Source: Rhodococcus sp. (in: high G+C Gram-positive bacteria)
GTDB taxonomy: Bacteria > Actinomycetota > Actinomycetes > Mycobacteriales > Mycobacteriaceae
Assembly: GCF_049299235.1 (NCBI RefSeq)
Contig: NZ_JBAQXC010000319.1
Span: 2,358-66,357 of the forward strand
Direction: 5' to 3'
Length of the DNA stretch: 64,000 nucleotides
In this document: positions 1 to 64,000 of the stretch, in pieces
Numbering within the stretch: position 1 is the first letter of the stretch
Layout: each line of letters opens with the position of its first letter
Notes under the pieces: model-generated
Told to the model about the DNA's origin: nothing
Seen by the model: the letters and a program-made list of their open reading frames with translations, nothing else
Databases searched by the model: none
Translations under genes and position numbers: made by a program

Positions 1-887
1 TCAGCGGCGAGGAAATTTGGATGCAGTTCCTGTCCGAGCCGAGCGGCGGTTCGGATGTCGCGAGTGCCGTAACCTCCGCCGTGCGGGACGGCGACGACTG
101 GATACTGAACGGATCGAAGATCTGGACGACCGGGGCGTGGTGGTCGGATTGGGCACTGTGCCTGGCCCGCACCAACTCCGACGTCCCCAAGCATCGCGGT
201 CTCACCGTGTTCATGCTGCCGCTGAAACGCGCGGGCATCGAGGTCCACCGCATCGAAATGCTCAGTGGCTCGAAGGAATTCTGTCAGGAGTACCTGACCG
301 ACGTGCGGGTACCGGACAGCGACCGTATCGGCGAGGTCGACGACGGCTGGAGCGTCGGCACCCGCTGGATGTTCCACGAACGGATGCAGTCGAGTTCGCA
401 GTTCGCTACCCGCCCGCCCGGAAGTGCGCGCGGCGGGTCGCGGATGGCGGAACTGCTGGCGGTCGCGCGGGACTCCGGCCGGTTCGACGATCCGATCGCC
501 CGCGACCTCATCGGGGAGGCACGCACCCTCGAACTGGCGAAGGAGGCGCTGCAACGGCGCATCGGCCGCGGCATCGCGACCGGCGCGATCTCCGATCAGG
601 CTGCCGGCATCGTCCGATTGATGGCCGGGACGGTCGCGACCCGGCTCACCACGATCATGTACGAGTTCACCGGCATCTCCGGTGCCGCATGGGACGATGC
701 CGACGGTGCCGTCGCCGAGGTCGGCCACGACTATCTGATGCAGCAGGTCTGGTGCATCGCCGGCGGAACCACCGAGATGGCCCGGAACACGATCAGCGAA
801 CGCGTGCTCGGAATGCCCCGTGAGCGCAGTCACGATCCGAACATCGCGTTTCGCGACATCCCGAAAGGCCGATCGTCGGACCGCTAG
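1..887 (+). CDS. acyl-CoA dehydrogenase family protein, 5' end outside window
   Basis: The reading frame of ORF 21..887 stays open to the window edge. The translation carries ACAD hallmarks (EPSGGSD, DGDDWILNGSKIWTTGA, helical C-terminal domain ending GGTTEMARNTISERVLG). Confidence 0.9.
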   Translation, partial: SGEEIWMQFLSEPSGGSDVASAVTSAVRDGDDWILNGSKIWTTGAWWSDWALCLARTNSDVPKHRGLTVFMLPLKRAGIEVHRIEMLSGSKEFCQEYLTDVRVPDSDRIGEVDDGWSVGTRWMFHERMQSSSQFATRPPGSARGGSRMAELLAVARDSGRFDDPIARDLIGEARTLELAKEALQRRIGRGIATGAISDQAAGIVRLMAGTVATRLTTIMYEFTGISGAAWDDADGAVAEVGHDYLMQQVWCIAGGTTEMARNTISERVLGMPRERSHDPNIAFRDIPKGRSSDR

Positions 888-2327
888 TCAGGACCGAAGG
901 TGGTGCCGGTCGCCGCGTGCGATGGTGAGCGCGGCGACGACCACCCCGACGACGACACCGATGGCGGTGTCGCCGACGCGGCTGATCGCGATATCCGGCC
1001 CAATGGGCGCACCGAGCCCGGTGAGCAGCAACGCCATCGCGGTCACCGCGATCGACGTGAGCGCATAGTTTCTGGTCGCATACAGCTCCGCCGCGATTTG
1101 CAGCACGACGACAACCACCACCAGGGGCCAGTAGCCGAGCGCGGCGGCGAGCAGGGCGGCGGCGAGCACGGCACCGGCAACGTTTCCGAGCAACCGCTGG
1201 ATCGCGCGCTGCACCGTATGCCCGTAAGTGGTGCCCTGCAGTGCGGCGGTCGCGCCCATCGTCGCCCACAACGGATGTTCCAACCCGACGGCCAACGCGA
1301 TCCAGCCGGCCAGCAGCGACGCGAGCACCACCCGCCCGGCACAGGCGACGATCGCCCGGTCGCGCAGGTCCCGGAAACCGGTGCACACAAACCCGTCGAC
1401 CGCGGCGACGCGCATGTTGTCGTTCGGGATCACACCGTCGTTCGGGATCACACCGCCCTGCGGAATCTGGATGTCACGGCGCACCCTGCGCAGTTCCGAT
1501 TCGAAACGTGCGAAGTCGGCGCGGCGCGCGCGAACCGTATCGCGGGATCCGCTGTCGACGACCGTGGTGGCCGCGTCCACCAGCGCGACCAGTTCGCGGG
1601 TGTGTGCGTCGTGGCATCGGCGAGCGTCGAGAGCGATGACCTCGCGTGCTTTCGCGAGCGCCGCGCGGGCGGGCGCGATCGCTGCCTCGCCGTCGGTCTC
1701 GAGCGCCGATACCGCGGCCAGTGCACGCGCGACCGCGACACGAGCAGGTCCGTACGGGTGGTACACCGCCGGCGCCATCACGATCACCCAGCCGACTGCC
1801 GCGCCGGCCGCGGCGGAGGCCACGAGCACACCGATATCCGCAGTGGTGTCGGCGAAGCCTGCGGCGCCTGCCGCGGCGAAGACGAAGATGACCGCTCCGG
1901 GGCCGGTGATGCGGAACGCAGCGAGCAGCCAGAATGCGGTTCCGGCGGCGACGGCAAGTATTGCGGTTTGCGCCCACATCGACATTCCGGCAGCGCCGGT
2001 GGCGGCTCCGAGCGCGACATAGCCGACGACCCCGGCCCCTGCGCACGCGACCTTGCCCGCGAGCCGCCGGTACGGTTCGTGCCGCGCGAAGGCCGAGGAC
2101 AGGGCTCCGAGCGCCGCGATTCCGGCGAGGTGCGGCTGGCCGAGGAGACCGCCGACAACGAGAGTGAGGAGCACGGCCAGTCCGACGCGCAAGGACGGTG
2201 CGATCACCGCGTCGGCGCGACGCACGTCGAGCGAGTTCCGCCAAGCGTCGGCGGACAGTGAATGTGCGAGGGCGCCGCCGGTGTGTCGCAGGCGGCGGTA
2301 GGTCGGGTCGGCGGTCGAGGCAAGCAC
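888..2327 (-). CDS. FUSC / aromatic-acid-exporter-like integral membrane protein
   Basis: 479-aa ORF with two blocks of hydrophobic helices separated by a soluble Ala/Arg-rich helical region, the usual FUSC layout. Divergently paired with a MarR gene. Confidence 0.7.
   Translation of the reverse strand: MLASTADPTYRRLRHTGGALAHSLSADAWRNSLDVRRADAVIAPSLRVGLAVLLTLVVGGLLGQPHLAGIAALGALSSAFARHEPYRRLAGKVACAGAGVVGYVALGAATGAAGMSMWAQTAILAVAAGTAFWLLAAFRITGPGAVIFVFAAAGAAGFADTTADIGVLVASAAAGAAVGWVIVMAPAVYHPYGPARVAVARALAAVSALETDGEAAIAPARAALAKAREVIALDARRCHDAHTRELVALVDAATTVVDSGSRDTVRARRADFARFESELRRVRRDIQIPQGGVIPNDGVIPNDNMRVAAVDGFVCTGFRDLRDRAIVACAGRVVLASLLAGWIALAVGLEHPLWATMGATAALQGTTYGHTVQRAIQRLLGNVAGAVLAAALLAAALGYWPLVVVVVVLQIAAELYATRNYALTSIAVTAMALLLTGLGAPIGPDIAISRVGDTAIGVVVGVVVAALTIARGDRHHLRS
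1419..1454 (-). repeat. perfect 18-bp tandem duplication inside the FUSC gene (encodes GVIPND GVIPND)
   Basis: gtcgttcgggatcacacc occurs twice back to back (1419-1436, 1437-1454). It is in frame and lies in the soluble central region. Confidence 0.95.
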
Positions 2328-2331
2328 CGAC

Positions 2332-2394
2332 CCAGTCTAATACTTCATTAGTAAAATAGTTATGAAATGTTTGTGAAATGGATCGCTAGACTGG
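2332..2394. promoter_or_regulatory. AT-rich divergent promoter region with inverted repeats (candidate MarR operator)
   Basis: CCAGTCTA (2332-2339) pairs with TAGACTGG (2387-2394). An inner CTAAT-acttc-ATTAG palindrome lies in the only AT-rich stretch between the FUSC and MarR starts. Confidence 0.35.
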
Positions 2395-2398
2395 CTCC

Positions 2399-2914
2399 AT
2401 GCCCGACGCACCCACCCCCGCCGACGACTTCGTCGATCGCGCGCGACACGCATGGGCCGAGTCCTACCCGGAGCTGACCACCCGGCCGATCGACATCATC
2501 GGGCGGGCAATCCGGATCGGCTCTCTCGCACTGAATCAACTCGATCACGAACTCACCGGAAGCGGGGTCACCCGAACGGAATTCGAAGTGCTGTGCGCAC
2601 TGGCCCGCAGCCCCCATCCGCTGCGCGCCAGCGAAGTCACCTCGATCACCGGAATGTCCGGCGCCTCCACCACCAAGCACGCCGACCGACTCGTCGGGCT
2701 CGGACTGCTCGAACGCAAGCGGCTCGAACGCGACGGCCGCGTCGTCCTGCTCGACCTCACCGACGCCGGGCGCCGTGTCGTCGAAACCGAGCACCCGCGC
2801 CGCGTCATCCGGGAGATGCACATGCTCGACGGACTCTCCGACGACGAACTCGACACCCTCACCGCACTGTTGCGTCGGGTCGTGGCCAACGTCGAGCGGC
2901 AAACCCACCGCTGA
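2399..2914 (+). CDS. MarR family transcriptional regulator
   Basis: 171-aa ORF with a winged-helix MarR signature (TRTEFEVLCALARSPHPLRASEVTSITGMSGASTTKHADRLVGLGLLERKRLERDGRVVLLDLTDAG). Confidence 0.9.
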   Translation: MPDAPTPADDFVDRARHAWAESYPELTTRPIDIIGRAIRIGSLALNQLDHELTGSGVTRTEFEVLCALARSPHPLRASEVTSITGMSGASTTKHADRLVGLGLLERKRLERDGRVVLLDLTDAGRRVVETEHPRRVIREMHMLDGLSDDELDTLTALLRRVVANVERQTHR

Positions 2915-2924
2915 CGACAACCCC

Positions 2925-3389
2925 TCAGGGCATTTCGATGGTCTCCGAGCGTTCGATCTCACCGACCGCGCGACGCACATACGGTCCCGGATCGGCCGCG
3001 CGAGATGCGAGGAGATCGACGAGCACCACAAGGCCCGCGGTGAGATACTGCTCGGGCCGGACCGTCGGCACCTCCGGATCAGCCACCCCGAGCGTTCCGG
3101 TCAGCACCGCCACCAACACATGGGGCGCCACCGGCACCGCCCGGCCGCGGGCACAGCGTTCGATCACCGCCCGAACGTCGTCTCCGGCCAGCCCGTCCGG
3201 ATGCAGTTCCTCGAGCAGTTCACGCACCATGCCCGCGTGTACCGCCGTGACCTGCTCGTACGGCAACTCGGTGAGAGCGGCCACCGCATCCGCGAACGCC
3301 GGTGCGTCGCCCGTCCGGGCGGCACTCAACGCGGAGTCGGTGGCCTGCGCGATCTCCCGAGCTGTCGCCGGCCAATGGGTGGGCCACAC
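2925..3389 (-). CDS. hypothetical protein
   Basis: 154-aa ORF with protein-like, non Arg-biased composition. I recognise no family. Confidence 0.45.
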   Translation of the reverse strand: MWPTHWPATAREIAQATDSALSAARTGDAPAFADAVAALTELPYEQVTAVHAGMVRELLEELHPDGLAGDDVRAVIERCARGRAVPVAPHVLVAVLTGTLGVADPEVPTVRPEQYLTAGLVVLVDLLASRAADPGPYVRRAVGEIERSETIEMP

Positions 3390-3491
3390 GGTGTTCTCCT
3401 CGTCGGTGCTGCATTGACGGCGCTACATCAGTGCTGCTTCGCCCGCCCAGGGCGACGCGCCCACCCAGTGTGCCGTGCATGCCCGACATGT

Positions 3492-3942
3492 TCACAGTCG
3501 TCGCTGCGTTTCGAGCGCATCCCGGGCGTGTATCCCTTGGCGTCGTTGTCGAAATACACGTAGACGTCGAGACGTCACCGAGCCACGCGCCGATCCGCTC
3601 GGCCTATCGGTCCAGCGCCGCGTCCGTATAGCCGCTGACGTACCACTCGGTGTCGCCGTGCATGCGCCCATATACGAAATCCGAGGTGACGTCCACGAGG
3701 AAGGGATACCGACCAGCGGTTACCGCGACGACGAGGGCGACATCGTGCTCACGGAACAGCGCGGACGTCGTGCGCGGCAATTGTGAGTAGAACCCGGCCA
3801 TCTGCTCCGGCCCGAACGCCAGGGTCAGCGGTAGCTGTCGCAAGAGCGGACCGAGTTTGGGACTGAGCACGGGGACACCCGACGAGAAGAAGTTCGTGAG
3901 TGCGTCGCCGACGTCGACGAGACTCGCGAAGTGCACTCCCAA
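3492..3942 (-). pseudogene. decayed DUF72 (UPF0759) family gene remnant
   Basis: The minus-strand translation shows DUF72 blocks (KLGPLLRQLP, DVTSDFVYGRMHG). After an in-frame TAG (3604-3606) comes AERIGAW. Two other frames then give DVYVYFDNDAKGY and ARDALETQRRL-stop (3492). The N-terminal third is missing. Confidence 0.6.
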
Positions 3943-4021
3943 GAGCGCTCATTCGGTGCGCATGAACCCGACCGCGGGCCTACGCTGTGCCGGAAGCCAA
4001 GATCAAAAACCAGGAGTGCTC

Positions 4022-4609
4022 ATGTCCGAGACCGCTGCCACCCCGAATGATCCGTTCCGTTCCCTCGTCAAACAGATCTGGTGGATCGTGCTGATCCGCG
4101 GCATCCTCGCGGTGCTGTTCGGCATCGTCGCGCTCATCTGGCCGGACATCACCGTGTGGGCCCTCGTCGTCGTCTTCGGCATCTACGCGATCGTCGACGG
4201 AATCGTGCTCGGCATCCACGCCGTCCGAGACCGCACGAGCCTGGACGGCTGGGGCTGGTGGCTCGCGACCGCGGTCATTTCGATCCTCGCCGGCATCGTG
4301 GCGCTGGTGTGGCCCGGCGCGACCGCGCTCGTACTGCTCTACATCATCGCCTTCTATGCGATCTTCTTCGGCATCGCCGGTGCTGTCGGTGCACTGCGGT
4401 TCCGGAAGGTCCCCGAGTCCGGCTGGATGTGGTCGTTCGTCGCCGGAATCCTCGCGATCGTGTTCGGCATCGTCCTGCTGATCTTCCCCGGCAGCGGCAT
4501 CACCGGCCTGATCTGGCTCCTGGGTCTCTACGCGATTCTGTTCGGCATCCTGCTCATCGCCGTCGCATTCCAGGCCCGCAAGGTCGCGAAAGAAGCCGGC
4601 ATCCTCTGA
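4022..4609 (+). CDS. HdeD/DUF308 family membrane protein
   Basis: ATG 4022 is preceded by AGGAG. The 195-aa product consists of repeated hydrophobic helices with a W..(I/V)..G(I/V)..I..G(I/V) periodicity typical of HdeD-like proteins. The upstream part of ORF 3857.. is not protein-like. Confidence 0.8.
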   Translation: MSETAATPNDPFRSLVKQIWWIVLIRGILAVLFGIVALIWPDITVWALVVVFGIYAIVDGIVLGIHAVRDRTSLDGWGWWLATAVISILAGIVALVWPGATALVLLYIIAFYAIFFGIAGAVGALRFRKVPESGWMWSFVAGILAIVFGIVLLIFPGSGITGLIWLLGLYAILFGILLIAVAFQARKVAKEAGIL

Positions 4610-4716
4610 TGCGTGGCCCTAGTCCATGTTCACAAAGGTTGATCGCAGCGAAACTGCCCCGCGGCACTGCGTCCCGACCGACCATGTAAGGACCCTGAAC
4701 CGAGGAGAATCGTCCC

Positions 4717-5037
4717 ATGCCGAAATTTCTGTGGCAGGTCACCTACACCAGCGACGGCGCGAAAGGATTGCTCGGCGAAGGCGGCACCGCACGCCGCGAC
4801 GCGATCGTCGGCATGGTCGAGAGTGTCGGCGGCAGCGTCGAATCCGTGCATTTCGCACTGGGCGGGCACGATCTGTATGTGATCGGTGAGGTGCCCGACG
4901 ACATCGCCGCCGCCACCCTGGAACTACGAACCATCGGTTCCGGCGCGGCCAGGTCGACGCCGATCGTGTTGCTCACGCCCGAACAGATCGACGAGGCCGT
5001 CCGCCGGGACACCAGTTACCGGGCTCCCGGCAACTGA
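4717..5037 (+). CDS. GYD domain-containing protein
   Basis: 106-aa ORF starting MPKFLWQVTYTSDGAKGLL..., with GAGGAG about 9 nt upstream. Size and N-terminal pattern fit the GYD family. Confidence 0.75.
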   Translation: MPKFLWQVTYTSDGAKGLLGEGGTARRDAIVGMVESVGGSVESVHFALGGHDLYVIGEVPDDIAAATLELRTIGSGAARSTPIVLLTPEQIDEAVRRDTSYRAPGN

Positions 5038-5084
5038 TCCCGCTGCAGCGGACCCCGCTACAACAGACCCCGCGGCGACCATAC

Positions 5085-6911
5085 CTACCGAAGTGTGACG
5101 CCTTCCATGTTTCCTTCTTCCCGCCAACGGGCCAGCAGGTCGAAGAACTGCACCGGACCGCCACCGTAGTTGGCTGCCGCGAGTCCGTCGGGATTACCGA
5201 TGTCACCCTCGTTGTCGAGATAGCTGGGGGTGCAGTCTGCGTAGAAGGCGCGGCCGGGGACGGAGAGTTCGGTCATGGTGGCGACCCAGCCGTCCTCCGC
5301 CCCGAGATCCGCCTCGATCGTGGTGGCTCCGCGCACCACACGCTGCTCGAGCAGATAGACCAGGTGGCGGGCTCGTTCCTCGGCGGTGTGTGTGTAGTTG
5401 TTCGCGATACCGGTCTGTGTGTATCCGAGGAAGAAGCAGTTCGGGAATCCGTGGGACTGCAGGCCGTGGAACGTGCGCGGTCCGCTCTTCCACTTGTCGC
5501 TGAGGTGAACACCGTCGCGGCCGATGATGTCGAATCCTGTGCGACGGGTGTAGCTGCTACTGACGTCGTAGCCCGTCGCGAAGATCAGCGCATCGACCTT
5601 GAACTCGCGGTCCCCGACGACAACTCCGTCGCGCGTCACACGTTGAACCCCGCGCCCCTTCGTATCTACCAGTTCGACGTTGTCCCGGTTGAAGGTGGGG
5701 AGGAACTCGTCGTGGAACCCGACCCGCTTGCAGAGACGTTTGAACCACGGTTTGAGGGCTTCTGCGGTGGCCGTGTCGGTCACGATGGAGTCGATCCGGG
5801 CGCGCACCCGTTCCATCGAGTTGAAATCGGCCTCGAACAGGTACTCAGTGATCTCCTCCGGGGTCATCGGCGCACCCCGACGCTCGAGCTCCTGCTGGAC
5901 CGCCGTCCTGGTGACCTCGGCCGACACACGGGTCCAGCCGTCGTCCACGAGGTCGGTGTGATGCTCCACCCCAGCTGTGTAGCGGGTGAAGTTCTCCATC
6001 CGCTCACGCTGCCATCCGGGCTCGAGGCCGGCTGCCCAGTGCGGGTCCGTCGGCTTGTTGCCTCGTTCGTCGACGGCGTTCGGCGTCCGCTGGAAGACAT
6101 AGAGTTTCTCGGCCCACCGACCGAGATGCGGCACCACCTGCAGACCGGTCGCGCCCGTGCCGATGATGCCGACGGACTTGTCCTGCAACCTCGTCAGCTC
6201 GCCGGTCTCGTCTCCCCCGGTGTAGCCGTAGTCCCACCGGCTGGTGTGGAAGGTGTGACCTTCGAATTCGTTGATGCCGGCGATGCCCGGCAGTTTGGGC
6301 CGCACGAGCGAACCCGGTGACACCACCACGATCCGTGCGCGGAGGCGGTCACCACGATCGGTTGTCACGATCCAACGCTCGGCCTCCTCGTCCCAGATCA
6401 TCTCCTTGACGGTGGTGTGGAAGAGCGCGTCGCGCACCAGGTCGTACTTGTGCGCGATCGCCGACAGGTGTTCGCGGATCTCGGATCCGTAGGCGTACTT
6501 CTGGGTGGGAACGTAGTTCAGTTCCTCCAGGAGTGGCATGTAGATATACGACTCGATATCGCACTGCACCCCCGGATAGCGGTTCCAGTACCAGGTTCCG
6601 CCGACACCACCGGCCCGGTCGATCAGCCGGATGCCGTCGAGGCCGGCCTCACGCATCCGCGCTGCGGCGATCAGGCTGCCGAGGCCCGCGCCGATCATCA
6701 GGATTTCGACGTCGTCGTTCACCGGGTCGCGCTCGGCCCGCTCGATGTAGGGGTCGTCCTCGTAGTGCGAGAACTCTGCCGTGACCTCGATGTACTGCTC
6801 GACTCCGTCGCGCCGGAGTCGCTTGGCTCGCTCGTAGGCGTGCTTGGCGCGCACCCAGTCCGGATCGAAACCCTCAGGTTGCGGTCCCGGTGGCGTCAAC
6901 GTCTCCGGCAT
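5085..6911 (-). CDS. type I Baeyer-Villiger monooxygenase (FAD/NADPH dependent)
   Basis: 608 aa. Contains the FAD fold ILMIGAGLGSL..GGTWYWNRYPG, the BVMO fingerprint FEGHTFHTSRWD and a second Rossmann motif VGIIGTGATG. Confidence 0.9.
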   Translation of the reverse strand: MPETLTPPGPQPEGFDPDWVRAKHAYERAKRLRRDGVEQYIEVTAEFSHYEDDPYIERAERDPVNDDVEILMIGAGLGSLIAAARMREAGLDGIRLIDRAGGVGGTWYWNRYPGVQCDIESYIYMPLLEELNYVPTQKYAYGSEIREHLSAIAHKYDLVRDALFHTTVKEMIWDEEAERWIVTTDRGDRLRARIVVVSPGSLVRPKLPGIAGINEFEGHTFHTSRWDYGYTGGDETGELTRLQDKSVGIIGTGATGLQVVPHLGRWAEKLYVFQRTPNAVDERGNKPTDPHWAAGLEPGWQRERMENFTRYTAGVEHHTDLVDDGWTRVSAEVTRTAVQQELERRGAPMTPEEITEYLFEADFNSMERVRARIDSIVTDTATAEALKPWFKRLCKRVGFHDEFLPTFNRDNVELVDTKGRGVQRVTRDGVVVGDREFKVDALIFATGYDVSSSYTRRTGFDIIGRDGVHLSDKWKSGPRTFHGLQSHGFPNCFFLGYTQTGIANNYTHTAEERARHLVYLLEQRVVRGATTIEADLGAEDGWVATMTELSVPGRAFYADCTPSYLDNEGDIGNPDGLAAANYGGGPVQFFDLLARWREEGNMEGVTLR

Positions 6912-6986
6912 GGTCGGTTCCTTTCGGAGTCTGAGCGTGTGTCCGCGCTACTCGCGGTGGTCGTCACGGATGGAATTCGAAATGTC

Positions 6987-7050
6987 GTCACTGCCTGCTG
7001 AAGTCACTGCCTGCCGGAGTTACTGCCTGCAGGAGTTACTGCCCGTCGGC
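6987..7050. repeat. 4 x 16-bp tandem repeat spanning the 3' end and stop codon of the LLM gene
   Basis: Units are gtcactgcctgctgaa, gtcactgcctgccgga, gttactgcctgcagga and gttactgcccgtcggc. On the minus strand every unit contains a stop codon (TGA or TAA). Confidence 0.9.
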
Positions 7051-8353
7051 GAAGCGTTCCCGCAACGGCCGCTCGTCGGGTGTGCCCCGGTGGATCCCCT
7101 GGTCGATCAGCCGCGGAATCACCTCGTCGATGAACTCCCCGGATCGACGCCGGACCGAACGGGAACATGAGGTTGAACCCGCCGACATTGCCGTCGGTGA
7201 ACCACTGATCGAAGTCGTCGACGATGTCGTCGTAGGAGCCGACGAACTTGCGGTGCTGGGCTCCGCCCCGGCCGAGCGACTGTGCGGCGACATCACGAAC
7301 GGTGGCGTCGGGATGCGCCTCGATCCAGTCGTACAGTCCGACGTAGTTCCCGAAGGTGCTCTTGATGGTGTTCTCGACGTCGGCCGGTTTCGGCAGTGAT
7401 CCGAATGGGAATCGGTCGTCGACACTGTCGTACGGCACCTCCAACCCGAACTGTGCCAATGCTTTCGGCGCGACACTCTCCCACGGGACGTAGTCGTCCA
7501 GGGCGTGCATTTTCTCTTCGGCCTCTCGTGCGGTGCGCCCGATGTACGGGATGAGCCCGGGGACCGCCGGAACACTTCCGGCCGGACGGCCGGCGTCCGC
7601 GAGCGCTTTGTCCAGGTCCTCCCGGTATTCTGCTGCACGCTCCCGGGTGGTTGCGGCCGTGAACACCATGTCCGCATGCCGAGCCGCGACCTTGATACCC
7701 GGTCCTGATCCGCCGGCCTGAGCGACCAGTGGCCGTCCCTGCCGACTCGGCGCGACGTTCAACGGGCCGCGGACCTGGAAGGATTCGCCGTTGTGGTTGA
7801 TCGGTGTGGCGTAGTAGCGCGTGACACCGTCCGGATCGCAACGCACCTCACGATTCGCCCACAAGGCTGCGGTCACGTCGAGAAATTCCGTGGCTCGACG
7901 GTATCTGGTCTCCCGATCGGGGTGACTGTCGCGACTGTAGTTCAGTGCGAGTGCGTCGCCGGCGGTGGTGACAGCGTTCAGTCCGGCGCGGCCGTTCGAT
8001 GCCTGGTCGAGCGACGCGATGAGTCGGGCGAGGGTGTACGGGTCGTAGAAGGTCGTCGAGGCGGTGGCGATGAGACCGACATTGGTGGTCTCACGGGCCA
8101 TCGCGCTCAGCGCGGTGATCGGCTCGGCCGGCCCCCCGTCGAAGGCCGGCGAGTTCGGCATGCCGGGTACGTCGCCGAGGAAGACCGCGGTGAAGAGTCC
8201 CTCGTCGCCGAGTCGCCCGTAGGCCATGAGCCTTTCGAACGGGTCGGTGAGCGCGGTGTCGGCGTGGTGCCGTTGTTCGTACGCGGGGGCTCCGAAATGA
8301 AGGTTGATGTCGTTGCCGACCAGGTTGAGGTGAAGATGCCGCCGGTTCGCCAT
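7036..8353 (-). pseudogene. LLM-class flavin-dependent monooxygenase (NtaA/SnaA/DszA type) with an apparent frameshift near the C-terminus
   Basis: ATG 8353 (MANRRHLHLNLVG...) gives a clean family match up to ...GGFNLMFPFGP at about 7150. The expected C-terminus SGEFIDEVIPRLIDQGIHRGTPDERPLRERFADGQ-stop (7036) is in another frame. The in-frame continuation to 7004 is Arg-rich nonsense. Confidence 0.7.
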
Positions 8354-8393
8354 GGACTGTCCTTCAGGTGAGTGGTGACACGAAAGTTCTTGT

Positions 8394-10046
8394 TCAGGAA
8401 GTTGTTTCCGATACCGGGAGGTGATCGGCGACCGCTGCCCGCCCCGCGTGCATCCCCCACACTCCCGCGACCGCGAGGGTGGCACCGGCACCGCCGTAGA
8501 CCATCCCGCTCGGACTGGCCATGACATTGCCTGCGGCATACAGTCCCGCGATGACCGAACCGTCGACGTCGACAACCCGTCCCTCGGTGTCCGTGCGGGG
8601 CCCGCCCTTCGTGCCCAGCGCGGAACTGACGACCTCGACCGCGTAGAACGGTCCCGTCCGGAGCGGGCCGAGTGTTGCGTGGGGGGAATCGGAATCGCTC
8701 ATCCGTCCGCCGGGGAAACGATCGAACGCACTGGCTCCCCGCGAGAAGTCCGGGTCCACGCCCTGCTCTGCATACTGGTTGAAACGTTCGACCGAAGCCA
8801 TCACCGCGTCGACCGGCAATCCGAGGGCCGTGGCCAGGGCGTCCAGTGTGGGTGCGCGCTCGACCCAGTCGGGGACCGGCGCCCCCGGGTGGCCGCCGAA
8901 CACACCGAACCGGTCGACCGTGGACCGGTCGAAGATCATGTACGCCGGAATGTTCGGATAGTCGAGTTTCGACTCGTCGAGATGGTGGAAGGCACCACCG
9001 AACGCGTTGTAGTTCGCCGCCTCGTTGGCGAAGCGCCGACCGTAGCGGTTGACCATGATCGATCCGGGGAGTGCACGCTCACGCGAGGACAGCAGTGCCG
9101 CCGGTACCCCGTCGCGCCGGGTACCCGGGCACGGCACCATCGGCGACCACCACGCTTCGCGCATGTTTCCGAGGCGAGCACCGACTCGCATGGCCATCCG
9201 CAGGCCGTCGCCGGTGTTGGTCGGCGCGCCGATGGGGCGTGTCAGCGGTCCACGCAGGAAGTCGCGGACCAGGTCCGGGTCGTACTCGAACCCTCCCGTC
9301 GCGAGCACCACCGCGCGAGCCCGGACCGTTCGCATCCCGTCGTCGGTCTCGGCCTCGACACCGACGACTCTGTGCCCGGCGGTGCACAGGCGCAACGCCC
9401 GGCACCGGGTCTCGATCCGGACCCCCTGTGCAAGACACGCTTTCAAGAGTCCACCGACCAGTGCGCGACCCAGCCCTTCTTCTCCGGCTTCCTCACGGGC
9501 GGCGAGGACCTCGGCGGCGACGACACCCGTCCCACCACCCAAGGGCATCTCGGTCAGCACGATGCGCTGGATGTCGCCGCCGATACGGTCGATCCACTGC
9601 TCGATGCCTGCGAAGGAGAAGAGGCCCGGTTCGAGAGTCCGGCCTCCTCCCGGCTTTCCACCGGGATGCTCGGGATGATAGTCGGGGTACCCCTCGACGA
9701 GTTGGAGACGCAGATCGGTGTGCTCGTGCAGGAAGTCGACGAACCGGGGGCCACCGGCGATCAGTGTCTCGGCCAATTCCGGGAGGATCATCCCGTTGGA
9801 GAGGCTCGCCAGGTAGGCCAAGCCGTCCTCGAGGGAGTCCTCGACGCCTTTCTCGGCCGCGATCGAGTTGCCCGGGATCCAGATCCCCGCGCCCGACAGT
9901 GCGGTCGTGCCGCCGATCAGGTCGGCCTTCTCCAGCAGTGCGACGTCGGCACCGTCGAGCGCCGCGGCGAGCGCGGCGGTGAGGCCGGCGAGTCCCGACC
10001 CGAGTACGACGACGTCGTGCGTGTCCTGAATCTGCACCCGACTCAC
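8394..10046 (-). CDS. FAD-binding oxidoreductase, fumarate-reductase / 3-ketosteroid-dehydrogenase (KstD)-like
   Basis: 550 aa with a GTG start. Has the N-terminal dinucleotide fold DVVVLGSGLAGLTAALAAALDGADVALLEKADLIGGTTALSGAGIW and the C-terminal GLYAAGNV motif. Confidence 0.85.
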   Translation of the reverse strand: MSRVQIQDTHDVVVLGSGLAGLTAALAAALDGADVALLEKADLIGGTTALSGAGIWIPGNSIAAEKGVEDSLEDGLAYLASLSNGMILPELAETLIAGGPRFVDFLHEHTDLRLQLVEGYPDYHPEHPGGKPGGGRTLEPGLFSFAGIEQWIDRIGGDIQRIVLTEMPLGGGTGVVAAEVLAAREEAGEEGLGRALVGGLLKACLAQGVRIETRCRALRLCTAGHRVVGVEAETDDGMRTVRARAVVLATGGFEYDPDLVRDFLRGPLTRPIGAPTNTGDGLRMAMRVGARLGNMREAWWSPMVPCPGTRRDGVPAALLSSRERALPGSIMVNRYGRRFANEAANYNAFGGAFHHLDESKLDYPNIPAYMIFDRSTVDRFGVFGGHPGAPVPDWVERAPTLDALATALGLPVDAVMASVERFNQYAEQGVDPDFSRGASAFDRFPGGRMSDSDSPHATLGPLRTGPFYAVEVVSSALGTKGGPRTDTEGRVVDVDGSVIAGLYAAGNVMASPSGMVYGGAGATLAVAGVWGMHAGRAAVADHLPVSETTS

Positions 10047-10094
10047 AATCCCTTCGCCGCGGTCTCCCGCCTCTGCATCACCCGTAGCGCAACG

Positions 10095-10110
10095 TTGTAT
10101 ATAAAGAACA
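10095..10110 (-). promoter_or_regulatory. copy of the AT-rich TTCT(A/T)TATA(Y)ACA-type motif (reverse orientation) between divergent KstD-like genes
   Basis: The plus strand reads ttgtatataaagaaca, which is TGTTCTTTATATACAA on the minus strand. It is one of the few AT-rich patches in this window. Confidence 0.3.
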
Positions 10111-10192
10111 GACTTACTCTATTAGTGCACGACGGTTATGGTAATCAGCATCACACCAAGTCACAAGCGTTCGCCCGAACTGGAGGACCGGA

Positions 10193-11881
10193 ATGCCCGA
10201 ATCCGAAACGTACGACGTCATCGTCCTCGGCAGCGGCGCCGCCGGCCTCACCGCCGCGTTCACCGCAGCCCGCGAAGGCGCCCGCGTCGTCGTCCTCGAG
10301 AAACACCATCGGGTCGGCGGGACAAGCGCCTGGTCGGGAGGTCACGTCTGGATCCCGAACAACCCGTACATGCAGGACATCGGCGTGCCGGACAGCACCG
10401 AAGAGGCAATGGCCTATCTGATGTCGCTCGGGCGCGGCATTCTCGACGAACGCCTGGCACGCGCCTTCGTCGACGCCGGACCGAAGATGGTGCGCTGCCT
10501 CGGTGACGACGCCGGCGTCAGCTTCTTCGCCGTCCCCGGCCTCCCCGACTACCACCCGTCGAACCCCGGCGGCAAGCCCGAAGGTGGCCGGACCCTGGGG
10601 CAGGATCTGTTCCCCTTCCCCACCCTCGGCGACTGGCAGGACAAGGTCGAGGTGACCCCCTACTACTCTCCGTACCTGCGCATGGACGAAACCGCGATCG
10701 GCTGCGCGGTCCCCAAAGCCCCGACCGACGAAGAGAAGGCGCACCGCGAGACCGAAGATCTCCGCGGCATGGGCGGAGGACTGGTCGGCGCCCTCCTCGC
10801 CGCCTGTCTCCGCACGGGTGTCGAAGTCCGGGTGTCGACGCCCGCGCACGACCTCGTGGTCGAGAACGGCCGCGTGCGAGGCGTCGTCGTCGACACCACC
10901 GACGGACGTCGGACACTGCATGCGTCGCGAGCCGTCATCCTCGCCACCGGCGGATTCGAATGGAACGAGGAGTATCGCATCGCCTTCCTCCGCGGCCACG
11001 TGACGAAGCCCGCATCGATCCCCACCAACACCGGCGACGGCCTGCGCATGGCCATGCGTGCCGGGGCCGCACTCCAGAACATGCGCGAAGCCTGGTGGAT
11101 TCCCATCACCGAACTCCCCGAGGGCATCAACGCGATGAACCTGGAGATGATCAACGGCGACCGCACGAGGCCACGCAGCATCATGGTGAACCGGACCGGT
11201 CGGCGCTTCGCGAACGAGGCCGTGAGCTACAACTCCATCGTGGGGGCCTTCCATCAGGAGGATGTCACCGCATTCCGGTATGCCAACCTGCCCGCGTGGC
11301 TGATCTTCGACCACACCTACCTGACCACCTACGGATCGACGGGTCGCCCCTACACGGGCACCACCCCGTCGTGGCTGGTAGAAGGCGCCACACTGCGCGA
11401 TCTCGCCTTGACCCTCGGCATTCCGGGCGACGAGCTCGAGCGCACGGTCGAGCAGTGGAACCGCAATGTGGCCGCCGGAAAGGACCCGCACTTCGCGCGA
11501 GGCGAAAGCGCCCACGACCGGTGGTGGGGAGACCCGTACAAGAAGGGCAGCATCGAGGGCACCCTCGGCCCGATCACGGACGGGCCGTTCTACGCCATGG
11601 AACTGACGAGCGGCGTCATCGGCACGAAGGGCGGGCCGAAGGTCAACGAACACGCCCAAGTGATCGATCTGGACGGCCACGTCATCACCGGGCTGTACGC
11701 GGCCGGCAACGTTTCCTCCCCGACCGGCGCCTCCTACGGCGGACCCGGCGGCACCCTCGGCCCCGGCATGACGTTCGCCTGGATCGCCGGGCGGCACGCA
11801 ATCGGTTCGGGCAGGGTCGGTTCGGGCAGGGTCGATACGGGCAGGGTCGATACGGGCAGGGTCGATACGGGCAGGGAGTGA
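10193..11881 (+). CDS. FAD-binding oxidoreductase, KstD-like paralogue with repeat tail
   Basis: 562 aa. YDVIVLGSGAAGLTAAFTAAREGARVVVLEKHHRVGGTSAWSGGHVW ... GLYAAGNVSSP align motif-for-motif with the product of 8394..10046. The C-terminus is GSGRV GSGRV DTGRV DTGRV DTGRE. Confidence 0.85.
   Translation: MPESETYDVIVLGSGAAGLTAAFTAAREGARVVVLEKHHRVGGTSAWSGGHVWIPNNPYMQDIGVPDSTEEAMAYLMSLGRGILDERLARAFVDAGPKMVRCLGDDAGVSFFAVPGLPDYHPSNPGGKPEGGRTLGQDLFPFPTLGDWQDKVEVTPYYSPYLRMDETAIGCAVPKAPTDEEKAHRETEDLRGMGGGLVGALLAACLRTGVEVRVSTPAHDLVVENGRVRGVVVDTTDGRRTLHASRAVILATGGFEWNEEYRIAFLRGHVTKPASIPTNTGDGLRMAMRAGAALQNMREAWWIPITELPEGINAMNLEMINGDRTRPRSIMVNRTGRRFANEAVSYNSIVGAFHQEDVTAFRYANLPAWLIFDHTYLTTYGSTGRPYTGTTPSWLVEGATLRDLALTLGIPGDELERTVEQWNRNVAAGKDPHFARGESAHDRWWGDPYKKGSIEGTLGPITDGPFYAMELTSGVIGTKGGPKVNEHAQVIDLDGHVITGLYAAGNVSSPTGASYGGPGGTLGPGMTFAWIAGRHAIGSGRVGSGRVDTGRVDTGRVDTGRE
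11804..11878 (+). repeat. 5 x 15-bp tandem repeat encoding the C-terminal pentapeptide repeats
   Basis: ggttcgggcagggtc occurs twice, then gatacgggcagggtc twice, then gatacgggcagggag. The array ends at the stop/start junction with the next gene. Confidence 0.95.
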
Positions 11882-11883
11882 GT

Positions 11884-13461
11884 GTGTACACCTCGATAGT
11901 CGACGCATGGAACGAGCGGGTCACCGCGGGTCCGAATCGCGCGGCGATCCGCTACTTCGACGGCACGATCGACGCCGCGACACTCGACGCGCACTCCGAC
12001 GCACTGGCCGTCGAGTTGCAGGAACGGGGGGTGCGCCCGGGCGACCGGATCGGCATCTACTTGCAGAACATTCCGTACTACCCGCTGACACTGCTGGCGG
12101 TGTGGAAGGCCGGAGCGATCGCGGTGCCGCTCAACCCGATGTATCAGGGCGGCGAACTACGCCGGCTGGTCGAGGACTCGGGCACGACCGGGATCGTCGT
12201 CGCTCGCGGCACCGATACTGCGACGCGCGGCGCCCTGTCCGGGACGCAGGTGCGCTGGCTGATATCGGCATCTTCGCGGGATTTCCAATCCCGGAACGAC
12301 TCTCGCATATTTCCCGGACCGGATCCGGCACCGTCCCCGGACGGCGACCTGGCCACCGTCCTGGTCGACCGGCGTGGCCGACGGCCGGCCCCGGTCACGC
12401 GAGACCATGACGACATCGCCTTCATCACCTACACCTCGGGCACGACGGGGCCCCCCAAAGGCGCCCTCAATACTCATCGCAATTTCCTGTGCTCCGTGGC
12501 GAGCTATGCGGAGTGGATCCGGCTGGCACCGGGCGACGTGTCCTACGCGATCGCTCCGATGTTCCACATCACCGGTCTCTCGCTCAATGCCGGAATCGCG
12601 CTGCTGGGCGATGCGACACTGAGTATGGGCGGACGGTTCGAGGCCTCGGTGGTGCTCGACCTGTTCCGTGAGCACGGGGTCACCACGACCGTGGGGTCCA
12701 TCACCGCGTTCAATGCGTTCTTCGGTGTCCCCGGCGCGGGCCCCGACCATTTCGCGAGCGCCAAGTTCATCTACTCCGGTGGCGCACCGATCCCACCGGC
12801 GACGATCGCGGCCTTCCGCGCCCGCTTCGGCGTCTACCTGCACAACATCTGGGGCATGACCGAAACGACCGGCGGAGGTATCGCGGTGCCACCGGGTCGT
12901 GCTGCGCCCGTCCACGGGCCGAGCGGGACACTCTCGGTCGGGGTGGCCACGCGAGGTGTCGCAGTCGTCACCGTCGACGCCGAGGGACGGCAGCAGGCCC
13001 CGGGTGAGGAAGGCGAACTCGTCGTCACCGCACCGCAGGTGATTCCCGGCTACTGGCACAACGAAGAGGCAACGGAGAGAACACTTCCGGGGGGTCGTCT
13101 GCACACCGGCGATGTCGCTGTCATCGACGACGAAGGTTGGGTCTATCTCGTCGACCGCATCAAGGATCAGATCAACACCTCGGGCTACAAGGTGTGGCCC
13201 CGGGAGGTGGAGGACGTGTTGTGCGAACACCCGTCGGTCCTCGAGGCTGCGGTGGTCGGTGTCCCCGACGACTACCGCGGTGAAGCGGTGGTCGCGTATG
13301 TCTCACTGCGAGAGGGTGAAACAGCCGATCCGGTCGAACTGACCTTGTTCGCGGGCGAGCGCCTCGCAGCATACAAGCGGCCCCGCGAGGTGTACGTGCT
13401 CGACGCACTCCCGAAGACCGCGACCGGCAAGATCCAGCGAGGCGTGCTGCGCGACCGGTAG
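11884..13461 (+). CDS. AMP-binding acyl-CoA synthetase / fatty-acid-CoA ligase
   Basis: Carries adenylate-forming motifs (ITYTSGTTGPPKGA, GYWHNEEAT, HTGD, PKTATGKIQRG). GTG 11884 is taken as the start; GTG 11878, which overlaps the upstream TGA, is an alternative. The rest of ORF 10960.. is an out-of-frame shadow. Confidence 0.85.
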   Translation: MYTSIVDAWNERVTAGPNRAAIRYFDGTIDAATLDAHSDALAVELQERGVRPGDRIGIYLQNIPYYPLTLLAVWKAGAIAVPLNPMYQGGELRRLVEDSGTTGIVVARGTDTATRGALSGTQVRWLISASSRDFQSRNDSRIFPGPDPAPSPDGDLATVLVDRRGRRPAPVTRDHDDIAFITYTSGTTGPPKGALNTHRNFLCSVASYAEWIRLAPGDVSYAIAPMFHITGLSLNAGIALLGDATLSMGGRFEASVVLDLFREHGVTTTVGSITAFNAFFGVPGAGPDHFASAKFIYSGGAPIPPATIAAFRARFGVYLHNIWGMTETTGGGIAVPPGRAAPVHGPSGTLSVGVATRGVAVVTVDAEGRQQAPGEEGELVVTAPQVIPGYWHNEEATERTLPGGRLHTGDVAVIDDEGWVYLVDRIKDQINTSGYKVWPREVEDVLCEHPSVLEAAVVGVPDDYRGEAVVAYVSLREGETADPVELTLFAGERLAAYKRPREVYVLDALPKTATGKIQRGVLRDR

Positions 13462-13464
13462 TCC

Positions 13465-13493
13465 GGGCACGCCGCGCGGTGCGCGGCGTGCCC
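13465..13493. terminator. bidirectional intrinsic-terminator-like hairpin
   Basis: Perfect 13-bp stem GGGCACGCCGCGC-ggt-GCGCGGCGTGCCC between convergent genes. Confidence 0.6.
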
Positions 13494-13501
13494 CGCAGGG
13501 A

Positions 13502-15289
13502 TCACGACGCCGGGTCCACCGGTTCGATGCCTTCCTCGATCGCCTTGATCAACAGTGCCGTGAAGCGGGAATAGAAGCGCGCCATGCGGATGAAGCCGGT
13601 CCCGAACCACAGTCCCGGCTGGGCCGAACGACGCCAGGTGTTCGCGTACTCGCCGTCGGCCGCACGCCCGTAGGCCTTGTCGATCTTCGCTGCCGCCGAA
13701 CCGAGAACCGGCCCGATGTGACCCCAGAACTGGTGGTAGCCGGTCGCGAAGACGATCAGCTCGACGTCGTGCATCTGCGACCCGTCGGTGAACACGACGG
13801 TTGTGCCGTCCTTGATCGTCGCGACCTCGACACCCTGCTTCAGGTGGACCCGACCGTCCGCGATCAGTTGGGATGCGCCGATGTCGATCTGATAGCTGTC
13901 CTTGCCGGACATGTGCGCACCGATGATGCCCGTGCCGTCCGGACCCCAGTTGAGCTTGAATCCCTGGGATTCCAATGCACCGAGGAGTTCACTGTCGGCT
14001 TCCTTCGCGAGCTGTACGAGGTCCTTGTTGAGTTCGTCGACCCGTTCACTGGGCAGCGCGTAGGTCATCTGGTCCGCGAGGTCCGGTGACAGGGTCATAT
14101 CCTCGGTGAACAGTGTCGACCAGTACTTGTGGTAGGTGGGGTAGGTCACGACGTAGGTCGACGTGCGCTGCACCATCGTGACGTCGGCGTCGTGTTCCCA
14201 GAGATCGTGTGCAAGTTCGTGGCCGCTGACCCCGGACCCGATGACGAGCGTCTTCTTGCCTGCGTAGCGAGCACCGTCCTGAAACTCGTCGGAATGCACT
14301 GCGACGCCGCGGTATTCCTGGAGTCCTACGATCTCGGGAATGCGCGGCGCACCGAACATGCCTCCCGCCACGATGAAGTGGCGCGGGTGCAGCTCGCGGA
14401 TCGAGCCGTCGCCCGACTGCACGCGGACCGTCCACCGTTCCGTGGTCTCGTCGTAGTGGCCGTTCAGGAAGGTCGTGCTGGTCCACACATTGAGGTCGAG
14501 AGTGGTGGCGTACGCCTCGAGCCAGTTCGCGAATTTGTCCTTCGGGGTGTGCGCCGGCCACGTGGCGGGCAGGGGAAGATACGGCAGGTGGTCGCCGTAG
14601 ACGGTGCTGTGCAGTGCAAGAGACGCATAGCGTTTGCGCCAGGTGTCGCCGATGCGCGCCTCGCGGTCGATCACCAGCGTGTCGACATCGAGTGCACCCA
14701 GCCGCGCCGCGAGAGCCAGGCCGTTGTGCCCGGCTCCGAGCACGAGGACTGCGGGGTCGCGGTTGTCGAACGAGATTTCCTCGTTCCGATCGTCGGCCCA
14801 GCGGGTGCGGCCCGGGACGACGCCGTAGACCTTGCCTTCCGGGCGGCGGTGACGAGTCCGCTCGGGAAACGACTGAAGCGATTCGACCTGGGTCTGCAGG
14901 GTGAGGGCGACGAATCGAGAGCCGTCGCGCACGAGCCGGGCGAACCCACGGTTGATCCGGTCGCTGGTCGTGAAGTCGAAGAATCCCATGATGTCGCCGG
15001 CGGAGACGAAGGGTTCCTGTTCGGAGCTCACCGCGAATCCCGATGCGCTCCATTCCTTGGCCAGTTCCGTCAATCGCCCGGCCGACTGCTCGCCGCCGAC
15101 AGCGTGGTGGAAGCCCCACGGGAAGGCCATGAAGTCGCGCCAGGTGGCCGAGGGATGGAGGCAGGCTTCCAAATCAACCGCCGAGCCCCTACCGAGCGCG
15201 TCGGCGAACTCCGCGAGCCAAGCCGCGAAAACCTCCGTCGCGCTGGGAACTTCGATTTCACCGGCCGAGCTGTGCCACGCTTCCGTCAT
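13502..15289 (-). CDS. flavin-containing monooxygenase-like NAD(P)/FAD-dependent oxidoreductase with about 170-aa N-terminal extension (type II FMO-like)
   Basis: ATG 15289 (MTEAWHSS...). FAD fold VLVLGAGHNGLALAARLG..DREARIGDTWRKRY, second Rossmann motif TLVIGSGVSGHELA, C-terminal FATGY. The upstream 25 codons of the ORF are not needed. Confidence 0.85.
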   Translation of the reverse strand: MTEAWHSSAGEIEVPSATEVFAAWLAEFADALGRGSAVDLEACLHPSATWRDFMAFPWGFHHAVGGEQSAGRLTELAKEWSASGFAVSSEQEPFVSAGDIMGFFDFTTSDRINRGFARLVRDGSRFVALTLQTQVESLQSFPERTRHRRPEGKVYGVVPGRTRWADDRNEEISFDNRDPAVLVLGAGHNGLALAARLGALDVDTLVIDREARIGDTWRKRYASLALHSTVYGDHLPYLPLPATWPAHTPKDKFANWLEAYATTLDLNVWTSTTFLNGHYDETTERWTVRVQSGDGSIRELHPRHFIVAGGMFGAPRIPEIVGLQEYRGVAVHSDEFQDGARYAGKKTLVIGSGVSGHELAHDLWEHDADVTMVQRTSTYVVTYPTYHKYWSTLFTEDMTLSPDLADQMTYALPSERVDELNKDLVQLAKEADSELLGALESQGFKLNWGPDGTGIIGAHMSGKDSYQIDIGASQLIADGRVHLKQGVEVATIKDGTTVVFTDGSQMHDVELIVFATGYHQFWGHIGPVLGSAAAKIDKAYGRAADGEYANTWRRSAQPGLWFGTGFIRMARFYSRFTALLIKAIEEGIEPVDPAS

Positions 15290-15352
15290 GGGTTTCCGGC
15301 TCCTTCTTCGTTTCACACACCCGAGATACGTTGTAATTAAAGAACGATTCGA

Positions 15353-15367
15353 TTCTATATGCACACA
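15353..15367 (+). promoter_or_regulatory. AT-rich motif TTCTATATGCACACA in the FMO/esterase divergent promoter
   Basis: Near-identical to the motifs at 19744, 22529 and 22550. A weaker inverted partner (tgtgtattttt) lies at 15445-15455. Confidence 0.4.
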
Positions 15368-15492
15368 TTCTGTCGGGAGGGTGCAGCGTCGTCAAGGCTT
15401 CGCCTCGACGTCTTGTGAGGCACCACCCCGTCGGCTACGGTTTCTGTGTATTTTTCGAATCGTATAGTTCGTTATTTGATACGGAGGTCGGG

Positions 15493-16932
15493 GTGGCGGA
15501 CCGCGATTACCACGACGTGGGGGCCGGACTGAGCGTCCGCAGCTTCGTGCCGCACCGATCGACGCCGTCCCCGGCGAACACCGGGTACCTGGCGCTCGTC
15601 CTCGACGACGGTCCCGCCGCAGCCGATCACACGCACACCTATCGGAAGCTCGCCGACGCGGGACTGGTGATCGTCGAGGTCCCCACCCGGTCCGGCAGCG
15701 CGCTCGACGACGGCGATCGCGCCCTGCAATGGGCTCGATCGGTGGCGACCGACCTGTTCGGCGCCGATCCGAGCCGCATCGCGGTCCTCGGCGCACCGGG
15801 GTCCGAACTCCTCGCCACCGAGCTCGCCGAACGGGTTCGGGTCCGGAAGGAACCCCCCGTTCTCGCCGCGCCGTTACGGCCCGCCGCTGAAGCCGCCCGG
15901 ACGGCCGCAGGCCTGTGCCATTCGCTCGGGGCACTTCCCACCGTCCGTGGACCGGCCGAACCTGCCATCGCGGTCCACCGCCGGGTCGAGCCGGTAACGC
16001 TCGCGGGGCTCGACCTGCTGACCCGATGGGACACCACCAGCATCGAGACCATCCGCGCCAGCTATTCCCGGGTCACCCCACCTCCTATCCCGACGACCGA
16101 GCACGTCACCCGAGTCGACGACGTCGTCCCCGGTACGAACGGGCGGCCCGATGTACCCGTCCGGTGGTACCGGCCGCGCGAAGCCACCGGGCAACTCCCG
16201 ACGGTGCTGTACTTCCACGGCGGCGCCTACATCATGGGCTCGCTCGCCGAGAACGACGATCGGCTCGATCGGATGGCTGCCGAACTCGGATGCGCGATCG
16301 TATCCGTCGACTATCGTCTGGCACCCGAGAATCCCTATCCGGCCGGACTCGACGATGCCGAAACCGTCTGGCGTCACCTCCTCGACAACGCCGACGCTCT
16401 CGGAGTGGACCCGGAAAGGCTGGTCGTCGGCGGTGCGAGCGCCGGCGCCGGGCTCGCCACCGCGCTGTGCATCCGCCTCGCCCAGGTCGGCCTGCCGCAA
16501 CCCGCACTCCAACTGCTGGTCTATCCCATGCTCGACGATCGTGAACACGGATCGGTTCGGGCGCTCGAGGGTGGCGCCGGCCATTGGGGCCTGTGGCAGC
16601 TCGAGGCCGAGCGTCACGCCTGGCGGGCCTACCTCGGCGGACTCGGGGATACGACACCGCCGGCCACGGCCACACCCGGACGGGCGACACCCGGCGAGTT
16701 ACGCAGCGTAGCTCCAGCATTCATCGGTATCGGCGACGTGGACGCGCTGCTCGATTCCAATCTCCGCTACGCCGCACAGTTGTCCCGCGCCGGGGTTCCG
16801 GTCGAACTCCACGTCTATCCCGGGGTGATCCACGGCGGATTCGTCGCGCGCCCCCGCACGCGACAGACCCGGCGATTCCTCGACGACGTCCACGCGGTGC
16901 TGCGCAGGACGTTCGACGTGGCCGAAAGCTGA
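15493..16932 (+). CDS. alpha/beta hydrolase (HSL-type esterase/lipase) with degenerate N-terminal half-copy
   Basis: GTG 15493 follows GGAGG. The C-terminal domain has HGGAY, the GASAG nucleophile elbow and the late D/H region. The N-terminal ~170 aa parallels the same fold but lacks both catalytic motifs. Confidence 0.8.
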   Translation: MADRDYHDVGAGLSVRSFVPHRSTPSPANTGYLALVLDDGPAAADHTHTYRKLADAGLVIVEVPTRSGSALDDGDRALQWARSVATDLFGADPSRIAVLGAPGSELLATELAERVRVRKEPPVLAAPLRPAAEAARTAAGLCHSLGALPTVRGPAEPAIAVHRRVEPVTLAGLDLLTRWDTTSIETIRASYSRVTPPPIPTTEHVTRVDDVVPGTNGRPDVPVRWYRPREATGQLPTVLYFHGGAYIMGSLAENDDRLDRMAAELGCAIVSVDYRLAPENPYPAGLDDAETVWRHLLDNADALGVDPERLVVGGASAGAGLATALCIRLAQVGLPQPALQLLVYPMLDDREHGSVRALEGGAGHWGLWQLEAERHAWRAYLGGLGDTTPPATATPGRATPGELRSVAPAFIGIGDVDALLDSNLRYAAQLSRAGVPVELHVYPGVIHGGFVARPRTRQTRRFLDDVHAVLRRTFDVAES

Positions 16933-16985
16933 CGGACAGACCCGACAGCGTCCAAGCGGGCCGAGGCCGCTTCCGGGCAGCCCGA

Positions 16986-17945
16986 CTACGGCCGCTTCCG
17001 AGCGGCCTTGCTGAGTCGAAACTCGGGGGGGAAGTTCTCGTCGTTGGCCTTGACCGATGCGGTCAACCCCGCCTCCATCATCGCGGAATTCAGATGGAAC
17101 TCGTGCTCGTCCGGGCGGACCAACCGCCCCATCGACTCGACCATGCCGGTGAGCAGACTTCCCAGGTACTCTCCCTGATGCTGCTTCATCATCTGGAAGA
17201 ACATCTTCTGGATGACCACCGTGTCCGTCGGACGGTTGCGCGCGCACGCCTGGGCGTACGTCTGCACCTCGGCCTCGAGACGGTCGCGGGTCACGACCTT
17301 GTTGAGGAAACCGCACTCGTACATTTCGTCGGCGGTGAACGGCCGCCCGGTGAACACCATCTCCTGGAAACGCCGGATCCCCATCGTCATCGCCCAGGTC
17401 CACATGCGCGGTCCCCAGCCCACATAGCGGAACGCCGCGTGCCCGAACAGCGCGTCGTCGGAGGCGATCACGAGGTCGGCGTCGGCGGCCTGGTAGAAGT
17501 GCCACCCGTAGCAGTAGCCTTTGACCTCGACGATGCTGATCTTGCTGAACTCCTGCAGGCTCCGGCAACCGGACCGGGCATTGGCGAACCACGGTCCGTA
17601 GTTGCCCATGTTGCGATACGAATCCTTGGGTGGATAGACGACATCGGGGTCGTCGATCTCGAATTCCTTGAGCCGTTCGGCGGAGTCCCCGCTCTCGACG
17701 CCCTCCATGAAGTCCGGCAGATCGACTCCACTCCCGAAATCGTCCCCCTCGCCCCGCACCACCAGCACCTTCACGTCGTCGTCGATGTTCGCTCGATGCA
17801 GGAGGTCGGCATATCGCAGGCGTGCCTCGACCGTCGGCGCATTCAGCCGGTCCGGTCGATCGAACGTGATCGTCGCGATCTTCGTCGCCGGGTCCTTCTC
17901 GTAGCGGACGATGTCCTCTGCTGACGGAGGTTCGCTCTTCGACAT
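16986..17945 (-). CDS. enoyl-CoA hydratase/isomerase (crotonase) family protein
   Basis: 319 aa with crotonase motifs ITFDRPDRLNA and VLVVRGEGDDFGSGVDL. Confidence 0.9.
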   Translation of the reverse strand: MSKSEPPSAEDIVRYEKDPATKIATITFDRPDRLNAPTVEARLRYADLLHRANIDDDVKVLVVRGEGDDFGSGVDLPDFMEGVESGDSAERLKEFEIDDPDVVYPPKDSYRNMGNYGPWFANARSGCRSLQEFSKISIVEVKGYCYGWHFYQAADADLVIASDDALFGHAAFRYVGWGPRMWTWAMTMGIRRFQEMVFTGRPFTADEMYECGFLNKVVTRDRLEAEVQTYAQACARNRPTDTVVIQKMFFQMMKQHQGEYLGSLLTGMVESMGRLVRPDEHEFHLNSAMMEAGLTASVKANDENFPPEFRLSKAARKRP

Positions 17946-17958
17946 CCTCGTGCTCCTC

Positions 17959-17988
17959 TGTTGATCCGGTGACTGTTGATCCGGTGAC
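17959..17988. repeat. perfect 15-bp tandem duplication in the leader of the enoyl-CoA hydratase gene
   Basis: tgttgatccggtgac occurs twice (17959-17973, 17974-17988), 13 nt upstream of the ATG (minus strand) and just downstream of the mhpA stop. Confidence 0.9.
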
Positions 17989-18051
17989 GCGTCCTATCGG
18001 TCGGCCGCGAAGATCAGCATCCGGCAGATCTCGTGTGAGTTCCAGCCGTTG

Positions 18052-19701
18052 TCAGCCTGCGGTCACGTCGACGACGTCGCGCACCAGGTGCTTCTCCATA
18101 CCCAGAACGCCCAGCAGTTGCGCCGACAGCAGACCGGCGTCCTGGGCGATGCCTGCCGCGGCCACGAAGCGGTCCGGGCGCAGGAACAGGACGGATTCGC
18201 TGTGGACGTCGAACCACGCCTTCAACTGCCCCCGGTCGCCCACCACGGTCACATCGTCGCCGTACGAGGTCTGCCCGATCTGGGCTGCCGGTACAACGGC
18301 GACGAGTCGAGCGCCGATCGCGCGCCACGCCTCCACGCTGGGCTTGTCGAGAACCGCGGTGGGGTCGTTGTTCCAGCAGAGCACCGCGAACCAATTCCCG
18401 AGCGCCTCGTCGAGCAGGCACCGACCGTTCTCGGTGACCACCTCGGGCTGGACGAACATCCGTCCTACCGGCGAGGTCTTGCCGGGGCGGGCGACAACCG
18501 CCCCGGTCTCGTACCGTGGCATCGGCTTGAACCGCATTTCCAGGATGTATCGCTTCAGCACGGGGAGCGCCGATGCCGACCGAAGCACCCTGTCGCGAAG
18601 CCAGGCGAGGCGCGTGTTCCGCACCGAGATCACCCGTCCGACCGTGGTGGACAGGTCGATCATCGCTCGCGCGTGGCCGCGGCGCTCCTCGTCGTAGGTT
18701 GTCAGCAGGTCGGGTTCGGCCTGCCCGGAGCACACCGCCGCGAGCTTCCAGCCGAGGTTCACCGCGTCGCGTACGCCACTGTTGTATCCCTGCCCCTGCC
18801 AGACCGGCATCAGATGCGCTGCGTCGCCCGCGATGAAGATGCGTCCGCGACCGAACTCGCCCGCGATCCTCGAGTGGTGGGTGTAGATGCGATACGCGAT
18901 GATCTCGGCGTCCTCCGGACGCGGGACGTGCCTGCCTAGAAGCTTCCGTACGAATCCGAGATCGTCGACCTCGGTGTCGGATTCGTTGTCCATGAGCATG
19001 AATTCGAAGCGCCGGATACCGTGGGCGATCGAGATGGAGGCGTACGGCCGTTCCGGGTCGGCGCCCACGTAGCTGTTCGGTGAGCCGAGTGGGTCGTGCG
19101 CGAGATCCACGACGAGCCAGCGCGTGGCCGAGGTGACTCCGTCGAACGACGTGCCGATGATCCGGCGGGTGCGACTGCGACCACCGTCGCATCCGACCAC
19201 GTATCGCGCGCGCACCTGGCGCGGGCGACCGTCCGCGAGGAGTTCAACCACGACACCGTCATCCACTTCCCGCACGTCCTGCATCGGAGTGGACCAGCAC
19301 ACCTCGACGGTGGGGAAACGCCGGAGTCCTTTCAGGAGTTCCGCATCCACGAGCGGCTGGACGAATCCGTTGCGCCGGGGCCAGCCGAACTGCGCTTCAC
19401 TCGGTGCCATCTCCGCGAGGAGCTCGCCCTTGCCGTTGACAAACCGCAGGATCTGATTCGGAATAAGGTGCCGTTCAACATGTTCGGACAATCCGATGCC
19501 CTGGAAGGCACGCATGGACTCGTCGTCCAGGCCTACACCACGCGGATAGTCGATGAGCACATCGCGTTCCTCTGCGACGAGAACCCGCAACCCGCGGCCC
19601 CCCAGGATGTTCGCCAGGGTGAGTCCTACAGGACCCGCCCCCACCACGAGGACGTCGACGGCGTCCGGCGCCGCGGCGGATCGTTCTTGACCGGCGGTCA
19701 C
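18052..19701 (-). CDS. mhpA: 3-(3-hydroxyphenyl)propionate / 3-hydroxycinnamate hydroxylase (FAD monooxygenase)
   Basis: GTG 19701 follows [61 protein letters not shown] parallels E. coli MhpA block by block. Sits beside mhpR and mhpCB. Confidence 0.85.
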
Positions 19702-19743
19702 GTCGCCCCCTGGACTGTTTGTAGTAATTATCGAACATGTTGC

Positions 19744-19758
19744 TTCTATATACACACA
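19744..19758 (+). promoter_or_regulatory. AT-rich motif TTCTATATACACACA in the mhpA/mhpR divergent promoter
   Basis: Forms an inverted pair with gtgtatataa at 19806-19815. The same motif lies upstream of mhpB and of the FMO gene. Confidence 0.45.
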
Positions 19759-19805
19759 GACAATGGCGAAGAGCTGATGCCGTGTCAACACCGAAGTCAC
19801 ATTTC

Positions 19806-19815
19806 GTGTATATAA
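19806..19815 (-). promoter_or_regulatory. inverted partner (TTATATACAC on the minus strand) of the motif at 19744
   Basis: Lies in the same intergenic region, about 48 bp from its partner. Confidence 0.4.
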
Positions 19816-19903
19816 TGAGCTGCATGTCGCTCTATTCGCACACGAGTCGGTTTGCCTGCCCGCACCGGGCGTGCGGCAGCGTCACACCCGGGCTTGATCC
19901 GGC

Positions 19904-20605
19904 ATGACAACTCCGGATGCACGCCCCCGGCCCCAACCCCAGGTCGGAAGCCAAACCCTGGCTCGCGGACTCACCGCGCTGCTCGCCGTGGTGGACTCGC
20001 CGACCGGCATGACCGTGCAGCGGCTGGCCGAAGAACTCGGAGTCCACCGTTCGATCGCATACCGAATCCTGCAGACACTACGCGATTTCGGGTTCGTGAC
20101 ACCCGGCTCGGACGGCGTATACCGCCCCGGATCACGCCTGGCGTCCCTCTCGACAGCCTATCTACCGGCGCTCCGCGAGATCGCCACACCGGTGATGCGA
20201 CGTCTCGCCGACCAGGTCGGCTGCACCGTTCACCTGTTCGTGGCCGAGCAAGACGAGGCCGTCTCCATCGAGGTCGTCGAACCCGTCACCGTCCCCCAGC
20301 ACATCTCCTTCCGCGCCGGGATGCGCACGCTGCTGGATCGCGGAGCGGCCGGCTACGCACTCCTGGCCGCCGGTCCGGCGCTGCCCGCCGAACCCGATGC
20401 CGTCACCGAAGCGCGCCGGCAGGGCTACGCCACGAGCTCGAGCGAAGTCGAAACCGGCGTGTACGCGGTCGCGGCTCCGATCGCGAACTCGCATCCCACC
20501 GCGTGCCTCACTCTCATGAGCCACCGGGAGGATCAATTGGCCGCGGCGGCACCAGAGGTCGTGCGGGCGGCCGCGGACATCGCCCGAGCGATACTCGACG
20601 CCTGA
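19904..20605 (+). CDS. mhpR: IclR family transcriptional regulator (mhp cluster regulator by context)
   Basis: 233 aa. N-terminal wHTH (TLARGLTALLAVVDSPTGMTVQRLAEELGVHRSIAYRILQTL) plus an IclR effector domain. Embedded between mhpA and mhpC. Confidence 0.8.
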   Translation: MTTPDARPRPQPQVGSQTLARGLTALLAVVDSPTGMTVQRLAEELGVHRSIAYRILQTLRDFGFVTPGSDGVYRPGSRLASLSTAYLPALREIATPVMRRLADQVGCTVHLFVAEQDEAVSIEVVEPVTVPQHISFRAGMRTLLDRGAAGYALLAAGPALPAEPDAVTEARRQGYATSSSEVETGVYAVAAPIANSHPTACLTLMSHREDQLAAAAPEVVRAAADIARAILDA

Positions 20606-20608
20606 AGA

Positions 20609-21472
20609 TCACGCGACAACCGGTCGGTCGGCGTCGCACAGGAACCCGATCACGGCTTTGTCGCAGGTCTCCTGCTGTTCCCACTGAGGCCAGTGCCCCG
20701 CGCCGTCGATGAAGAGGAACTGCCCGTTCGGCAACTTGTCGGCCATCTCCATACCGGCCGCCGCGGGTCCGGACGGGTCGTCGCTGGTCCAGATCACGAG
20801 CACGGGCACCGTCACCGCCGCCAGATCGGCGTCGGTCACCATGTTGCGTCGGCGCACCTCGGGGTCCTGCAGGCACAGGACGTGCCGCATCGACTCCGCG
20901 AATCCCGGCTGCGAATAGATCGCTCGGCGACACCCGACGAGTTCGTCTGTGACACTGACGGGATCGGCCATGAGCCACTCGAGACGCGTCCGGATGCGCT
21001 CGGGTGTCGGTTCGTCGGCGGCGGCCTGACTCAACTCCCGGATCCGCGCCATCACCTCGGGGGCTACCATCGTGCCCCCGGGTGTGTTGAGCACGATCCG
21101 ATACAGCCTATCGGGCTGTGCAACAGCGAACTTCAGCGCCACCCAGCCACCGAGCGACTCGCCGGACAGGTGCGCTCGCTCGATGCCGAGATCATCGAGC
21201 AATGCGGCGAGGTGGTCGACGTAGGCATCGATCTCGAGGTCGCGGGTGGCCGGAGTCGTATAGCCCTGTCCGGGAAAGTCGTACGCGATGACGGAGAAGT
21301 ACTCGGCAAGCGCCGGTATGTTGCGTGAGAATGCCTCCAGGTGACCTCCGGTGCCGTGCATGAGCACCAGCGCAGGACCGGATCCCGCCCGCAGCACCCG
21401 GGTCCGCCATCCGCCGATCTCCCGGTACTCGACCGTGTGGGCCACCGAACCGAGGTCGTCCCATATCGTCAT
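20609..21472 (-). CDS. mhpC: 2-hydroxy-6-oxonona-2,4-dienedioate hydrolase (meta-cleavage product hydrolase)
   Basis: ATG 21472 overlaps the mhpB stop (ATGA). MTIWDDLG...RVLRAGSGPALVLMHGTGGHLEAF..., nucleophile elbow GESLGG, alpha/beta fold. Confidence 0.85.
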   Translation of the reverse strand: MTIWDDLGSVAHTVEYREIGGWRTRVLRAGSGPALVLMHGTGGHLEAFSRNIPALAEYFSVIAYDFPGQGYTTPATRDLEIDAYVDHLAALLDDLGIERAHLSGESLGGWVALKFAVAQPDRLYRIVLNTPGGTMVAPEVMARIRELSQAAADEPTPERIRTRLEWLMADPVSVTDELVGCRRAIYSQPGFAESMRHVLCLQDPEVRRRNMVTDADLAAVTVPVLVIWTSDDPSGPAAAGMEMADKLPNGQFLFIDGAGHWPQWEQQETCDKAVIGFLCDADRPVVA

Positions 21473-22425
21473 CGCGAAACACCTTCCTTCTGCGTTGCGG
21501 TGGTGACGGCGAACCCGGCGAACCACTCCTTGATAGGCCGGTAGTACCGACTGGTCATCTCGTACGAACCCTGCGCGGACAGGGCAGCGTACGCCGCGAT
21601 CCAGGTACGGATCTCGTGGGCGGAACGGCCACCCTCCCCGACGAACCAGTCGTTCGACTTCTCGTCGAACGCAGCGATATCGCCCGTCTCGAACATGTCG
21701 AGCACCAGGGCATCCCACTCCGGGTTGAGGTCGTGGAACTCTGCGGATCCCGCAGCAAACGCACCGGCGGCAGCAACGGTACGAGTTTCCCGCTCGCGGC
21801 GCTGCTCCGCACTCGGGTTGCGCCCGTGCGTGATCCGCGCGGCAACCTCCGGAGTCGAGCCCGCCAGTCGAGGGATGGGCGGATCGTGGGAGAGGCCGCC
21901 GGACCCGACGACGAGTACGCGTTTCCCGGATTCCACCAGGACTCGCCCTACCGCCTCCCCCAGCCGACGGGCTCGACTCACCGGGCCGAGCGGTTCCGCG
22001 ACGCAGTTGACGAAAACCGGGACCAGAGGCGGGATCTTGTCCACGGAATCGAACAGGAAGAGCAGCGGCTGAACGAATCCGTGGTCGACCCGCATCGCCT
22101 CGGACAGCGCAACGTCGATACCCGAGTCGAGTGCGTGCCGCGCGATGGCGTACGCGGCGTCGCGGTCCACCGCGAGCGGCCCGCTCGGCAGTCCGTAGTC
22201 ACCCACGGATGTCGCTGCCGCACCGACGCAGAACGACGGCATCAGGTCGTACAGGAATCCGTTGTAGTGGTCGGGACCGAAGACGACCACGAGTTCGGGA
22301 TCGAAGGCTTCCACGAAGGCCTTGGCCCCGGCGAGTTGTTCGTCCACCTCGTTCACGATGTCTGCCGTCGGATCGTTCAAGCCGATCAGCGGCGAGTGCG
22401 ACGAGGCGCACAAGGCAAGCGGCAT
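21469..22425 (-). CDS. mhpB: 2,3-dihydroxyphenylpropionate 1,2-dioxygenase (extradiol, LigB type)
   Basis: 318 aa. CASSHSPLIG.., FGPDHYNGFLYD.., VDHGFVQPL.., GSGGLSHDPP parallel E. coli MhpB. Confidence 0.9.
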   Translation of the reverse strand: MPLALCASSHSPLIGLNDPTADIVNEVDEQLAGAKAFVEAFDPELVVVFGPDHYNGFLYDLMPSFCVGAAATSVGDYGLPSGPLAVDRDAAYAIARHALDSGIDVALSEAMRVDHGFVQPLLFLFDSVDKIPPLVPVFVNCVAEPLGPVSRARRLGEAVGRVLVESGKRVLVVGSGGLSHDPPIPRLAGSTPEVAARITHGRNPSAEQRRERETRTVAAAGAFAAGSAEFHDLNPEWDALVLDMFETGDIAAFDEKSNDWFVGEGGRSAHEIRTWIAAYAALSAQGSYEMTSRYYRPIKEWFAGFAVTTATQKEGVSR

Positions 22426-22528
22426 GGTAGCTCCGTCCGTCGGCCGGCCTGGGCAGCCACAGGCTGGGTTCGCCTGTCGCTGACAGTCGTCGCGGCCACG
22501 CCCTGTGCCGGCAACACCTCGACGATTG

Positions 22529-22564
22529 TTCTATATATACACAGTGCGCTTCTGTATATACACG
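22529..22564 (+). promoter_or_regulatory. two direct copies of the AT-rich motif upstream of mhpB
   Basis: TTCTATATATACACA (22529-22543) and TTCTGTATATACACG (22550-22564) start 21 bp apart, about 105-140 bp upstream of the mhpB start. Confidence 0.45.
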
Positions 22565-22640
22565 CGTGACAGTAGCATTCGATACCCGGACCCACAACGG
22601 GGACGCCTCGCCGAGGGCGCCGGATCGCGCACCCACTTTC

Positions 22641-22691
22641 GAGCGAATGTATCGCCCGATCCGATGAAGGAGACGAACGGTACATTCGCTC
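22641..22691. repeat. palindromic intergenic element, copy 1 (imperfect)
   Basis: GAGCGAATGTATCGCCCG ...19 nt... CGGTACATTCGCTC. The left arm is identical to that of the element at 39441. Confidence 0.8.
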
Positions 22692-22713
22692 GGAAATGGT
22701 TGGGTACGAACAG

Positions 22714-22995
22714 TTACTCGAAGGCCATGCCGGCGTCGGCGCCGCGCTGCATAGTGGTGTTCGCGCCGTCCAGCGACTCCCGGATGATGTCCGCATGGCC
22801 GCTGTGGTGGGCGGTCTCACGAATGATGTACAGCAAGATCTTTCGCGCGCTCCACCATTCCCGCTCGGGCGCCGCACGGCGCGGTGGGCAACGGCACCTG
22901 CAGATCGAGGTCGAGCGACCCGACGAACGTCTCGGTATCCCGCGCGACGACATCGTCGACGGTATGAGCAATTGCGGACAGATTCGGTCCTCGAT
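22714..22995 (-). pseudogene. DinB/DUF664 (mycothiol-dependent-type) family remnant, N-terminally truncated and frameshifted
   Basis: One frame gives the family C-terminus WSARKILLYIIRETAHHSGHADIIRESLDG. The preceding block LSAIAHTVDDVVARDTETFVGSLDLDLQVPLP is in a different frame (shift near 22866-22880). No N-terminal half is present. Confidence 0.5.
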
Positions 22996-23039
22996 AATCA
23001 ATGCGATGAGAACCGCCGTTCGTGCTGGTCTGTATCCGC

Positions 23040-23855
23040 ATGGACACCACACACACAGTTTCCGTTCCAGGTGGACGCTTGCACTGCGAGGTCCGTGGCA
23101 CCGGACCACTCGTCATTCTCACCGGTGCCCCGATGGGCGCCGCGGATCTCGCACCGCTCGCCGACGCACTCGCCGACTCCCACACCGTCGTCACCCATGA
23201 TCCGCGGGGCATCGGCCGCAGCGTCCTCGACGACCCCACCACCGATTCCACGCCGGACCTGCGCGCCACCGACCTGATTCGTCTGCTCGATACCCTCGAT
23301 GTGAAATCCGCCGACATATTCGGAACCAGCGGTGGTGCCGTCACCGGACTCGCGCTCGTGGCTCGATACCCGGACAGAGTGCGCACGCTGGTCGCCCACG
23401 AACCGCCACTGCTCGAACTACTACCCGACGCCGCCGCACGCCGCGCCGCTGTGGACGCGGTGATCGACACCTTCCACCGCGCCGGCATCGACGCGGCGTG
23501 GGGAGCGTTCATGTCCACCGCCGGATAGGACACCACCGGGCCGGACGACGACGAAAACACCGAACGTGAACCCGGTGAACCGTCGGCGCAAGACCTCGCC
23601 GACGGTGCCCGATTCTTCGCTCACGAATTGCGGGCGACCACCCGTTATCTTCCCGATCTCGCCGCCTTGTCGGAAGCGTCGGAGCGCATCGTCATCGGAA
23701 TCGGCGCCGAGTCCGGCAACCTGATCACATCGGCGACAGCAACCGCGCTCGCCGACGCTATCGCCGTCTCACCCGTCGAGTTCCCGGGGGAACACACCGG
23801 ATTCGTCGACCGGACCGAGAAGTTCGCCAACCGCCTTCACGGGTTTCTCACCTGA
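23040..23855 (+). pseudogene. alpha/beta hydrolase interrupted by a single in-frame TAG
   Basis: MDTTHTVSVPGGRLHCEVRGTGPLVIL..., nucleophile elbow FGTSGGA, then TAG at 23526-23528. The same frame continues to the family C-terminus (...VEFPGEHTGFVD...) ending at 23855. Confidence 0.7.
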
Positions 23856-23866
23856 CTTCTTCTCCT

Positions 23867-23928
23867 GCAGCGAAACTTCTGCCCGGCAGCGAACCCGGCG
23901 GGCAGCGAAACCGGTCAAGCGGCGAAAC
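23867..23928. repeat. four degenerate ~17-bp repeats (GCRGCGAA(A/C)C core) at and after the 3' end of the small membrane gene
   Basis: Cores sit at 23867, 23886, 23902 and 23919. The last one encodes the final codons (..GFAA-stop) of the minus-strand gene. Confidence 0.7.
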
Positions 23929-24097
23929 CGACCGCACCGATCACCGGGATGATCGTCATGAACACGATCGCGACGACGAACAGGGTGATCGTGACCTTCT
24001 TGTCCCACTTGCTCCTGGTACCGGCAGCCGCGGCCAGGAAGAATACGAATCCGATGCAAATGGACGCGATGCCGATCATCACGGGGGTTTCGAGCAT
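23915..24097 (-). CDS. small hydrophobic membrane protein (60 aa)
   Basis: ATG 24097 gives MLETPVMIGIASICIGFVFFLAAAAGTRSKWDKKVTITLFVVAIVFMTIIPVIGAVGFAA, which has two clear TM helices. The upstream part of the 164-aa ORF is Arg/Pro-rich noise. Confidence 0.5.
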   Translation of the reverse strand: MLETPVMIGIASICIGFVFFLAAAAGTRSKWDKKVTITLFVVAIVFMTIIPVIGAVGFAA

Positions 24098-24146
24098 GGC
24101 CCCATCATCGCGTACGCCTGACCGTGCCCGCCGGGCGCCCGGCCCG

Positions 24147-24626
24147 TCACCGGTTGAGTTGTGCGATCCGGCCGCTGAGCGCCGTCGCGAAAGCTGTCCA
24201 TAGTGCGTACGGCGACATTGCCACCCCCGCGGCGGGAACGGCAACGGCGGTGCGTCGCACGAGATCGGCACTGCTCGCGGTGAGCAGTGCCGCCACCACC
24301 GTCGCGGAAACAAGTCGCCCGGCCCGGAAGAACACCCAGGACCATGAGGCATTGAGGGCGAGATTCGCACCGAGCGCAACGATGTAGTTCCGTCGCGCGC
24401 CGAGGTCACGCTGTTCGGTCAACTCGTCGACAGCCGCTGCGGCGACTACCGCGATGTCGGCGTACAGCACGGTCCAGACGACCGGGAAGGTCGCCGGGGA
24501 AGGCTGAAACGAAGGCTTACGCAGTGTGCGGTACCAGTGGGAATCCGCCTCGCGAGAAGCCACGGAACCGACGAACGCAGTCATCGTTGTAGCAGCCACA
24601 GTTCCCAGGACCGTCTTCGGCTTCAT
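24147..24626 (-). CDS. tspO: TspO/MBR family (tryptophan-rich sensory) protein
   Basis: ATG 24626. WYRTLRKPSFQPSPATFPVVWTVLY..., ALNASWSWVFF and a five-helix layout typical of TspO. Confidence 0.85.
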   Translation of the reverse strand: MKPKTVLGTVAATTMTAFVGSVASREADSHWYRTLRKPSFQPSPATFPVVWTVLYADIAVVAAAAVDELTEQRDLGARRNYIVALGANLALNASWSWVFFRAGRLVSATVVAALLTASSADLVRRTAVAVPAAGVAMSPYALWTAFATALSGRIAQLNR

Positions 24627-24893
24627 CGACACAGCGACCTCCCGTTCGACATGCTCTTCTCGCCCGAATACCCCGCACACCCACCGGCTGAAACTCGACA
24701 GGATCAGGGAGTCGGTTGGCGCCCGCGCAGTGACCTGGTGATGGGCGCCTTCAGCCGGTCAGGACGAATGATGGTTCCCACCACCCGGTTCGCCGTGCCG
24801 ACGCCAGGGTGGAAGCGGCGCAGACGCGGCGCGATAGTATCCCGGGCCGGGGCGCCGAACGAGCGCTCGACGCAACCAGGGGGCAGTTCCAGC

Positions 24894-25721
24894 ATGTTCG
24901 TATCGACACGTCTTCGCACGGCCGGCGCGGTGATCGCAGCCTCGGCAGTACTGTTCGGCGCAGGATGCTCCAGTGATGGAAATTCCACGTCGACCGACAG
25001 CGCTTCTGCCGGCAGTATTTCGGCCGACGCCGATTCGTCGGCACAGTCCGCTCTCGATACCGTCCGCGCCGCGTACGAGACCACGGCGAACCAAGAGGTG
25101 CAGCGCGGTCGGATCGAGGCACAGGGCAGCATCGTCACCACAACGATCGACACGTCGCGCGATGTCATCCTGGGGCAGATACCGAATTCGCCGCACGGGC
25201 CGATGCAGGTGCTGTTCGAGGGCGATGACCTCTTTGCACAGTTCACGGATGTGCCGGAGGCCAGCGCTTCCATCCTCGAGGCCGACGTCTGGTATCGCGT
25301 CGATGTCGCCTCGGACCAGACCGGCCAGATGTTCCTCATCCGGGACCTGGTCCGGAATCGGCAGCAGAGCAGCGCGCTCCTGGCCGAATTCACCACCGGC
25401 GCGGAAGAGCAAGGTACCGAGGTCGTCGAGGCCGCCGACGCCACCCGGTTCACTGCCACACTGGATGTCGCGGCCTACGCCGATGCGCTCCTCGAGACGT
25501 TCGCCGATTCGCTGCCCACCGGCCCCGGCACCCCGAGCGCCGACGACATGCGCCGAATCATGATCGAGCAGACGCCTACGTCCCTCGAATTGTGGATCGA
25601 CGACAACGGCCGCATCGTGCGCGAAGTCTTCGCCGGAAACGATACGACGACCTCGTACGACATCGACTTCGTCGTTCCCGAGTTCGACCGCGCGAACGCG
25701 CCACTGGCCCCGATCTCCTGA
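24894..25721 (+). CDS. putative secreted lipoprotein, function unknown
   Basis: ATG 24894 gives MFVSTRLRTAGAVIAASAVLFGAGCSSDG, a signal peptide plus a lipobox-like GAGC. The rest is soluble and acidic, with no family I recognise. Confidence 0.6.
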   Translation: MFVSTRLRTAGAVIAASAVLFGAGCSSDGNSTSTDSASAGSISADADSSAQSALDTVRAAYETTANQEVQRGRIEAQGSIVTTTIDTSRDVILGQIPNSPHGPMQVLFEGDDLFAQFTDVPEASASILEADVWYRVDVASDQTGQMFLIRDLVRNRQQSSALLAEFTTGAEEQGTEVVEAADATRFTATLDVAAYADALLETFADSLPTGPGTPSADDMRRIMIEQTPTSLELWIDDNGRIVREVFAGNDTTTSYDIDFVVPEFDRANAPLAPIS

Positions 25722-25751
25722 CACCCAGCCCTCGGTCGACCCCGCAAAGCA

Positions 25752-25800
25752 GGTGAGGGGAACCATCATTCGGACAAGCCGAATGATGGTTCCCCTCACC
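25752..25800. terminator. very strong hairpin (22-bp perfect stem, 5-nt loop) between convergent genes
   Basis: GGTGAGGGGAACCATCATTCGG-acaag-CCGAATGATGGTTCCCCTCACC. Confidence 0.7.
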
Positions 25801-25826
25801 GGGTGACGCGGTAGATCAGGTGCAGA

Positions 25827-26918
25827 TCAGGACGAAACGAGTGCTTCCCGAGCCTTCTCCTTGCGGTTGCGGTAGATGCTCGACGCGAATGCCGCTCCGA
25901 TCAGGGTGATGCCGACCAGGCCGGTGATCACCTCGGGAACGTGCGTACCGATCGAGTACAGCAGGATCAGCGCGAGCGCACCGATCGCCCAATGCGCGCC
26001 GTGCTCGAGGTACACGTACTCCGACAGCGTGCCCTTGCGCACCAGGAAGATCGTGATCGAACGGACGAACATCGCGCCGATGAAGCCGAGACCGAGAGCG
26101 ATGATGATCGGATCGGACGTGATCGCGAACGCGCCGATGACACCGTCGAACGAGAACGACGCATCGAGAACCTCGAGGTAGAGGAACAGGAAGAAGCCTG
26201 CCTTGCCGGTGGCCTTCGCCAGACCCGACGGACCGCCGCTGGTTTCCTCACCTTCCTCGGGCATGTGGAACATCTCGCCGAGACCGTTGACCGCGATGTA
26301 GGTGATCATGCCGAGCACACCGGCGATCATCACCGTCGACACCTTGTCGTCGGGTGCGATGACCGTGGCAGTGACGAGCAGCAGCGCCGCCGCGACGACG
26401 ACCTCGAGTTGGTCGAGCTTGCCTGCCTTCCCGAGTGGGCGTTCGATCCACCGCAACCAGTGGATGTCGCGTTCCTCGAAGATGAAGTGCAGGAACAGCA
26501 TCAGCAGGAACATGCCACCGAACGCCGCGATCTGCGGATGTGCGTCGGTGATGAGTGTTTCGTAGCTGGGGCTACCGTCCGGGAAGTAGGCGGCACCGTC
26601 GGCGGGCGGATTCAACGCGAGGTTCAGCGCGTCGACCGGTCCGAGACCGGATGCGACCCAGACGATCAGGAGCGGGAACACCAGGCGCATACCGAACACG
26701 GCGATGAGGATGCCGACGGTGAGGAAGATCTTCTGCCAGAACTCGCTCATCCGCTGCAGCACGGTCGCATTGATGACCGCGTTGTCGAACGAGAGCGACA
26801 CCTCGAGGATGCCGAGGATGACGCAGAGGAACAGTGCCTGGGGGCCGCCGTAGAGGAAGGCGACCACCAGTGAGACGACGGTGACGGCAAACGACGCCCC
26901 GAATATTCGCAGTATCAC
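25827..26918 (-). CDS. DUF475 / TerC-related integral membrane protein
   Basis: 363 aa with a GTG start. EVSLSFDNAVINA and LEVLDASFSFDGVIGAFA are duplicated motifs within a multi-helix membrane protein, as in DUF475 members of ter clusters. Adjacent to TerD. Confidence 0.8.
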   Translation of the reverse strand: MILRIFGASFAVTVVSLVVAFLYGGPQALFLCVILGILEVSLSFDNAVINATVLQRMSEFWQKIFLTVGILIAVFGMRLVFPLLIVWVASGLGPVDALNLALNPPADGAAYFPDGSPSYETLITDAHPQIAAFGGMFLLMLFLHFIFEERDIHWLRWIERPLGKAGKLDQLEVVVAAALLLVTATVIAPDDKVSTVMIAGVLGMITYIAVNGLGEMFHMPEEGEETSGGPSGLAKATGKAGFFLFLYLEVLDASFSFDGVIGAFAITSDPIIIALGLGFIGAMFVRSITIFLVRKGTLSEYVYLEHGAHWAIGALALILLYSIGTHVPEVITGLVGITLIGAAFASSIYRNRKEKAREALVSS

Positions 26919-26984
26919 GACTGCGGCCTTTCTTATCGATAGTCAGGTCGATGCAGCGAGGTACTGCAAACAGGAGACAAGAAT

Positions 26985-27013
26985 CCGGTCCCGGCGGATA
27001 TGACCGGGACCGG
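26985..27013. terminator. hairpin downstream of terD
   Basis: CCGGTCCCGG-cggatatga-CCGGGACCGG, a 10-bp perfect stem 18 nt after the terD stop (minus strand). Confidence 0.5.
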
Positions 27014-27030
27014 ATCGGGTTGACGACGAA

Positions 27031-27606
27031 TCAGACGTTGACGCCGTAGTCGCGGGCGATGCCCGCCAGGCCGGACGCGTAGCCCTGGCCGACCGCGCGG
27101 AACTTCCACTCGGCACCGTTGCGGTAGAGCTCGCCGAACACCATGGCGGTCTCGGTGGAGGCGTCCTCGGAGAGGTCGTAGCGGGCCAGCTCGTTGCCGT
27201 TGGCGCGGTCGACGACGCGAATGTAGGCGTTGCGGACCTGACCGAACGACTGGCTGCGGGTCTCGGCATCGTAGATCGACACCGGGAAGAAGATGCTCTC
27301 GATATTCGCGGGGACTGCCGCGAGGTCGACGTTGATGACCTCGTCGTCGCCGTCGCCCTCGCCGGTGCGGTTGTCGCCGGCGTGCTCGATCGAGCCGTCC
27401 GGCGTCTTCATGTTGTTGAAGAACACGAAGTGCTGGTCGGAGATGGCCTTCTTGTCGGCGCCCGTCGCGATCGCGCTGGCGTCGAGGTCGAAATCGGTGC
27501 CGGTGGTCGTGCGGACATCCCAGCCGAGGCCGACGGCCACGGCGGTGAGATTCGGCGCTTCCTTGGTGAGGGAAACATTGCCGCCCTTGGTCAAGCTGAC
27601 ACCCAT
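27031..27606 (-). CDS. terD: TerD family stress protein (canonical, Ca-binding motif present)
   Basis: 191 aa. [15 protein letters not shown]..., [39 protein letters not shown]. Confidence 0.95.
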
Positions 27607-27722
27607 TCGGGGTCCTTTCGTAAGTCGGCGCGTCCGAACGGACCCGCCCGATTTGCGCGTGTCCTTCCCACACTAATGGGATATCCGCTACCGCGCTTCT
27701 GCCCGCCGTCCCTGCATCGGCG

Positions 27723-28955
27723 ATGCCCACACCGCCGGCCAGTACCATTCGGATCGTGGCGAGCAGATTCACGCGCCGGCTTTTCGGTGGCGGACCGATC
27801 GAGGATCCCGCGGCTCTCCGCGCCCACGACACGATGGTGGCGGCCTTCCTCGACATGGACCGACGGCAGTCGATCGCGGAGGCCGCGGTCACCGCCTCGC
27901 GTGAGCTGGAGCCGGAGCGGAACGTGGATCGCACGTGGACACCGATCCGCGAAGCGTGCTACCGAGCCGCCGAGACCTACCTGCAACTTGCCCGCACCGA
28001 ACCCGATCAACCGCTGGCGACTGCCGCCGCGTACGAGCATGCGACAACCATGATCGGCTCCGCAACGAGAACGTTGGATGAATTCTACGGATACAACCGT
28101 GCCCATTTCGAGCACGCGATGTCGGTTGCCGCTGCCGTTCCGCACATCGCACAACGTGCACGGGCCGACGCACACTCCGCCACCCGGAACCTGCACGCAC
28201 CCGACAACGCCGCCTTCGCCGGCTATCGGTCGGTGCAGACCGCGGCAGACGCACTCGATACCGCACTGAGCGCACTCGACGCGGCGGTCGGGACGGTCGC
28301 GATGCGGGAAAGCGCGGCGCGGGTCGGACAAGCGGCAGCGGAACTACAGGCCGCGCTCGAACTGGCACCGGCACAATCCGACCGGGCGCGCAACACTGTG
28401 TCGTCCGTCACAACTAGGATCGCAGCGGCCCACACCCGATCAGCGGGTCTCACCCCGGCCTACTCGGCGCTGCTCCGCGAATTCAACGCGGCGAGTTCCG
28501 CGGATCTTGCCGGCAACGATCGGCAGGCCACCGAGCTTCTCGCGCACGCCGAGGACAGCCTGACCGCGGCACGCAGCGAGTTGTCGGCCGGCCGGCCCGA
28601 GCATGCGCTCGACCACGCCGCCGCCGCGCGGTCGCACATCACCGTCGCCGAGCGCAACATCGACGCTGTCACCGACCGACTCGCGACTCTGCGTGCGGTG
28701 CGGGAGAATCCCGCTGCGAAGGTCGATGCCGTCCGCTTCCGGCTACGTGACGCACAGCACCTCGCGGTGCAACGTGGGATGACCGCACAATGGGGGTCGG
28801 TACTCGACGCGCAACTCGCCCGGATCGACAGAGCCGTCGATTCACTGACGGGTGTTCACCCGGACTACTGGGCGTTTGTGTGCGACCTCGACGCGGTGAC
28901 GGACTTCATCACCGGAGTGGTGCAACGAATGAGAGGACGGACGGACGGCCCATGA
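27723..28955 (+). CDS. uncharacterised Ala-rich all-helical protein, first gene of the Ter-associated operon
   Basis: 410-aa ORF. Its stop overlaps the next start (ATGA at 28952-28955). Composition and heptad-like A/L/R spacing suggest long helices. I recognise no family motif. Confidence 0.7.
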   Translation: MPTPPASTIRIVASRFTRRLFGGGPIEDPAALRAHDTMVAAFLDMDRRQSIAEAAVTASRELEPERNVDRTWTPIREACYRAAETYLQLARTEPDQPLATAAAYEHATTMIGSATRTLDEFYGYNRAHFEHAMSVAAAVPHIAQRARADAHSATRNLHAPDNAAFAGYRSVQTAADALDTALSALDAAVGTVAMRESAARVGQAAAELQAALELAPAQSDRARNTVSSVTTRIAAAHTRSAGLTPAYSALLREFNAASSADLAGNDRQATELLAHAEDSLTAARSELSAGRPEHALDHAAAARSHITVAERNIDAVTDRLATLRAVRENPAAKVDAVRFRLRDAQHLAVQRGMTAQWGSVLDAQLARIDRAVDSLTGVHPDYWAFVCDLDAVTDFITGVVQRMRGRTDGP

Positions 28956-30142
28956 CTCGGGGGACCTTCACGGAAGTGCGCGGCACACGCCACTTCCGTC
29001 ACCTGGATCCGGCGACGCAGAGCGCATTGTTCCTCCACCACCCACAACCGTTCGACGACAGCGACGACCGTGAACGCCTTGCGGTGGCGCTCGGGGCGAC
29101 CCTGTACGTGCCGGCGACCCGCCGCGATCTGGCCGCGACCGTCACACGCCGCGCAGCCGAGGGCGTGACGTCGATGGTTCTCGACCTCGAGGACGCGGTC
29201 GCCGACGACGAGGTCGAGGAAGGGCTGCGCAACACCGTCGACACCCTCGACCGTCTGGCCGGGACCGAGGCCGCGAACATGCTGCTGTTCGTGCGGGTCC
29301 GCACGCCCGACGGCGTCGAGCGCATCGCGGCCGACCTCGGCGACGGCGTCGGCGCCCTCACCGGGTTCGTGCTGCCCAAGTTCGGCGCGGACACCGGCCG
29401 CGCGTTCCTCGACGCGGTCTCCGCGGCATCGGCGCGACTGGGCAAGCGGCTGTACGCGATGCCGGTACTCGAGTCCAGCGACCTCGTGCACCGGCAGACC
29501 CGCGACCACGAATTACAGTCCGTCTCCGCTCTGCTTGCCGAACACCGGCAGCAGGTGCTGGCCGTGCGGATCGGCGCGACCGACATGTGCGGCACATTCG
29601 GGATCCGCCGCGACCGGGACCTCACCATCTACGACGTGCGGGTCGTCGTCGACGTCATCGCCGATGTCGTCAATTATCTGGGTCGGACAGACGGCACCGG
29701 TTTCGTCATCACCGGGCCGGTGTGGGAGTACTTCGCCGACCACGAACGCATGTTCCGGCCGATGCTGCGGGCCACTCCGTTCGAGGAACACGACGCCGTG
29801 CTGTTCCGCCAGCAACTCGTCAGCCGCGACCTCGACGGGCTGCTCCGCGAGATCACCCTGGACCGCGCGAACGGCATCCACGGCAAGACCGTGATCCATC
29901 CGTCGCACGTGGCGGCGGTGCACGCGCTGTCTGCGGTGACCCACGAGGAATACCACGACGCCGTCGACATTCTCGGCGGCGACACCGGAGGGGTCCGTCC
30001 GTCCGACTATCGGAACAAGATGAACGAACGCCGCCCGCACCGCACCTGGGCGCAGCAGACGGTTCTGCGTGCGTCGGTGTTCGGTGTCACCAACAAGGGA
30101 GTCACGTTCGTGGACCTGCTCACCGCCCTGGTGCACAAATGA
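28952..30142 (+). CDS. HpcH/HpaI aldolase / citrate-lyase-beta-like TIM-barrel C-C lyase (Ter-associated)
   Basis: ATG 28952. ..LGATLYVPATR.., MVLDLEDAV.., FVLPKF.., GIHGKTVIHPSHV are typical of the HpcH/CitE fold. Lies in the operon with the PRTases and HAD. Confidence 0.75.
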   Translation: MTRGTFTEVRGTRHFRHLDPATQSALFLHHPQPFDDSDDRERLAVALGATLYVPATRRDLAATVTRRAAEGVTSMVLDLEDAVADDEVEEGLRNTVDTLDRLAGTEAANMLLFVRVRTPDGVERIAADLGDGVGALTGFVLPKFGADTGRAFLDAVSAASARLGKRLYAMPVLESSDLVHRQTRDHELQSVSALLAEHRQQVLAVRIGATDMCGTFGIRRDRDLTIYDVRVVVDVIADVVNYLGRTDGTGFVITGPVWEYFADHERMFRPMLRATPFEEHDAVLFRQQLVSRDLDGLLREITLDRANGIHGKTVIHPSHVAAVHALSAVTHEEYHDAVDILGGDTGGVRPSDYRNKMNERRPHRTWAQQTVLRASVFGVTNKGVTFVDLLTALVHK

Positions 30143-31455
30143 GCACGGCCGCACCGACCGGCATCGTCGAAACCCTTCAGATACCCTGGGCTACAGAGAA
30201 ATTCGGCCTGACGCTGCATCACCACGACTCGACCACCGGACACCGGGTTACGGATCTGGTCCGACCCGGACTGCGCCGCAACCCGCGGCGCGCACACCTG
30301 CTGGTGTCCACCGTGCTGGGCAAGCACATTCCGACCGATCCCGCGGTCGTGCTCGACGCAGGAAACCGGCTCGGCGACCGGGTGGCCGAACTGCTCGGCG
30401 AGGATGCCCCGGTAGCGGTCGTCCTCGGCTTCGCCGAGACCGCGACCGGCCTGGGCCATTGTGTGGCCACACGCATCGGCGCGGCCTACTATCTGCACTC
30501 CACTCGCCGCGACGTTCCGGGCGCCGACACGTTCGCCGGATTCGAGGAGGGCCACTCGCACGCCACCTCCCATCTACTCCAGCCGACGTCGCCGGACCTG
30601 TTCGCGAACACCGCACCGCTCGTGCTCGTCGACGACGAAATCTCCACTGGAGCAACCGCACTCGATGCCATCCGCGCGCTCCACCGGAACCATCCGCGCT
30701 CCCGGTACGTGATCGCCTCGCTCGTCGACATGCGCGCCGAGGAGAATCACCGCGCGGCCGCACAGACTGCCGCCGATCTCGGCGCACGGATCGAGCACGT
30801 GTCGCTCGCGACCGGCCGGGCGGTGATCCCCGAGGGCACCACCGCGCGCGTGACGGCGCTTTCCGACCCCGAGCTGAATCCGCGCGCGGCACAACGGGGT
30901 ACCGCACGGTTCGTTACTCTTCCTTGGCCTGCAACGGTTCCCGATGGCGGGAGGCACGGATTCCGCGGCGCCGACACCGCAGGTTTCGACGCCGCGATCA
31001 CGGCAGCTGCCGCAGCCCTCACCGCCGCACTCGAGCCCGGCCACCCGGCCATCGTGATCGGACACGAGGAACTGATGTACCTGCCACTCCGGCTCGCGGA
31101 CACGCTCGCCGCGCACGGCGTCGCCACCCGGTTCCAGACCACCACCCGGTCACCCGGCTACGTCCTCGACGTACCCGGCTATCCGCTGCGACGCGGATTT
31201 GCTTTCCTCGCACCGGAATACGTCTCCGAGACACATGAAGAAGAGGCACCGCGCTATCTGTACAACGCGCAGTGGCCCGGTGCCGACCACAAGCCCACGC
31301 TCGTACTCGTGATCGACAGCCCCGCCGACACCGATCGACTTCGCGCGGACGGCGGGCTCGTCGATGTACTCACCGCAGCGGGCGAAGATGTCGTCGTCGC
31401 CACGGTTTCCGCGACCGACCCGGTCGCACTTCGCACCAGCAGGGAGGCACCGTGA
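30139..31455 (+). CDS. phosphoribosyltransferase-domain protein with long C-terminal (TRSP-like) extension
   Basis: ATG 30139 overlaps the upstream TGA. The PRPP-binding loop is LVLVDDEISTGATA. About 200 further residues are of unknown role. Confidence 0.75.
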   Translation: MSTAAPTGIVETLQIPWATEKFGLTLHHHDSTTGHRVTDLVRPGLRRNPRRAHLLVSTVLGKHIPTDPAVVLDAGNRLGDRVAELLGEDAPVAVVLGFAETATGLGHCVATRIGAAYYLHSTRRDVPGADTFAGFEEGHSHATSHLLQPTSPDLFANTAPLVLVDDEISTGATALDAIRALHRNHPRSRYVIASLVDMRAEENHRAAAQTAADLGARIEHVSLATGRAVIPEGTTARVTALSDPELNPRAAQRGTARFVTLPWPATVPDGGRHGFRGADTAGFDAAITAAAAALTAALEPGHPAIVIGHEELMYLPLRLADTLAAHGVATRFQTTTRSPGYVLDVPGYPLRRGFAFLAPEYVSETHEEEAPRYLYNAQWPGADHKPTLVLVIDSPADTDRLRADGGLVDVLTAAGEDVVVATVSATDPVALRTSREAP

Positions 31456-32558
31456 CGGCACCGTTGACAGGACCCGAGTTCGGATCGTACGTCGCCGACG
31501 ACGTGACCTGGCTGCTCAAGGACCTCTCGCACGTCGACCTCGAAGCCGACGTCACCGAACGGGAATTGCGCATTCAAGCGGGTCTGGCGCACTACGCGGA
31601 GTCGCTGCCGGTGGAGTACCGGCCCGACGCGGAGTATCGCGAACTGTTCGACAAGGTGCTCGCCGAGACCGCGGGGAGGCTGGCACGCGCCGTCGGAGCC
31701 GTGACCGAACTCCTTCTCGCAGAACGCGGCCCGAACCTGACACTGGTGTCGCTGGCCCGTGCCGGCACCCCGGTCGGTGTCCTGATCCGGCGGTGGGCAC
31801 AGCTCCATCACGGATTGTCGTTGCCGCACTATGCGATCTCGATCGTGCGCGGCCGCGGCATCGACGCCGCCGCGCTCGACCACATCACCGCACGGCACGA
31901 TCCGGCATCGGTGGTCTTCGTCGACGGGTGGACCGGCAAAGGCGCGATCGCACGCGAACTGTCGGCTGCGCTTGCCGAGTACGCGGCGGCGGGCGGCCCG
32001 ACCTTGTCCGACGATCTCGCGGTTCTGGCCGATCCCGGCCGGTGTGTGCGCACGTACGGCACCCGCGACGACTTCCTCATCGCATCTGCCTGCCTGAATT
32101 CCACTGTGTCCGGTTTGGTCTCGCGGACAGTCCTCAACGACACCCTGATCGGTCCCGGCGAGTTCCACGGCGCGAAGTTCTACTCCGAACTCGCCGACGA
32201 GGACGTGTCCGCAACACTGATCGACGCAGTGTGCGCCGAATTCGGCGACCGAGACAGCGCGCTCGCCGACGCCCGGCGTGTCATGGACTCCGATCGCACA
32301 CCGACCTGGACGGGTTGGGCATCGGTGGAGCAGATCCGGGCGCGGTACGGGATCTCGACCGTCAACTTCGTCAAGCCGGGCGTGGGCGAAACGACACGGG
32401 TGTTGCTGCGGCGGGTGCCGTGGAAGGTGCTCGTCCGGGAGGCCGACGCCCCCGAGCACGCCCACATCCGGATGCTCGCCGCCGCGCGCGGTGTCCCGGT
32501 CGAGGTGGTTCCCGACCTCGCCTATTCGTGCATGGGATTGATCAAGGACCTGCCGTGA
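31452..32558 (+). CDS. StiP-type protein (second PRTase-like domain, annotated in databases as cysteine protease StiP family)
   Basis: GTG 31452 overlaps the upstream TGA. ..LVSLARAGTPVGVLIRRW.., VVFVDGWTGKGAIAREL is a PRTase-like loop. The position matches the Ter biosynthetic module. Confidence 0.7.
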   Translation: MTAPLTGPEFGSYVADDVTWLLKDLSHVDLEADVTERELRIQAGLAHYAESLPVEYRPDAEYRELFDKVLAETAGRLARAVGAVTELLLAERGPNLTLVSLARAGTPVGVLIRRWAQLHHGLSLPHYAISIVRGRGIDAAALDHITARHDPASVVFVDGWTGKGAIARELSAALAEYAAAGGPTLSDDLAVLADPGRCVRTYGTRDDFLIASACLNSTVSGLVSRTVLNDTLIGPGEFHGAKFYSELADEDVSATLIDAVCAEFGDRDSALADARRVMDSDRTPTWTGWASVEQIRARYGISTVNFVKPGVGETTRVLLRRVPWKVLVREADAPEHAHIRMLAAARGVPVEVVPDLAYSCMGLIKDLP

Positions 32559-33391
32559 CCACCGCACTGATCGCCTCGGATCTCGATCGCACACTCATCT
32601 ATTCGCGCGCGGCGATGACGCCGACTCAGCTCGACCGCACCGACCTGCTGTGCGTCGAATATTTCGACGGTGCGCCACTGTCGTATCTGTCGGACGCGGC
32701 CGCACATCGGTTGCGGGAGCTGAGCGCGGCGGTACGTGTGGTTCCGACGACCACCCGCACCCCCGAACAGTTCGGGCGTATCGCGCTGCCGGGTGGACCG
32801 TGGCGGTATGCGATCACCAGCAACGGTGGCGCGATCCTTGTCGACGGCGCACCGGATCCCGTGTGGCGCAGTGCGCTCGAAGACACGCTCCGTACCGATG
32901 GTGCCGGGCTCGACGAGGTGCTCACCGCGCTGCGGGCCCGTATCTCACCGGACTGGGTGAGCAAGCTGCGGATCGCCGACGACCTGTTCTGCTATCTCGT
33001 TGTCGACGTCGACGCCCAGCCTGCCGAGTTCCTCGCCGAATGGGACGCGTGGTGCCGTGCCCGTGGCTGGGGAGCGTCCCAGCAGGGCCGGAAGATCTAC
33101 ACGGTCCCCGACTGCGTGTGCAAGAGCCACGCGGTCGCCGAGGTGCACCGGCGGCTCGTCGCGGACGGGGATCTCGACGAAAATTCCCCGGTGTTCGCGG
33201 CCGGCGACGGTGCCCTCGACGCGCGGATGCTCGAAGCGGCGGATGCCGGGATCCGTCCGCGTCACGGCGAACTCGAGGCACTCGGTTGGCAGCATCCGAC
33301 CGTTGTGGTCACCGACACCGCCGGGGTGTCGGCGGGCGAGGAAATTCTCGCCTGGTTTGCCGAGTTCGCCCGCATTCCGGCCGGTTCGTAG
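32555..33391 (+). CDS. HAD-superfamily phosphatase
   Basis: GTG 32555 overlaps the upstream TGA. HAD motif I is LIASDLDRTLIY, followed by TTRT and a late GDGALDARML motif. Confidence 0.8.
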   Translation: MTTALIASDLDRTLIYSRAAMTPTQLDRTDLLCVEYFDGAPLSYLSDAAAHRLRELSAAVRVVPTTTRTPEQFGRIALPGGPWRYAITSNGGAILVDGAPDPVWRSALEDTLRTDGAGLDEVLTALRARISPDWVSKLRIADDLFCYLVVDVDAQPAEFLAEWDAWCRARGWGASQQGRKIYTVPDCVCKSHAVAEVHRRLVADGDLDENSPVFAAGDGALDARMLEAADAGIRPRHGELEALGWQHPTVVVTDTAGVSAGEEILAWFAEFARIPAGS

Positions 33392-33452
33392 AGTGGACCG
33401 AGATCGACCGATGCTTCCATCGCCCGCCAGTGTCGCCTATCAGTGAGGACGA

Positions 33453-34793
33453 TTGACCTTGACCACTCCGCTCGCCAAGGGCCAGAACGGCCCGATCACC
33501 GCCTCCGACGTGGTCGTCTCGCTCGAGCTGACCACACCGGCCGATTTGTCCGCTCTGCTCGTCAAGGCCGACGGCAAGGTCCGGTCGGACGCCGACTTCG
33601 TGTTCTTCAATCAGCCCACCGGCCCGGGTGTGCGTCTGGTTCCCGGCGCGCCGGGGCAGGCTGCGTCGCTTGCGGTGTCGCTCGGTGACGTCCCCACGGA
33701 GATCGAGCAGGTCCGGGCCGTGATCACCCTCGACGACCCGTCGAGTACGTTCGGGCGTTTCGCACCGCCCGCCGCGCGGATCAGTGACGCGGCGGGCGCG
33801 GTGCTGTACGAGTACCGCATCGAGGGGTTGAGCAGCGAGTCCATCGTCATCGCGCTCGAGTTGTACCGGCGTCAGGGCACGTGGAAGGTCCGGGCCGTCG
33901 GGCAGGGATACGCCGGGGGGTTCGCCGCGCTGGTCACCGACCACGGTGTTTCGGTCGACGACGCACCCGCCGCACCTGCACCTGCACCACAGCCCACCGC
34001 GCCCGCTGCGCCCCAGCAGCCTGTCCAGTCCCAGCAGCAGTACGCCCCGCCCGTCCCTCCGCAGCCGGCCGCACCCCAGCAGTACAGCCAGCCCCAGCAG
34101 TACGGCCAGCCCGCGCAGCCCCAGTACGGTCAGCCCCAGCCCCAGTACGGTCAGCCCCAGCCCCAGCCCCAGGCGCCTGCGGCGCCCCCGGCCGAAGTCA
34201 GTCTCACCAAGAACCGCCCGGTCAGTCTCGTCAAGGGACAGCGGGTGACCTTGCGTAAGGACGAGGGGGTTGCCCTCACGTTCCTGAAGATGGGTCTCGG
34301 GTGGGACCCGGTCGAGAAGCGTGGACTGTTCGGCAACCGCTCGGCGGACGTCGATCTGGACGCCTCGGCGGTCCTGTTCGCCGACCACAACATCGTCGAC
34401 GTCGCGTACTACGGCCAGCTGACATCGAAGGACGGCTCGATTCAGCACCAGGGTGACAATCTCACCGGCGAAGGCGCCGGTGACGACGAGGTCGTACTCA
34501 TCGACCTGACACGTGTGCCGCCGCACGTCAACACGATCATGCTCATCGTCACCTCCTACAAGGGTCACACGTTCGAGCAGGTCAAGAACGCGTTCTGCCG
34601 GCTCGTCGACGGGACGAACAACGCAGAGTTGGCCCGCTACACGCTGCAGGGCGGTATGCCGTTCACCGGCATGGTGATGTCGAAGCTGTACCGGCAGGGA
34701 CAGGAATGGAAACTGCAAGCCGTCGGCGAGGGCGTCCAGGCCAAGCACCCGGGTGAGGCCGCGCCGCAACTCGGCCGGTTCCTGGCAACGTAG
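33453..34793 (+). CDS. two-domain TerD protein (degenerate N-domain, P/Q-rich linker, canonical C-domain)
   Basis: TTG 33453 follows GAGGAC. The N-domain ends [13 protein letters not shown] and lacks the Ca motif. The C-domain has GLGWD, DLDAS, GDNLTGEGAGDDEVVLIDL and WKLQAVGEG. Confidence 0.9.
   Translation: MTLTTPLAKGQNGPITASDVVVSLELTTPADLSALLVKADGKVRSDADFVFFNQPTGPGVRLVPGAPGQAASLAVSLGDVPTEIEQVRAVITLDDPSSTFGRFAPPAARISDAAGAVLYEYRIEGLSSESIVIALELYRRQGTWKVRAVGQGYAGGFAALVTDHGVSVDDAPAAPAPAPQPTAPAAPQQPVQSQQQYAPPVPPQPAAPQQYSQPQQYGQPAQPQYGQPQPQYGQPQPQPQAPAAPPAEVSLTKNRPVSLVKGQRVTLRKDEGVALTFLKMGLGWDPVEKRGLFGNRSADVDLDASAVLFADHNIVDVAYYGQLTSKDGSIQHQGDNLTGEGAGDDEVVLIDLTRVPPHVNTIMLIVTSYKGHTFEQVKNAFCRLVDGTNNAELARYTLQGGMPFTGMVMSKLYRQGQEWKLQAVGEGVQAKHPGEAAPQLGRFLAT
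33958..34195 (+). repeat. low-complexity P/Q/A/Y-rich linker with imperfect QPQ(Q)YG repeats
   Basis: Encodes APAAPAPAPQP...QQYSQPQQYGQPAQPQYGQPQPQYGQPQPQPQAPAAPP. The nucleotide level shows repeated cagccccagtacggt units. Confidence 0.9.
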
Positions 34794-34796
34794 CCG

Positions 34797-36308
34797 ATGA
34801 CCGTCCAGTTCCGGGCAGGGCAGAATGCTCCGCTCGCAGCGCCGTCTGTCCGGTTCACGGCGACCGCGTCGGTACCGGTGGATCTGTGCGCGCTGGTCGT
34901 CGACTCGGGACTGAGAGTGACATCGTCTCAGGACGTCGTGTTCTACAACCAGAAACACACTGCCGGTGTCCGACTCGACGGCGATGCGCTCGTCGTCGAG
35001 CCGGCCCGGCTGCGGCCGGACGCGGAGAAGGTGCTGTGCGTGCTCGGAGCCGACCGGGCGACCTCGGCCGAGACCACACTCACCGATGCGGCGGGAATGC
35101 CGTTGGCGACGTTCCGCATCGAACCGGTCGCGGGTGAGACGGCGCTGCTGTGCTGGGAGATCTACCGGCGCGGCGGTGATTGGAAGATCCGGGCACTGGG
35201 GCAAGGCTATTCGGGTGGTCTGGCCGAGTTGTTCACCGTGCACGGTGTCGATGTGGATGATCCCGAGCCGGCACCGCAGGTGCAGCAGTCGCCGGAACAC
35301 GAGGCGCTGCCGATCGAATCCGACGTGTCGTGTGCCCGCATGTGGCAAATTTTCGAGGACGCATCCCGATCAACCGCCGCGTTCGTCTCGGCCCACGAGT
35401 ATGCGCAACACCGCTTGGACATGGAATTGTCTGCGGCCGTGGCCGATCCGTCTTCCCGCACCGGTAGCGGTGCCGACCAGGCCCGCGCCTTGGCACATCG
35501 GCGCTGCGACGAACTCGTCGCTGCGGCGCAGTCCCGGTACGATGCCGACTCCGCGCTCTTGACCACCGAACTCGGTGCGCTCGACGGGTCGTTGCCTGCG
35601 GCACTCGCACCGTGGAATGCCCCCACGTGGAACCAGCACGGCGGCGTATCCGACGGAGTCAGGCTCGGCGAGCTCACCGCACCGGACCGGGGGCCGCTGC
35701 GGGTGCCGTTCTGCGTGCCACTGCCCCTGAGCCGGCCGTTGTGGGTGAACGGTGACGCCGATGTTGCCGCGCCGGTGGCGTCGGCGCTCGCGTTGAGACT
35801 GCTCGCATCCCGACCCGGGTCGCTGCTCGATGTCGTCGACCCGGCGGGTGCGCTGAGACAACTGTGCGAACTCGCCGCTCCGGTTCTCGCGGGTCCACCC
35901 GTCCTCGATGTGTCCGGTGTCGCCGCGAAGTTGAAGGGACTTGCCGAAGCGGCGGAACTGGATTCGCTGGCGGTGTCGGCGGGTGTCGATGCGCACCGGC
36001 ACGAACCTCGCGTGTTGATCATCTCCGGGATACCGCACGGATACGGTAGCGACGATCTGATGCACCTCGTCCGGATCGTGCAACTCGCGTCCGCCCAGAG
36101 CATGTCGGTGGTCATCACGGGTATGGACGATCCGCACGTCGACAGCCCGGCATATCGTATCCTCGCCGACGCATCCCAGCACATCCCCGCGGACAAGGGC
36201 CAGTTCGCCGATCCGTGGACTCGAACGGAATGGCAGTTCGTCCCGGACTCCGGGCCATCCGACCCGGAACGGATCCGGGCGGTGGTGCGGTCGATGGAGC
36301 GCCGCTGA
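34797..36308 (+). CDS. TerD-like domain fused to ~350-aa uncharacterised C-terminal region
   Basis: 503 aa. The N-terminal 150 aa is TerD-like (..CWEIYRRGGDWKIRALGQGYSGG..) without the Ca motif. The remainder matches no family I recognise. The gene starts 3 nt after the upstream stop. Confidence 0.85.
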   Translation: MTVQFRAGQNAPLAAPSVRFTATASVPVDLCALVVDSGLRVTSSQDVVFYNQKHTAGVRLDGDALVVEPARLRPDAEKVLCVLGADRATSAETTLTDAAGMPLATFRIEPVAGETALLCWEIYRRGGDWKIRALGQGYSGGLAELFTVHGVDVDDPEPAPQVQQSPEHEALPIESDVSCARMWQIFEDASRSTAAFVSAHEYAQHRLDMELSAAVADPSSRTGSGADQARALAHRRCDELVAAAQSRYDADSALLTTELGALDGSLPAALAPWNAPTWNQHGGVSDGVRLGELTAPDRGPLRVPFCVPLPLSRPLWVNGDADVAAPVASALALRLLASRPGSLLDVVDPAGALRQLCELAAPVLAGPPVLDVSGVAAKLKGLAEAAELDSLAVSAGVDAHRHEPRVLIISGIPHGYGSDDLMHLVRIVQLASAQSMSVVITGMDDPHVDSPAYRILADASQHIPADKGQFADPWTRTEWQFVPDSGPSDPERIRAVVRSMERR

Positions 36309-36327
36309 CCGGTTCGGCCCGGTGCGA

Positions 36328-37068
36328 TCACATGAAGCGGCCGCCGGTGACCTCGAGGACGGCACCTGTCATGTAGGAAGACATGTCGGACGCCAAAAAC
36401 AGTGCCACGGAAGCGATCTCGTCGACCTCACCCGGCCGGCCCATCGGGATCTCGCTCATCTTCTGATCCCACGCCTTCTGTGGCATCGCCTCGGTCATCG
36501 CGGACCGGATCAGCCCCGGCTGGATCGCGTTGATGCGAACACCGTGATGCGCCATCTCCTTCGCAGCAGCCTTCGTCAAGCCCACGATGCCGGCTTTCGC
36601 GGCCGAATAGTTGGTCTGGCCGACCAAACCGACCTTGCCGGACAGCGACGAGATATTCACGATCGCACCGCGCTTGGCTTCACGCATGATCGCCGACGCC
36701 TTGCGGGTGCCGTTCCAGGTGCCCTTCAGGTGCACCGAGATCACCAGATCGAAATCCTCTTCGGTCATCGTCCGCATCGTCGCGTCGCGGGTGATACCGG
36801 CATTGTTGACGACGACGTCGAGCGCACCGAATCCATCGACCGCCTCGGCGAGCAACGTGTCCCAATCCGCGGATTCGACGACATTCGCCTTCACCGCACG
36901 CGCGACGTCACGACTGCCGAGTTTCTCGGCCGCAGCGGTCGCGGCGTCGAGGTCGAGGTCGCCGATGACGACCTTGGCGCCTTGCGCGACGAACGACCGG
37001 GCGATCGCGAAACCGATGCCCTGAGCGCCACCGGTGATCACGGCGGTACGGTTCTCCAGCAAAGACAT
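36328..37068 (-). CDS. fabG: SDR family 3-oxoacyl-ACP reductase (FabG-like)
   Basis: ATG 37068. [18 protein letters not shown] and the YSAAK catalytic motif. Confidence 0.85.
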
Positions 37069-37268
37069 GCGAATCCTTTCGGCATGCGACCTTCCGGATT
37101 GTGCACAGGGAAGGCACACGAGCGGTGGGTGCGGGTGCTCCGCACGAGTTGACGACCCGAATATAGCGGCGGAACGACTCCGGCGGCCCCGCCGGCATCA
37201 TCAGCGTCTATGTGGATTTTTCTCATTCGTATTGGACACAACGAGCGCGACGATCGAGGCTGGAACCC

Positions 37269-38465
37269 ATGATCACTTCGTCGAGAGCCAACACACCCAC
37301 GCCGGCCACCGAGGTCGACGACGACGATTTCCGGAAGATCCTCGCCCAGACACGCGCGTTCGTGCGTACCGTGGTGGTCCCGCGCGAACAGGAGATCGCA
37401 GATGCCGATGCGATCCCGGACGACATCCGCGGCGCCGCCAAGGAGATGGGACTGTTCGGATACGCGATCCCCCAGGCGTGGGGCGGCCTCGGACTGAATC
37501 TGCAGCAGGACGTCGAACTGGCGATGGAACTCGGTTACACGACGCTGGCGTTGCGTTCGATGTTCGGCACGAACAACGGCATCGCCGGGCAGGTACTCGT
37601 CAACTTCGGAACCGATGAACAGAAGTCGCAGTGGCTCGAAGGAATCGCTGCCGGCGAGATCGTCGCATCGTTCGCGCTCACCGAGCCCGGGGCAGGTTCC
37701 AACCCGGCGGGCCTGCGCACCAGGGCGGTGCGCGACGGCGACGACTGGGTGATCAACGGCGAGAAACGCTTCATCACCAACGCTCCCCTGGCAGACCTGT
37801 TCGTCGTCTTCGCCCGCACCAGACCCGCGGACGAGAACGGCACCGGTATTGCGGTTTTTCTCGTACCCGCCGACACCGAGGGCGTGCACGTCGGCACCAA
37901 AGACGCGAAGATGGGCCAGGAAGGTGCCTGGACCGCGGATGTCGCATTCACCGATGTGCGGGCGTCCGCCGCTGCCCTGGTCGGAGGCAGCGAGGACGTC
38001 GGATACACAGCGGCGATGGTGTCGCTCGCGCGTGGTCGCGTGCACATCGCCGCGCTGGCGGTCGGTCAGGCCCAGCGCGCGCTCGACGAGTCGGTCTCCT
38101 ACGCGGCCACCGCCACCCAGGGCGGCGACCCGATCGGTAACTTCCAGCTGGTACAGGCGATGATCGCCGATCAGCAGACCGGCGTGATGGCCGGTCGCGC
38201 GCTCGTGCGCGATGCGGCGAAGGCGTGGGTGGAGGAAACCGATCGTCGTATCGCGCCGTCGGCCGCGAAGCTGTTCTGCACCGAAATGGTGGGCAAGGTC
38301 GCCGACCTCGCGGTGCAGATCCACGGCGGTCCCGGCTACATGCGCGGCGTTCCGGTCGAGCGCATCTACCGTGACGTCCGCCTGCTGCGCCTGTACGAGG
38401 GCACCAGCGAGATCCAGCGTCTGATCATCGGCGGCGGACTCGTCAAGCAGGCTCAGCGCGGCTGA
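37269..38465 (+). CDS. acyl-CoA dehydrogenase
   Basis: ATG 37269. ..ASFALTEPGAGSNPAG.., DGDDWVINGEKRFITNA, C-terminal YEGTSEIQRLIIG. Confidence 0.9.
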   Translation: MITSSRANTPTPATEVDDDDFRKILAQTRAFVRTVVVPREQEIADADAIPDDIRGAAKEMGLFGYAIPQAWGGLGLNLQQDVELAMELGYTTLALRSMFGTNNGIAGQVLVNFGTDEQKSQWLEGIAAGEIVASFALTEPGAGSNPAGLRTRAVRDGDDWVINGEKRFITNAPLADLFVVFARTRPADENGTGIAVFLVPADTEGVHVGTKDAKMGQEGAWTADVAFTDVRASAAALVGGSEDVGYTAAMVSLARGRVHIAALAVGQAQRALDESVSYAATATQGGDPIGNFQLVQAMIADQQTGVMAGRALVRDAAKAWVEETDRRIAPSAAKLFCTEMVGKVADLAVQIHGGPGYMRGVPVERIYRDVRLLRLYEGTSEIQRLIIGGGLVKQAQRG

Positions 38466-38493
38466 ATTCTGCTCTGCCAGAACGACTGCACTA

Positions 38494-38527
38494 CCCGGAG
38501 TCTTCCATCCGAACGGAAGACACCGGG
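38494..38527. terminator. hairpin between convergent genes
   Basis: CCCGGAGTCTTCC-atccgaac-GGAAGACACCGGG (13-bp stem with one mismatch). Confidence 0.4.
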
Positions 38528-38552
38528 CGGTGTCGCGGCGTGCGCGGGACGG

Positions 38553-39377
38553 TCAGGCGGCCGTCTTGCGGGCGACGACCTCGATCGCGACGAGGTGGTC
38601 GCGGTACTTGGTGAACACCGATCGCATCTGCAGCACACGGGCGCGGGCATCCGAGTCGCGCAGCACGTTCGAGACGAATTTCAGTGTGCCGAGCACACCT
38701 TCGTCCGCGAGGATGCGCGTCGGGTCCAGAAGTTTCATCGGGGCGAAACCGACTGTGTCGACCTCGAATCCGGCTGCGACGAACAGATCCTTCCATTCCT
38801 GCGCGGTCAACGGACGCGCGTTGACCTTGATGGAGCGGGCGAGCGCCTGACGGATCTCGGTCTTGACCTCGTCGGCAACGTTGTCCGGTTCGATCGCGAG
38901 TTCGTGGATGACGTAGCGGCCACCCTGACGCAGGACACGGTGGGCCTCGGCGGCAATCTCCGCCTTGTGCTTGTCGGTCTGCATCGTCAGCATCGCCTCA
39001 CCGATCACGACGTCGACCGATGCGTCGTCGAGGCCGGTTTTCGCGGCGTCACCGGACACGACGATCCCGTTTCCGTCGATCGCGCGGCGGGTCAGATCCG
39101 CGGCGCTCGGATCGGATTCGACGCCTGTGTAGCTGCGGGGGCCTGCGGCGACGATCTCCTGCGCGGTACGGCCGAGACCGGGAGCGAGTTCGACGACGTC
39201 GGCGCCGGCGATCTTCGCGTCGGCGAGCATCCGCTCGGTGAGTTCCCTGCCGCCGGGCCGCAGCACCCGCTTGCCCAGTCGCGCGAGCAGCCAGTGCCCC
39301 GGCACATGCGCGGCATCACGCTCGGCGAGCGGAAGCTCGCCCGATCCGGATCCTGCGGTGCTCGTGTCGTCACTCAT
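38553..39377 (-). CDS. class I SAM-dependent methyltransferase
   Basis: 274 aa. SAM motif I VVELAPGLGRTA, DVVIGEAML, post-I/II motifs RVLRQGGRYVIHE. Confidence 0.85.
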   Translation of the reverse strand: MSDDTSTAGSGSGELPLAERDAAHVPGHWLLARLGKRVLRPGGRELTERMLADAKIAGADVVELAPGLGRTAQEIVAAGPRSYTGVESDPSAADLTRRAIDGNGIVVSGDAAKTGLDDASVDVVIGEAMLTMQTDKHKAEIAAEAHRVLRQGGRYVIHELAIEPDNVADEVKTEIRQALARSIKVNARPLTAQEWKDLFVAAGFEVDTVGFAPMKLLDPTRILADEGVLGTLKFVSNVLRDSDARARVLQMRSVFTKYRDHLVAIEVVARKTAA

Positions 39378-39387
39378 TTCGCCTCAC

Positions 39388-39406
39388 TAAGGTTAGGCTC
39401 ACTTTA
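39388..39406. promoter_or_regulatory. IdeR-type iron-box-like site
   Basis: TAAGGTTAGGCTCACTTTA matches the degenerate mycobacterial consensus TWAGGTWAGSCTWACCTWA at 17 of 19 positions. It lies 11 nt upstream of the methyltransferase ATG and about 180 nt upstream of the AIM24 operon. Confidence 0.45.
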
Positions 39407-39440
39407 GTCGAGAAGTGTACGGCAAGCGCCCCCGCGATCC

Positions 39441-39491
39441 GAGCGAATGTATCGCCCGTCTCATCCAATCGACCGGGCGATACATTCGCTC
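39441..39491. repeat. palindromic intergenic element, copy 2 (perfect 18-bp arms)
   Basis: GAGCGAATGTATCGCCCG-15 nt-CGGGCGATACATTCGCTC. The left arm is identical to 22641-22658. Confidence 0.85.
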
Positions 39492-39583
39492 GAACCACCG
39501 GGGCGGGTGGCGGGGTGACCGGACAGGGCGAGTGGCGGATCCGACCGGGCGGATGCGGCCGACACCCGCTATCGTTTCGCGCC

Positions 39584-40204
39584 ATGCGACTGCTCGAGAA
39601 ATCGAAACGGGTCATCGAGGCTCAGTTGAGCAATACGAGCATCCGGGCACTGTCGGGATCGATGGTTGCCTACGAGGGACAGGTGAGCTTCAAGTCGGCC
39701 GGGTTCGGTGGAGGCGAGGGTGTGCTCGCGGGTCTTCGACAGCGGGCGACCGGCGAGGGCCTGTCTTTGATGGAGGCCGGCGGCACCGGCGTCGTCTACC
39801 TCGCGCACCGGGGCCGGAACGTGACCGTACTGGAACTGAACAACGAGACGCTGCAGGTCGAATCCGAGCAGTTGCTGGCTCTCAACGGAAACCTCACCAC
39901 CAACGTCACCTTCGCCGGGGTTCGAGGCGGCATGAGCGGCCAGGGCTTGTTCACCACGACGGTGACGGGCAGCGGTCAGGTCGCACTGCTGTCTTCCGGC
40001 GGGCCGCTGATCCACCTGGAGGTCTCACCCCAGTACCCCCTGGTCGTCGACCCGGACGCCTTCGTCTGCGCGAAGGGGCAGCTGACGCAGTCGTTCGTCA
40101 CCGACGTCTCGTGGCGGTCCGCCATCGGCCAAGGCAGCGGCGAGGCGTTCTCACTGAAGTGGGACGGCATGGGTGTCGTGTCCATCCAGCCCGCGGAACG
40201 GTAG
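39584..40204 (+). CDS. AIM24 (DUF124/TIGR00266-like) family protein 1
   Basis: ATG 39584, 206 aa. The pattern ..GSMVAYEGQV.., LLALNGNL.., GQGLFTTTVTGSGQVALLSSG, VDPDAFV, GEAFSLKWDGMGVVSIQ is typical of AIM24. Confidence 0.8.
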   Translation: MRLLEKSKRVIEAQLSNTSIRALSGSMVAYEGQVSFKSAGFGGGEGVLAGLRQRATGEGLSLMEAGGTGVVYLAHRGRNVTVLELNNETLQVESEQLLALNGNLTTNVTFAGVRGGMSGQGLFTTTVTGSGQVALLSSGGPLIHLEVSPQYPLVVDPDAFVCAKGQLTQSFVTDVSWRSAIGQGSGEAFSLKWDGMGVVSIQPAER

Positions 40205-40210
40205 GACACC

Positions 40211-40903
40211 ATGTCGTTCACCAAGGTCAACAACAAGGTCGTTCGCGTAGACCTGAACCAGTCCGGTCCGATCGTCGCCCGCCGCGGAGCAATGCTCTTC
40301 TACACGGGTGCAGTACATTTCGCTCCTCACAACTCTCCCGGTGGCGGTATGGCAGGCGGAATCGCATCGATGGCCGGTCGCATGATGCAGGGCGAGCACG
40401 AAGCCACGATGGTCGCGCAAGGAAACGGCGTGGTGCACTACGGGTTCCGCGGGCTCGAAACGCACATCGTCGACATGTCCGCCGGCGGGGAACTGCGGGC
40501 CGAGGCGTCGCGGTTGCTCGCACACACGTCGGGCCTGCAGAGCGCGATCGTGCAGACCTCGGCCGCACCTGCTGCCGCGGGTGGTGGTGGCGGCCTGTTC
40601 GGCGCGTTGCGCGGTGCTGCCACCGGAATGGTCACGGGTACAGGGATGTTCACCACCCAGTTGGCCGGGTACGGGGCCGCTGTCCTTCTCGCGCACGGCG
40701 GGGTCATCGAACTCCAGGTCGGCGGACCTGCACCGGTGTTCGTCGATCCGCAGGCGTTCGTCGCAGCGCTCGGCCCGGTACGAACCGAGTTGAAGTCGGC
40801 GATGAGCTGGCGCAACGCCGGTCGCTCCGGCGGCGAAAGCATGCAACTCGAGTGCACCGGGCAGGGCATCGTCTACGTGCAGGCATCGGAGGAGAAGCTG
40901 TGA
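40211..40903 (+). CDS. AIM24 family protein 2
   Basis: 230 aa. ..RRGAMLFYTG.., GMFTTQLAGYGAAVLLAHG, VDPQAFVA, ESMQLECTGQGIVYVQ. Contains a Gly/Ala-rich insert. Confidence 0.8.
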   Translation: MSFTKVNNKVVRVDLNQSGPIVARRGAMLFYTGAVHFAPHNSPGGGMAGGIASMAGRMMQGEHEATMVAQGNGVVHYGFRGLETHIVDMSAGGELRAEASRLLAHTSGLQSAIVQTSAAPAAAGGGGGLFGALRGAATGMVTGTGMFTTQLAGYGAAVLLAHGGVIELQVGGPAPVFVDPQAFVAALGPVRTELKSAMSWRNAGRSGGESMQLECTGQGIVYVQASEEKL

Positions 40904-41658
40904 GCGTGGTTCTGAATCCGACGCACCTGGTCGGCAACGACAACGTCCCCGGCAACAGCTACGCCTACTGCATCGACCTGCAGGGTCCGTGGTTCCTGTC
41001 GAAGGGCGCGATGATCGCCTACTACGGACAGATCCAGTTCACCGCGCTCACCCACGGCCTGCAGGGTCAGCTTCTGCACATGGTCGCCCGGCAGTTCTCG
41101 GCGCCGTTGCACTTGGGCGACTATGTGGTCGCGGAGGGCTACGGGAAGCTGATCCTCGGCGACCGCGGCTACGACATCAACTCCTACGACCTCGACGACG
41201 GCAACCTGACCATCAGAGCCGCCAACCTCCTGGCGTTCGAGCCGGGACTGTCGCTGAACCAGTCGATCGTGCCGGGCTTCCTCACCTTGATCGGTACCGG
41301 AAAGTTCCTGGCGTCGTCGAACGGCCCGGTGATCTTCGCGGAACCACCGCTGCGGGTGGATCCGGAGGCGCTGGTGGGCTGGGCCGACTGCCCGTCCCCA
41401 AGTCACCACTTCGACGCGTCCTGGGTCACCGGGTATGTCGCGGCGGGTGCACGCATGTTCGGCGTGCAATCCGGCGAGGAACGGCAGTTCGACTTCACCG
41501 GGGCGGGAACGGTGCTGATCCAGTCGAGCGAGAAGATCATCGACGACAGTTCCGTGGTCCGGATGATCGAAGGGCAGTTGCCGGGGCTCACCGGCAGTGG
41601 CCTCCAGCGCATCAATCATGCCGTGTCGTCGCAACTGCAACAGCAACAACAGGTCTGA
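40900..41658 (+). CDS. AIM24 family protein 3
   Basis: GTG 40900 overlaps the upstream TGA, 252 aa. ..KGAMIAYYGQ.., GFLTLIGTGKFLASSNG, VDPEALVGW, FDFTGAGTVLIQ. Only the last third of ORF 39415..41658 is real. Confidence 0.8.
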   Translation: MSVVLNPTHLVGNDNVPGNSYAYCIDLQGPWFLSKGAMIAYYGQIQFTALTHGLQGQLLHMVARQFSAPLHLGDYVVAEGYGKLILGDRGYDINSYDLDDGNLTIRAANLLAFEPGLSLNQSIVPGFLTLIGTGKFLASSNGPVIFAEPPLRVDPEALVGWADCPSPSHHFDASWVTGYVAAGARMFGVQSGEERQFDFTGAGTVLIQSSEKIIDDSSVVRMIEGQLPGLTGSGLQRINHAVSSQLQQQQQV

Positions 41659-41725
41659 GCAGGTCGAGCACGGCGGCACCGTTGCGATGTGATGACGATC
41701 ACAGGATAGCCAGTCCTAAGTACGC

Positions 41726-41744
41726 TAAGGTTTGGACAACCTAA
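41726..41744. promoter_or_regulatory. IdeR-type iron-box-like site upstream of bfd-bfr
   Basis: TAAGGTTTGGACAACCTAA matches TWAGGTWAGSCTWACCTWA at 16 of 19 positions, 28 nt upstream of the bfd ATG. Confidence 0.5.
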
Positions 41745-41771
41745 GAAGTTCGCTCCAGATTGGTCGTCCGC

Positions 41772-41966
41772 ATGTACGTCTGCAGCTGCCACGCTCTCAC
41801 CCACAATCACATCGAGGCTGAGATCGCTGCTGGCGCTCGCTGCACCCGCGACATCAGCGCGGCGTGCCGGGCCGGAACCGACTGCGGCGGGTGCGTACGC
41901 AATATCTCCGCGATCCTGCGAGCTTCACGCCAGAGTGAGACGATCGAACTCGAGACCGCCGTGTAG
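41772..41966 (+). CDS. bfd: bacterioferritin-associated ferredoxin, (2Fe-2S)-binding
   Basis: MYVCSCHALT... plus the second Cys pair CRAGTDCGGC. 64 aa. Confidence 0.85.
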   Translation: MYVCSCHALTHNHIEAEIAAGARCTRDISAACRAGTDCGGCVRNISAILRASRQSETIELETAV

Positions 41967-42014
41967 CCAGCCCCTACCCGGCGGTGAACTCGATGGTTCA
42001 CCCTGGGAGGTGCC

Positions 42015-42491
42015 ATGAAGGGCGACAAGAAGGTCCTGGAGTTCCTCAACGAGCAGTTGACGGCCGAACTCACCGCAATCAATCAGTATTTCCTGCACTC
42101 GAAAATGCAGGACAATCTCGGCTGGGCGAAACTCGCCGCACACACCCGCGCCGAATCGTTCGAAGAAATGCGTCACGCCGAGACGCTGACCGACCGCATC
42201 CTGTTCCTCGACGGTCTCCCCAACTACCAGCGGCTCGGTTCGATCCGTATCGGCCAGTCCGCGAAGGAGATGTTCGAGGCGGATATGCAGGTCGAGATCG
42301 AGGCCCGCGACCGTCTGCGGAAGGGATCGGAGTACATGCGATCGGTCAGCGACATCACCTCGGCGAACATCTTCGAAGCCATCCTCGCGGAGGAGGAAGA
42401 ACACATCGACTATCTGGAAACGCAACTCGGGTTGCTCGAACAGTTGGGTGAGCCTTTGTACATCGCCCAACACGTCTCCCCGCCGGAGTAG
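42015..42491 (+). CDS. bfr: bacterioferritin
   Basis: MKGDKKVLEFLNEQLTAELTAINQYFLHSKM.., EEMRHAE, EEEHIDYLETQL. Confidence 0.95.
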   Translation: MKGDKKVLEFLNEQLTAELTAINQYFLHSKMQDNLGWAKLAAHTRAESFEEMRHAETLTDRILFLDGLPNYQRLGSIRIGQSAKEMFEADMQVEIEARDRLRKGSEYMRSVSDITSANIFEAILAEEEEHIDYLETQLGLLEQLGEPLYIAQHVSPPE

Positions 42492-42574
42492 CCGGCCGAG
42501 GAGACCGACCGGAGAGACCAACCGGGGGCCGCCACAATCGTTGACCGAGCAACGACACCGCGTATCCTGACCGC

Positions 42575-43036
42575 ATGGATTCACCACGGTGGCTCGACGA
42601 CACCGAGCAGCATGCCTGGCGCGCGTATCTCGACGCCACCCGTCTGCTCATGGCGGCCCTCGACCGGCAACTCAGCCGTGATTCGGACATCTCGCTCACC
42701 GACTTCGAGTTGCTCGTCGCGCTGTCCGAAGCCCCCGGCCACCGCATGCGCATGAGCGCTCTCGCCGACGTCGTCGTCACGACGCGCAGCGGTGCAACGC
42801 GTGCGATCGCTCGCCTCGTCGCGGCAGGCTGGGTCCGCCGGGTCGAATGCCCCGAGGACAAGCGCGGCACACTCGCCGAATTGACCGAGGACGGCAACAC
42901 CAAGCTCGCCGAGGCCAGCCCCGGGCACGTCGCCGCGGTCCGTTCGAGTATGTTCGACCTGCTCAGCGAGGAAGACGTCGCGCGGTTCGGCGAATCCTTC
43001 ACCGCGATGCGAACGCATCTACTCGGAAACGGCTAG
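42575..43036 (+). CDS. MarR family transcriptional regulator
   Basis: 153 aa. ..LTDFELLVALSEAPGHRMRMSALADVVVTTRSGATRAIARLVAAGWVRRVECPEDKRGTLAELTEDG. Confidence 0.9.
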   Translation: MDSPRWLDDTEQHAWRAYLDATRLLMAALDRQLSRDSDISLTDFELLVALSEAPGHRMRMSALADVVVTTRSGATRAIARLVAAGWVRRVECPEDKRGTLAELTEDGNTKLAEASPGHVAAVRSSMFDLLSEEDVARFGESFTAMRTHLLGNG

Positions 43037-43041
43037 AGGAC

Positions 43042-43335
43042 ATGATGAGCGACTCCCCCGTGAACATCGTCCACAACGTGGACCTGCAGCGATACGAACT
43101 CCGTTCCGGTGACACCGTGATCGGCTATACCCAGTACCACCCGGACGGCGACGTCCAGCTCGTGTTCGACCACACCGAGGTCGACGGTGCCTACTCGGGC
43201 CGCGGCCTGTCCGGCAAGCTCGTGCACTTCGCACTCGACGACGTACGCGAACGCGGCAAGCGGATCGTTCCCATCTGCCCGTTCGTCCACTCCTACATCG
43301 AGAAGCACCCCGAGTACCAGGACATCACCGACTGA
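43042..43335 (+). CDS. small GNAT-like N-acetyltransferase (YjdJ-type)
   Basis: ATG 43042, 97 aa. ..YSGRGLSGKLVHFALDDVRERGKRIVPICPFV.. is typical of the short GNAT family. Confidence 0.75.
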   Translation: MMSDSPVNIVHNVDLQRYELRSGDTVIGYTQYHPDGDVQLVFDHTEVDGAYSGRGLSGKLVHFALDDVRERGKRIVPICPFVHSYIEKHPEYQDITD

Positions 43336-43362
43336 CCGCCCTGGGTCCCCCGCTCCGGTGGC

Positions 43363-44556
43363 TCAGCGGCGGGCGAGGTCGGCGACCATCCTGTCGACGA
43401 CCCGCACGCTGAGCACCTGATCCAGCGTCATGGACGCGCAGCCGATCATGCCGGATCGGTCACCATGCGCCCACGGCAGGATCCGCAGTGTCCGGGTAGA
43501 TGTAGCAATTGCGTTTCCGTACAACGTTTCCCGAAGTCCGGCGACAAAGACGTCGTACGCTCCCGCCATATCGCCACCGACGACCAGAGCCTCCGGGTCG
43601 AGGAGATTGACAGCCCCCGCGACAACCTCACCGATACGACGGCCACTGTCTCGGATCAGCCTGCGCGCGTCGGCGTCCCCCGAACCGGCGAGTTCGACGA
43701 CGTCGCGGATGTGCGTGACATCGCGGCCCAGAGCCTCGAGTTCACGGACCAGGGCCCAGCCGCCTGCCACCGCCTCGACGCAGCCGATGTTGCCGCACCG
43801 GCAGACAACTCCCTGCGCTGCAGCGATTTTCGTGTGCCCGATCTCGCCGACGGCGCCCACTGCACCCCGCTGCAGTACGCCCCCGGAGACGATTCCGGCG
43901 CGCAGACCGGTGGACGCCTTGATGAGCAGCATGTCCCGGAATCGACGACGGTCACCGAATTGTTCGGCCAGAACCATCGCATTCGCATCATTGTCGACGA
44001 AGACCGGGACGTCGCCGAGTGCCGCGAAGTACGGCGTCAACGGAGCCTCGTCCCATCCGGCCATCGTCGGTGAGTTCACACTGCAGCCACGCTCGACGTC
44101 GACGGTGCCGGGAACGGCGATCCCGATTCCGACGGTCCTCGGGCAATCCGTCCCCAGCGTGTCGCGCAACGCGCCCAGACGTGCGGCGACGTACGGCATC
44201 AGATCGTCCGGGTCGTTGCCGATCGCCCGGTCCAGATCGTCGGTGCACACCAGGCGCCCGGCCAGGTCACAGACGGCAAGCTGGGTGCGACTGCGGCCGA
44301 TCGCGGCGACCAGAACGATCCCCGCATCGGCACCGAACGTCAGGGTCGCCGGTGGCCGCCCGCCCGTGGAGGGGCCTTCCTCGCATTCGACGACCAGCCC
44401 GAGAGCCTGCAAGGACAAGACCCGCGACGCCACCGCGGTGCGCGACAGCCCGGTGAGCTGACCGATCTCGCTGCGAGTGGTCACGGTGCCCGCGCGCACC
44501 AGCGCGAACACATCACCAGCGGTCGCGGGGGTGAGCGATCGGGTCGTCCGGGTCAT
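43363..44556 (-). CDS. ROK family transcriptional regulator / sugar kinase
   Basis: 397 aa. N-terminal wHTH (RSEIGQLTGLSRTAVASRVLSL), ROK fold and the zinc motif CRCGNIGCVEA. Confidence 0.9.
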   Translation of the reverse strand: MTRTTRSLTPATAGDVFALVRAGTVTTRSEIGQLTGLSRTAVASRVLSLQALGLVVECEEGPSTGGRPPATLTFGADAGIVLVAAIGRSRTQLAVCDLAGRLVCTDDLDRAIGNDPDDLMPYVAARLGALRDTLGTDCPRTVGIGIAVPGTVDVERGCSVNSPTMAGWDEAPLTPYFAALGDVPVFVDNDANAMVLAEQFGDRRRFRDMLLIKASTGLRAGIVSGGVLQRGAVGAVGEIGHTKIAAAQGVVCRCGNIGCVEAVAGGWALVRELEALGRDVTHIRDVVELAGSGDADARRLIRDSGRRIGEVVAGAVNLLDPEALVVGGDMAGAYDVFVAGLRETLYGNAIATSTRTLRILPWAHGDRSGMIGCASMTLDQVLSVRVVDRMVADLARR

Positions 44557-44840
44557 GCGTCAACCGTAAGCGCGATCGCTCTCCGGTGGAGAACGGCACC
44601 GAGGGTGCGGTCCGTCCGCAGACAGACCGCTGACCGAAGCTTTCCAGCACAAGAAGGTCCGGCGGGGCGTCGATCGTCACCGACTGTGCGGCATTGCTGG
44701 TGATACGCACCAGACGATCCGGCTCGCTCCCGTCGTCGACCGCGGTGAACGACAGCTCCGACGGACCGCCGCGCTGGATGATGCAGGTTCCCGGTTCCCA
44801 CGCCGGGACGATCCGCCTGCCACCCAGGCGACAGGAAGCG

Positions 44841-45560
44841 TCAGATGCGTGTAGACACTTCGACTGCGATCTCGAGTGGCGTACCGGTCGCGGCGATCAC
44901 GTCGTCGATGGTGGCACCGGGGGCGAGTTCACGCAGCAGGAGCGCGCCGCCGTCCGCGACGTCGATGACGGCCAGATCGGTGATGATGCGGTCGACGACG
45001 CCCTGCCCGGTCAGCGGCAGGGTGCAGGTATCGACGATCTTCGGGTTGCCGTCCCGGTCGGTGTGCTCCATGACCACGATGACCCGGCTCGCCCCGTGCA
45101 CGAGATCCATCGCTCCGCCCATGCCCTTGACCATCTTGCCGGGAACCATCCAGTTGGCGAGGTCGCCGGTGCGGGAAACCTGCATCCCCCCGAGCACCGC
45201 GGTGTCGATGTGGCCGCCGCGAATCATGCCGAAGGAGGTCGCCGAGTCGAAGAATGCCGCACCGGGATTGACGGTGACGGTTTCCTTGCCTGCGTTGATC
45301 AGGTCGGGGTCGATCTTGTCCTCGGTCGGATACGGACCCGTGCCGAGGATGCCGTTCTCCGAGTGCAAAGTGACATGCACGTCCGGCGGCAGATAGCCGG
45401 GGATGAGGGTGGGCAGCCCGATGCCGAGGTTGACGTACTGACCGTCGACCATCTCGGCGGCGGCACGGGCCGCCATCTCGTTGCGGCTCCAGCCCGTCTT
45501 CCCTGGGGCTTTGCCTGCGGTCGCCGCCTTACCCCCGGTCGTCGCCTTGTCTCCGGTCAC
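44841..45560 (-). CDS. scoB: 3-oxoacid CoA-transferase subunit B
   Basis: GTG 45560 overlaps the subunit A stop (GTGA). ..[11 protein letters not shown].., SENG, GGMQVS..GDLANW, MGGAMDL. Confidence 0.85.
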
Positions 45561-46324
45561 TGTGCCGCTCCTTCCGATGCCGTCACGGTGCGCTTCTCGA
45601 TGCGCTTGCTCTGCGGGCCGGTGTGGACGATCCGCTTGACGAAGATGCCGGGCAGGTGCACCTGCGCGGGGTCGATTTCGCCGGGCTCGACCAGTTCCTC
45701 GACCTGGGCGATCGTGATCTTTCCTGCCATCGCGGCCAGCGGGTTGAAGTTCATCGCGGTCTTGTCGAAGACGAGATTGCCCGCGGTGTCGCCCTTGACG
45801 GCGTGCACAAGCGCGAAGTCGGCGGAGATTCCGAGTTCCATCACGTACCGCTTGTCGCCGAAGACACGAGTTTCCTTCGGCGGCGACGCAACAGCAACCG
45901 AACCATCGGACGCGTAGCGCCACGGCAGGCCGCCGTCCGAGACCGGGGTGCCGACACCGGCGGGAGTGAAGAAGGCCGGGATGCCCGCGCCGCCGGCGCG
46001 CATCCGCTCGGCAAGGGTGCCCTGCGGGGTGAGCTCGACCTCGAGTTCACCTGCGAGGTACTGGCGCGCGAACTCTTTGTTCTCGCCGACATAGGACGCG
46101 ACGACACGGCGGACGCGGTGTTCGTTCAGCAGCAGACCGAGGCCGTGGTCGTCGACGCCGCAGTTGTTGGAATACACCTCCAGTTCGCCGACGCCGGATT
46201 CGACGATCGCGCGAATCAAGACGTCGGGGATGCCGCACAGACCGAAACCGCCGACGGCGAGCGTCGCACCGTCGGACACGTCCGCGACGGCCGCCGCGGC
46301 CGTATCGAATACTTTTGTTGCCAT
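45557..46324 (-). CDS. scoA: 3-oxoacid CoA-transferase subunit A
   Basis: ATG 46324. ..[14 protein letters not shown].., [62 protein letters not shown]. Confidence 0.85.
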
Positions 46325-46376
46325 TCCAAGACCTCTCTCGGGAACCTCGGCCGTCCTGCCGGCCCGGTCGGATGCG

Positions 46377-46513
46377 TTCACTGAATGGACGAGGACATAT
46401 CCAACCCTATTCACTACAGAGGGAGTGGACATACATTTCAAGGGCAACGGTTCGACCGTGCCGAGATTGCTCGCTCGCCGGAACCGCCATCAGCACCGCG
46501 TTCACTGAGTGAA
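46377..46513. promoter_or_regulatory. divergent scoA / IclR promoter region with repeated TTCACT half-sites
   Basis: TTCACTGAATGGA (46377), TTCACTacagagggAGTGGA (46410) and the perfect palindrome TTCACTGAGTGAA (46501-46513), which lies 15 nt before the IclR GTG. Confidence 0.4.
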
Positions 46514-46527
46514 CGTATGCTGCGCCG

Positions 46528-47301
46528 GTGGACAGTGAACAGAGACCACAGGTGATCAGCCGGGTGAGCGCGCTCCTGCGGGCCGTCGCCGGGTTCGAAC
46601 CGCACGGATCATCGACGACAGAACTGGCTCGTGCAACCGAGTTGGCCCGACCCACTGCACACCGATTGCTCACGTCGCTGGCCGACGAGGGTCTCGTCGA
46701 CCGTGACCCGAAATCGGGACGATGGTCGCTCGGACCGGAGTTGTACCTGCTGGGATCCCTCGCGGCCGAACGCTACGACATCACGGACCTGGCCGGCGAG
46801 ATCCTGCGTGGGCTGGCGAGGGAGACCGGCGAGACCGCGCACCTGTCGGCCCGCCGCGGTGACGGCACGGTGTGTCTGGCGAGCGAGGAAGGCAGTTTCC
46901 CGTTGCGCTCACACGTGCTGCACGTAGGCAGACGGCTGCCGTTGGGCGTCGCCTCCGCGGGTCTGGTGATCCTGTCCCACCTGTCCGACCACGACGTCGA
47001 CGAGTACCTGTCACGGACCGACCTGACCGCCGAGTGGGGGAAGGCACACAACCGTGCCTCCGTCGAGCACCGTATCGCCGAGACGCGACTTGCCGGGTAT
47101 TCGACCAATCCGGCGCTGCTCGTCGAGGGAAGCTGGGGCATGGGCGCGGCCGTGTTCGATCACCGGGACTCACCGGCGTGGGCATTGAGCGTCACCGGGG
47201 TGGAAAACCGGTTCCGAGCAGTTCGCCGCCCGGAGCTCGGCGAACTGCTGCTGCGCGAAGCGCATCGGCTCACGCAACTGTTACGCGGGCATCGACACTG
47301 A
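46528..47301 (+). CDS. IclR family transcriptional regulator
   Basis: 257 aa with a GTG start. wHTH (VISRVSALLRAVAGFEPHGSSTTELARATELARPTAHRLLTSL) plus an IclR effector domain. Confidence 0.9.
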   Translation: MDSEQRPQVISRVSALLRAVAGFEPHGSSTTELARATELARPTAHRLLTSLADEGLVDRDPKSGRWSLGPELYLLGSLAAERYDITDLAGEILRGLARETGETAHLSARRGDGTVCLASEEGSFPLRSHVLHVGRRLPLGVASAGLVILSHLSDHDVDEYLSRTDLTAEWGKAHNRASVEHRIAETRLAGYSTNPALLVEGSWGMGAAVFDHRDSPAWALSVTGVENRFRAVRRPELGELLLREAHRLTQLLRGHRH

Positions 47302-47322
47302 CCGGGCTCCCGAGACCGAGCA

Positions 47323-47352
47323 GTGGCCGCCACCCGGAAGGGCAGCGGCCAC
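47323..47352. terminator. imperfect hairpin between convergent IclR and ahpF
   Basis: GTGGCCGCCACCC-ggaa-GGGCAGCGGCCAC (13-bp stem with two mismatches). Confidence 0.35.
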
Positions 47353-47374
47353 CGTGATGTCGAACCGTTCGCCG

Positions 47375-48970
47375 TCAGACGCTCGCGCCGACCGCCTCGC
47401 CGGACTCGGCCGGAGAACTCGTGCGAATCAGATGGTCGAACGCGCTGAGCGCGGCGGTCGCACCCGCACCGGCCGCGACGACGATCTGCTTGAACGGGAC
47501 GGTCGTGCAATCGCCTGCGGCGAACACCCCGGGCACGGAGGTGCGGCCGTTGGCGTCGACGACGATTTCGCCGCGCGGGCTGAGATCCACAGTGCCGGAC
47601 AGCCAGTCGGTATTGGGCAACAGACCGATCTGCACGAACACACCGTCGAGGTCGACGGCGCGCGACTCGTCCGTGGTGCGGTCGGTGTAGGCCAGACCCG
47701 TGACCTTGGAACCGTCGCCGAGCACCTCGGTGGTCAGCGCGCTGACGACGATGTCGACGTTGGGCAGGCTCCGGAGCTTGCGCTGCAGGACCTCGTCGGC
47801 GCGGAGCACCGAATCGAACTCGATGAGGGTCACGTGCGCGACCACACCGGCCAGGTCGATGGCGGCCTCGACGCCGGAGTTGCCGCCACCGATCACCGCG
47901 ACGCGCTTGCCCTTGAACAGCGGGCCGTCGCAGTGCGGGCAGTACGTGACGCCCTTGTTGCGGTACTCGTTCTCGCCGGGAACGTTCATCGACCGCCAGC
48001 GGGCACCGGTCGCGAGGACGACGCTGCGCGAGAGCAGCCGGGCGCCATTCTCGAGTTCGATCTCGACGAGTCCACCGGCGGTCGCGGCGGGCGTCAGCTT
48101 CGCGGCGTTCTGCACGTTCATGATGTCCACGTCGTACTGGCGCACGTGGTTCTCGAGCTCGGCGGCAAACTTCGGTCCCTCGGTGTAGGGAACCGACGAA
48201 AAATTCTCGATGGCCATCGTGTCGAGCACCTGGCCGCCGAACCGCTCGGACACGACACCGGTACGAATTCCCTTGCGAGACGCGTAGATCGCAGCGGTCG
48301 CTCCGGCCGGGCCACCACCGACGACGAGAACGTCGAAGGGGTCCTTCTCGGAGATCGCCGCGGCGGTGCGCGCGGCGGATCCAGTGTCGAGTTTGCCGAC
48401 GATCTGCTCGAGGTTCATGCGGCCGGAGCCGAATTCCTCACCGTTGAGGAACACGGTGGGCACTGCCATGACCTGGCGGGCGTCCACCTCGTCCTGGAAC
48501 AGGGAGCCTTCGATCGCGGTGTGCTTGATACGCGGATTGAGCACGCACATCAGGTTCAGGGCCTGCACGACGTCGGGGCAGTTCTGGCACGACAGCGAGA
48601 AGTAGGTCTCGAAGTGCAGGTCACCGTCGAGATTGCGCACCTGCTCGAGTAGTTCGGCTGCCTCCTTCGAGGGGTGCCCGCCGACCTGGAGCAGCGCCAG
48701 CACGAGCGAGGTGAATTCGTGCCCGAGCGGGATGCCGGCGAACTGCACCTCGATGTCGGAACCGGCGCGCCGGATCACGAAGGACGGGCGGCGACGGTCG
48801 TCGCCGGTGCGGACGTGGGTGACGAGGTCGGACATGCCGGCGATCTGGTCGAGGAGATCGGCGAGTTCCGTGGACTTCGGACGGTCGTCGAGGGAGGACT
48901 CCAGCTCGATCGGGTGCGTGACCTTCTCGAGGAGGGAGGCGAGTTGGGCGGCGAGTGAGGCATCGAGCAT
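47375..48970 (-). CDS. ahpF: alkyl hydroperoxide reductase subunit F
   Basis: ATG 48970. [10 protein letters not shown].., N-terminal CQNCP, central CPHCDG redox centre, FAD/NAD folds ([25 protein letters not shown]). Confidence 0.95.
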
Positions 48971-49112
48971 GAGGATCAACTCCAGTGGTGGGAGAACTGT
49001 GGCCGGGTAGGACGGGGAGTCGGCGAACTTCTCAGCTCGAGCCGTGAGGGATCCGGACGGTGTCCGATGGCGCGGCGAATCCCGCGCCACCGGAACGGAT
49101 TCCGTCGACGAA

Positions 49113-49676
49113 TCAGATTTTGCCGACGAGCTCCAGCGACGGCGCGAGGGTGTCGTCGCCCTCTTCCCACTTCGCCGGGCAGACCTCGCCCGGGTGATTG
49201 CGGACGTACTGGGCGGCCTTGACCTTGCGGACGAGCTCGGCGGCGTTGCGGCCGATGCCCTCGGCGGTGACCTCGGTGAACTGGATGACGCCGTCCGGGT
49301 CGACCAGGAAGGTGCCGCGGTCGGCGAGGCCCTGGTTCTCGCGGAGGACCTCGAAGTCGGTGCTGATCTGCAGGGTGGGGTCGCCGATCATCGCGTACTT
49401 GATCTTGCCGATGGTGTCGGACGAGCTGTGCCACGCCTTGTGCGTGAAGTGCGTGTCGGTCGAGACGGAGAACACCTCGACACCCAGACCCTGCAGTTCT
49501 TCGTAGTGATCCGCGAGGTCGCCGAGCTCGGTCGGGCACACGAACGTGAAGTCGGCGGGGTAGAAGAAGAAGATCGCCCACTTACCCTTGATGTCCTCGT
49601 CGGACACGGTGACGAAGGCACCGTCCTTGAAGGATTCAGCGGTGAAGGGCTTGATCTGCTTGTTGATCAGCGACAT
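49113..49676 (-). CDS. ahpC: alkyl hydroperoxide reductase subunit C (2-Cys peroxiredoxin)
   Basis: ATG 49676. [11 protein letters not shown].., [15 protein letters not shown], resolving Cys in GEVCPAKW. Confidence 0.95.
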
Positions 49677-49756
49677 GTAGCGCCTCATTCGTTCTCGATG
49701 GGTTTGACAGTTATCGACGTTAACGCTCCTCGATTGATTGTGCCAATCGATTGTTC

Positions 49757-49793
49757 CTAGATATTAAATACAGAAAACCTATTAAACTGATGT
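49757..49793. promoter_or_regulatory. AT-rich 11-bp-periodic element upstream of ahpC (OxyR/LysR-type site candidate)
   Basis: CTAG-N7-ATAC-N7-CTAT-N7-ATGT has the spacing of the enterobacterial OxyR motif ATAG-N7-CTAT-N7-ATAG-N7-CTAT, but only partial identity. The adjacent 10-bp palindrome CAATCGATTG lies at 49744-49753. Confidence 0.3.
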
Positions 49794-49916
49794 TTGCGCA
49801 GGTAGAGCTCTTGCCCGACACTTCCGATGTGACGGACTACACAGCCGTGTGTCCTTGTGGCCCCTCCCGGAGCCCAAAAGGCACACGGGCGGCGGAGCCG
49901 CACCTAGGCTCGCGGC

Positions 49917-50939
49917 ATGCACGCACCGGCAGCGGCCGTCGGTTCCCCGGACGACCTGATCCGAAAACTCGACAGCACCGGCTATCTCGCCGACGACGGA
50001 CTCGCGACTTCGGCATACCTCGCGCTACGCATGGGCCGGCCCCTGTTCTGCGAGGGTGAGCCCGGCACCGGCAAGACATCCCTCGCCATCGCGCTCGCCG
50101 AAGCCCTCGGACTACCGCTGATCCGACTGCAATGCCACGAAGGCATCGACGCGGCGCAAGCCCTCTACGATTGGGACTTCCCACGCCAACTCCTGCACCT
50201 GCGCACCCTCGAGGCAGCCTCGGCCGGTGTCCTCGACGCGGACGCCGCCGAACGCTCGCTCTACACCGAACGGTTCCTGCTCACCCGGCCGCTGCTGCGC
50301 GCGCTCACCGACTCCCCGTGCGTGCTGCTCGTCGACGAGATAGACCGCGCCGACGACGAATTCGAGGCATTCCTCCTGCAACTCCTCGACGAGAACGCCG
50401 TCACCATCCCCGAACTCGGCGAAATCCGCGCGACCGTCCCCCCGCTTGTAGTGCTCACATCCAACCGCACCAGGGAAGTCCACGACGCCCTCAAACGCCG
50501 CTGCCTGTACCTGTGGGTCGATCACCCGGACCTCGAACGTGAGATCGCGATTCTGCGTCGGCGCATTCCCGGAATCGACGAAACCCTGGCCCGACAGGTC
50601 GCCCGTGCCGTGCATACCCTGCGCAGACAGGAACTGCTCAAACCACCGGGGGTCGCCGAAACCCTCGACTGGGCACGGGCACTGATCGAACTCGACCGCA
50701 CCGTGCTGGAACCTTCTACCGCAACCAAATTCGGTCAGGTCACCACTCCCGACGCGACTGCGTCCGCGCCCACAGCTGCCGAACCTGTGGTGGCGGCCGC
50801 ACCGGAGGCGGAACCACTCGATCTCATGGCGTACGCGCGGGGCTCTGCTATCCAACGCGTCGCCCCGGTCGTCGGCGCGGCAGCGGTACTGATCCTGGCG
50901 TTCGTGCTGCTGCGACGTCTGCTCGGTTCGCGCCACTGA
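49917..50939 (+). CDS. MoxR-family AAA+ ATPase with hydrophobic C-terminal tail
   Basis: Walker A GEPGTGKT, Walker B VLLVDEIDRAD, sensor/lid ..LKRRCLYLWVDHP... The last ~25 aa (VAPVVGAAAVLILAFVLLRRLL) form a TM-like helix. Confidence 0.85.
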   Translation: MHAPAAAVGSPDDLIRKLDSTGYLADDGLATSAYLALRMGRPLFCEGEPGTGKTSLAIALAEALGLPLIRLQCHEGIDAAQALYDWDFPRQLLHLRTLEAASAGVLDADAAERSLYTERFLLTRPLLRALTDSPCVLLVDEIDRADDEFEAFLLQLLDENAVTIPELGEIRATVPPLVVLTSNRTREVHDALKRRCLYLWVDHPDLEREIAILRRRIPGIDETLARQVARAVHTLRRQELLKPPGVAETLDWARALIELDRTVLEPSTATKFGQVTTPDATASAPTAAEPVVAAAPEAEPLDLMAYARGSAIQRVAPVVGAAAVLILAFVLLRRLLGSRH

Positions 50940-50980
50940 CATCTCACCGGATCGGCGCGCACCGCTCACGATCCGGACGG

Positions 50981-51937
50981 TCAGCCGACCCGAGCGACGA
51001 GGTCGGACATCTCGTTGATCTGCTCGCGCAGCCAGGCGTGCGAGGGATCGGACTCGTACACCTCGTGCCACACCGCGTAGTGCTGCACGGTCGCCAGCGG
51101 AAACGTCGGTTCGAGGATACGGATGTCGGCGCCGCCGGCAAGTCGTGACGCCATCCGCTCCGGAATCAAGGTGACCAGGTGGGTTTCCTCCAGGGCGTAG
51201 GGCATCACCGCAATGTTCGCGGTGGTCGCTCCGACCCGGGCGTACACACCCGCGCGCACCAGGGATCGGTCGAGGTAGCTGACACCATCGTGCGGTGCGT
51301 ACGACAGCATCGGGTAGCGAACCAGAACATCCGGGGTGAGTGTCGTTCCCTGATAGGGGTGTCCGGTCCAGACTGCGCCGACGAATCTGTCGGTGAGCAC
51401 GAGCGTCCGGCCGCACTGATCGAACTGTGGCCCTTCCATCAGATGGTCGGGCAGGACCGCCAGGTCCGCGTCGTGGCGGTGGAACGCGGCGAGATTACGC
51501 CCGGTGAGAGGGCGCAGATCGAACTGCACCGATGTTGCCCGATAGCGGTCCGATCTCATCAGCACCCGCAGCAACTCGATCTCGGCGTAGTCGCTCGTCA
51601 ACACAGTGAACACCCGCGCGTCGCGGACCGGATCGAAGTCCGGTGACCTGAGAATCGACCGTTCGACGGTCGCCAGCACATTGCGCAGCGGCTCGATCAT
51701 CGCCAACGCGCGGGGGGTCGGGCGGAGCGAGCGACCGTCTTTGACGAGGATCGGGTCGTCGAGTTGTCGCCGAAGTCGCGCGAGCGCAGTACTCGTCGCC
51801 GGTTGCGACATGTGCAGGCGCTGCGCGGCGCGGGTGACGTTGCATTCGACGAGCAGCGCGTCGAGGACGACGAGAAGGTTGAGGTCGACTCGCCGCAAGT
51901 CCACTCTGCCCCCCATGCGTCCGCTGTGAAATTCCAT
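50981..51937 (-). CDS. LysR family transcriptional regulator
   Basis: 318 aa. HTH DLNLLVVLDALLVECNVTRAAQRLHMSQPATSTALARLRRQL plus a substrate-binding domain. ATG 51916 is an alternative start. Confidence 0.9.
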   Translation of the reverse strand: MEFHSGRMGGRVDLRRVDLNLLVVLDALLVECNVTRAAQRLHMSQPATSTALARLRRQLDDPILVKDGRSLRPTPRALAMIEPLRNVLATVERSILRSPDFDPVRDARVFTVLTSDYAEIELLRVLMRSDRYRATSVQFDLRPLTGRNLAAFHRHDADLAVLPDHLMEGPQFDQCGRTLVLTDRFVGAVWTGHPYQGTTLTPDVLVRYPMLSYAPHDGVSYLDRSLVRAGVYARVGATTANIAVMPYALEETHLVTLIPERMASRLAGGADIRILEPTFPLATVQHYAVWHEVYESDPSHAWLREQINEMSDLVARVG

Positions 51938-51959
51938 CGAACCCTACCCTGTGTCTAGT

Positions 51960-52004
51960 CGGATTCGACACATATGTCCAGGGAATATGTGGTATTCGAA
52001 TCCG
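51960..52004. promoter_or_regulatory. nested palindrome in the LysR / sensor-kinase divergent region
   Basis: CGGATTCGA-c-ACATAT-gtccaggga-ATATGT-ggtat-TCGAATCCG. The outer arms are 9 bp and the inner arms 6 bp, both perfect. Confidence 0.45.
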
Positions 52005-52152
52005 CCTGCCGTCTTGTGTGCAGCGTGCGCCGTTCCTACTCTGTCCTCCTGTACCTATCTCCCAAATCTGTTTCGACATCGATATTTGCGTGTATCCAGC
52101 CAATTTCGGTCAGCGCGACGGTGCCCGAATCTCGAAAGGAGCCGGCACTGTC

Positions 52153-54261
52153 ATGAGCCGCTCGATGCGACCATCCCGTTCCTACTCACCCCGGAACTGG
52201 CGGCTGTGGCACAAGGTGACGGTGGTGCTCTGCCTTCCGGTGCTCGCGGCGAGCCTGTTCGGCGCATCCCGGATCAATCGACTGCTGGAGGAATCCGGCC
52301 ACTACTCGGCGCAGGCCGATCAGGTCGCCGTCCTGCCCGCACTGACGGAGTACGGAACCGCGGTCGCGGGTGCCGCCGCCGCGACGATCCTGTCCCTGCC
52401 CACCGAGAACGCCGCCCAGATCGCCGACGCCGCCGACGATTCGCTCATCGAATTGCTCCGCGACGGCGAGCTCGATCCCGAGATCGCAGCGACCCTGGCC
52501 CGGGTCCTCGAGGACGGCAAACAGCTGCTCGCCAGTGCCTCGTCACGGCAACTACCCCCGCTTGCCGCCAACGAACGTGCCCGCGAGTTCATCTCCCGGA
52601 TGACGCACGCCTATCGGACGATCATCAATTCGTCCGCCAACCCGACGGTGCTGGCCGAGGGCAACATCCTGCTGGACAGCTGGTCGATTCAATGGGTGCT
52701 GCTCGATCAGCTCGTGGCGTTCTCGGCGCTGCGCGAGCAACCCGCATCGGCACTGCTCATGTGGAACACCGCGATGGGCACCGAGGTGGCGGAGCTGCGT
52801 GTGCTCGCCGACACGGTTCCCGACCGGGCACCGGTGGATGCCCTGATCGCCGAGGTCGAGAACCGGCGCGCGTTGACCGCGAATCTCGACAGCACGACCG
52901 CCGACGTCGACACGCTGCGCAGTTCCATGTTCACCGCACTGATGTCGTACAACCAGTTCGTCGACGCCTCGGCCGAGAAGATCGTCGTCACCCTCGACGA
53001 CCTCGCCGCCCGGACCCGCGCCGAATCGTGGCGGGACGGTATCGCCGTCGCCACTGTTCTCAGCCTCGCGATCGTTCTGGCCGTCGCCATGTCGATCTCC
53101 CTCGTTCGTCCGCTGCGCCGCCTGCGCGATGACACCCTGCGCGCCGCCGAGCACGATCTGCCCGGTGCACTCACCGAGATCCGCGACGGAGCCGACATCG
53201 ATGCCGTGACATTGCCGCCTGTAGGGGTGCACACGCGGGAAGAGGTCGGTCAAGTGGCCCGTGCCGTCGACACCATGAAGTTCGAAGCCCTGCGTCTCGC
53301 CGGCGAGCAATCGAGGCTGCGGCGGCAGGTCAACGAGATGCTCGAAACCCTGGCCCGCCGAAACAAGACGCTCGTCGAACAGCAGCTTTCTCTGATCGAC
53401 TCCCTCGAGTTGGACGAGAAGGATCCCGCCCGGTTGCAGAGCCTGTTCGCACTCGACCATCTGGCCGCGCGCATGCGTCGCACCGGCGATTCCCTGCTCG
53501 TGCTCGCCGGAACCCGCCAGCGTCTCGGACGACTGCCCGACACCCCGCTGAGCGATGTGCTGCGCGGAGCCACCTCGCAGGTGGAGAACTACGAGCGGGT
53601 GCACATCGGATCGGTGCCGCCCGGCAATCTCGTGGGCAGCGCTGTCGTGGACGTCGTCCATCTCGTCGCCGAACTGCTCGACAACGCACTGCGCGCGTCG
53701 CCCCCCAACTCCGCGGTCAAGTTCGGGTTTTCCGGCGCGGTGGACGGGGGGATGCTCCTCGAAATCGCCGATCAGGGCATCGGGATCCCCGCCGAAGATC
53801 TCGCGGACATCAACGTCAGACTGGCCTCCGGAAACGACAGCCCCACCGACGCGACCCGGCACATGGGCTTGTTTGTGGTGGGCCGACTCGCCGCACGACA
53901 CGGAATCACGGTCCGCCTGCGCCCGACTTTCACTTCGGGAACGAACGGCGGGATCACCGCCAGTGTGTACATTCCGACGAAGCTTCTCACCGGGGCAGGC
54001 CGTGTCGTCGATCCGTATCATGTCGAGCCGCGGAGACTGACCAGCGGAGAATACGAATCCGTCCCGTATGCGGGTGCAGTCGAGCCGTATCACGGGGTTG
54101 CCTCCGACGTCGACGCACCGGGGCTGCGTGCATCCCAGCCGTCCATGACCTCCCAGGAGCGGCAGTCGGTCGATGCCGCGCCGGGCGCACATCATCGCGG
54201 TCCGTCCGAACCGTGGCCGACGTACGACCTCGATGCCCAGCGGCGGGGGCCACGCGATTGA
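52153..54261 (+). CDS. CvnA-like membrane sensor histidine kinase (nitrate/nitrite-sensing-type extracytoplasmic domain, HAMP, HATPase)
   Basis: ATG 52153. N-terminal TM, a long helical sensor domain, a second TM plus HAMP, the H-box-like region LFALDHLAARMRRTGDSLLVLAG, and an ATPase domain (ELLDNALRAS.., IADQGIGIP, GLFVVGRLAARHG). Confidence 0.8.
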   Translation: MSRSMRPSRSYSPRNWRLWHKVTVVLCLPVLAASLFGASRINRLLEESGHYSAQADQVAVLPALTEYGTAVAGAAAATILSLPTENAAQIADAADDSLIELLRDGELDPEIAATLARVLEDGKQLLASASSRQLPPLAANERAREFISRMTHAYRTIINSSANPTVLAEGNILLDSWSIQWVLLDQLVAFSALREQPASALLMWNTAMGTEVAELRVLADTVPDRAPVDALIAEVENRRALTANLDSTTADVDTLRSSMFTALMSYNQFVDASAEKIVVTLDDLAARTRAESWRDGIAVATVLSLAIVLAVAMSISLVRPLRRLRDDTLRAAEHDLPGALTEIRDGADIDAVTLPPVGVHTREEVGQVARAVDTMKFEALRLAGEQSRLRRQVNEMLETLARRNKTLVEQQLSLIDSLELDEKDPARLQSLFALDHLAARMRRTGDSLLVLAGTRQRLGRLPDTPLSDVLRGATSQVENYERVHIGSVPPGNLVGSAVVDVVHLVAELLDNALRASPPNSAVKFGFSGAVDGGMLLEIADQGIGIPAEDLADINVRLASGNDSPTDATRHMGLFVVGRLAARHGITVRLRPTFTSGTNGGITASVYIPTKLLTGAGRVVDPYHVEPRRLTSGEYESVPYAGAVEPYHGVASDVDAPGLRASQPSMTSQERQSVDAAPGAHHRGPSEPWPTYDLDAQRRGPRD

Positions 54262-54510
54262 CTGCGAGATGTTCGTCACGGGTACTACCAGTCGGCGTCG
54301 GCACCCACGGTGTCGGGCGATGATCGAAAGACCCCACGGAACAGGGACTTCGGACCCGAACCGATAGTCCCCGAAAACGGCGCTGCCGGCCGTTCGTCCA
54401 CGATCGTGTTGTTCGCCGTCCCCGGCGGCGCGTCCTAGAGTCGCTGTCCGGGACGGCGCTCCCTCGGCACATGCGCCGGGAGGGGACACATCACGGAGGT
54501 AGCGGGCACA

Positions 54511-55668
54511 GTGGATTCGAGACAGAGCGTGTTGGTCCGGTCCAACTTCGATTCGCTGACCGACAGTCCGGAACGGACACACGAGCTGTCGAAGGCCTTC
54601 TATTCCATACTTTTTGCGCGCCATCCGGAGACTCGCGAGTTCTTTCCCGCGACGATGGGCGGACAGCGCGATCGGATCGTGCACGGACTCGGACATATCG
54701 TCGGCGGGCTGGACCGGCCGGAGACGGTGCTTCCGCTGGTCCGCCAACTCGGCCGCGAACACCGCAAGCACGGTTTCGACCCGTCCCGATTCGCCTGCCT
54801 CACCGAGGCGATGGCGCTGGCCGTCGAATTGGCGAACGGCGACGACTGGACCCGGGAACTCGCCGAGTCATGGGACACGACACTCGATCTGATCACCACC
54901 ACGATGGCCGATGCCGCCGATGTCGACGAAGGCCCCGCCGCGTGGGTCGGCACCGTGATCGAACATCGCCTGATCACCGACGACATCGCCGTGATCCGAT
55001 TGCAACTCGACCGGCCGATGCACTATCTCCCGGGCCAGTACGTCAGCGTCCAGGTGCCGGGGCGGCTACGCATGTGGCGGTATCTGTCTCCGGCGACCCC
55101 TGCGAACGGCTCGGGGATCGTCGAGTTCCACGTCCGGCGTGTGTCCAGTGGCTGGGTCAGCCCATCGATCGTCCGCCACACGCAGATCGGTGAGACCTGG
55201 GTGCTCGGTTCGCCGCTCGGCGTGCTCGGCGCCCACGACGAGGGTGACCGTGCGGGCCGACCGCGCTTGATGATCGCGTCCGGGACCGGGATCGCACCCA
55301 TGCGGGCGCAATTGATGTCGATGGCACGACGACCCGACAACACGCCCGTGCACGTGTTCTACTCCGGCCGCTTCTCGTACGATCTCTACGACCTGGCGAC
55401 ACTCGACGCGCTGTCCCGGACCGAGCCGTGGCTCACGGTGGTCCCGGTTGTCGAGAACGCGGAGGACCCCCACTGGCATGTCGGTGCGGCCACTCCACGA
55501 ATGTCGGTGCGCGAAGGCGTCGTCGGCAAGGTCGTGGTGGATCACGGCACGTGGATCGAACACGATGTGCAAATCTGCGGGTCGCCGTCGATGGTGCGTG
55601 CCACCGTGTTCCGGTTGCGGGCGGCGGGCGTGCCGGTCGAGCACATTCACCACGATCCGCAGCCCTGA
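54511..55668 (+). CDS. globin domain fused to ferredoxin-reductase-type FAD/NAD oxidoreductase (flavohaemoprotein-like)
   Basis: GTG start. The globin part has ..FYSILFARHPETREFF.. and LGREHRKHG. The reductase part has RYLSPA (an RxYS-type FAD motif) and ASGTGIAPM. Confidence 0.8.
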   Translation: MDSRQSVLVRSNFDSLTDSPERTHELSKAFYSILFARHPETREFFPATMGGQRDRIVHGLGHIVGGLDRPETVLPLVRQLGREHRKHGFDPSRFACLTEAMALAVELANGDDWTRELAESWDTTLDLITTTMADAADVDEGPAAWVGTVIEHRLITDDIAVIRLQLDRPMHYLPGQYVSVQVPGRLRMWRYLSPATPANGSGIVEFHVRRVSSGWVSPSIVRHTQIGETWVLGSPLGVLGAHDEGDRAGRPRLMIASGTGIAPMRAQLMSMARRPDNTPVHVFYSGRFSYDLYDLATLDALSRTEPWLTVVPVVENAEDPHWHVGAATPRMSVREGVVGKVVVDHGTWIEHDVQICGSPSMVRATVFRLRAAGVPVEHIHHDPQP

Positions 55669-55718
55669 TGCCGTGACCGGCACCGTCACCCAGCCACCCG
55701 GCAACGGTGGGGCGGGCG

Positions 55719-56177
55719 TCAGTGCACCGCAACGGGTCGAGATGCGGAGTTGCCGGTGGCCCACGCAGGCAGCGTCCGGCCGAGCAGTGCATCGACACTG
55801 AACTTCCCTGCGCCGACGACGGCGAGCAGCAGTGTTCCCGAGGCGAGTGCGAGAACGAATTCGTATCCACCGTCGGACACCCACAAGCCGTTGTCGATGT
55901 GTGCGATGAACAGTGCACCGAGCATGTCGAGGAAGAGCAGACCGCCGACGATCGGCGTGAGGGCACCCGCGATCAGTGCGATTCCGCCGAGAATTTCGAG
56001 CCACGTCGCGAGGAAGGCCGATACCGCGGGCAGCGGTGCCCCCATGCCTTCGAATCCCGCTTTTGTGCCCGAGTAGCCCCACGAGGTGGCCTTCTGCAGG
56101 CCGTGCGCGAGGAAGATGACGCCGAGTCCGATCCGGGCGAGAAGGATTCCGGTGTTGCGGACAGCAGGATTGTTCAT
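55719..56177 (-). CDS. DoxX family membrane protein
   Basis: 152 aa. ..LLARIGLGVIFLAHGLQK.., four TM helices. Confidence 0.85.
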   Translation of the reverse strand: MNNPAVRNTGILLARIGLGVIFLAHGLQKATSWGYSGTKAGFEGMGAPLPAVSAFLATWLEILGGIALIAGALTPIVGGLLFLDMLGALFIAHIDNGLWVSDGGYEFVLALASGTLLLAVVGAGKFSVDALLGRTLPAWATGNSASRPVAVH

Positions 56178-56212
56178 GGCAAGCCCTTCGGGCAGGCGGC
56201 GCGGAACACCGC

Positions 56213-56263
56213 TTTAGTTGACAGTTCAACTAAACGGTACGTATCTCCAGTTGACGTGTCAAC
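56213..56263. promoter_or_regulatory. two palindromes sharing a GTTGA half-site between doxX and mhpD
   Basis: TTTAGTTGA-cagt-TCAACTAAA (56213-56234) and GTTGAC-gt-GTCAAC (56250-56263). Confidence 0.45.
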
Positions 56264-56339
56264 CATCATTCGGGCCATCATTCCACTCACCGGTACGCGG
56301 CACTGTTCCCCGGGCGCGATACCCATCAGGCTGAGAGAC

Positions 56340-57152
56340 ATGTCGCAGAGAATCGATACCGACACCGCCGCGATCGGCGAGGCCGCGGAGCGGCTCCTGA
56401 CCGCCGCGACCAGCGGGGTGCCCTGCGCACCCATCCGTGACCTCATCGGCGCGACCGACATCGCGGTCGCCTACGAAGTGCAGAAGCACCTCACCGAGGC
56501 GAAGCTTGCCGCCGGCGCCACGATCGTCGGCCGCAAGATCGGCCTGACCTCCCCCGCCGTCCAGGCGCAGCTCGGCGTCGACCGCCCGGACTTCGGCGTG
56601 CTGTTCGACGACATGGTCTACGACGAGAACACCGTCATCCCGATCTCGCGGCTGCTGCAGCCGAAGGCCGAAGCCGAAGTCGCCTTCGTCCTCTCCGCGG
56701 ATCTCGCCGACGGTCCACTCGACATCGAGCAGGTCCGCGGCGCAGTCGCGTACGCGGTAGCCGCCCTCGAAATCGTCGACAGCCGCGTCGCGGACTGGGA
56801 CATCAAATTCGCCGACACCGTCGCCGACAACGCATCCAGCGGCGTGTACGTCCTCGGTGCCCGACAGGTGGGCCTCGACGAGTTCGAGCCCATCGCCGCC
56901 GAGATGACCATGTCGATCAACGGCGACACCGTGTCCACCGGCAACGGCGCGGCGTGCCTCGGCGACCCCCTCAACGCCCTGTCCTGGCTCGCGCGCACCG
57001 CACGCGAGTTCGGCGAACCCCTGCGCGCCGGACAGGTCGTCCTCTCCGGTGCGCTCGGCCCCATGGCGACGCTTGCCGCAGGCGACGTCGTCCGCGCCGA
57101 CATCACCGGCCTCGGCTCGGTAACCGCGACGTTCTCGAAGGAGGAACAGTGA
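56340..57152 (+). CDS. mhpD: 2-keto-4-pentenoate hydratase
   Basis: ATG 56340, 270 aa. ..[28 protein letters not shown].., [18 protein letters not shown]. Confidence 0.9.
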
Positions 57153-58123
57153 CCGACACCAACCCGGCACCCGCCGGATCCAAGACCAAAGTCGCCATCA
57201 TCGGATCGGGCAACATCGGCACCGACCTGATGATCAAGGTGATCCGCCTGAGCGACACCCTCGAAATGGGTGCGATGGTCGGCATCGACCCCGAATCGGA
57301 CGGCCTCGCCCGTGCGAAGCGCCTCGGAGTCCCCACCACTCACGAGGGCGTCGACGGCCTCATCGCGATGGACAACTTCGACGAGATCGGCATCGTCTTC
57401 GACGCCACGAGCGCCAAAGCCCACGTCGCCAACGCCGAGAAGCTCGCCCCACTGGGCAAGCTCCTCGTCGACCTCACCCCCGCGGCCATCGGCCCGTTCG
57501 TGGTGCCCGCGGTGAACCTCGACGAGCACCTGTCGGCACACAACGTCAACATGGTCACCTGCGGCGGTCAGGCCACCATCCCGATCGTGTCCGCCGTCTC
57601 GACCGTCACCCCGGTCCCCTACGCCGAGATCGTCGCGTCGATCTCGTCGAAGTCGGCCGGCCCCGGAACCCGCGCGAACATCGACGAGTTCACCGAGACC
57701 ACGTCCCACGCGATCGAGAAGGTCGGCGGCGCCGGACGCGGCAAGGCCATCATCATCCTGAACCCGGCCGAGCCACCGCTGATCATGCGCGACACCGTGT
57801 TCTGCCTCATCGGCGATCCGTCCGAGGAGACGCACGAGCGCATCCGCACCTCCGTCAAGGACATGGTCGCCAAGGTCGCGACCTATGTTCCCGGCTACCG
57901 GCTCAAGCAGCAGGTGCAGATCACCCCGGTCCCCGAGGACCGGCCGGTACACACCCTCGCCGGTGACGCCCCTGTGACACATCAGGTTTCGGTTTTCCTC
58001 GAGGTCGAGGGCGCTGCCCACTACCTGCCCGCGTACGCAGGCAATCTCGACATCATGACCTCGGCGGCGTTGCGCGCGGCCGAGCGCATGGCCATCCGCC
58101 CGACCTCCGAGGTGTCCGCATGA
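57149..58123 (+). CDS. mhpF: acetaldehyde dehydrogenase (acetylating)
   Basis: GTG 57149 overlaps the mhpD stop. [29 protein letters not shown] (catalytic Cys), [13 protein letters not shown]. Confidence 0.9.
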
Positions 58124-59130
58124 CCAAGCTCTTCATCCAGGACGTCACGCTCCGCGACGGCATGCACGCCATCCGGCACCGCATCTCCCCCGAGGACGTC
58201 GGACGGATCGTCTCCGCTCTCGACGCGGCCGGTGTCGACGCCATCGAGGTCGCCCACGGTGACGGTCTCGCAGGCGGATCGGTGAACTACGGTCCGGGCA
58301 GCAACACCGACTGGGAGTGGATCGAAGCCGCCGCGGAGCACATCAAGAATGCGCGGCTGACGACCCTGCTGCTGCCGGGTGTCGGCACGATCGCCGAACT
58401 GCGCCGCGCCTACGACCTCGGCGTCCGGTCGGTTCGCGTGGCGACGCACTGCACCGAGGCCGACGTGTCCGCGCAGCACATCGCGACCGCGCGTGAACTC
58501 GGCATGGACGTTTCCGGCTTCCTCATGATGAGCCATCTCGCCGAGGCACCGCAGCTCGCCCAGCAGGCCAAGCTCATGGAATCGTATGGTGCACACTGTG
58601 TGTACGTCACCGACTCGGGTGGACGCCTCACCATGAACGGTGTCCGCGACCGGGTCCGGGCCTACCGTGACGTGCTCGACGAGGGCACCGAAATCGGCAT
58701 CCACGCACACGAGAATCTTTCTCTGTCGGTTGCGAATTCGGTGGTCGCCGTGGAGGAGGGCGTGTACCGCGTGGACGCATCCCTCGCCGGACACGGTGCG
58801 GGCGCGGGCAACTGCCCGATCGAACCGTTCATCGCCGTCGCGAACATCAACGGCTGGGAGCACCGCGCCGACCTGTTCGCACTGCAGGACGCCGCCGACG
58901 ACATCGTCCGCCCGCTGCAGGACCGGCCGGTGCGGGTCGACCGCGAAACCCTCACCCTGGGCTACGCCGGCGTGTACTCGAGCTTCCTGCGTCACGCCGA
59001 GGCCGCCTCCGAGCGGTACGGCATCGACGTCCGCACCATCCTGCTCGAGGTCGGCCGCCGCCAACTCGTCGGCGGCCAGGAAGACATGATCGTCGATATT
59101 GCACTCGATCTGGTCGGTGCCGCAAGCTGA
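58120..59130 (+). CDS. mhpE: 4-hydroxy-2-oxovalerate aldolase
   Basis: ATG overlaps the mhpF stop (ATGA). [33 protein letters not shown]. Confidence 0.9.
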
Positions 59131-59142
59131 TTCGCAACGGAG

Positions 59143-59172
59143 GGGCCGCCCACCTGATCCGGTGGGCGGCCC
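59143..59172 (+). terminator. intrinsic-terminator-like hairpin after mhpE
   Basis: GGGCCGCCCACC-tgatcc-GGTGGGCGGCCC, a perfect 12-bp stem 13 nt after the stop. Confidence 0.6.
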
Positions 59173-59217
59173 ACCCAGCGTGACGACGGATCACCCGTCG
59201 GCACCGGAAGGTGACCT

Positions 59218-60813
59218 GTGAGCATGGGCGGTGAACGGGCCGATGCAGTCGTCATCGGGGCCGGACCCAACGGATTGACGGCTGCGGCCCTGCTGGCGGA
59301 CGCGGGATGGGGCGTACTCGTCCTCGAAGCCCAACCCGAACCCGGCGGTGCGGTCCGCACCGCGGAACTGCACCCCGGTTACCGTACCGATCTGTTCAGC
59401 GCCTTCTACCCGCTGGCTGCCGTATCCCCGGTGTTCGCCGAGCTGGATCTGCCCGCCCACGGGCTCACGTGGTCGCGATCCACGGCGGCCTTCGGACATC
59501 CCCGGGGTCCCGACGACGAAGACGCGGTGACCCTGCGGCCGACGGCGCAGGAGACTGCGCACGACCTCGAGCGTCGATGCGCCGGCGACGGGGACGCGTG
59601 GCTGCGCCTACACGAGCAGTGGTCCACGATCCGGGCACCCTTCCTGCGGATGATGCTCGGCCCGTTTCCCCCGATTCGCGACCCGTTCACCGCGCTGCGC
59701 CGCCTCGGCACCGGCGAGGCACTCCGGTTCGCCCGGATGCTGACGTTGCCTGCGCGGCGGATGGCACACGAATTGTTCGGCGGCGAGAGCGCCGGGCTCC
59801 TGCTGCAGGGCAATGCCGCACACGCCGATATTCCGGTCGACGCCGCGGGCAGCGGCCTGATGGGCTATCTGCTGACGATGGTCGCCCAGGACGTCGGCTT
59901 CCCCGTTCCCCGCGGCGGGGCAGGAGAGTTGACCGCCGCACTCGTACGACGCGCGACGAGCGCGGGAGCCGAATTACGTTGCCACCGCGAGGTACAGAGC
60001 ATCGAACCCGACGGTCCGGCGACGGCCGTGCGCACCGCGGACGGTGACCTCATCACGGCCCGGCGAGCGGTACTTGCCGACGTGTCCGCGACCTCGTTGT
60101 ACGGGCAGTTGCTTCCTCAGGACTCCCTACCACAGCGCGTCCGGCGCGACCTGCAGCGGTTCGACTGGGATACCTCGGTGGTGAAAGTAAATTATGCTAT
60201 GTCCCAGCGTATTCCGTGGCGTTCCCCGAGCCTTCGGGAGGCGGGGACCGTCCATCTCGGCGCCGACGCAGACGGACTCGTCCACTGGGGTGCGGACCTC
60301 GGGACGGGGCGAACACCACGCTCACCATTCGTGGTCGTCGGGCAGATGACCACGGCGGACGGGACCAGATCACCCTCGGGAACCGAGAGTGCCTGGGCCT
60401 ATACACATCTGCCGCGCGGAATATCCGATGACGAGACCGCGACCGTCCTCGCACAACGGATGGACGAGGCGCTCGAAGCCCACGCGCCCGGCGCACTGGC
60501 CAATGTTGTGCATCGGCAGGTGCAGTTGCCGGGAGATCTCGAACATGCGGACGCCAACCTGGTCGGTGGAGCGGTGGGCGGCGGTACCACCCAAATGCAC
60601 CAGCAACTGGTGTTCCGGCCGATTCCCGGCCTCGGAGGACCGCGCACCCCGGTCGACGGCGTCTATCTCGCCGGGGCGGCGGCGCACCCCGGCGGCGGTG
60701 TGCACGGCATGTGTGGTGCACACGCCGCCGCTGCGGCCCTGGCCGACCACGGTGCCATCGGGCGCCTACGCGGACGGGTTCGGAACATGATCACGCACGC
60801 GATCTTCGACTGA
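59218..60813 (+). CDS. phytoene-desaturase-family (CrtI-like) NAD(P)/FAD-dependent oxidoreductase
   Basis: 531 aa. DAVVIGAGPNGLTAAALLADAGWGVLVLEAQPEPGGAVRT and C-terminal GVYLAGAAAHPGGGVHG. Confidence 0.85.
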   Translation: MSMGGERADAVVIGAGPNGLTAAALLADAGWGVLVLEAQPEPGGAVRTAELHPGYRTDLFSAFYPLAAVSPVFAELDLPAHGLTWSRSTAAFGHPRGPDDEDAVTLRPTAQETAHDLERRCAGDGDAWLRLHEQWSTIRAPFLRMMLGPFPPIRDPFTALRRLGTGEALRFARMLTLPARRMAHELFGGESAGLLLQGNAAHADIPVDAAGSGLMGYLLTMVAQDVGFPVPRGGAGELTAALVRRATSAGAELRCHREVQSIEPDGPATAVRTADGDLITARRAVLADVSATSLYGQLLPQDSLPQRVRRDLQRFDWDTSVVKVNYAMSQRIPWRSPSLREAGTVHLGADADGLVHWGADLGTGRTPRSPFVVVGQMTTADGTRSPSGTESAWAYTHLPRGISDDETATVLAQRMDEALEAHAPGALANVVHRQVQLPGDLEHADANLVGGAVGGGTTQMHQQLVFRPIPGLGGPRTPVDGVYLAGAAAHPGGGVHGMCGAHAAAAALADHGAIGRLRGRVRNMITHAIFD

Positions 60814-60892
60814 CTCGGCACTCGTGCGGCGTTGTCGGCCGCGGCGCGGCATCATGAACGGGTAGCGATATCCGTCCGAACCGGGGGAGCCT

Positions 60893-61180
60893 GTGGTGTC
60901 ACCGAAGCGTCCACCACAGTCGATGCGCAACGGTGTCGGCAGCGTTGCCCTCGTGACCGGCATCGTTGCGGTCGTGTTCGCATTCGTTCCGATCGTCGGG
61001 GATCTCGTCACGATTCCCACCGGGGTCGTGGCGGTGACGTGCGGATGGGTCGGCTTCACCCGCGCCGAACGAGGTCTGGCGTCGAACCACCGCGAAGCGA
61101 TCGCAGGTTTCGTCCTCGGCACCGCGGCGCTGTTCGTCGTCTTTCTCGTCTTCGTTGCGACACACGCCTCGAGCAGCTGA
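60893..61180 (+). CDS. small membrane protein (DUF4190-like)
   Basis: 95 aa with two long hydrophobic helices (VALVTGIVAVVFAFVPIVG.., GFVLGTAALFVVFLVFV). The start is uncertain: GTG 60893, or the internal ATG at MRNGVG. Confidence 0.55.
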   Translation: MVSPKRPPQSMRNGVGSVALVTGIVAVVFAFVPIVGDLVTIPTGVVAVTCGWVGFTRAERGLASNHREAIAGFVLGTAALFVVFLVFVATHASSS

Positions 61181-61380
61181 GCGGAACCGGGTCCGTCCAG
61201 AACGCTGCATGATCCCGGTCACCGACCGCCGCCTGCCGACGTGCGCGCAAAGAATTCGTATGGACTTCGGCCGCGGGCGTCAGGATTTCGCATGGATTCG
61301 GGCGGACCGGACAGAACGGTGCAACCGTGTGGTGCGGCGTCGTCCGACGCTGGATTTTCCTCTACAGCAAGGAAAAAGAG

Positions 61381-61476
61381 ATGGCCGACACCGCGTACGT
61401 GGTGCTGATTCTTGCCGGGTTCGGCATGTGCATGTTGACCGGACGCATGCTGCATTCCAGAGGTGAGCAGCGGTGA
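61381..61476 (+). CDS. possible 31-aa hydrophobic peptide upstream of kdpF
   Basis: AAGGA lies 9 nt before ATG 61381. The product is MADTAYVVLILAGFGMCMLTGRMLHSRGEQR, and its stop overlaps the kdpF GTG (GTGA). Confidence 0.35.
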   Translation: MADTAYVVLILAGFGMCMLTGRMLHSRGEQR

Positions 61477-61571
61477 CGTGGGCCGGGACCGCGAGCGTCG
61501 GACTCGTGGTGATCGCGGTCGCGCTGGTCGTATACCTGCTGGTGGCGCTGCTCGATCCGGAGAGGTTCTGA
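61473..61571 (+). CDS. kdpF: K+-transporting ATPase subunit F
   Basis: 32 aa, VTWAGTASVGLVVIAVALVVYLLVALLDPERF, with the characteristic ..YL..ALL.PERF ending. Lies 8 nt before kdpA. Confidence 0.75.
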   Translation: MTWAGTASVGLVVIAVALVVYLLVALLDPERF

Positions 61572-61578
61572 AGATCAG

Positions 61579-63279
61579 ATGAATCCTGCTGTTGCCGCGG
61601 GGCTGCAGATCGCCCTCGTGGTCGGCGTCCTCGCCTTGGCATACGTTCCACTCGGTGACTACATGGCCCGGGTGTACACCACCGATTCCGGCATGCGGTG
61701 GAAAGACCTGCGGGTCGAGTCGCTGATCTACCGGCTGTGCCGGATCGACCCCCGATCCGAGCAGACCTGGTTCGGATACGCCGCGAGCGTCCTCGGCTTC
61801 TCCCTGGCGAGCGCGTTGTTCCTGTATCTGTTCCAACGCGTCCAGGGTGTCCTCCCCCTCGGCAACGGACTCGACGGGGTCAGCCCGGCCGTCGCATTCA
61901 ATACCGCGATCTCGTTCGTCGCGAACACCAACTGGCAGTCGTACGTCCCCGAGACCACGATGAGCCACCTCACCCAGTCCACCGGGCTCGCGGTGCAGAA
62001 CTTCGTGTCCGCCGCGGTCGGGATGGCGGTTGCCGTCGCCCTGATCCGAGGACTGGTGCGGGCGGGCCGTGGCGGTGAGATCGGGAACTTCTGGGTGGAT
62101 CTCGTGCGCGGTACCTTGCGAATCCTCCTTCCGCTCGCCTTCGTGATCGCACTGATCCTGCTGAGCCAGGGGGTGATCCAGTCCTTCCGTAGCGGTTTCA
62201 CCGCAACTGGACTCGACGGGCAGACGCTTTCCACAGCGCTCGCGCCGGTCGCCTCGCAGGAGGCGATCAAGGAACTCGGCACCAACGGCGGTGGGATCCT
62301 GGCGGCGAACTCGGCGCACCCGTTCGAGAACCCCACCCCGGTCAGCAACATCGTGGAGATTCTCGCGATCCTGCTCATTCCCGTCGCATCGACCCGCACG
62401 TTCGGCACCATGATCGGCAACCGCAAGCAGGGCCTGACCGTTCTCGCCGTGATGGCCGTGCTGTTCGGCGCCGTGCTCGCCGTGACACTGGCCGCCGAGT
62501 CCCGGACTCGGGGCGTGGCGGCGAACGCCGCAGGCGCGATGATGGAAGGCAAGGAGGTCCGGTTCGGCATCCCCGGTTCGGCGCTGTTCGCCGTCGCGAC
62601 CACGGGGACGAGCACCGGCGCCGTGAACTCCGCGCACGACAGCATGTCACCGCTCGGAGGCGGTGCCGTACTGCTGAACATGCTGTTCGGCGAGATCGCA
62701 CCCGGCGGCGTGGGCACCGGCCTGTACGGCATGCTCGTGCTCGCGATGATCGCGGTCTTCGTCGGCGGTCTCCTCGTCGGTCGCACACCGGAGTTCCTGG
62801 GCAAGAAGCTCGGCAGGCGCGAGATCACACTCGCAGCGCTCAGCGTGCTCGTGATGCCGGCGCTCGTGCTGACCGGCACCGCGATCACCGTGATCCTCTC
62901 GTCGACTACCGGCTATCTGGGCAACTCCGGCGATCCCGGCACCCCCGGCGCCATTCATGGCTTCTCCGAGGTGCTGTACGCATTCGCCTCCGCGGCGAAC
63001 AACAACGGCAGCGCCTTCGGCGGACTCACCGTCACCAGCGACTGGTTCCAATCGTCCCTCGGCATGTGCATGCTGCTCGGGCGGTTCCTGCCGATCGTGT
63101 TCGTCCTGGCGCTGGCCGGCTCCCTCGCCGCCCAGCGTCGCACCCCGGCCGGAGCCGGAACCCTGCCCACCACCGGGGTCGCGTTCGCGGGCCTGCTGAC
63201 CGGCACGACCGTCCTCGTCGCGGCGCTGACCTTCTTCCCCGCGCTGGCGCTGGGACCGATCGCGGAGGCACTGCAGTGA
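61579..63279 (+). CDS. kdpA: potassium-transporting ATPase subunit A
   Basis: 566 aa, polytopic. ..NTNWQSY.., TNGGG, SGTSTGAVNSAHDS-like selectivity-filter repeats. Confidence 0.95.
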   Translation: MNPAVAAGLQIALVVGVLALAYVPLGDYMARVYTTDSGMRWKDLRVESLIYRLCRIDPRSEQTWFGYAASVLGFSLASALFLYLFQRVQGVLPLGNGLDGVSPAVAFNTAISFVANTNWQSYVPETTMSHLTQSTGLAVQNFVSAAVGMAVAVALIRGLVRAGRGGEIGNFWVDLVRGTLRILLPLAFVIALILLSQGVIQSFRSGFTATGLDGQTLSTALAPVASQEAIKELGTNGGGILAANSAHPFENPTPVSNIVEILAILLIPVASTRTFGTMIGNRKQGLTVLAVMAVLFGAVLAVTLAAESRTRGVAANAAGAMMEGKEVRFGIPGSALFAVATTGTSTGAVNSAHDSMSPLGGGAVLLNMLFGEIAPGGVGTGLYGMLVLAMIAVFVGGLLVGRTPEFLGKKLGRREITLAALSVLVMPALVLTGTAITVILSSTTGYLGNSGDPGTPGAIHGFSEVLYAFASAANNNGSAFGGLTVTSDWFQSSLGMCMLLGRFLPIVFVLALAGSLAAQRRTPAGAGTLPTTGVAFAGLLTGTTVLVAALTFFPALALGPIAEALQ

Positions 63280-63340
63280 CCGCCGACCGACACCACCCAT
63301 CGTTCCGCCGCGTCGCGGCGCAGATCACGGAGAAACTTCG

Positions 63341-64000
63341 GTGACCCTCGACCTTCGTCCGGACACGGAGACCACATCGTCCCGGCAGCGTGTGGCCGGT
63401 GGTGTGTTCAGCACACGCCAGCTCGCGGATGCCGTGCCCGGCGCGTTCCGCAAACTCGATCCGCGACATGTTGCCCGAAACCCGGTGATGTTCGTCGTGC
63501 TCGTCGGTTCGGTGATCGCCACCGTCGCCGCGCTCCTCGAACCCACCGTGTTCGCCTGGTCCGTCACGGTGTGGCTGTGGTTCACCGTGCTGTTCGCCAA
63601 CCTCGCCGAATCCGTCGCCGAAGGTCGCGGTAAGGCCCAGGCCGCCAGTCTGCGGAAAGCCAAGCAGGACACCGTTGCCCGTCGAATCACCGACTCCGGG
63701 TCCGAGATGTCGGTGCCTGCCACGGAACTGCAGGTCGGAGATCTTGTGGTGGTCGAGGCAGGGCAGGTGATTCCCGGCGACGGCGATGTGACCGACGGAA
63801 TCGCGACCGTCGACGAATCCGCCATCACCGGCGAATCCGCACCGGTGATCCGCGAATCGGGCGGTGACCGGTGCGCGGTCACCGGCGGTACCACGGTGCT
63901 CTCCGATCGCATCGTCGTACGGATCACCGCCCCGCCCGGCCACACGTTCGTCGACCGGATGATCGCGCTCGTCGAAGGTGCGGCGCGACGCAAGACGCCC
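63341..64000 (+). CDS. kdpB: potassium-transporting ATPase subunit B (P-type ATPase), 3' end outside window
   Basis: GTG 63341. ..FRKLDPRHVARNPVMFVV.., ESVAEGRGKAQA, VDESAITGESAPVIRE. The frame is open to the window end. Confidence 0.9.
   Translation, partial: MTLDLRPDTETTSSRQRVAGGVFSTRQLADAVPGAFRKLDPRHVARNPVMFVVLVGSVIATVAALLEPTVFAWSVTVWLWFTVLFANLAESVAEGRGKAQAASLRKAKQDTVARRITDSGSEMSVPATELQVGDLVVVEAGQVIPGDGDVTDGIATVDESAITGESAPVIRESGGDRCAVTGGTTVLSDRIVVRITAPPGHTFVDRMIALVEGAARRKTP

Follow-up and report, generated by a model that had tools for sequence, protein, structure and literature searches.

What the genes for TerD proteins and the enzyme genes beside them make together, and whether this copy of the cluster departs from the usual form, are the questions raised by a locus of a Rhodococcus MAG, contained in the stretch of 64,000 nucleotides analysed here (the window). 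The initial annotation identified the cluster with the Ter-associated biosynthetic module predicted by Anantharaman, Iyer and Aravind (2012), as that work is restated in PMC7824862 and PMC11994780, and family assignments by profile HMM agree with this identification. As also anticipated, we found no paper identifying either the product or the trigger of the module, and the cluster is still termed putative in PMC8115787.

Organization of the ter locus

An ORF check placed the nine genes where they had been annotated (Table 1), except for the start of the first plus-strand gene (see below). Profile HMMs likewise gave the expected Ter-specific families: DUF475/TerC, TerD, C-C_Bond_Lyase, PRTase_2 with TRSP, StiP with PELOTA_1, HAD-IIB (sub-threshold) and, for the last two genes, TerD.

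Table 1. Features of the ter locus, with positions in the window.
Feature	Position	Strand	Basis
DUF475/TerC-family integral membrane protein, 363 aa	25827..26918	-	Pfam, NCBIfam
Single-domain TerD with acidic motif, 191 aa	27031..27606	-	Pfam
Divergent promoter region with -10-like TACCAT	27607..27755	.	Conserved block, TANNNT spacing
Ter-associated elongated all-helical protein, 399 aa from GTG 27756	27756..28955	+	AF2 model
Ter-type C-C bond lyase, HpcH/citrate-lyase-beta TIM-barrel fold, 396 aa	28952..30142	+	Pfam
PRTase_2 phosphoribosyltransferase with C-terminal TRSP domain, 438 aa	30139..31455	+	Pfam
StiP-family PRTase-like protein with C-terminal PELOTA_1 domain, 368 aa	31452..32558	+	Pfam
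HAD-IIB-type phosphatase, 278 aa	32555..33391	+	Sub-threshold NCBIfam, solved relative, motifs, orthologue
Two-TerD-domain protein, 446 aa	33453..34793	+	Pfam
TerD, helical hairpin and FtsK/EssC/EccC-like P-loop-fold domain	34797..36308	+	Pfam, AF2, Foldseek

On the minus strand, the membrane protein matches the Pfam families DUF475 (1e-132) and TerC (1e-15), and scores 586 bits, over the cutoff, with NCBIfam PRK14013.1-3. The adjoining TerD matches its Pfam family over its full length (6.5e-85), its gene has a GC3 of 0.93, and its translation contains the acidic motif, which we take from prior knowledge of TerD structures to be the Ca2+ site. On the plus strand, the ORF check reproduced the four 4-nt stop/start overlaps described previously (ATGA at 28952 and 30139, GTGA at 31452 and 32555), and the two terminal TerD genes are indeed preceded by gaps of 61 nt (33392-33452) and 3 nt (34794-34796).

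The core of the locus is conserved in Mycobacteriales

We compared the locus with 80 related ones, which come from Rhodococcus, Nocardia, Antrihabitans and Mycobacterium. Within the limits of each contig, all 80 contain the same core, with the DUF475 and TerD genes on one strand and, divergently, the genes for the helical protein, lyase, PRTase_2, StiP and HAD, in this order; the DUF475 gene is downstream of terD wherever the contig extends that far. The genes flanking these loci are not conserved, and in Thermomonospora curvata and on a Prescottella equi plasmid the gene set is rearranged yet linked. The 4-nt overlaps are kept in 26/80 loci between the helical protein and the lyase, in 76/79 between the lyase and PRTase_2, in 46/78 between PRTase_2 and StiP, and in 56/78 between StiP and HAD, and the tight junctions exceed chance. 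PRTase_2 and StiP are moreover fused outright in 31/78 loci which, together with the conserved overlaps, argues that they act together. Direct observations here are the family memberships, the order of the genes, how far it is conserved, and their coupling.

A tblastn search with the Klebsiella Ter ATP-grasp found no Ter-type ATP-grasp in the window, as had been noticed, and there is none near any of the 80 related loci, so its absence belongs to the normal actinobacterial form and is not a peculiarity of this copy. The proposal that this copy may be a variant pathway was thus right about the missing ATP-grasp and the unassigned first gene, but neither of them is peculiar to it: the ATP-grasp-less core beginning with the helical protein occurs in 80/80 loci, as far as contigs reach, and relatives of the helical protein are present in 458 species genomes. 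The ATP-grasp-less form with an unassigned first gene is the standard architecture in Mycobacteriales.

An ATP-grasp-less lyase-PRTase-StiP-HAD module has been published for the yceC-H-type Ter cluster of Bacillus altitudinis 3W19 (PMC11994780), where the four genes adjoin TerD and TerC genes as in the window. The Bacillus cluster, however, ends with YceG and the TelA-like YceH, whereas the actinobacterial cluster has at its start a helical protein distinct from TelA and, unlike that of Bacillus, may end with TerD-TerD and TerD-pseudoATPase proteins. The enterobacterial ter loci with the module predicted in 2012 (for example those of Klebsiella pneumoniae IncFIB plasmids, R478 and E. coli O157) also share the four enzyme families with the window. 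Compared with the Klebsiella plasmid proteins, identities are 31-37% for PRTase_2 with TRSP, StiP with PELOTA and the C-C lyase; the HAD pair shows no significant similarity. In both, the enzyme operon is divergent from the TerD/TerC unit. In the Klebsiella operon, nevertheless, an ATP-grasp ligase comes first, followed by PRTase_2, HAD, StiP, lyase, DUF4236 and TerY / TerY-C / PP2C / kinase genes, whereas that in the window lacks the ATP-grasp and has the order helical protein, lyase, PRTase_2, StiP, HAD. Besides, the membrane partner in the window is DUF475 and not TerC proper, and the locus has no terZ, terA or terB.

Four enzymes of Ter-specific families

The lyase belongs to C-C_Bond_Lyase (PF15617, 7e-122); among solved structures, citrate lyase beta-like proteins come closest to it (8e-05), and its matches to the NCBIfam models RipC and citE are far under their cutoffs. 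The next product combines PRTase_2 (PF15609, 8e-67) with TRSP (PF12500, 2e-29), and StiP (PF11202, 4e-105) is followed in the third by PELOTA_1 (PF15608, 6e-36). Neither PRTase_2 nor the StiP family has a solved relative detectable by sequence. Both PRTase-like proteins retain intact PRPP-loop motifs. In alignments of five sequences each, including plasmid and phage homologues, PRTase_2 shows no variation in the PRPP-loop motif VDDExxTGxT or in the TRSP motif, and FVDGWTGKG and SLxRAGxPxG are invariant among the StiP proteins from the window, actinobacteria, Klebsiella plasmids and phages. The StiP alignment, of only five sequences, contains no invariant cysteine; the family name "cysteine protease" is a point that we counted against a biosynthetic reading. 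The sole match of PELOTA_1 to a solved structure, a weak one, is ribosomal protein eL8, with an L7Ae fold. This domain hints at RNA rather than at a free small molecule, and was counted against our main reading.

The HAD protein has no Pfam match and reaches NCBIfam HAD-IIB at 3e-5, under the cutoff. Its best solved relative is trehalose-6-phosphate phosphatase (1e-6, residues 5-228), its translation contains DLDRT as motif I and GDGALD as motif IV, and it is 59% identical to the product of the same-position gene of the P. equi plasmid, annotated as a HAD family hydrolase.

Accessory proteins at both ends of the operon

The first plus-strand product matches no Pfam, NCBIfam or PADLOC family, as expected from its earlier description as unassignable. 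Its start was previously placed at ATG 27723, and a 373-aa database protein starts at ATG 27834; GTG 27756 is instead the most likely start. In 79/80 related loci the gene starts with GTG and a TANNNT ends 6-8 nt before it, and in the window the -10-like TACCAT at 27743-27748 lies 7 nt before GTG 27756, the promoter block CAGTACCATTCGG being kept in close relatives. Given the known geometry of actinobacterial promoters, the plus-strand mRNA is most likely leaderless, starting at this GTG.

The protein is a member of a small actinobacterial family of elongated all-helical proteins, with 213 representatives among 1.84 billion proteins, and its gene always adjoins Ter genes in the related loci, the P. 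equi plasmid and T. curvata. The AF2 model (pLDDT 87.6) has helices throughout; Foldseek against the PDB gave no significant match, with EzrA at rank 5 (TM 0.26). EzrA, the septation ring regulator with spectrin-like repeats, is also the top PDB match of the family profile (4uy3, E=0.024), and distant members match Pfam EzrA at 1e-5 to 4e-4, sub-threshold. EzrA is thus the best match in sequence and fold, and like it the protein is elongated and all-helical; this apparent likeness to EzrA/spectrin repeats is nonetheless weak, and with all scores sub-threshold EzrA is not a demonstrated homologue. We noticed no transmembrane anchor by eye, and its gene lies in a Ter context rather than one of cell division. 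TelA was discarded, with an hhalign probability of 0.6%.

At the other end, the two-TerD gene (about 47/80 related loci) has GAGGA 4 nt upstream of its TTG start. Its product contains two TerD stretches (3e-77) joined by a Pro/Gln-rich linker. The C-terminal one is canonical; the N-terminal one is divergent, lacks the acidic motif and shares 66% identity with the N-terminal domain in a P. equi TerF-like vWA protein. The last gene, in about 30/80 loci, codes for an N-terminal TerD (4e-17, residues 1-150), a long helical hairpin/coiled coil (175-263) and an FtsK/EssC/EccC-like P-loop-fold domain (287-503); the AF2 model of the product has a pLDDT of 90.5. This fold, with Foldseek matches to EssC ATPases (9e-6), the FtsK motor (6e-5) and EccC (1e-4), including the EccC5 'DUF' domain, compares in particular with the degenerate ATPase-like domains that EccC carries in type VII secretion. 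Unlike these ATPases, the whole family lacks the Walker A lysine: the position reads G-D-A-D-V-A-A, without Lys/Ser, in 35 members, and close Rhodococcus relatives have also lost the Walker B Asp. The domain is also joined to TerD through the helical hairpin, in a protein devoid of transmembrane segments and with no secretion genes nearby. Within our best explanation, the domain is predicted to be catalytically dead.

Alternative interpretations

The enzymes could instead modify a macromolecule, with StiP-PELOTA binding RNA (or protein), the PRTases adding phosphoribosyl and HAD trimming phosphate, so that the modified RNA would alter translation under stress. The fusion of an RNA-binding-type PELOTA_1 to StiP and its eL8 match agree with this, as does our finding no report of a free metabolite. 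However, the canonical PRPP-loop motifs and the sugar-phosphate-type HAD partner fit small-molecule nucleotide chemistry, PELOTA-like folds might just as well bind ribose-phosphate as their ligand, and a diffusible signal is favoured by the published model (PMC7824862), which makes this possibility unlikely. It is still less probable that StiP is a cysteine protease and the operon a proteolytic/regulatory stress module. The Pfam/NCBI name "cysteine protease StiP" goes back to work on Acinetobacter baylyi that, as cited in PMC11994780, reported protease activity, altered cell morphology and tellurite sensitivity; yet, in the five sequences aligned, the two StiP motifs are invariant and no cysteine is, and in the 31/78 loci above the partner fused to StiP is a bona fide PRTase_2.

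Weak matches to RipC, citE, citrate lyase beta structures and trehalose-6-phosphate phosphatase could also suggest enzymes of ordinary primary metabolism (citrate/itaconate lyase, purine/pyrimidine salvage, sugar-phosphate phosphatase) lying beside ter genes by chance. This we regard as highly improbable: those matches are far under family cutoffs whereas Ter-specific Pfam models give 1e-29 to 1e-122, and linkage to TerD and DUF475, found in 80/80 loci as far as contigs reach, survives the Thermomonospora rearrangement; the flanking genes are not conserved. A different matter is whether the locus is chiefly a mobile anti-phage defence with a nucleotide signal, like the phage-inhibiting plasmid ter determinants; this concerns its biological role and is compatible with a biosynthetic mechanism. 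Phage are inhibited by the ter genes of plasmid R478 and form larger plaques on a Klebsiella terC mutant (PMC12054061), jumbo phages carry Ter modules (PMC7824862), and an expanded copy adjoins a zeta toxin gene on the 432-kb P. equi plasmid. Locally, though, the antiviral role raised in the initial annotation found no support: PADLOC gave no matches, the flanks are ordinary metabolic genes and base composition is even across the window. The breadth of helical relatives (458 species genomes) and the constant core order in 80 loci resemble vertically inherited housekeeping stress physiology, and we doubt that defence is the main role.

A model for the actinobacterial ter locus

Our preferred reading, to which we give a probability of roughly 60% as a whole, is that the region is a chromosomal Ter stress-response locus typical of Mycobacteriales, with two divergent transcription units, whose coupled enzymes would make a ribonucleoside-like molecule sensed by TerD domains. 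It follows the model in PMC7824862, of signal biosynthesis, sensing by TerD/TerB, membrane response through TerC and sub-membrane structures; we infer the chemistry from this Aravind-group model and from that of the enzyme families. The minus-strand unit would provide the acidic-motif TerD and the DUF475/TerC-family membrane protein, and the plus-strand unit would be translated, tightly coupled, from a leaderless mRNA starting at GTG 27756. The enzymes would join a base-like acceptor to PRPP, with either the acceptor or the adduct modified by the lyase, and the 5'-phosphate would be taken off by the HAD enzyme to yield the ribonucleoside-like small molecule. Since the lineage has no ATP-grasp step, the acceptor is probably an existing cellular metabolite, not one built by amide ligation. 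TerD domains would sense or bind the product and relay to the membrane component and to the EzrA-like helical protein, a probable scaffold as suggested by its fold and weak likeness to EzrA. In all, the locus is an ordinary copy of the Ter stress-response locus common to Rhodococcus, Nocardia and their relatives, which bears two accessory proteins outside every curated family and whose four enzymes are predicted to make a nucleoside-like small molecule.

Gene content of the Ter cluster

The Ter cluster in this Rhodococcus sp. window is an ordinary example of a system already known from computational prediction. It combines the TerD/TerC core, a TerD-domain protein adjoined by a TerC-superfamily membrane protein, with the biosynthetic module of PRTase_2+TRSP, StiP+PELOTA_1, a TIM-barrel C-C lyase and an HAD phosphatase. 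The initial annotation had assigned the products to Ter-specific families, and Pfam profile searches agreed with it. The NCBIfam models for citE and RipC, two families of primary metabolism, scored far below their cutoffs, which argues against the placement in unrelated primary-metabolism families that the initial annotation had named as its counter-case.

Features of the Ter cluster and other positions described in the text
Feature	Position	Strand	Evidence or description
Open frames downstream of the DUF475 gene	24537-25799	both	394 aa (+), 346 aa (-)
DUF475 / TerC	25827-26918	-	Pfam 1e-132 / 1e-15
Intergenic region, terD to DUF475	26919-27030
Terminator-like hairpin	26999-26983	-	ATCCGCCGGGACCGGAT plus T-rich tail
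TerD	27031-27606	-	Pfam 6.5e-85
Putative -10 element	27743-27748
N-terminal peptide of the helical protein	27756-27800		VASRFTRRLFGGG
C-C_Bond_Lyase PF15617, TIM-barrel C-C bond lyase	28952-30142	+	Pfam 7e-122
PRTase_2 PF15609 + TRSP PF12500	30139-31455	+	Pfam 8e-67, 2e-29
StiP PF11202 + PELOTA_1 PF15608	31452-32558	+	Pfam 4e-105, 6e-36
HAD phosphatase	32555-33391	+	Pfam and NCBIfam scores below cutoff; other evidence
TerD, two stretches	33453-34793	+	Pfam 3e-77
Linker between the two TerD stretches	33960-34200
TerD, N-terminal only	34797-36308	+	Pfam 4e-17
Three AIM24/DUF124-family genes	39515-41679
ahpC-ahpF pair	47375-49688	-

We assign the product of 32555-33391 to the HAD phosphatases on four grounds: NCBIfam HAD-IIB models match it below cutoff, its closest solved protein is a trehalose-6-phosphate phosphatase (1e-6 over residues 5-228), its translation carries DLDRT (motif I) and GDGALD (motif IV), and its orthologue on a Prescottella equi plasmid is annotated as an HAD family hydrolase. 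The nearest solved relatives of the lyase are citrate-lyase-beta-like proteins, and no solved relative of PRTase_2 or StiP was detectable by sequence. In five-way alignments, PRTase_2 retains VDDExxTGxT, with the PRPP loop intact, and the TRSP motif, and StiP retains FVDGWTGKG and SLxRAGxPxG. As these PRTase-type motifs are invariant in the StiP alignment and no cysteine is, the name 'cysteine protease' that StiP also carries is not favoured.

Junctions, start site and transcription signals

The coordinates of the initial annotation all agreed with an ORF listing and direct inspection, including the true stop/start overlaps (ATGA at 28952 and 30139, GTGA at 31452 and 32555) and the gaps of 61 and 3 nt at the final two junctions of the plus-strand run. 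GC3-based strand calls at 30007-31116 and 32945-33295 were wrong and are overridden by the Pfam matches, the GC3 caller being crude. Base composition, about 66% G+C in the window, does not change abruptly at the Ter cluster.

The 4-nt overlaps are conserved among related loci: they are kept in 76 of 79 between lyase and PRTase_2, in 56 of 78 between StiP and HAD, and in 26 of 80 between the helical protein and the lyase. PRTase_2 and StiP overlap by 4 nt in 46 of 78 loci and are fused into one ORF in another 31 (ca. 40%, mostly Nocardia); this fusion strongly indicates that the two PRTase-like proteins act together.

Among close relatives, the aligned divergent intergenic region keeps CAGTACCATTCGG as a conserved block, and GTGGCGAGC comes after it. 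The Prescottella orthologue of the helical protein aligns from residue 1 at position 27756, and in 79 of 80 loci a TANNNT, usually TACCAT or TACGAT, ends 6-8 nt before an in-frame GTG. Such a GTG and TANNNT at this spacing is a known signature of leaderless actinobacterial transcripts. Because the conserved geometry matches it, the helical protein appears to start at GTG 27756 (399 aa), downstream of a predicted -10 element and on a leaderless mRNA.

A scan with the generic sigma-70 consensus found promoter-like sites only at shuffle expectation. Terminator-like sites numbered 10, against 4.3 expected by shuffle, most of them inside coding sequence, and none was found after the last gene. One such hairpin, followed by a T-rich tail, lies between terD and the DUF475 gene and could let fewer transcripts reach the membrane gene than terD. 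The search for riboswitches or other known RNAs between 24000 and 38000 returned two chance-level Rfam matches. An apparent covarying inverted repeat in the terD 5' UTR of close relatives was dropped as a conserved RNA structure, there being no consensus structure across 30 loci.

Conservation among related loci

With a profile of the first-gene family, relatives were detected in 458 species-representative genomes, from which we retrieved 80 loci of Rhodococcus, Nocardia, Antrihabitans and Mycobacterium for a tblastn census. As far as the contigs reach, the core order is the same in 80/80: DUF475 and terD on one strand, and helical protein, lyase, PRTase_2, StiP and HAD divergent from them. 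The DUF475 gene, 112 nt downstream of terD in the window, adjoins it wherever the contig extends far enough. The two-TerD protein comes next in about 47 of the 80 loci, and a TerD protein with a C-terminal domain is present in about 30. In 37 of 80, a TerX-like gene follows the DUF475 gene; it is absent from the window. Directly downstream of DUF475 in the window, each strand holds a long open frame, and neither frame has a Pfam match.

The same gene set was found in Nocardia brasiliensis. In Thermomonospora curvata, the helical protein is divergent from a single operon with all the other genes, so linkage of the set has survived rearrangement. An expanded locus occurs on the 432-kb Prescottella equi plasmid p1-WH99 (positions 1-15330 of retrieved locus L003), indicating that the actinobacterial form is also mobile; it adds TerB, two extra TerD genes, a TerX-like gene and two TerF-like TerD-vWA proteins. 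Close to this plasmid locus is a gene for a zeta toxin.

Genes flanking the related loci are not conserved, and those of the window are ordinary metabolic genes. Three adjacent AIM24/DUF124-family genes, two confirmed by Pfam and the third deduced from its position, lie about 3 kb downstream of the cluster. AIM24 genes occur within 10 kb of the locus in 31 of the 80 related loci and in Nocardia brasiliensis, and not in Thermomonospora; this proximity could mean that synteny is conserved here or that the genes are loosely linked in function. Further downstream is a gene pair for a peroxiredoxin and the alkyl hydroperoxide reductase subunit F. Its ahpC (49113-49688) had been suspected of being a second terD from its length and GC3, both of which equal those of the TerD gene (191 aa and 0.93), and it is AhpC. 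The very high GC3 suggests that terD and ahpC are both highly expressed.

A four-enzyme module without ATP-grasp

In the canonical arrangement, seen on a Klebsiella plasmid, terZABCDE is divergent from genes for ATP-grasp, PRTase_2, HAD, StiP, lyase and DUF4236, followed by TerY/PP2C/kinase genes. The Klebsiella PRTase_2, StiP and lyase have readily detected counterparts in the window (31-37% identity), whereas the Klebsiella HAD has no significant match there. A tblastn search with the Klebsiella Ter ATP-grasp, the ligase of the five-enzyme form, found no match in the window and, against 1.65 Mb of related loci, no more than three marginal partial matches, the best with E=0.004 over 84 aa; together with the tblastn census, this indicates that a Ter ATP-grasp is absent from the vicinity of these loci.

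The initial annotation had proposed that the window copy may represent a variant pathway. This holds as a lineage-wide ATP-grasp-less architecture and does not hold as something special to the window copy. Since the arrangement is common to the related loci and an ATP-grasp-less lyase-PRTase-StiP-HAD module has been published in Bacillus altitudinis (PMC11994780), it is neither peculiar to the window nor unpublished in outline. The jumbo Acinetobacter phage vB_AbaM_ME3 (positions 6865-13873 of locus L007) carries vWA, TerC-like, TerD, PRTase_2, HAD and StiP-like genes in one block. This block has neither the lyase nor ATP-grasp, which makes it a still smaller version of the module.

The helical protein and the TerD-domain proteins

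No curated family in Pfam, NCBIfam or PADLOC accounts for the helical protein, whose best database match, at 100% identity across a 373-aa form, is a hypothetical protein from a Rhodococcus sp. MAG. Its family is small (213 representatives at 50% identity among 1.84 billion proteins), and all the named members that we encountered are actinobacterial. An AlphaFold2 model built from 34 homologues, leaving out the N-terminal peptide, consists of long helices only (pLDDT 87.6). EzrA came up repeatedly in the comparisons: it is the best match of the family profile against PDB sequences (E=0.024), distant members give sub-threshold Pfam EzrA matches, and EzrA stands at rank 5 in Foldseek against the PDB (E=1.6, TM 0.26). 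That Foldseek search found no significant structural relative, and the best Pfam score for EzrA (PF06160), 24 bits, falls short of the gathering threshold of 39.6, so EzrA is not supported as the identity of the first gene and the likeness is a resemblance only. TelA (PF05816) was rejected as well, with no Pfam match at E<=10 and an hhalign probability of 0.6%, in what is a moderate-strength test given a shallow alignment of 7 phage and metagenome sequences seeded from a Caulobacter phage Ter cluster. We read the helical protein as a probable EzrA-like elongated scaffold, in which case its role would be analogous to that of TelA and TerF, the sub-membrane components of the Aravind-group model (PMC7824862). 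Its N-terminus is a basic-aromatic peptide conserved in Rhodococcus relatives (consensus VASRWTRRLFGGG), which may be a membrane-targeting or partner-binding tag.

The acidic motif GDNxTGEGxGDDE, which we take to be the Ca2+ site of TerD, is present in the stand-alone TerD and in the C-terminal domain of the two-TerD protein, and absent from the TerD-like domain at the N-terminus of each of the last two gene products. In the two-TerD protein (446 aa), the domains are separated by a Pro/Gln-rich low-complexity linker of about 80 residues with repeated QPQ/QYGQP units.

The model of the last gene product (pLDDT 90.5) comprises TerD followed by a long helical hairpin and then an alpha/beta domain. 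Foldseek places this C-terminal domain in the P-loop fold, with matches to EssC (9e-6), FtsK (6e-5) and EccC ranging to 1e-4. An FtsK/HerA-type ATPase was nevertheless rejected on the Walker A/B residues: the Walker A lysine (GxxGxGK[ST]) is absent from 35/35 aligned members, from Rhodococcus to Streptomyces, and close Rhodococcus relatives, the window copy included, have Ser, Ala or Gly in place of the Walker B aspartate. The domain is therefore a pseudo-ATPase and plausibly serves in assembly or partner binding.

Product, role and significance

Ter systems occur widely, in pathogens and soil bacteria as well as on plasmids and in jumbo phages, and have been associated with tellurite, phage, colicin and host-associated stress.

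Searches of the accessible literature returned no experimental identification of the product, which was predicted in 2012 to be a nucleoside-like metabolite, or of its trigger. The cluster was still called putative in 2021 (PMC8115787), and PMC7824862 (2021) restates the signalling-nucleoside model of the Ter enzymes. More recently, modest phage phenotypes were described for a Klebsiella terC mutant in a study that also recalls the R478 phage-inhibition data (PMC12054061, 2025). With the PADLOC defence models, the cluster gave a single marginal match (PRTase_III-A, E=0.0027 over 47 residues), which is not a meaningful match to a known anti-phage defence system.

It is conceivable, at a probability of roughly 0.2, that actinobacterial Ter has its own effector arm, in which the EzrA-like helical protein, the TerD-coiled-coil-pseudo-FtsK protein and DUF475 would form a sub-membrane scaffold controlled by a ribonucleoside-type second messenger. 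This messenger would come from a minimal four-enzyme, ATP-grasp-free pathway using an ordinary cellular base. If so, Rhodococcus, Nocardia and some mycobacteria would offer a simple, genetically tractable system for finding the Ter metabolite and its receptor.

Judged against papers citing the 2012 study of Anantharaman, Iyer and Aravind, the new content is modest, namely the lineage-wide four-enzyme architecture, two accessory families, a leaderless start and the frequent PRTase_2-StiP fusion. As a routine copy, the window leaves the overall picture of the Ter metabolite unchanged, and the comparative work sharpens the experiment: four enzymes suffice for the actinobacterial form, the natural PRTase_2-StiP fusion offers both PRTase-like proteins as one polypeptide convenient for reconstitution, the operon start appears precisely defined and leaderless, and the helical EzrA-like and TerD-pseudoATPase families are candidate partners without a curated family model. 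The locus offers a simple system for the old question of Ter biochemistry.
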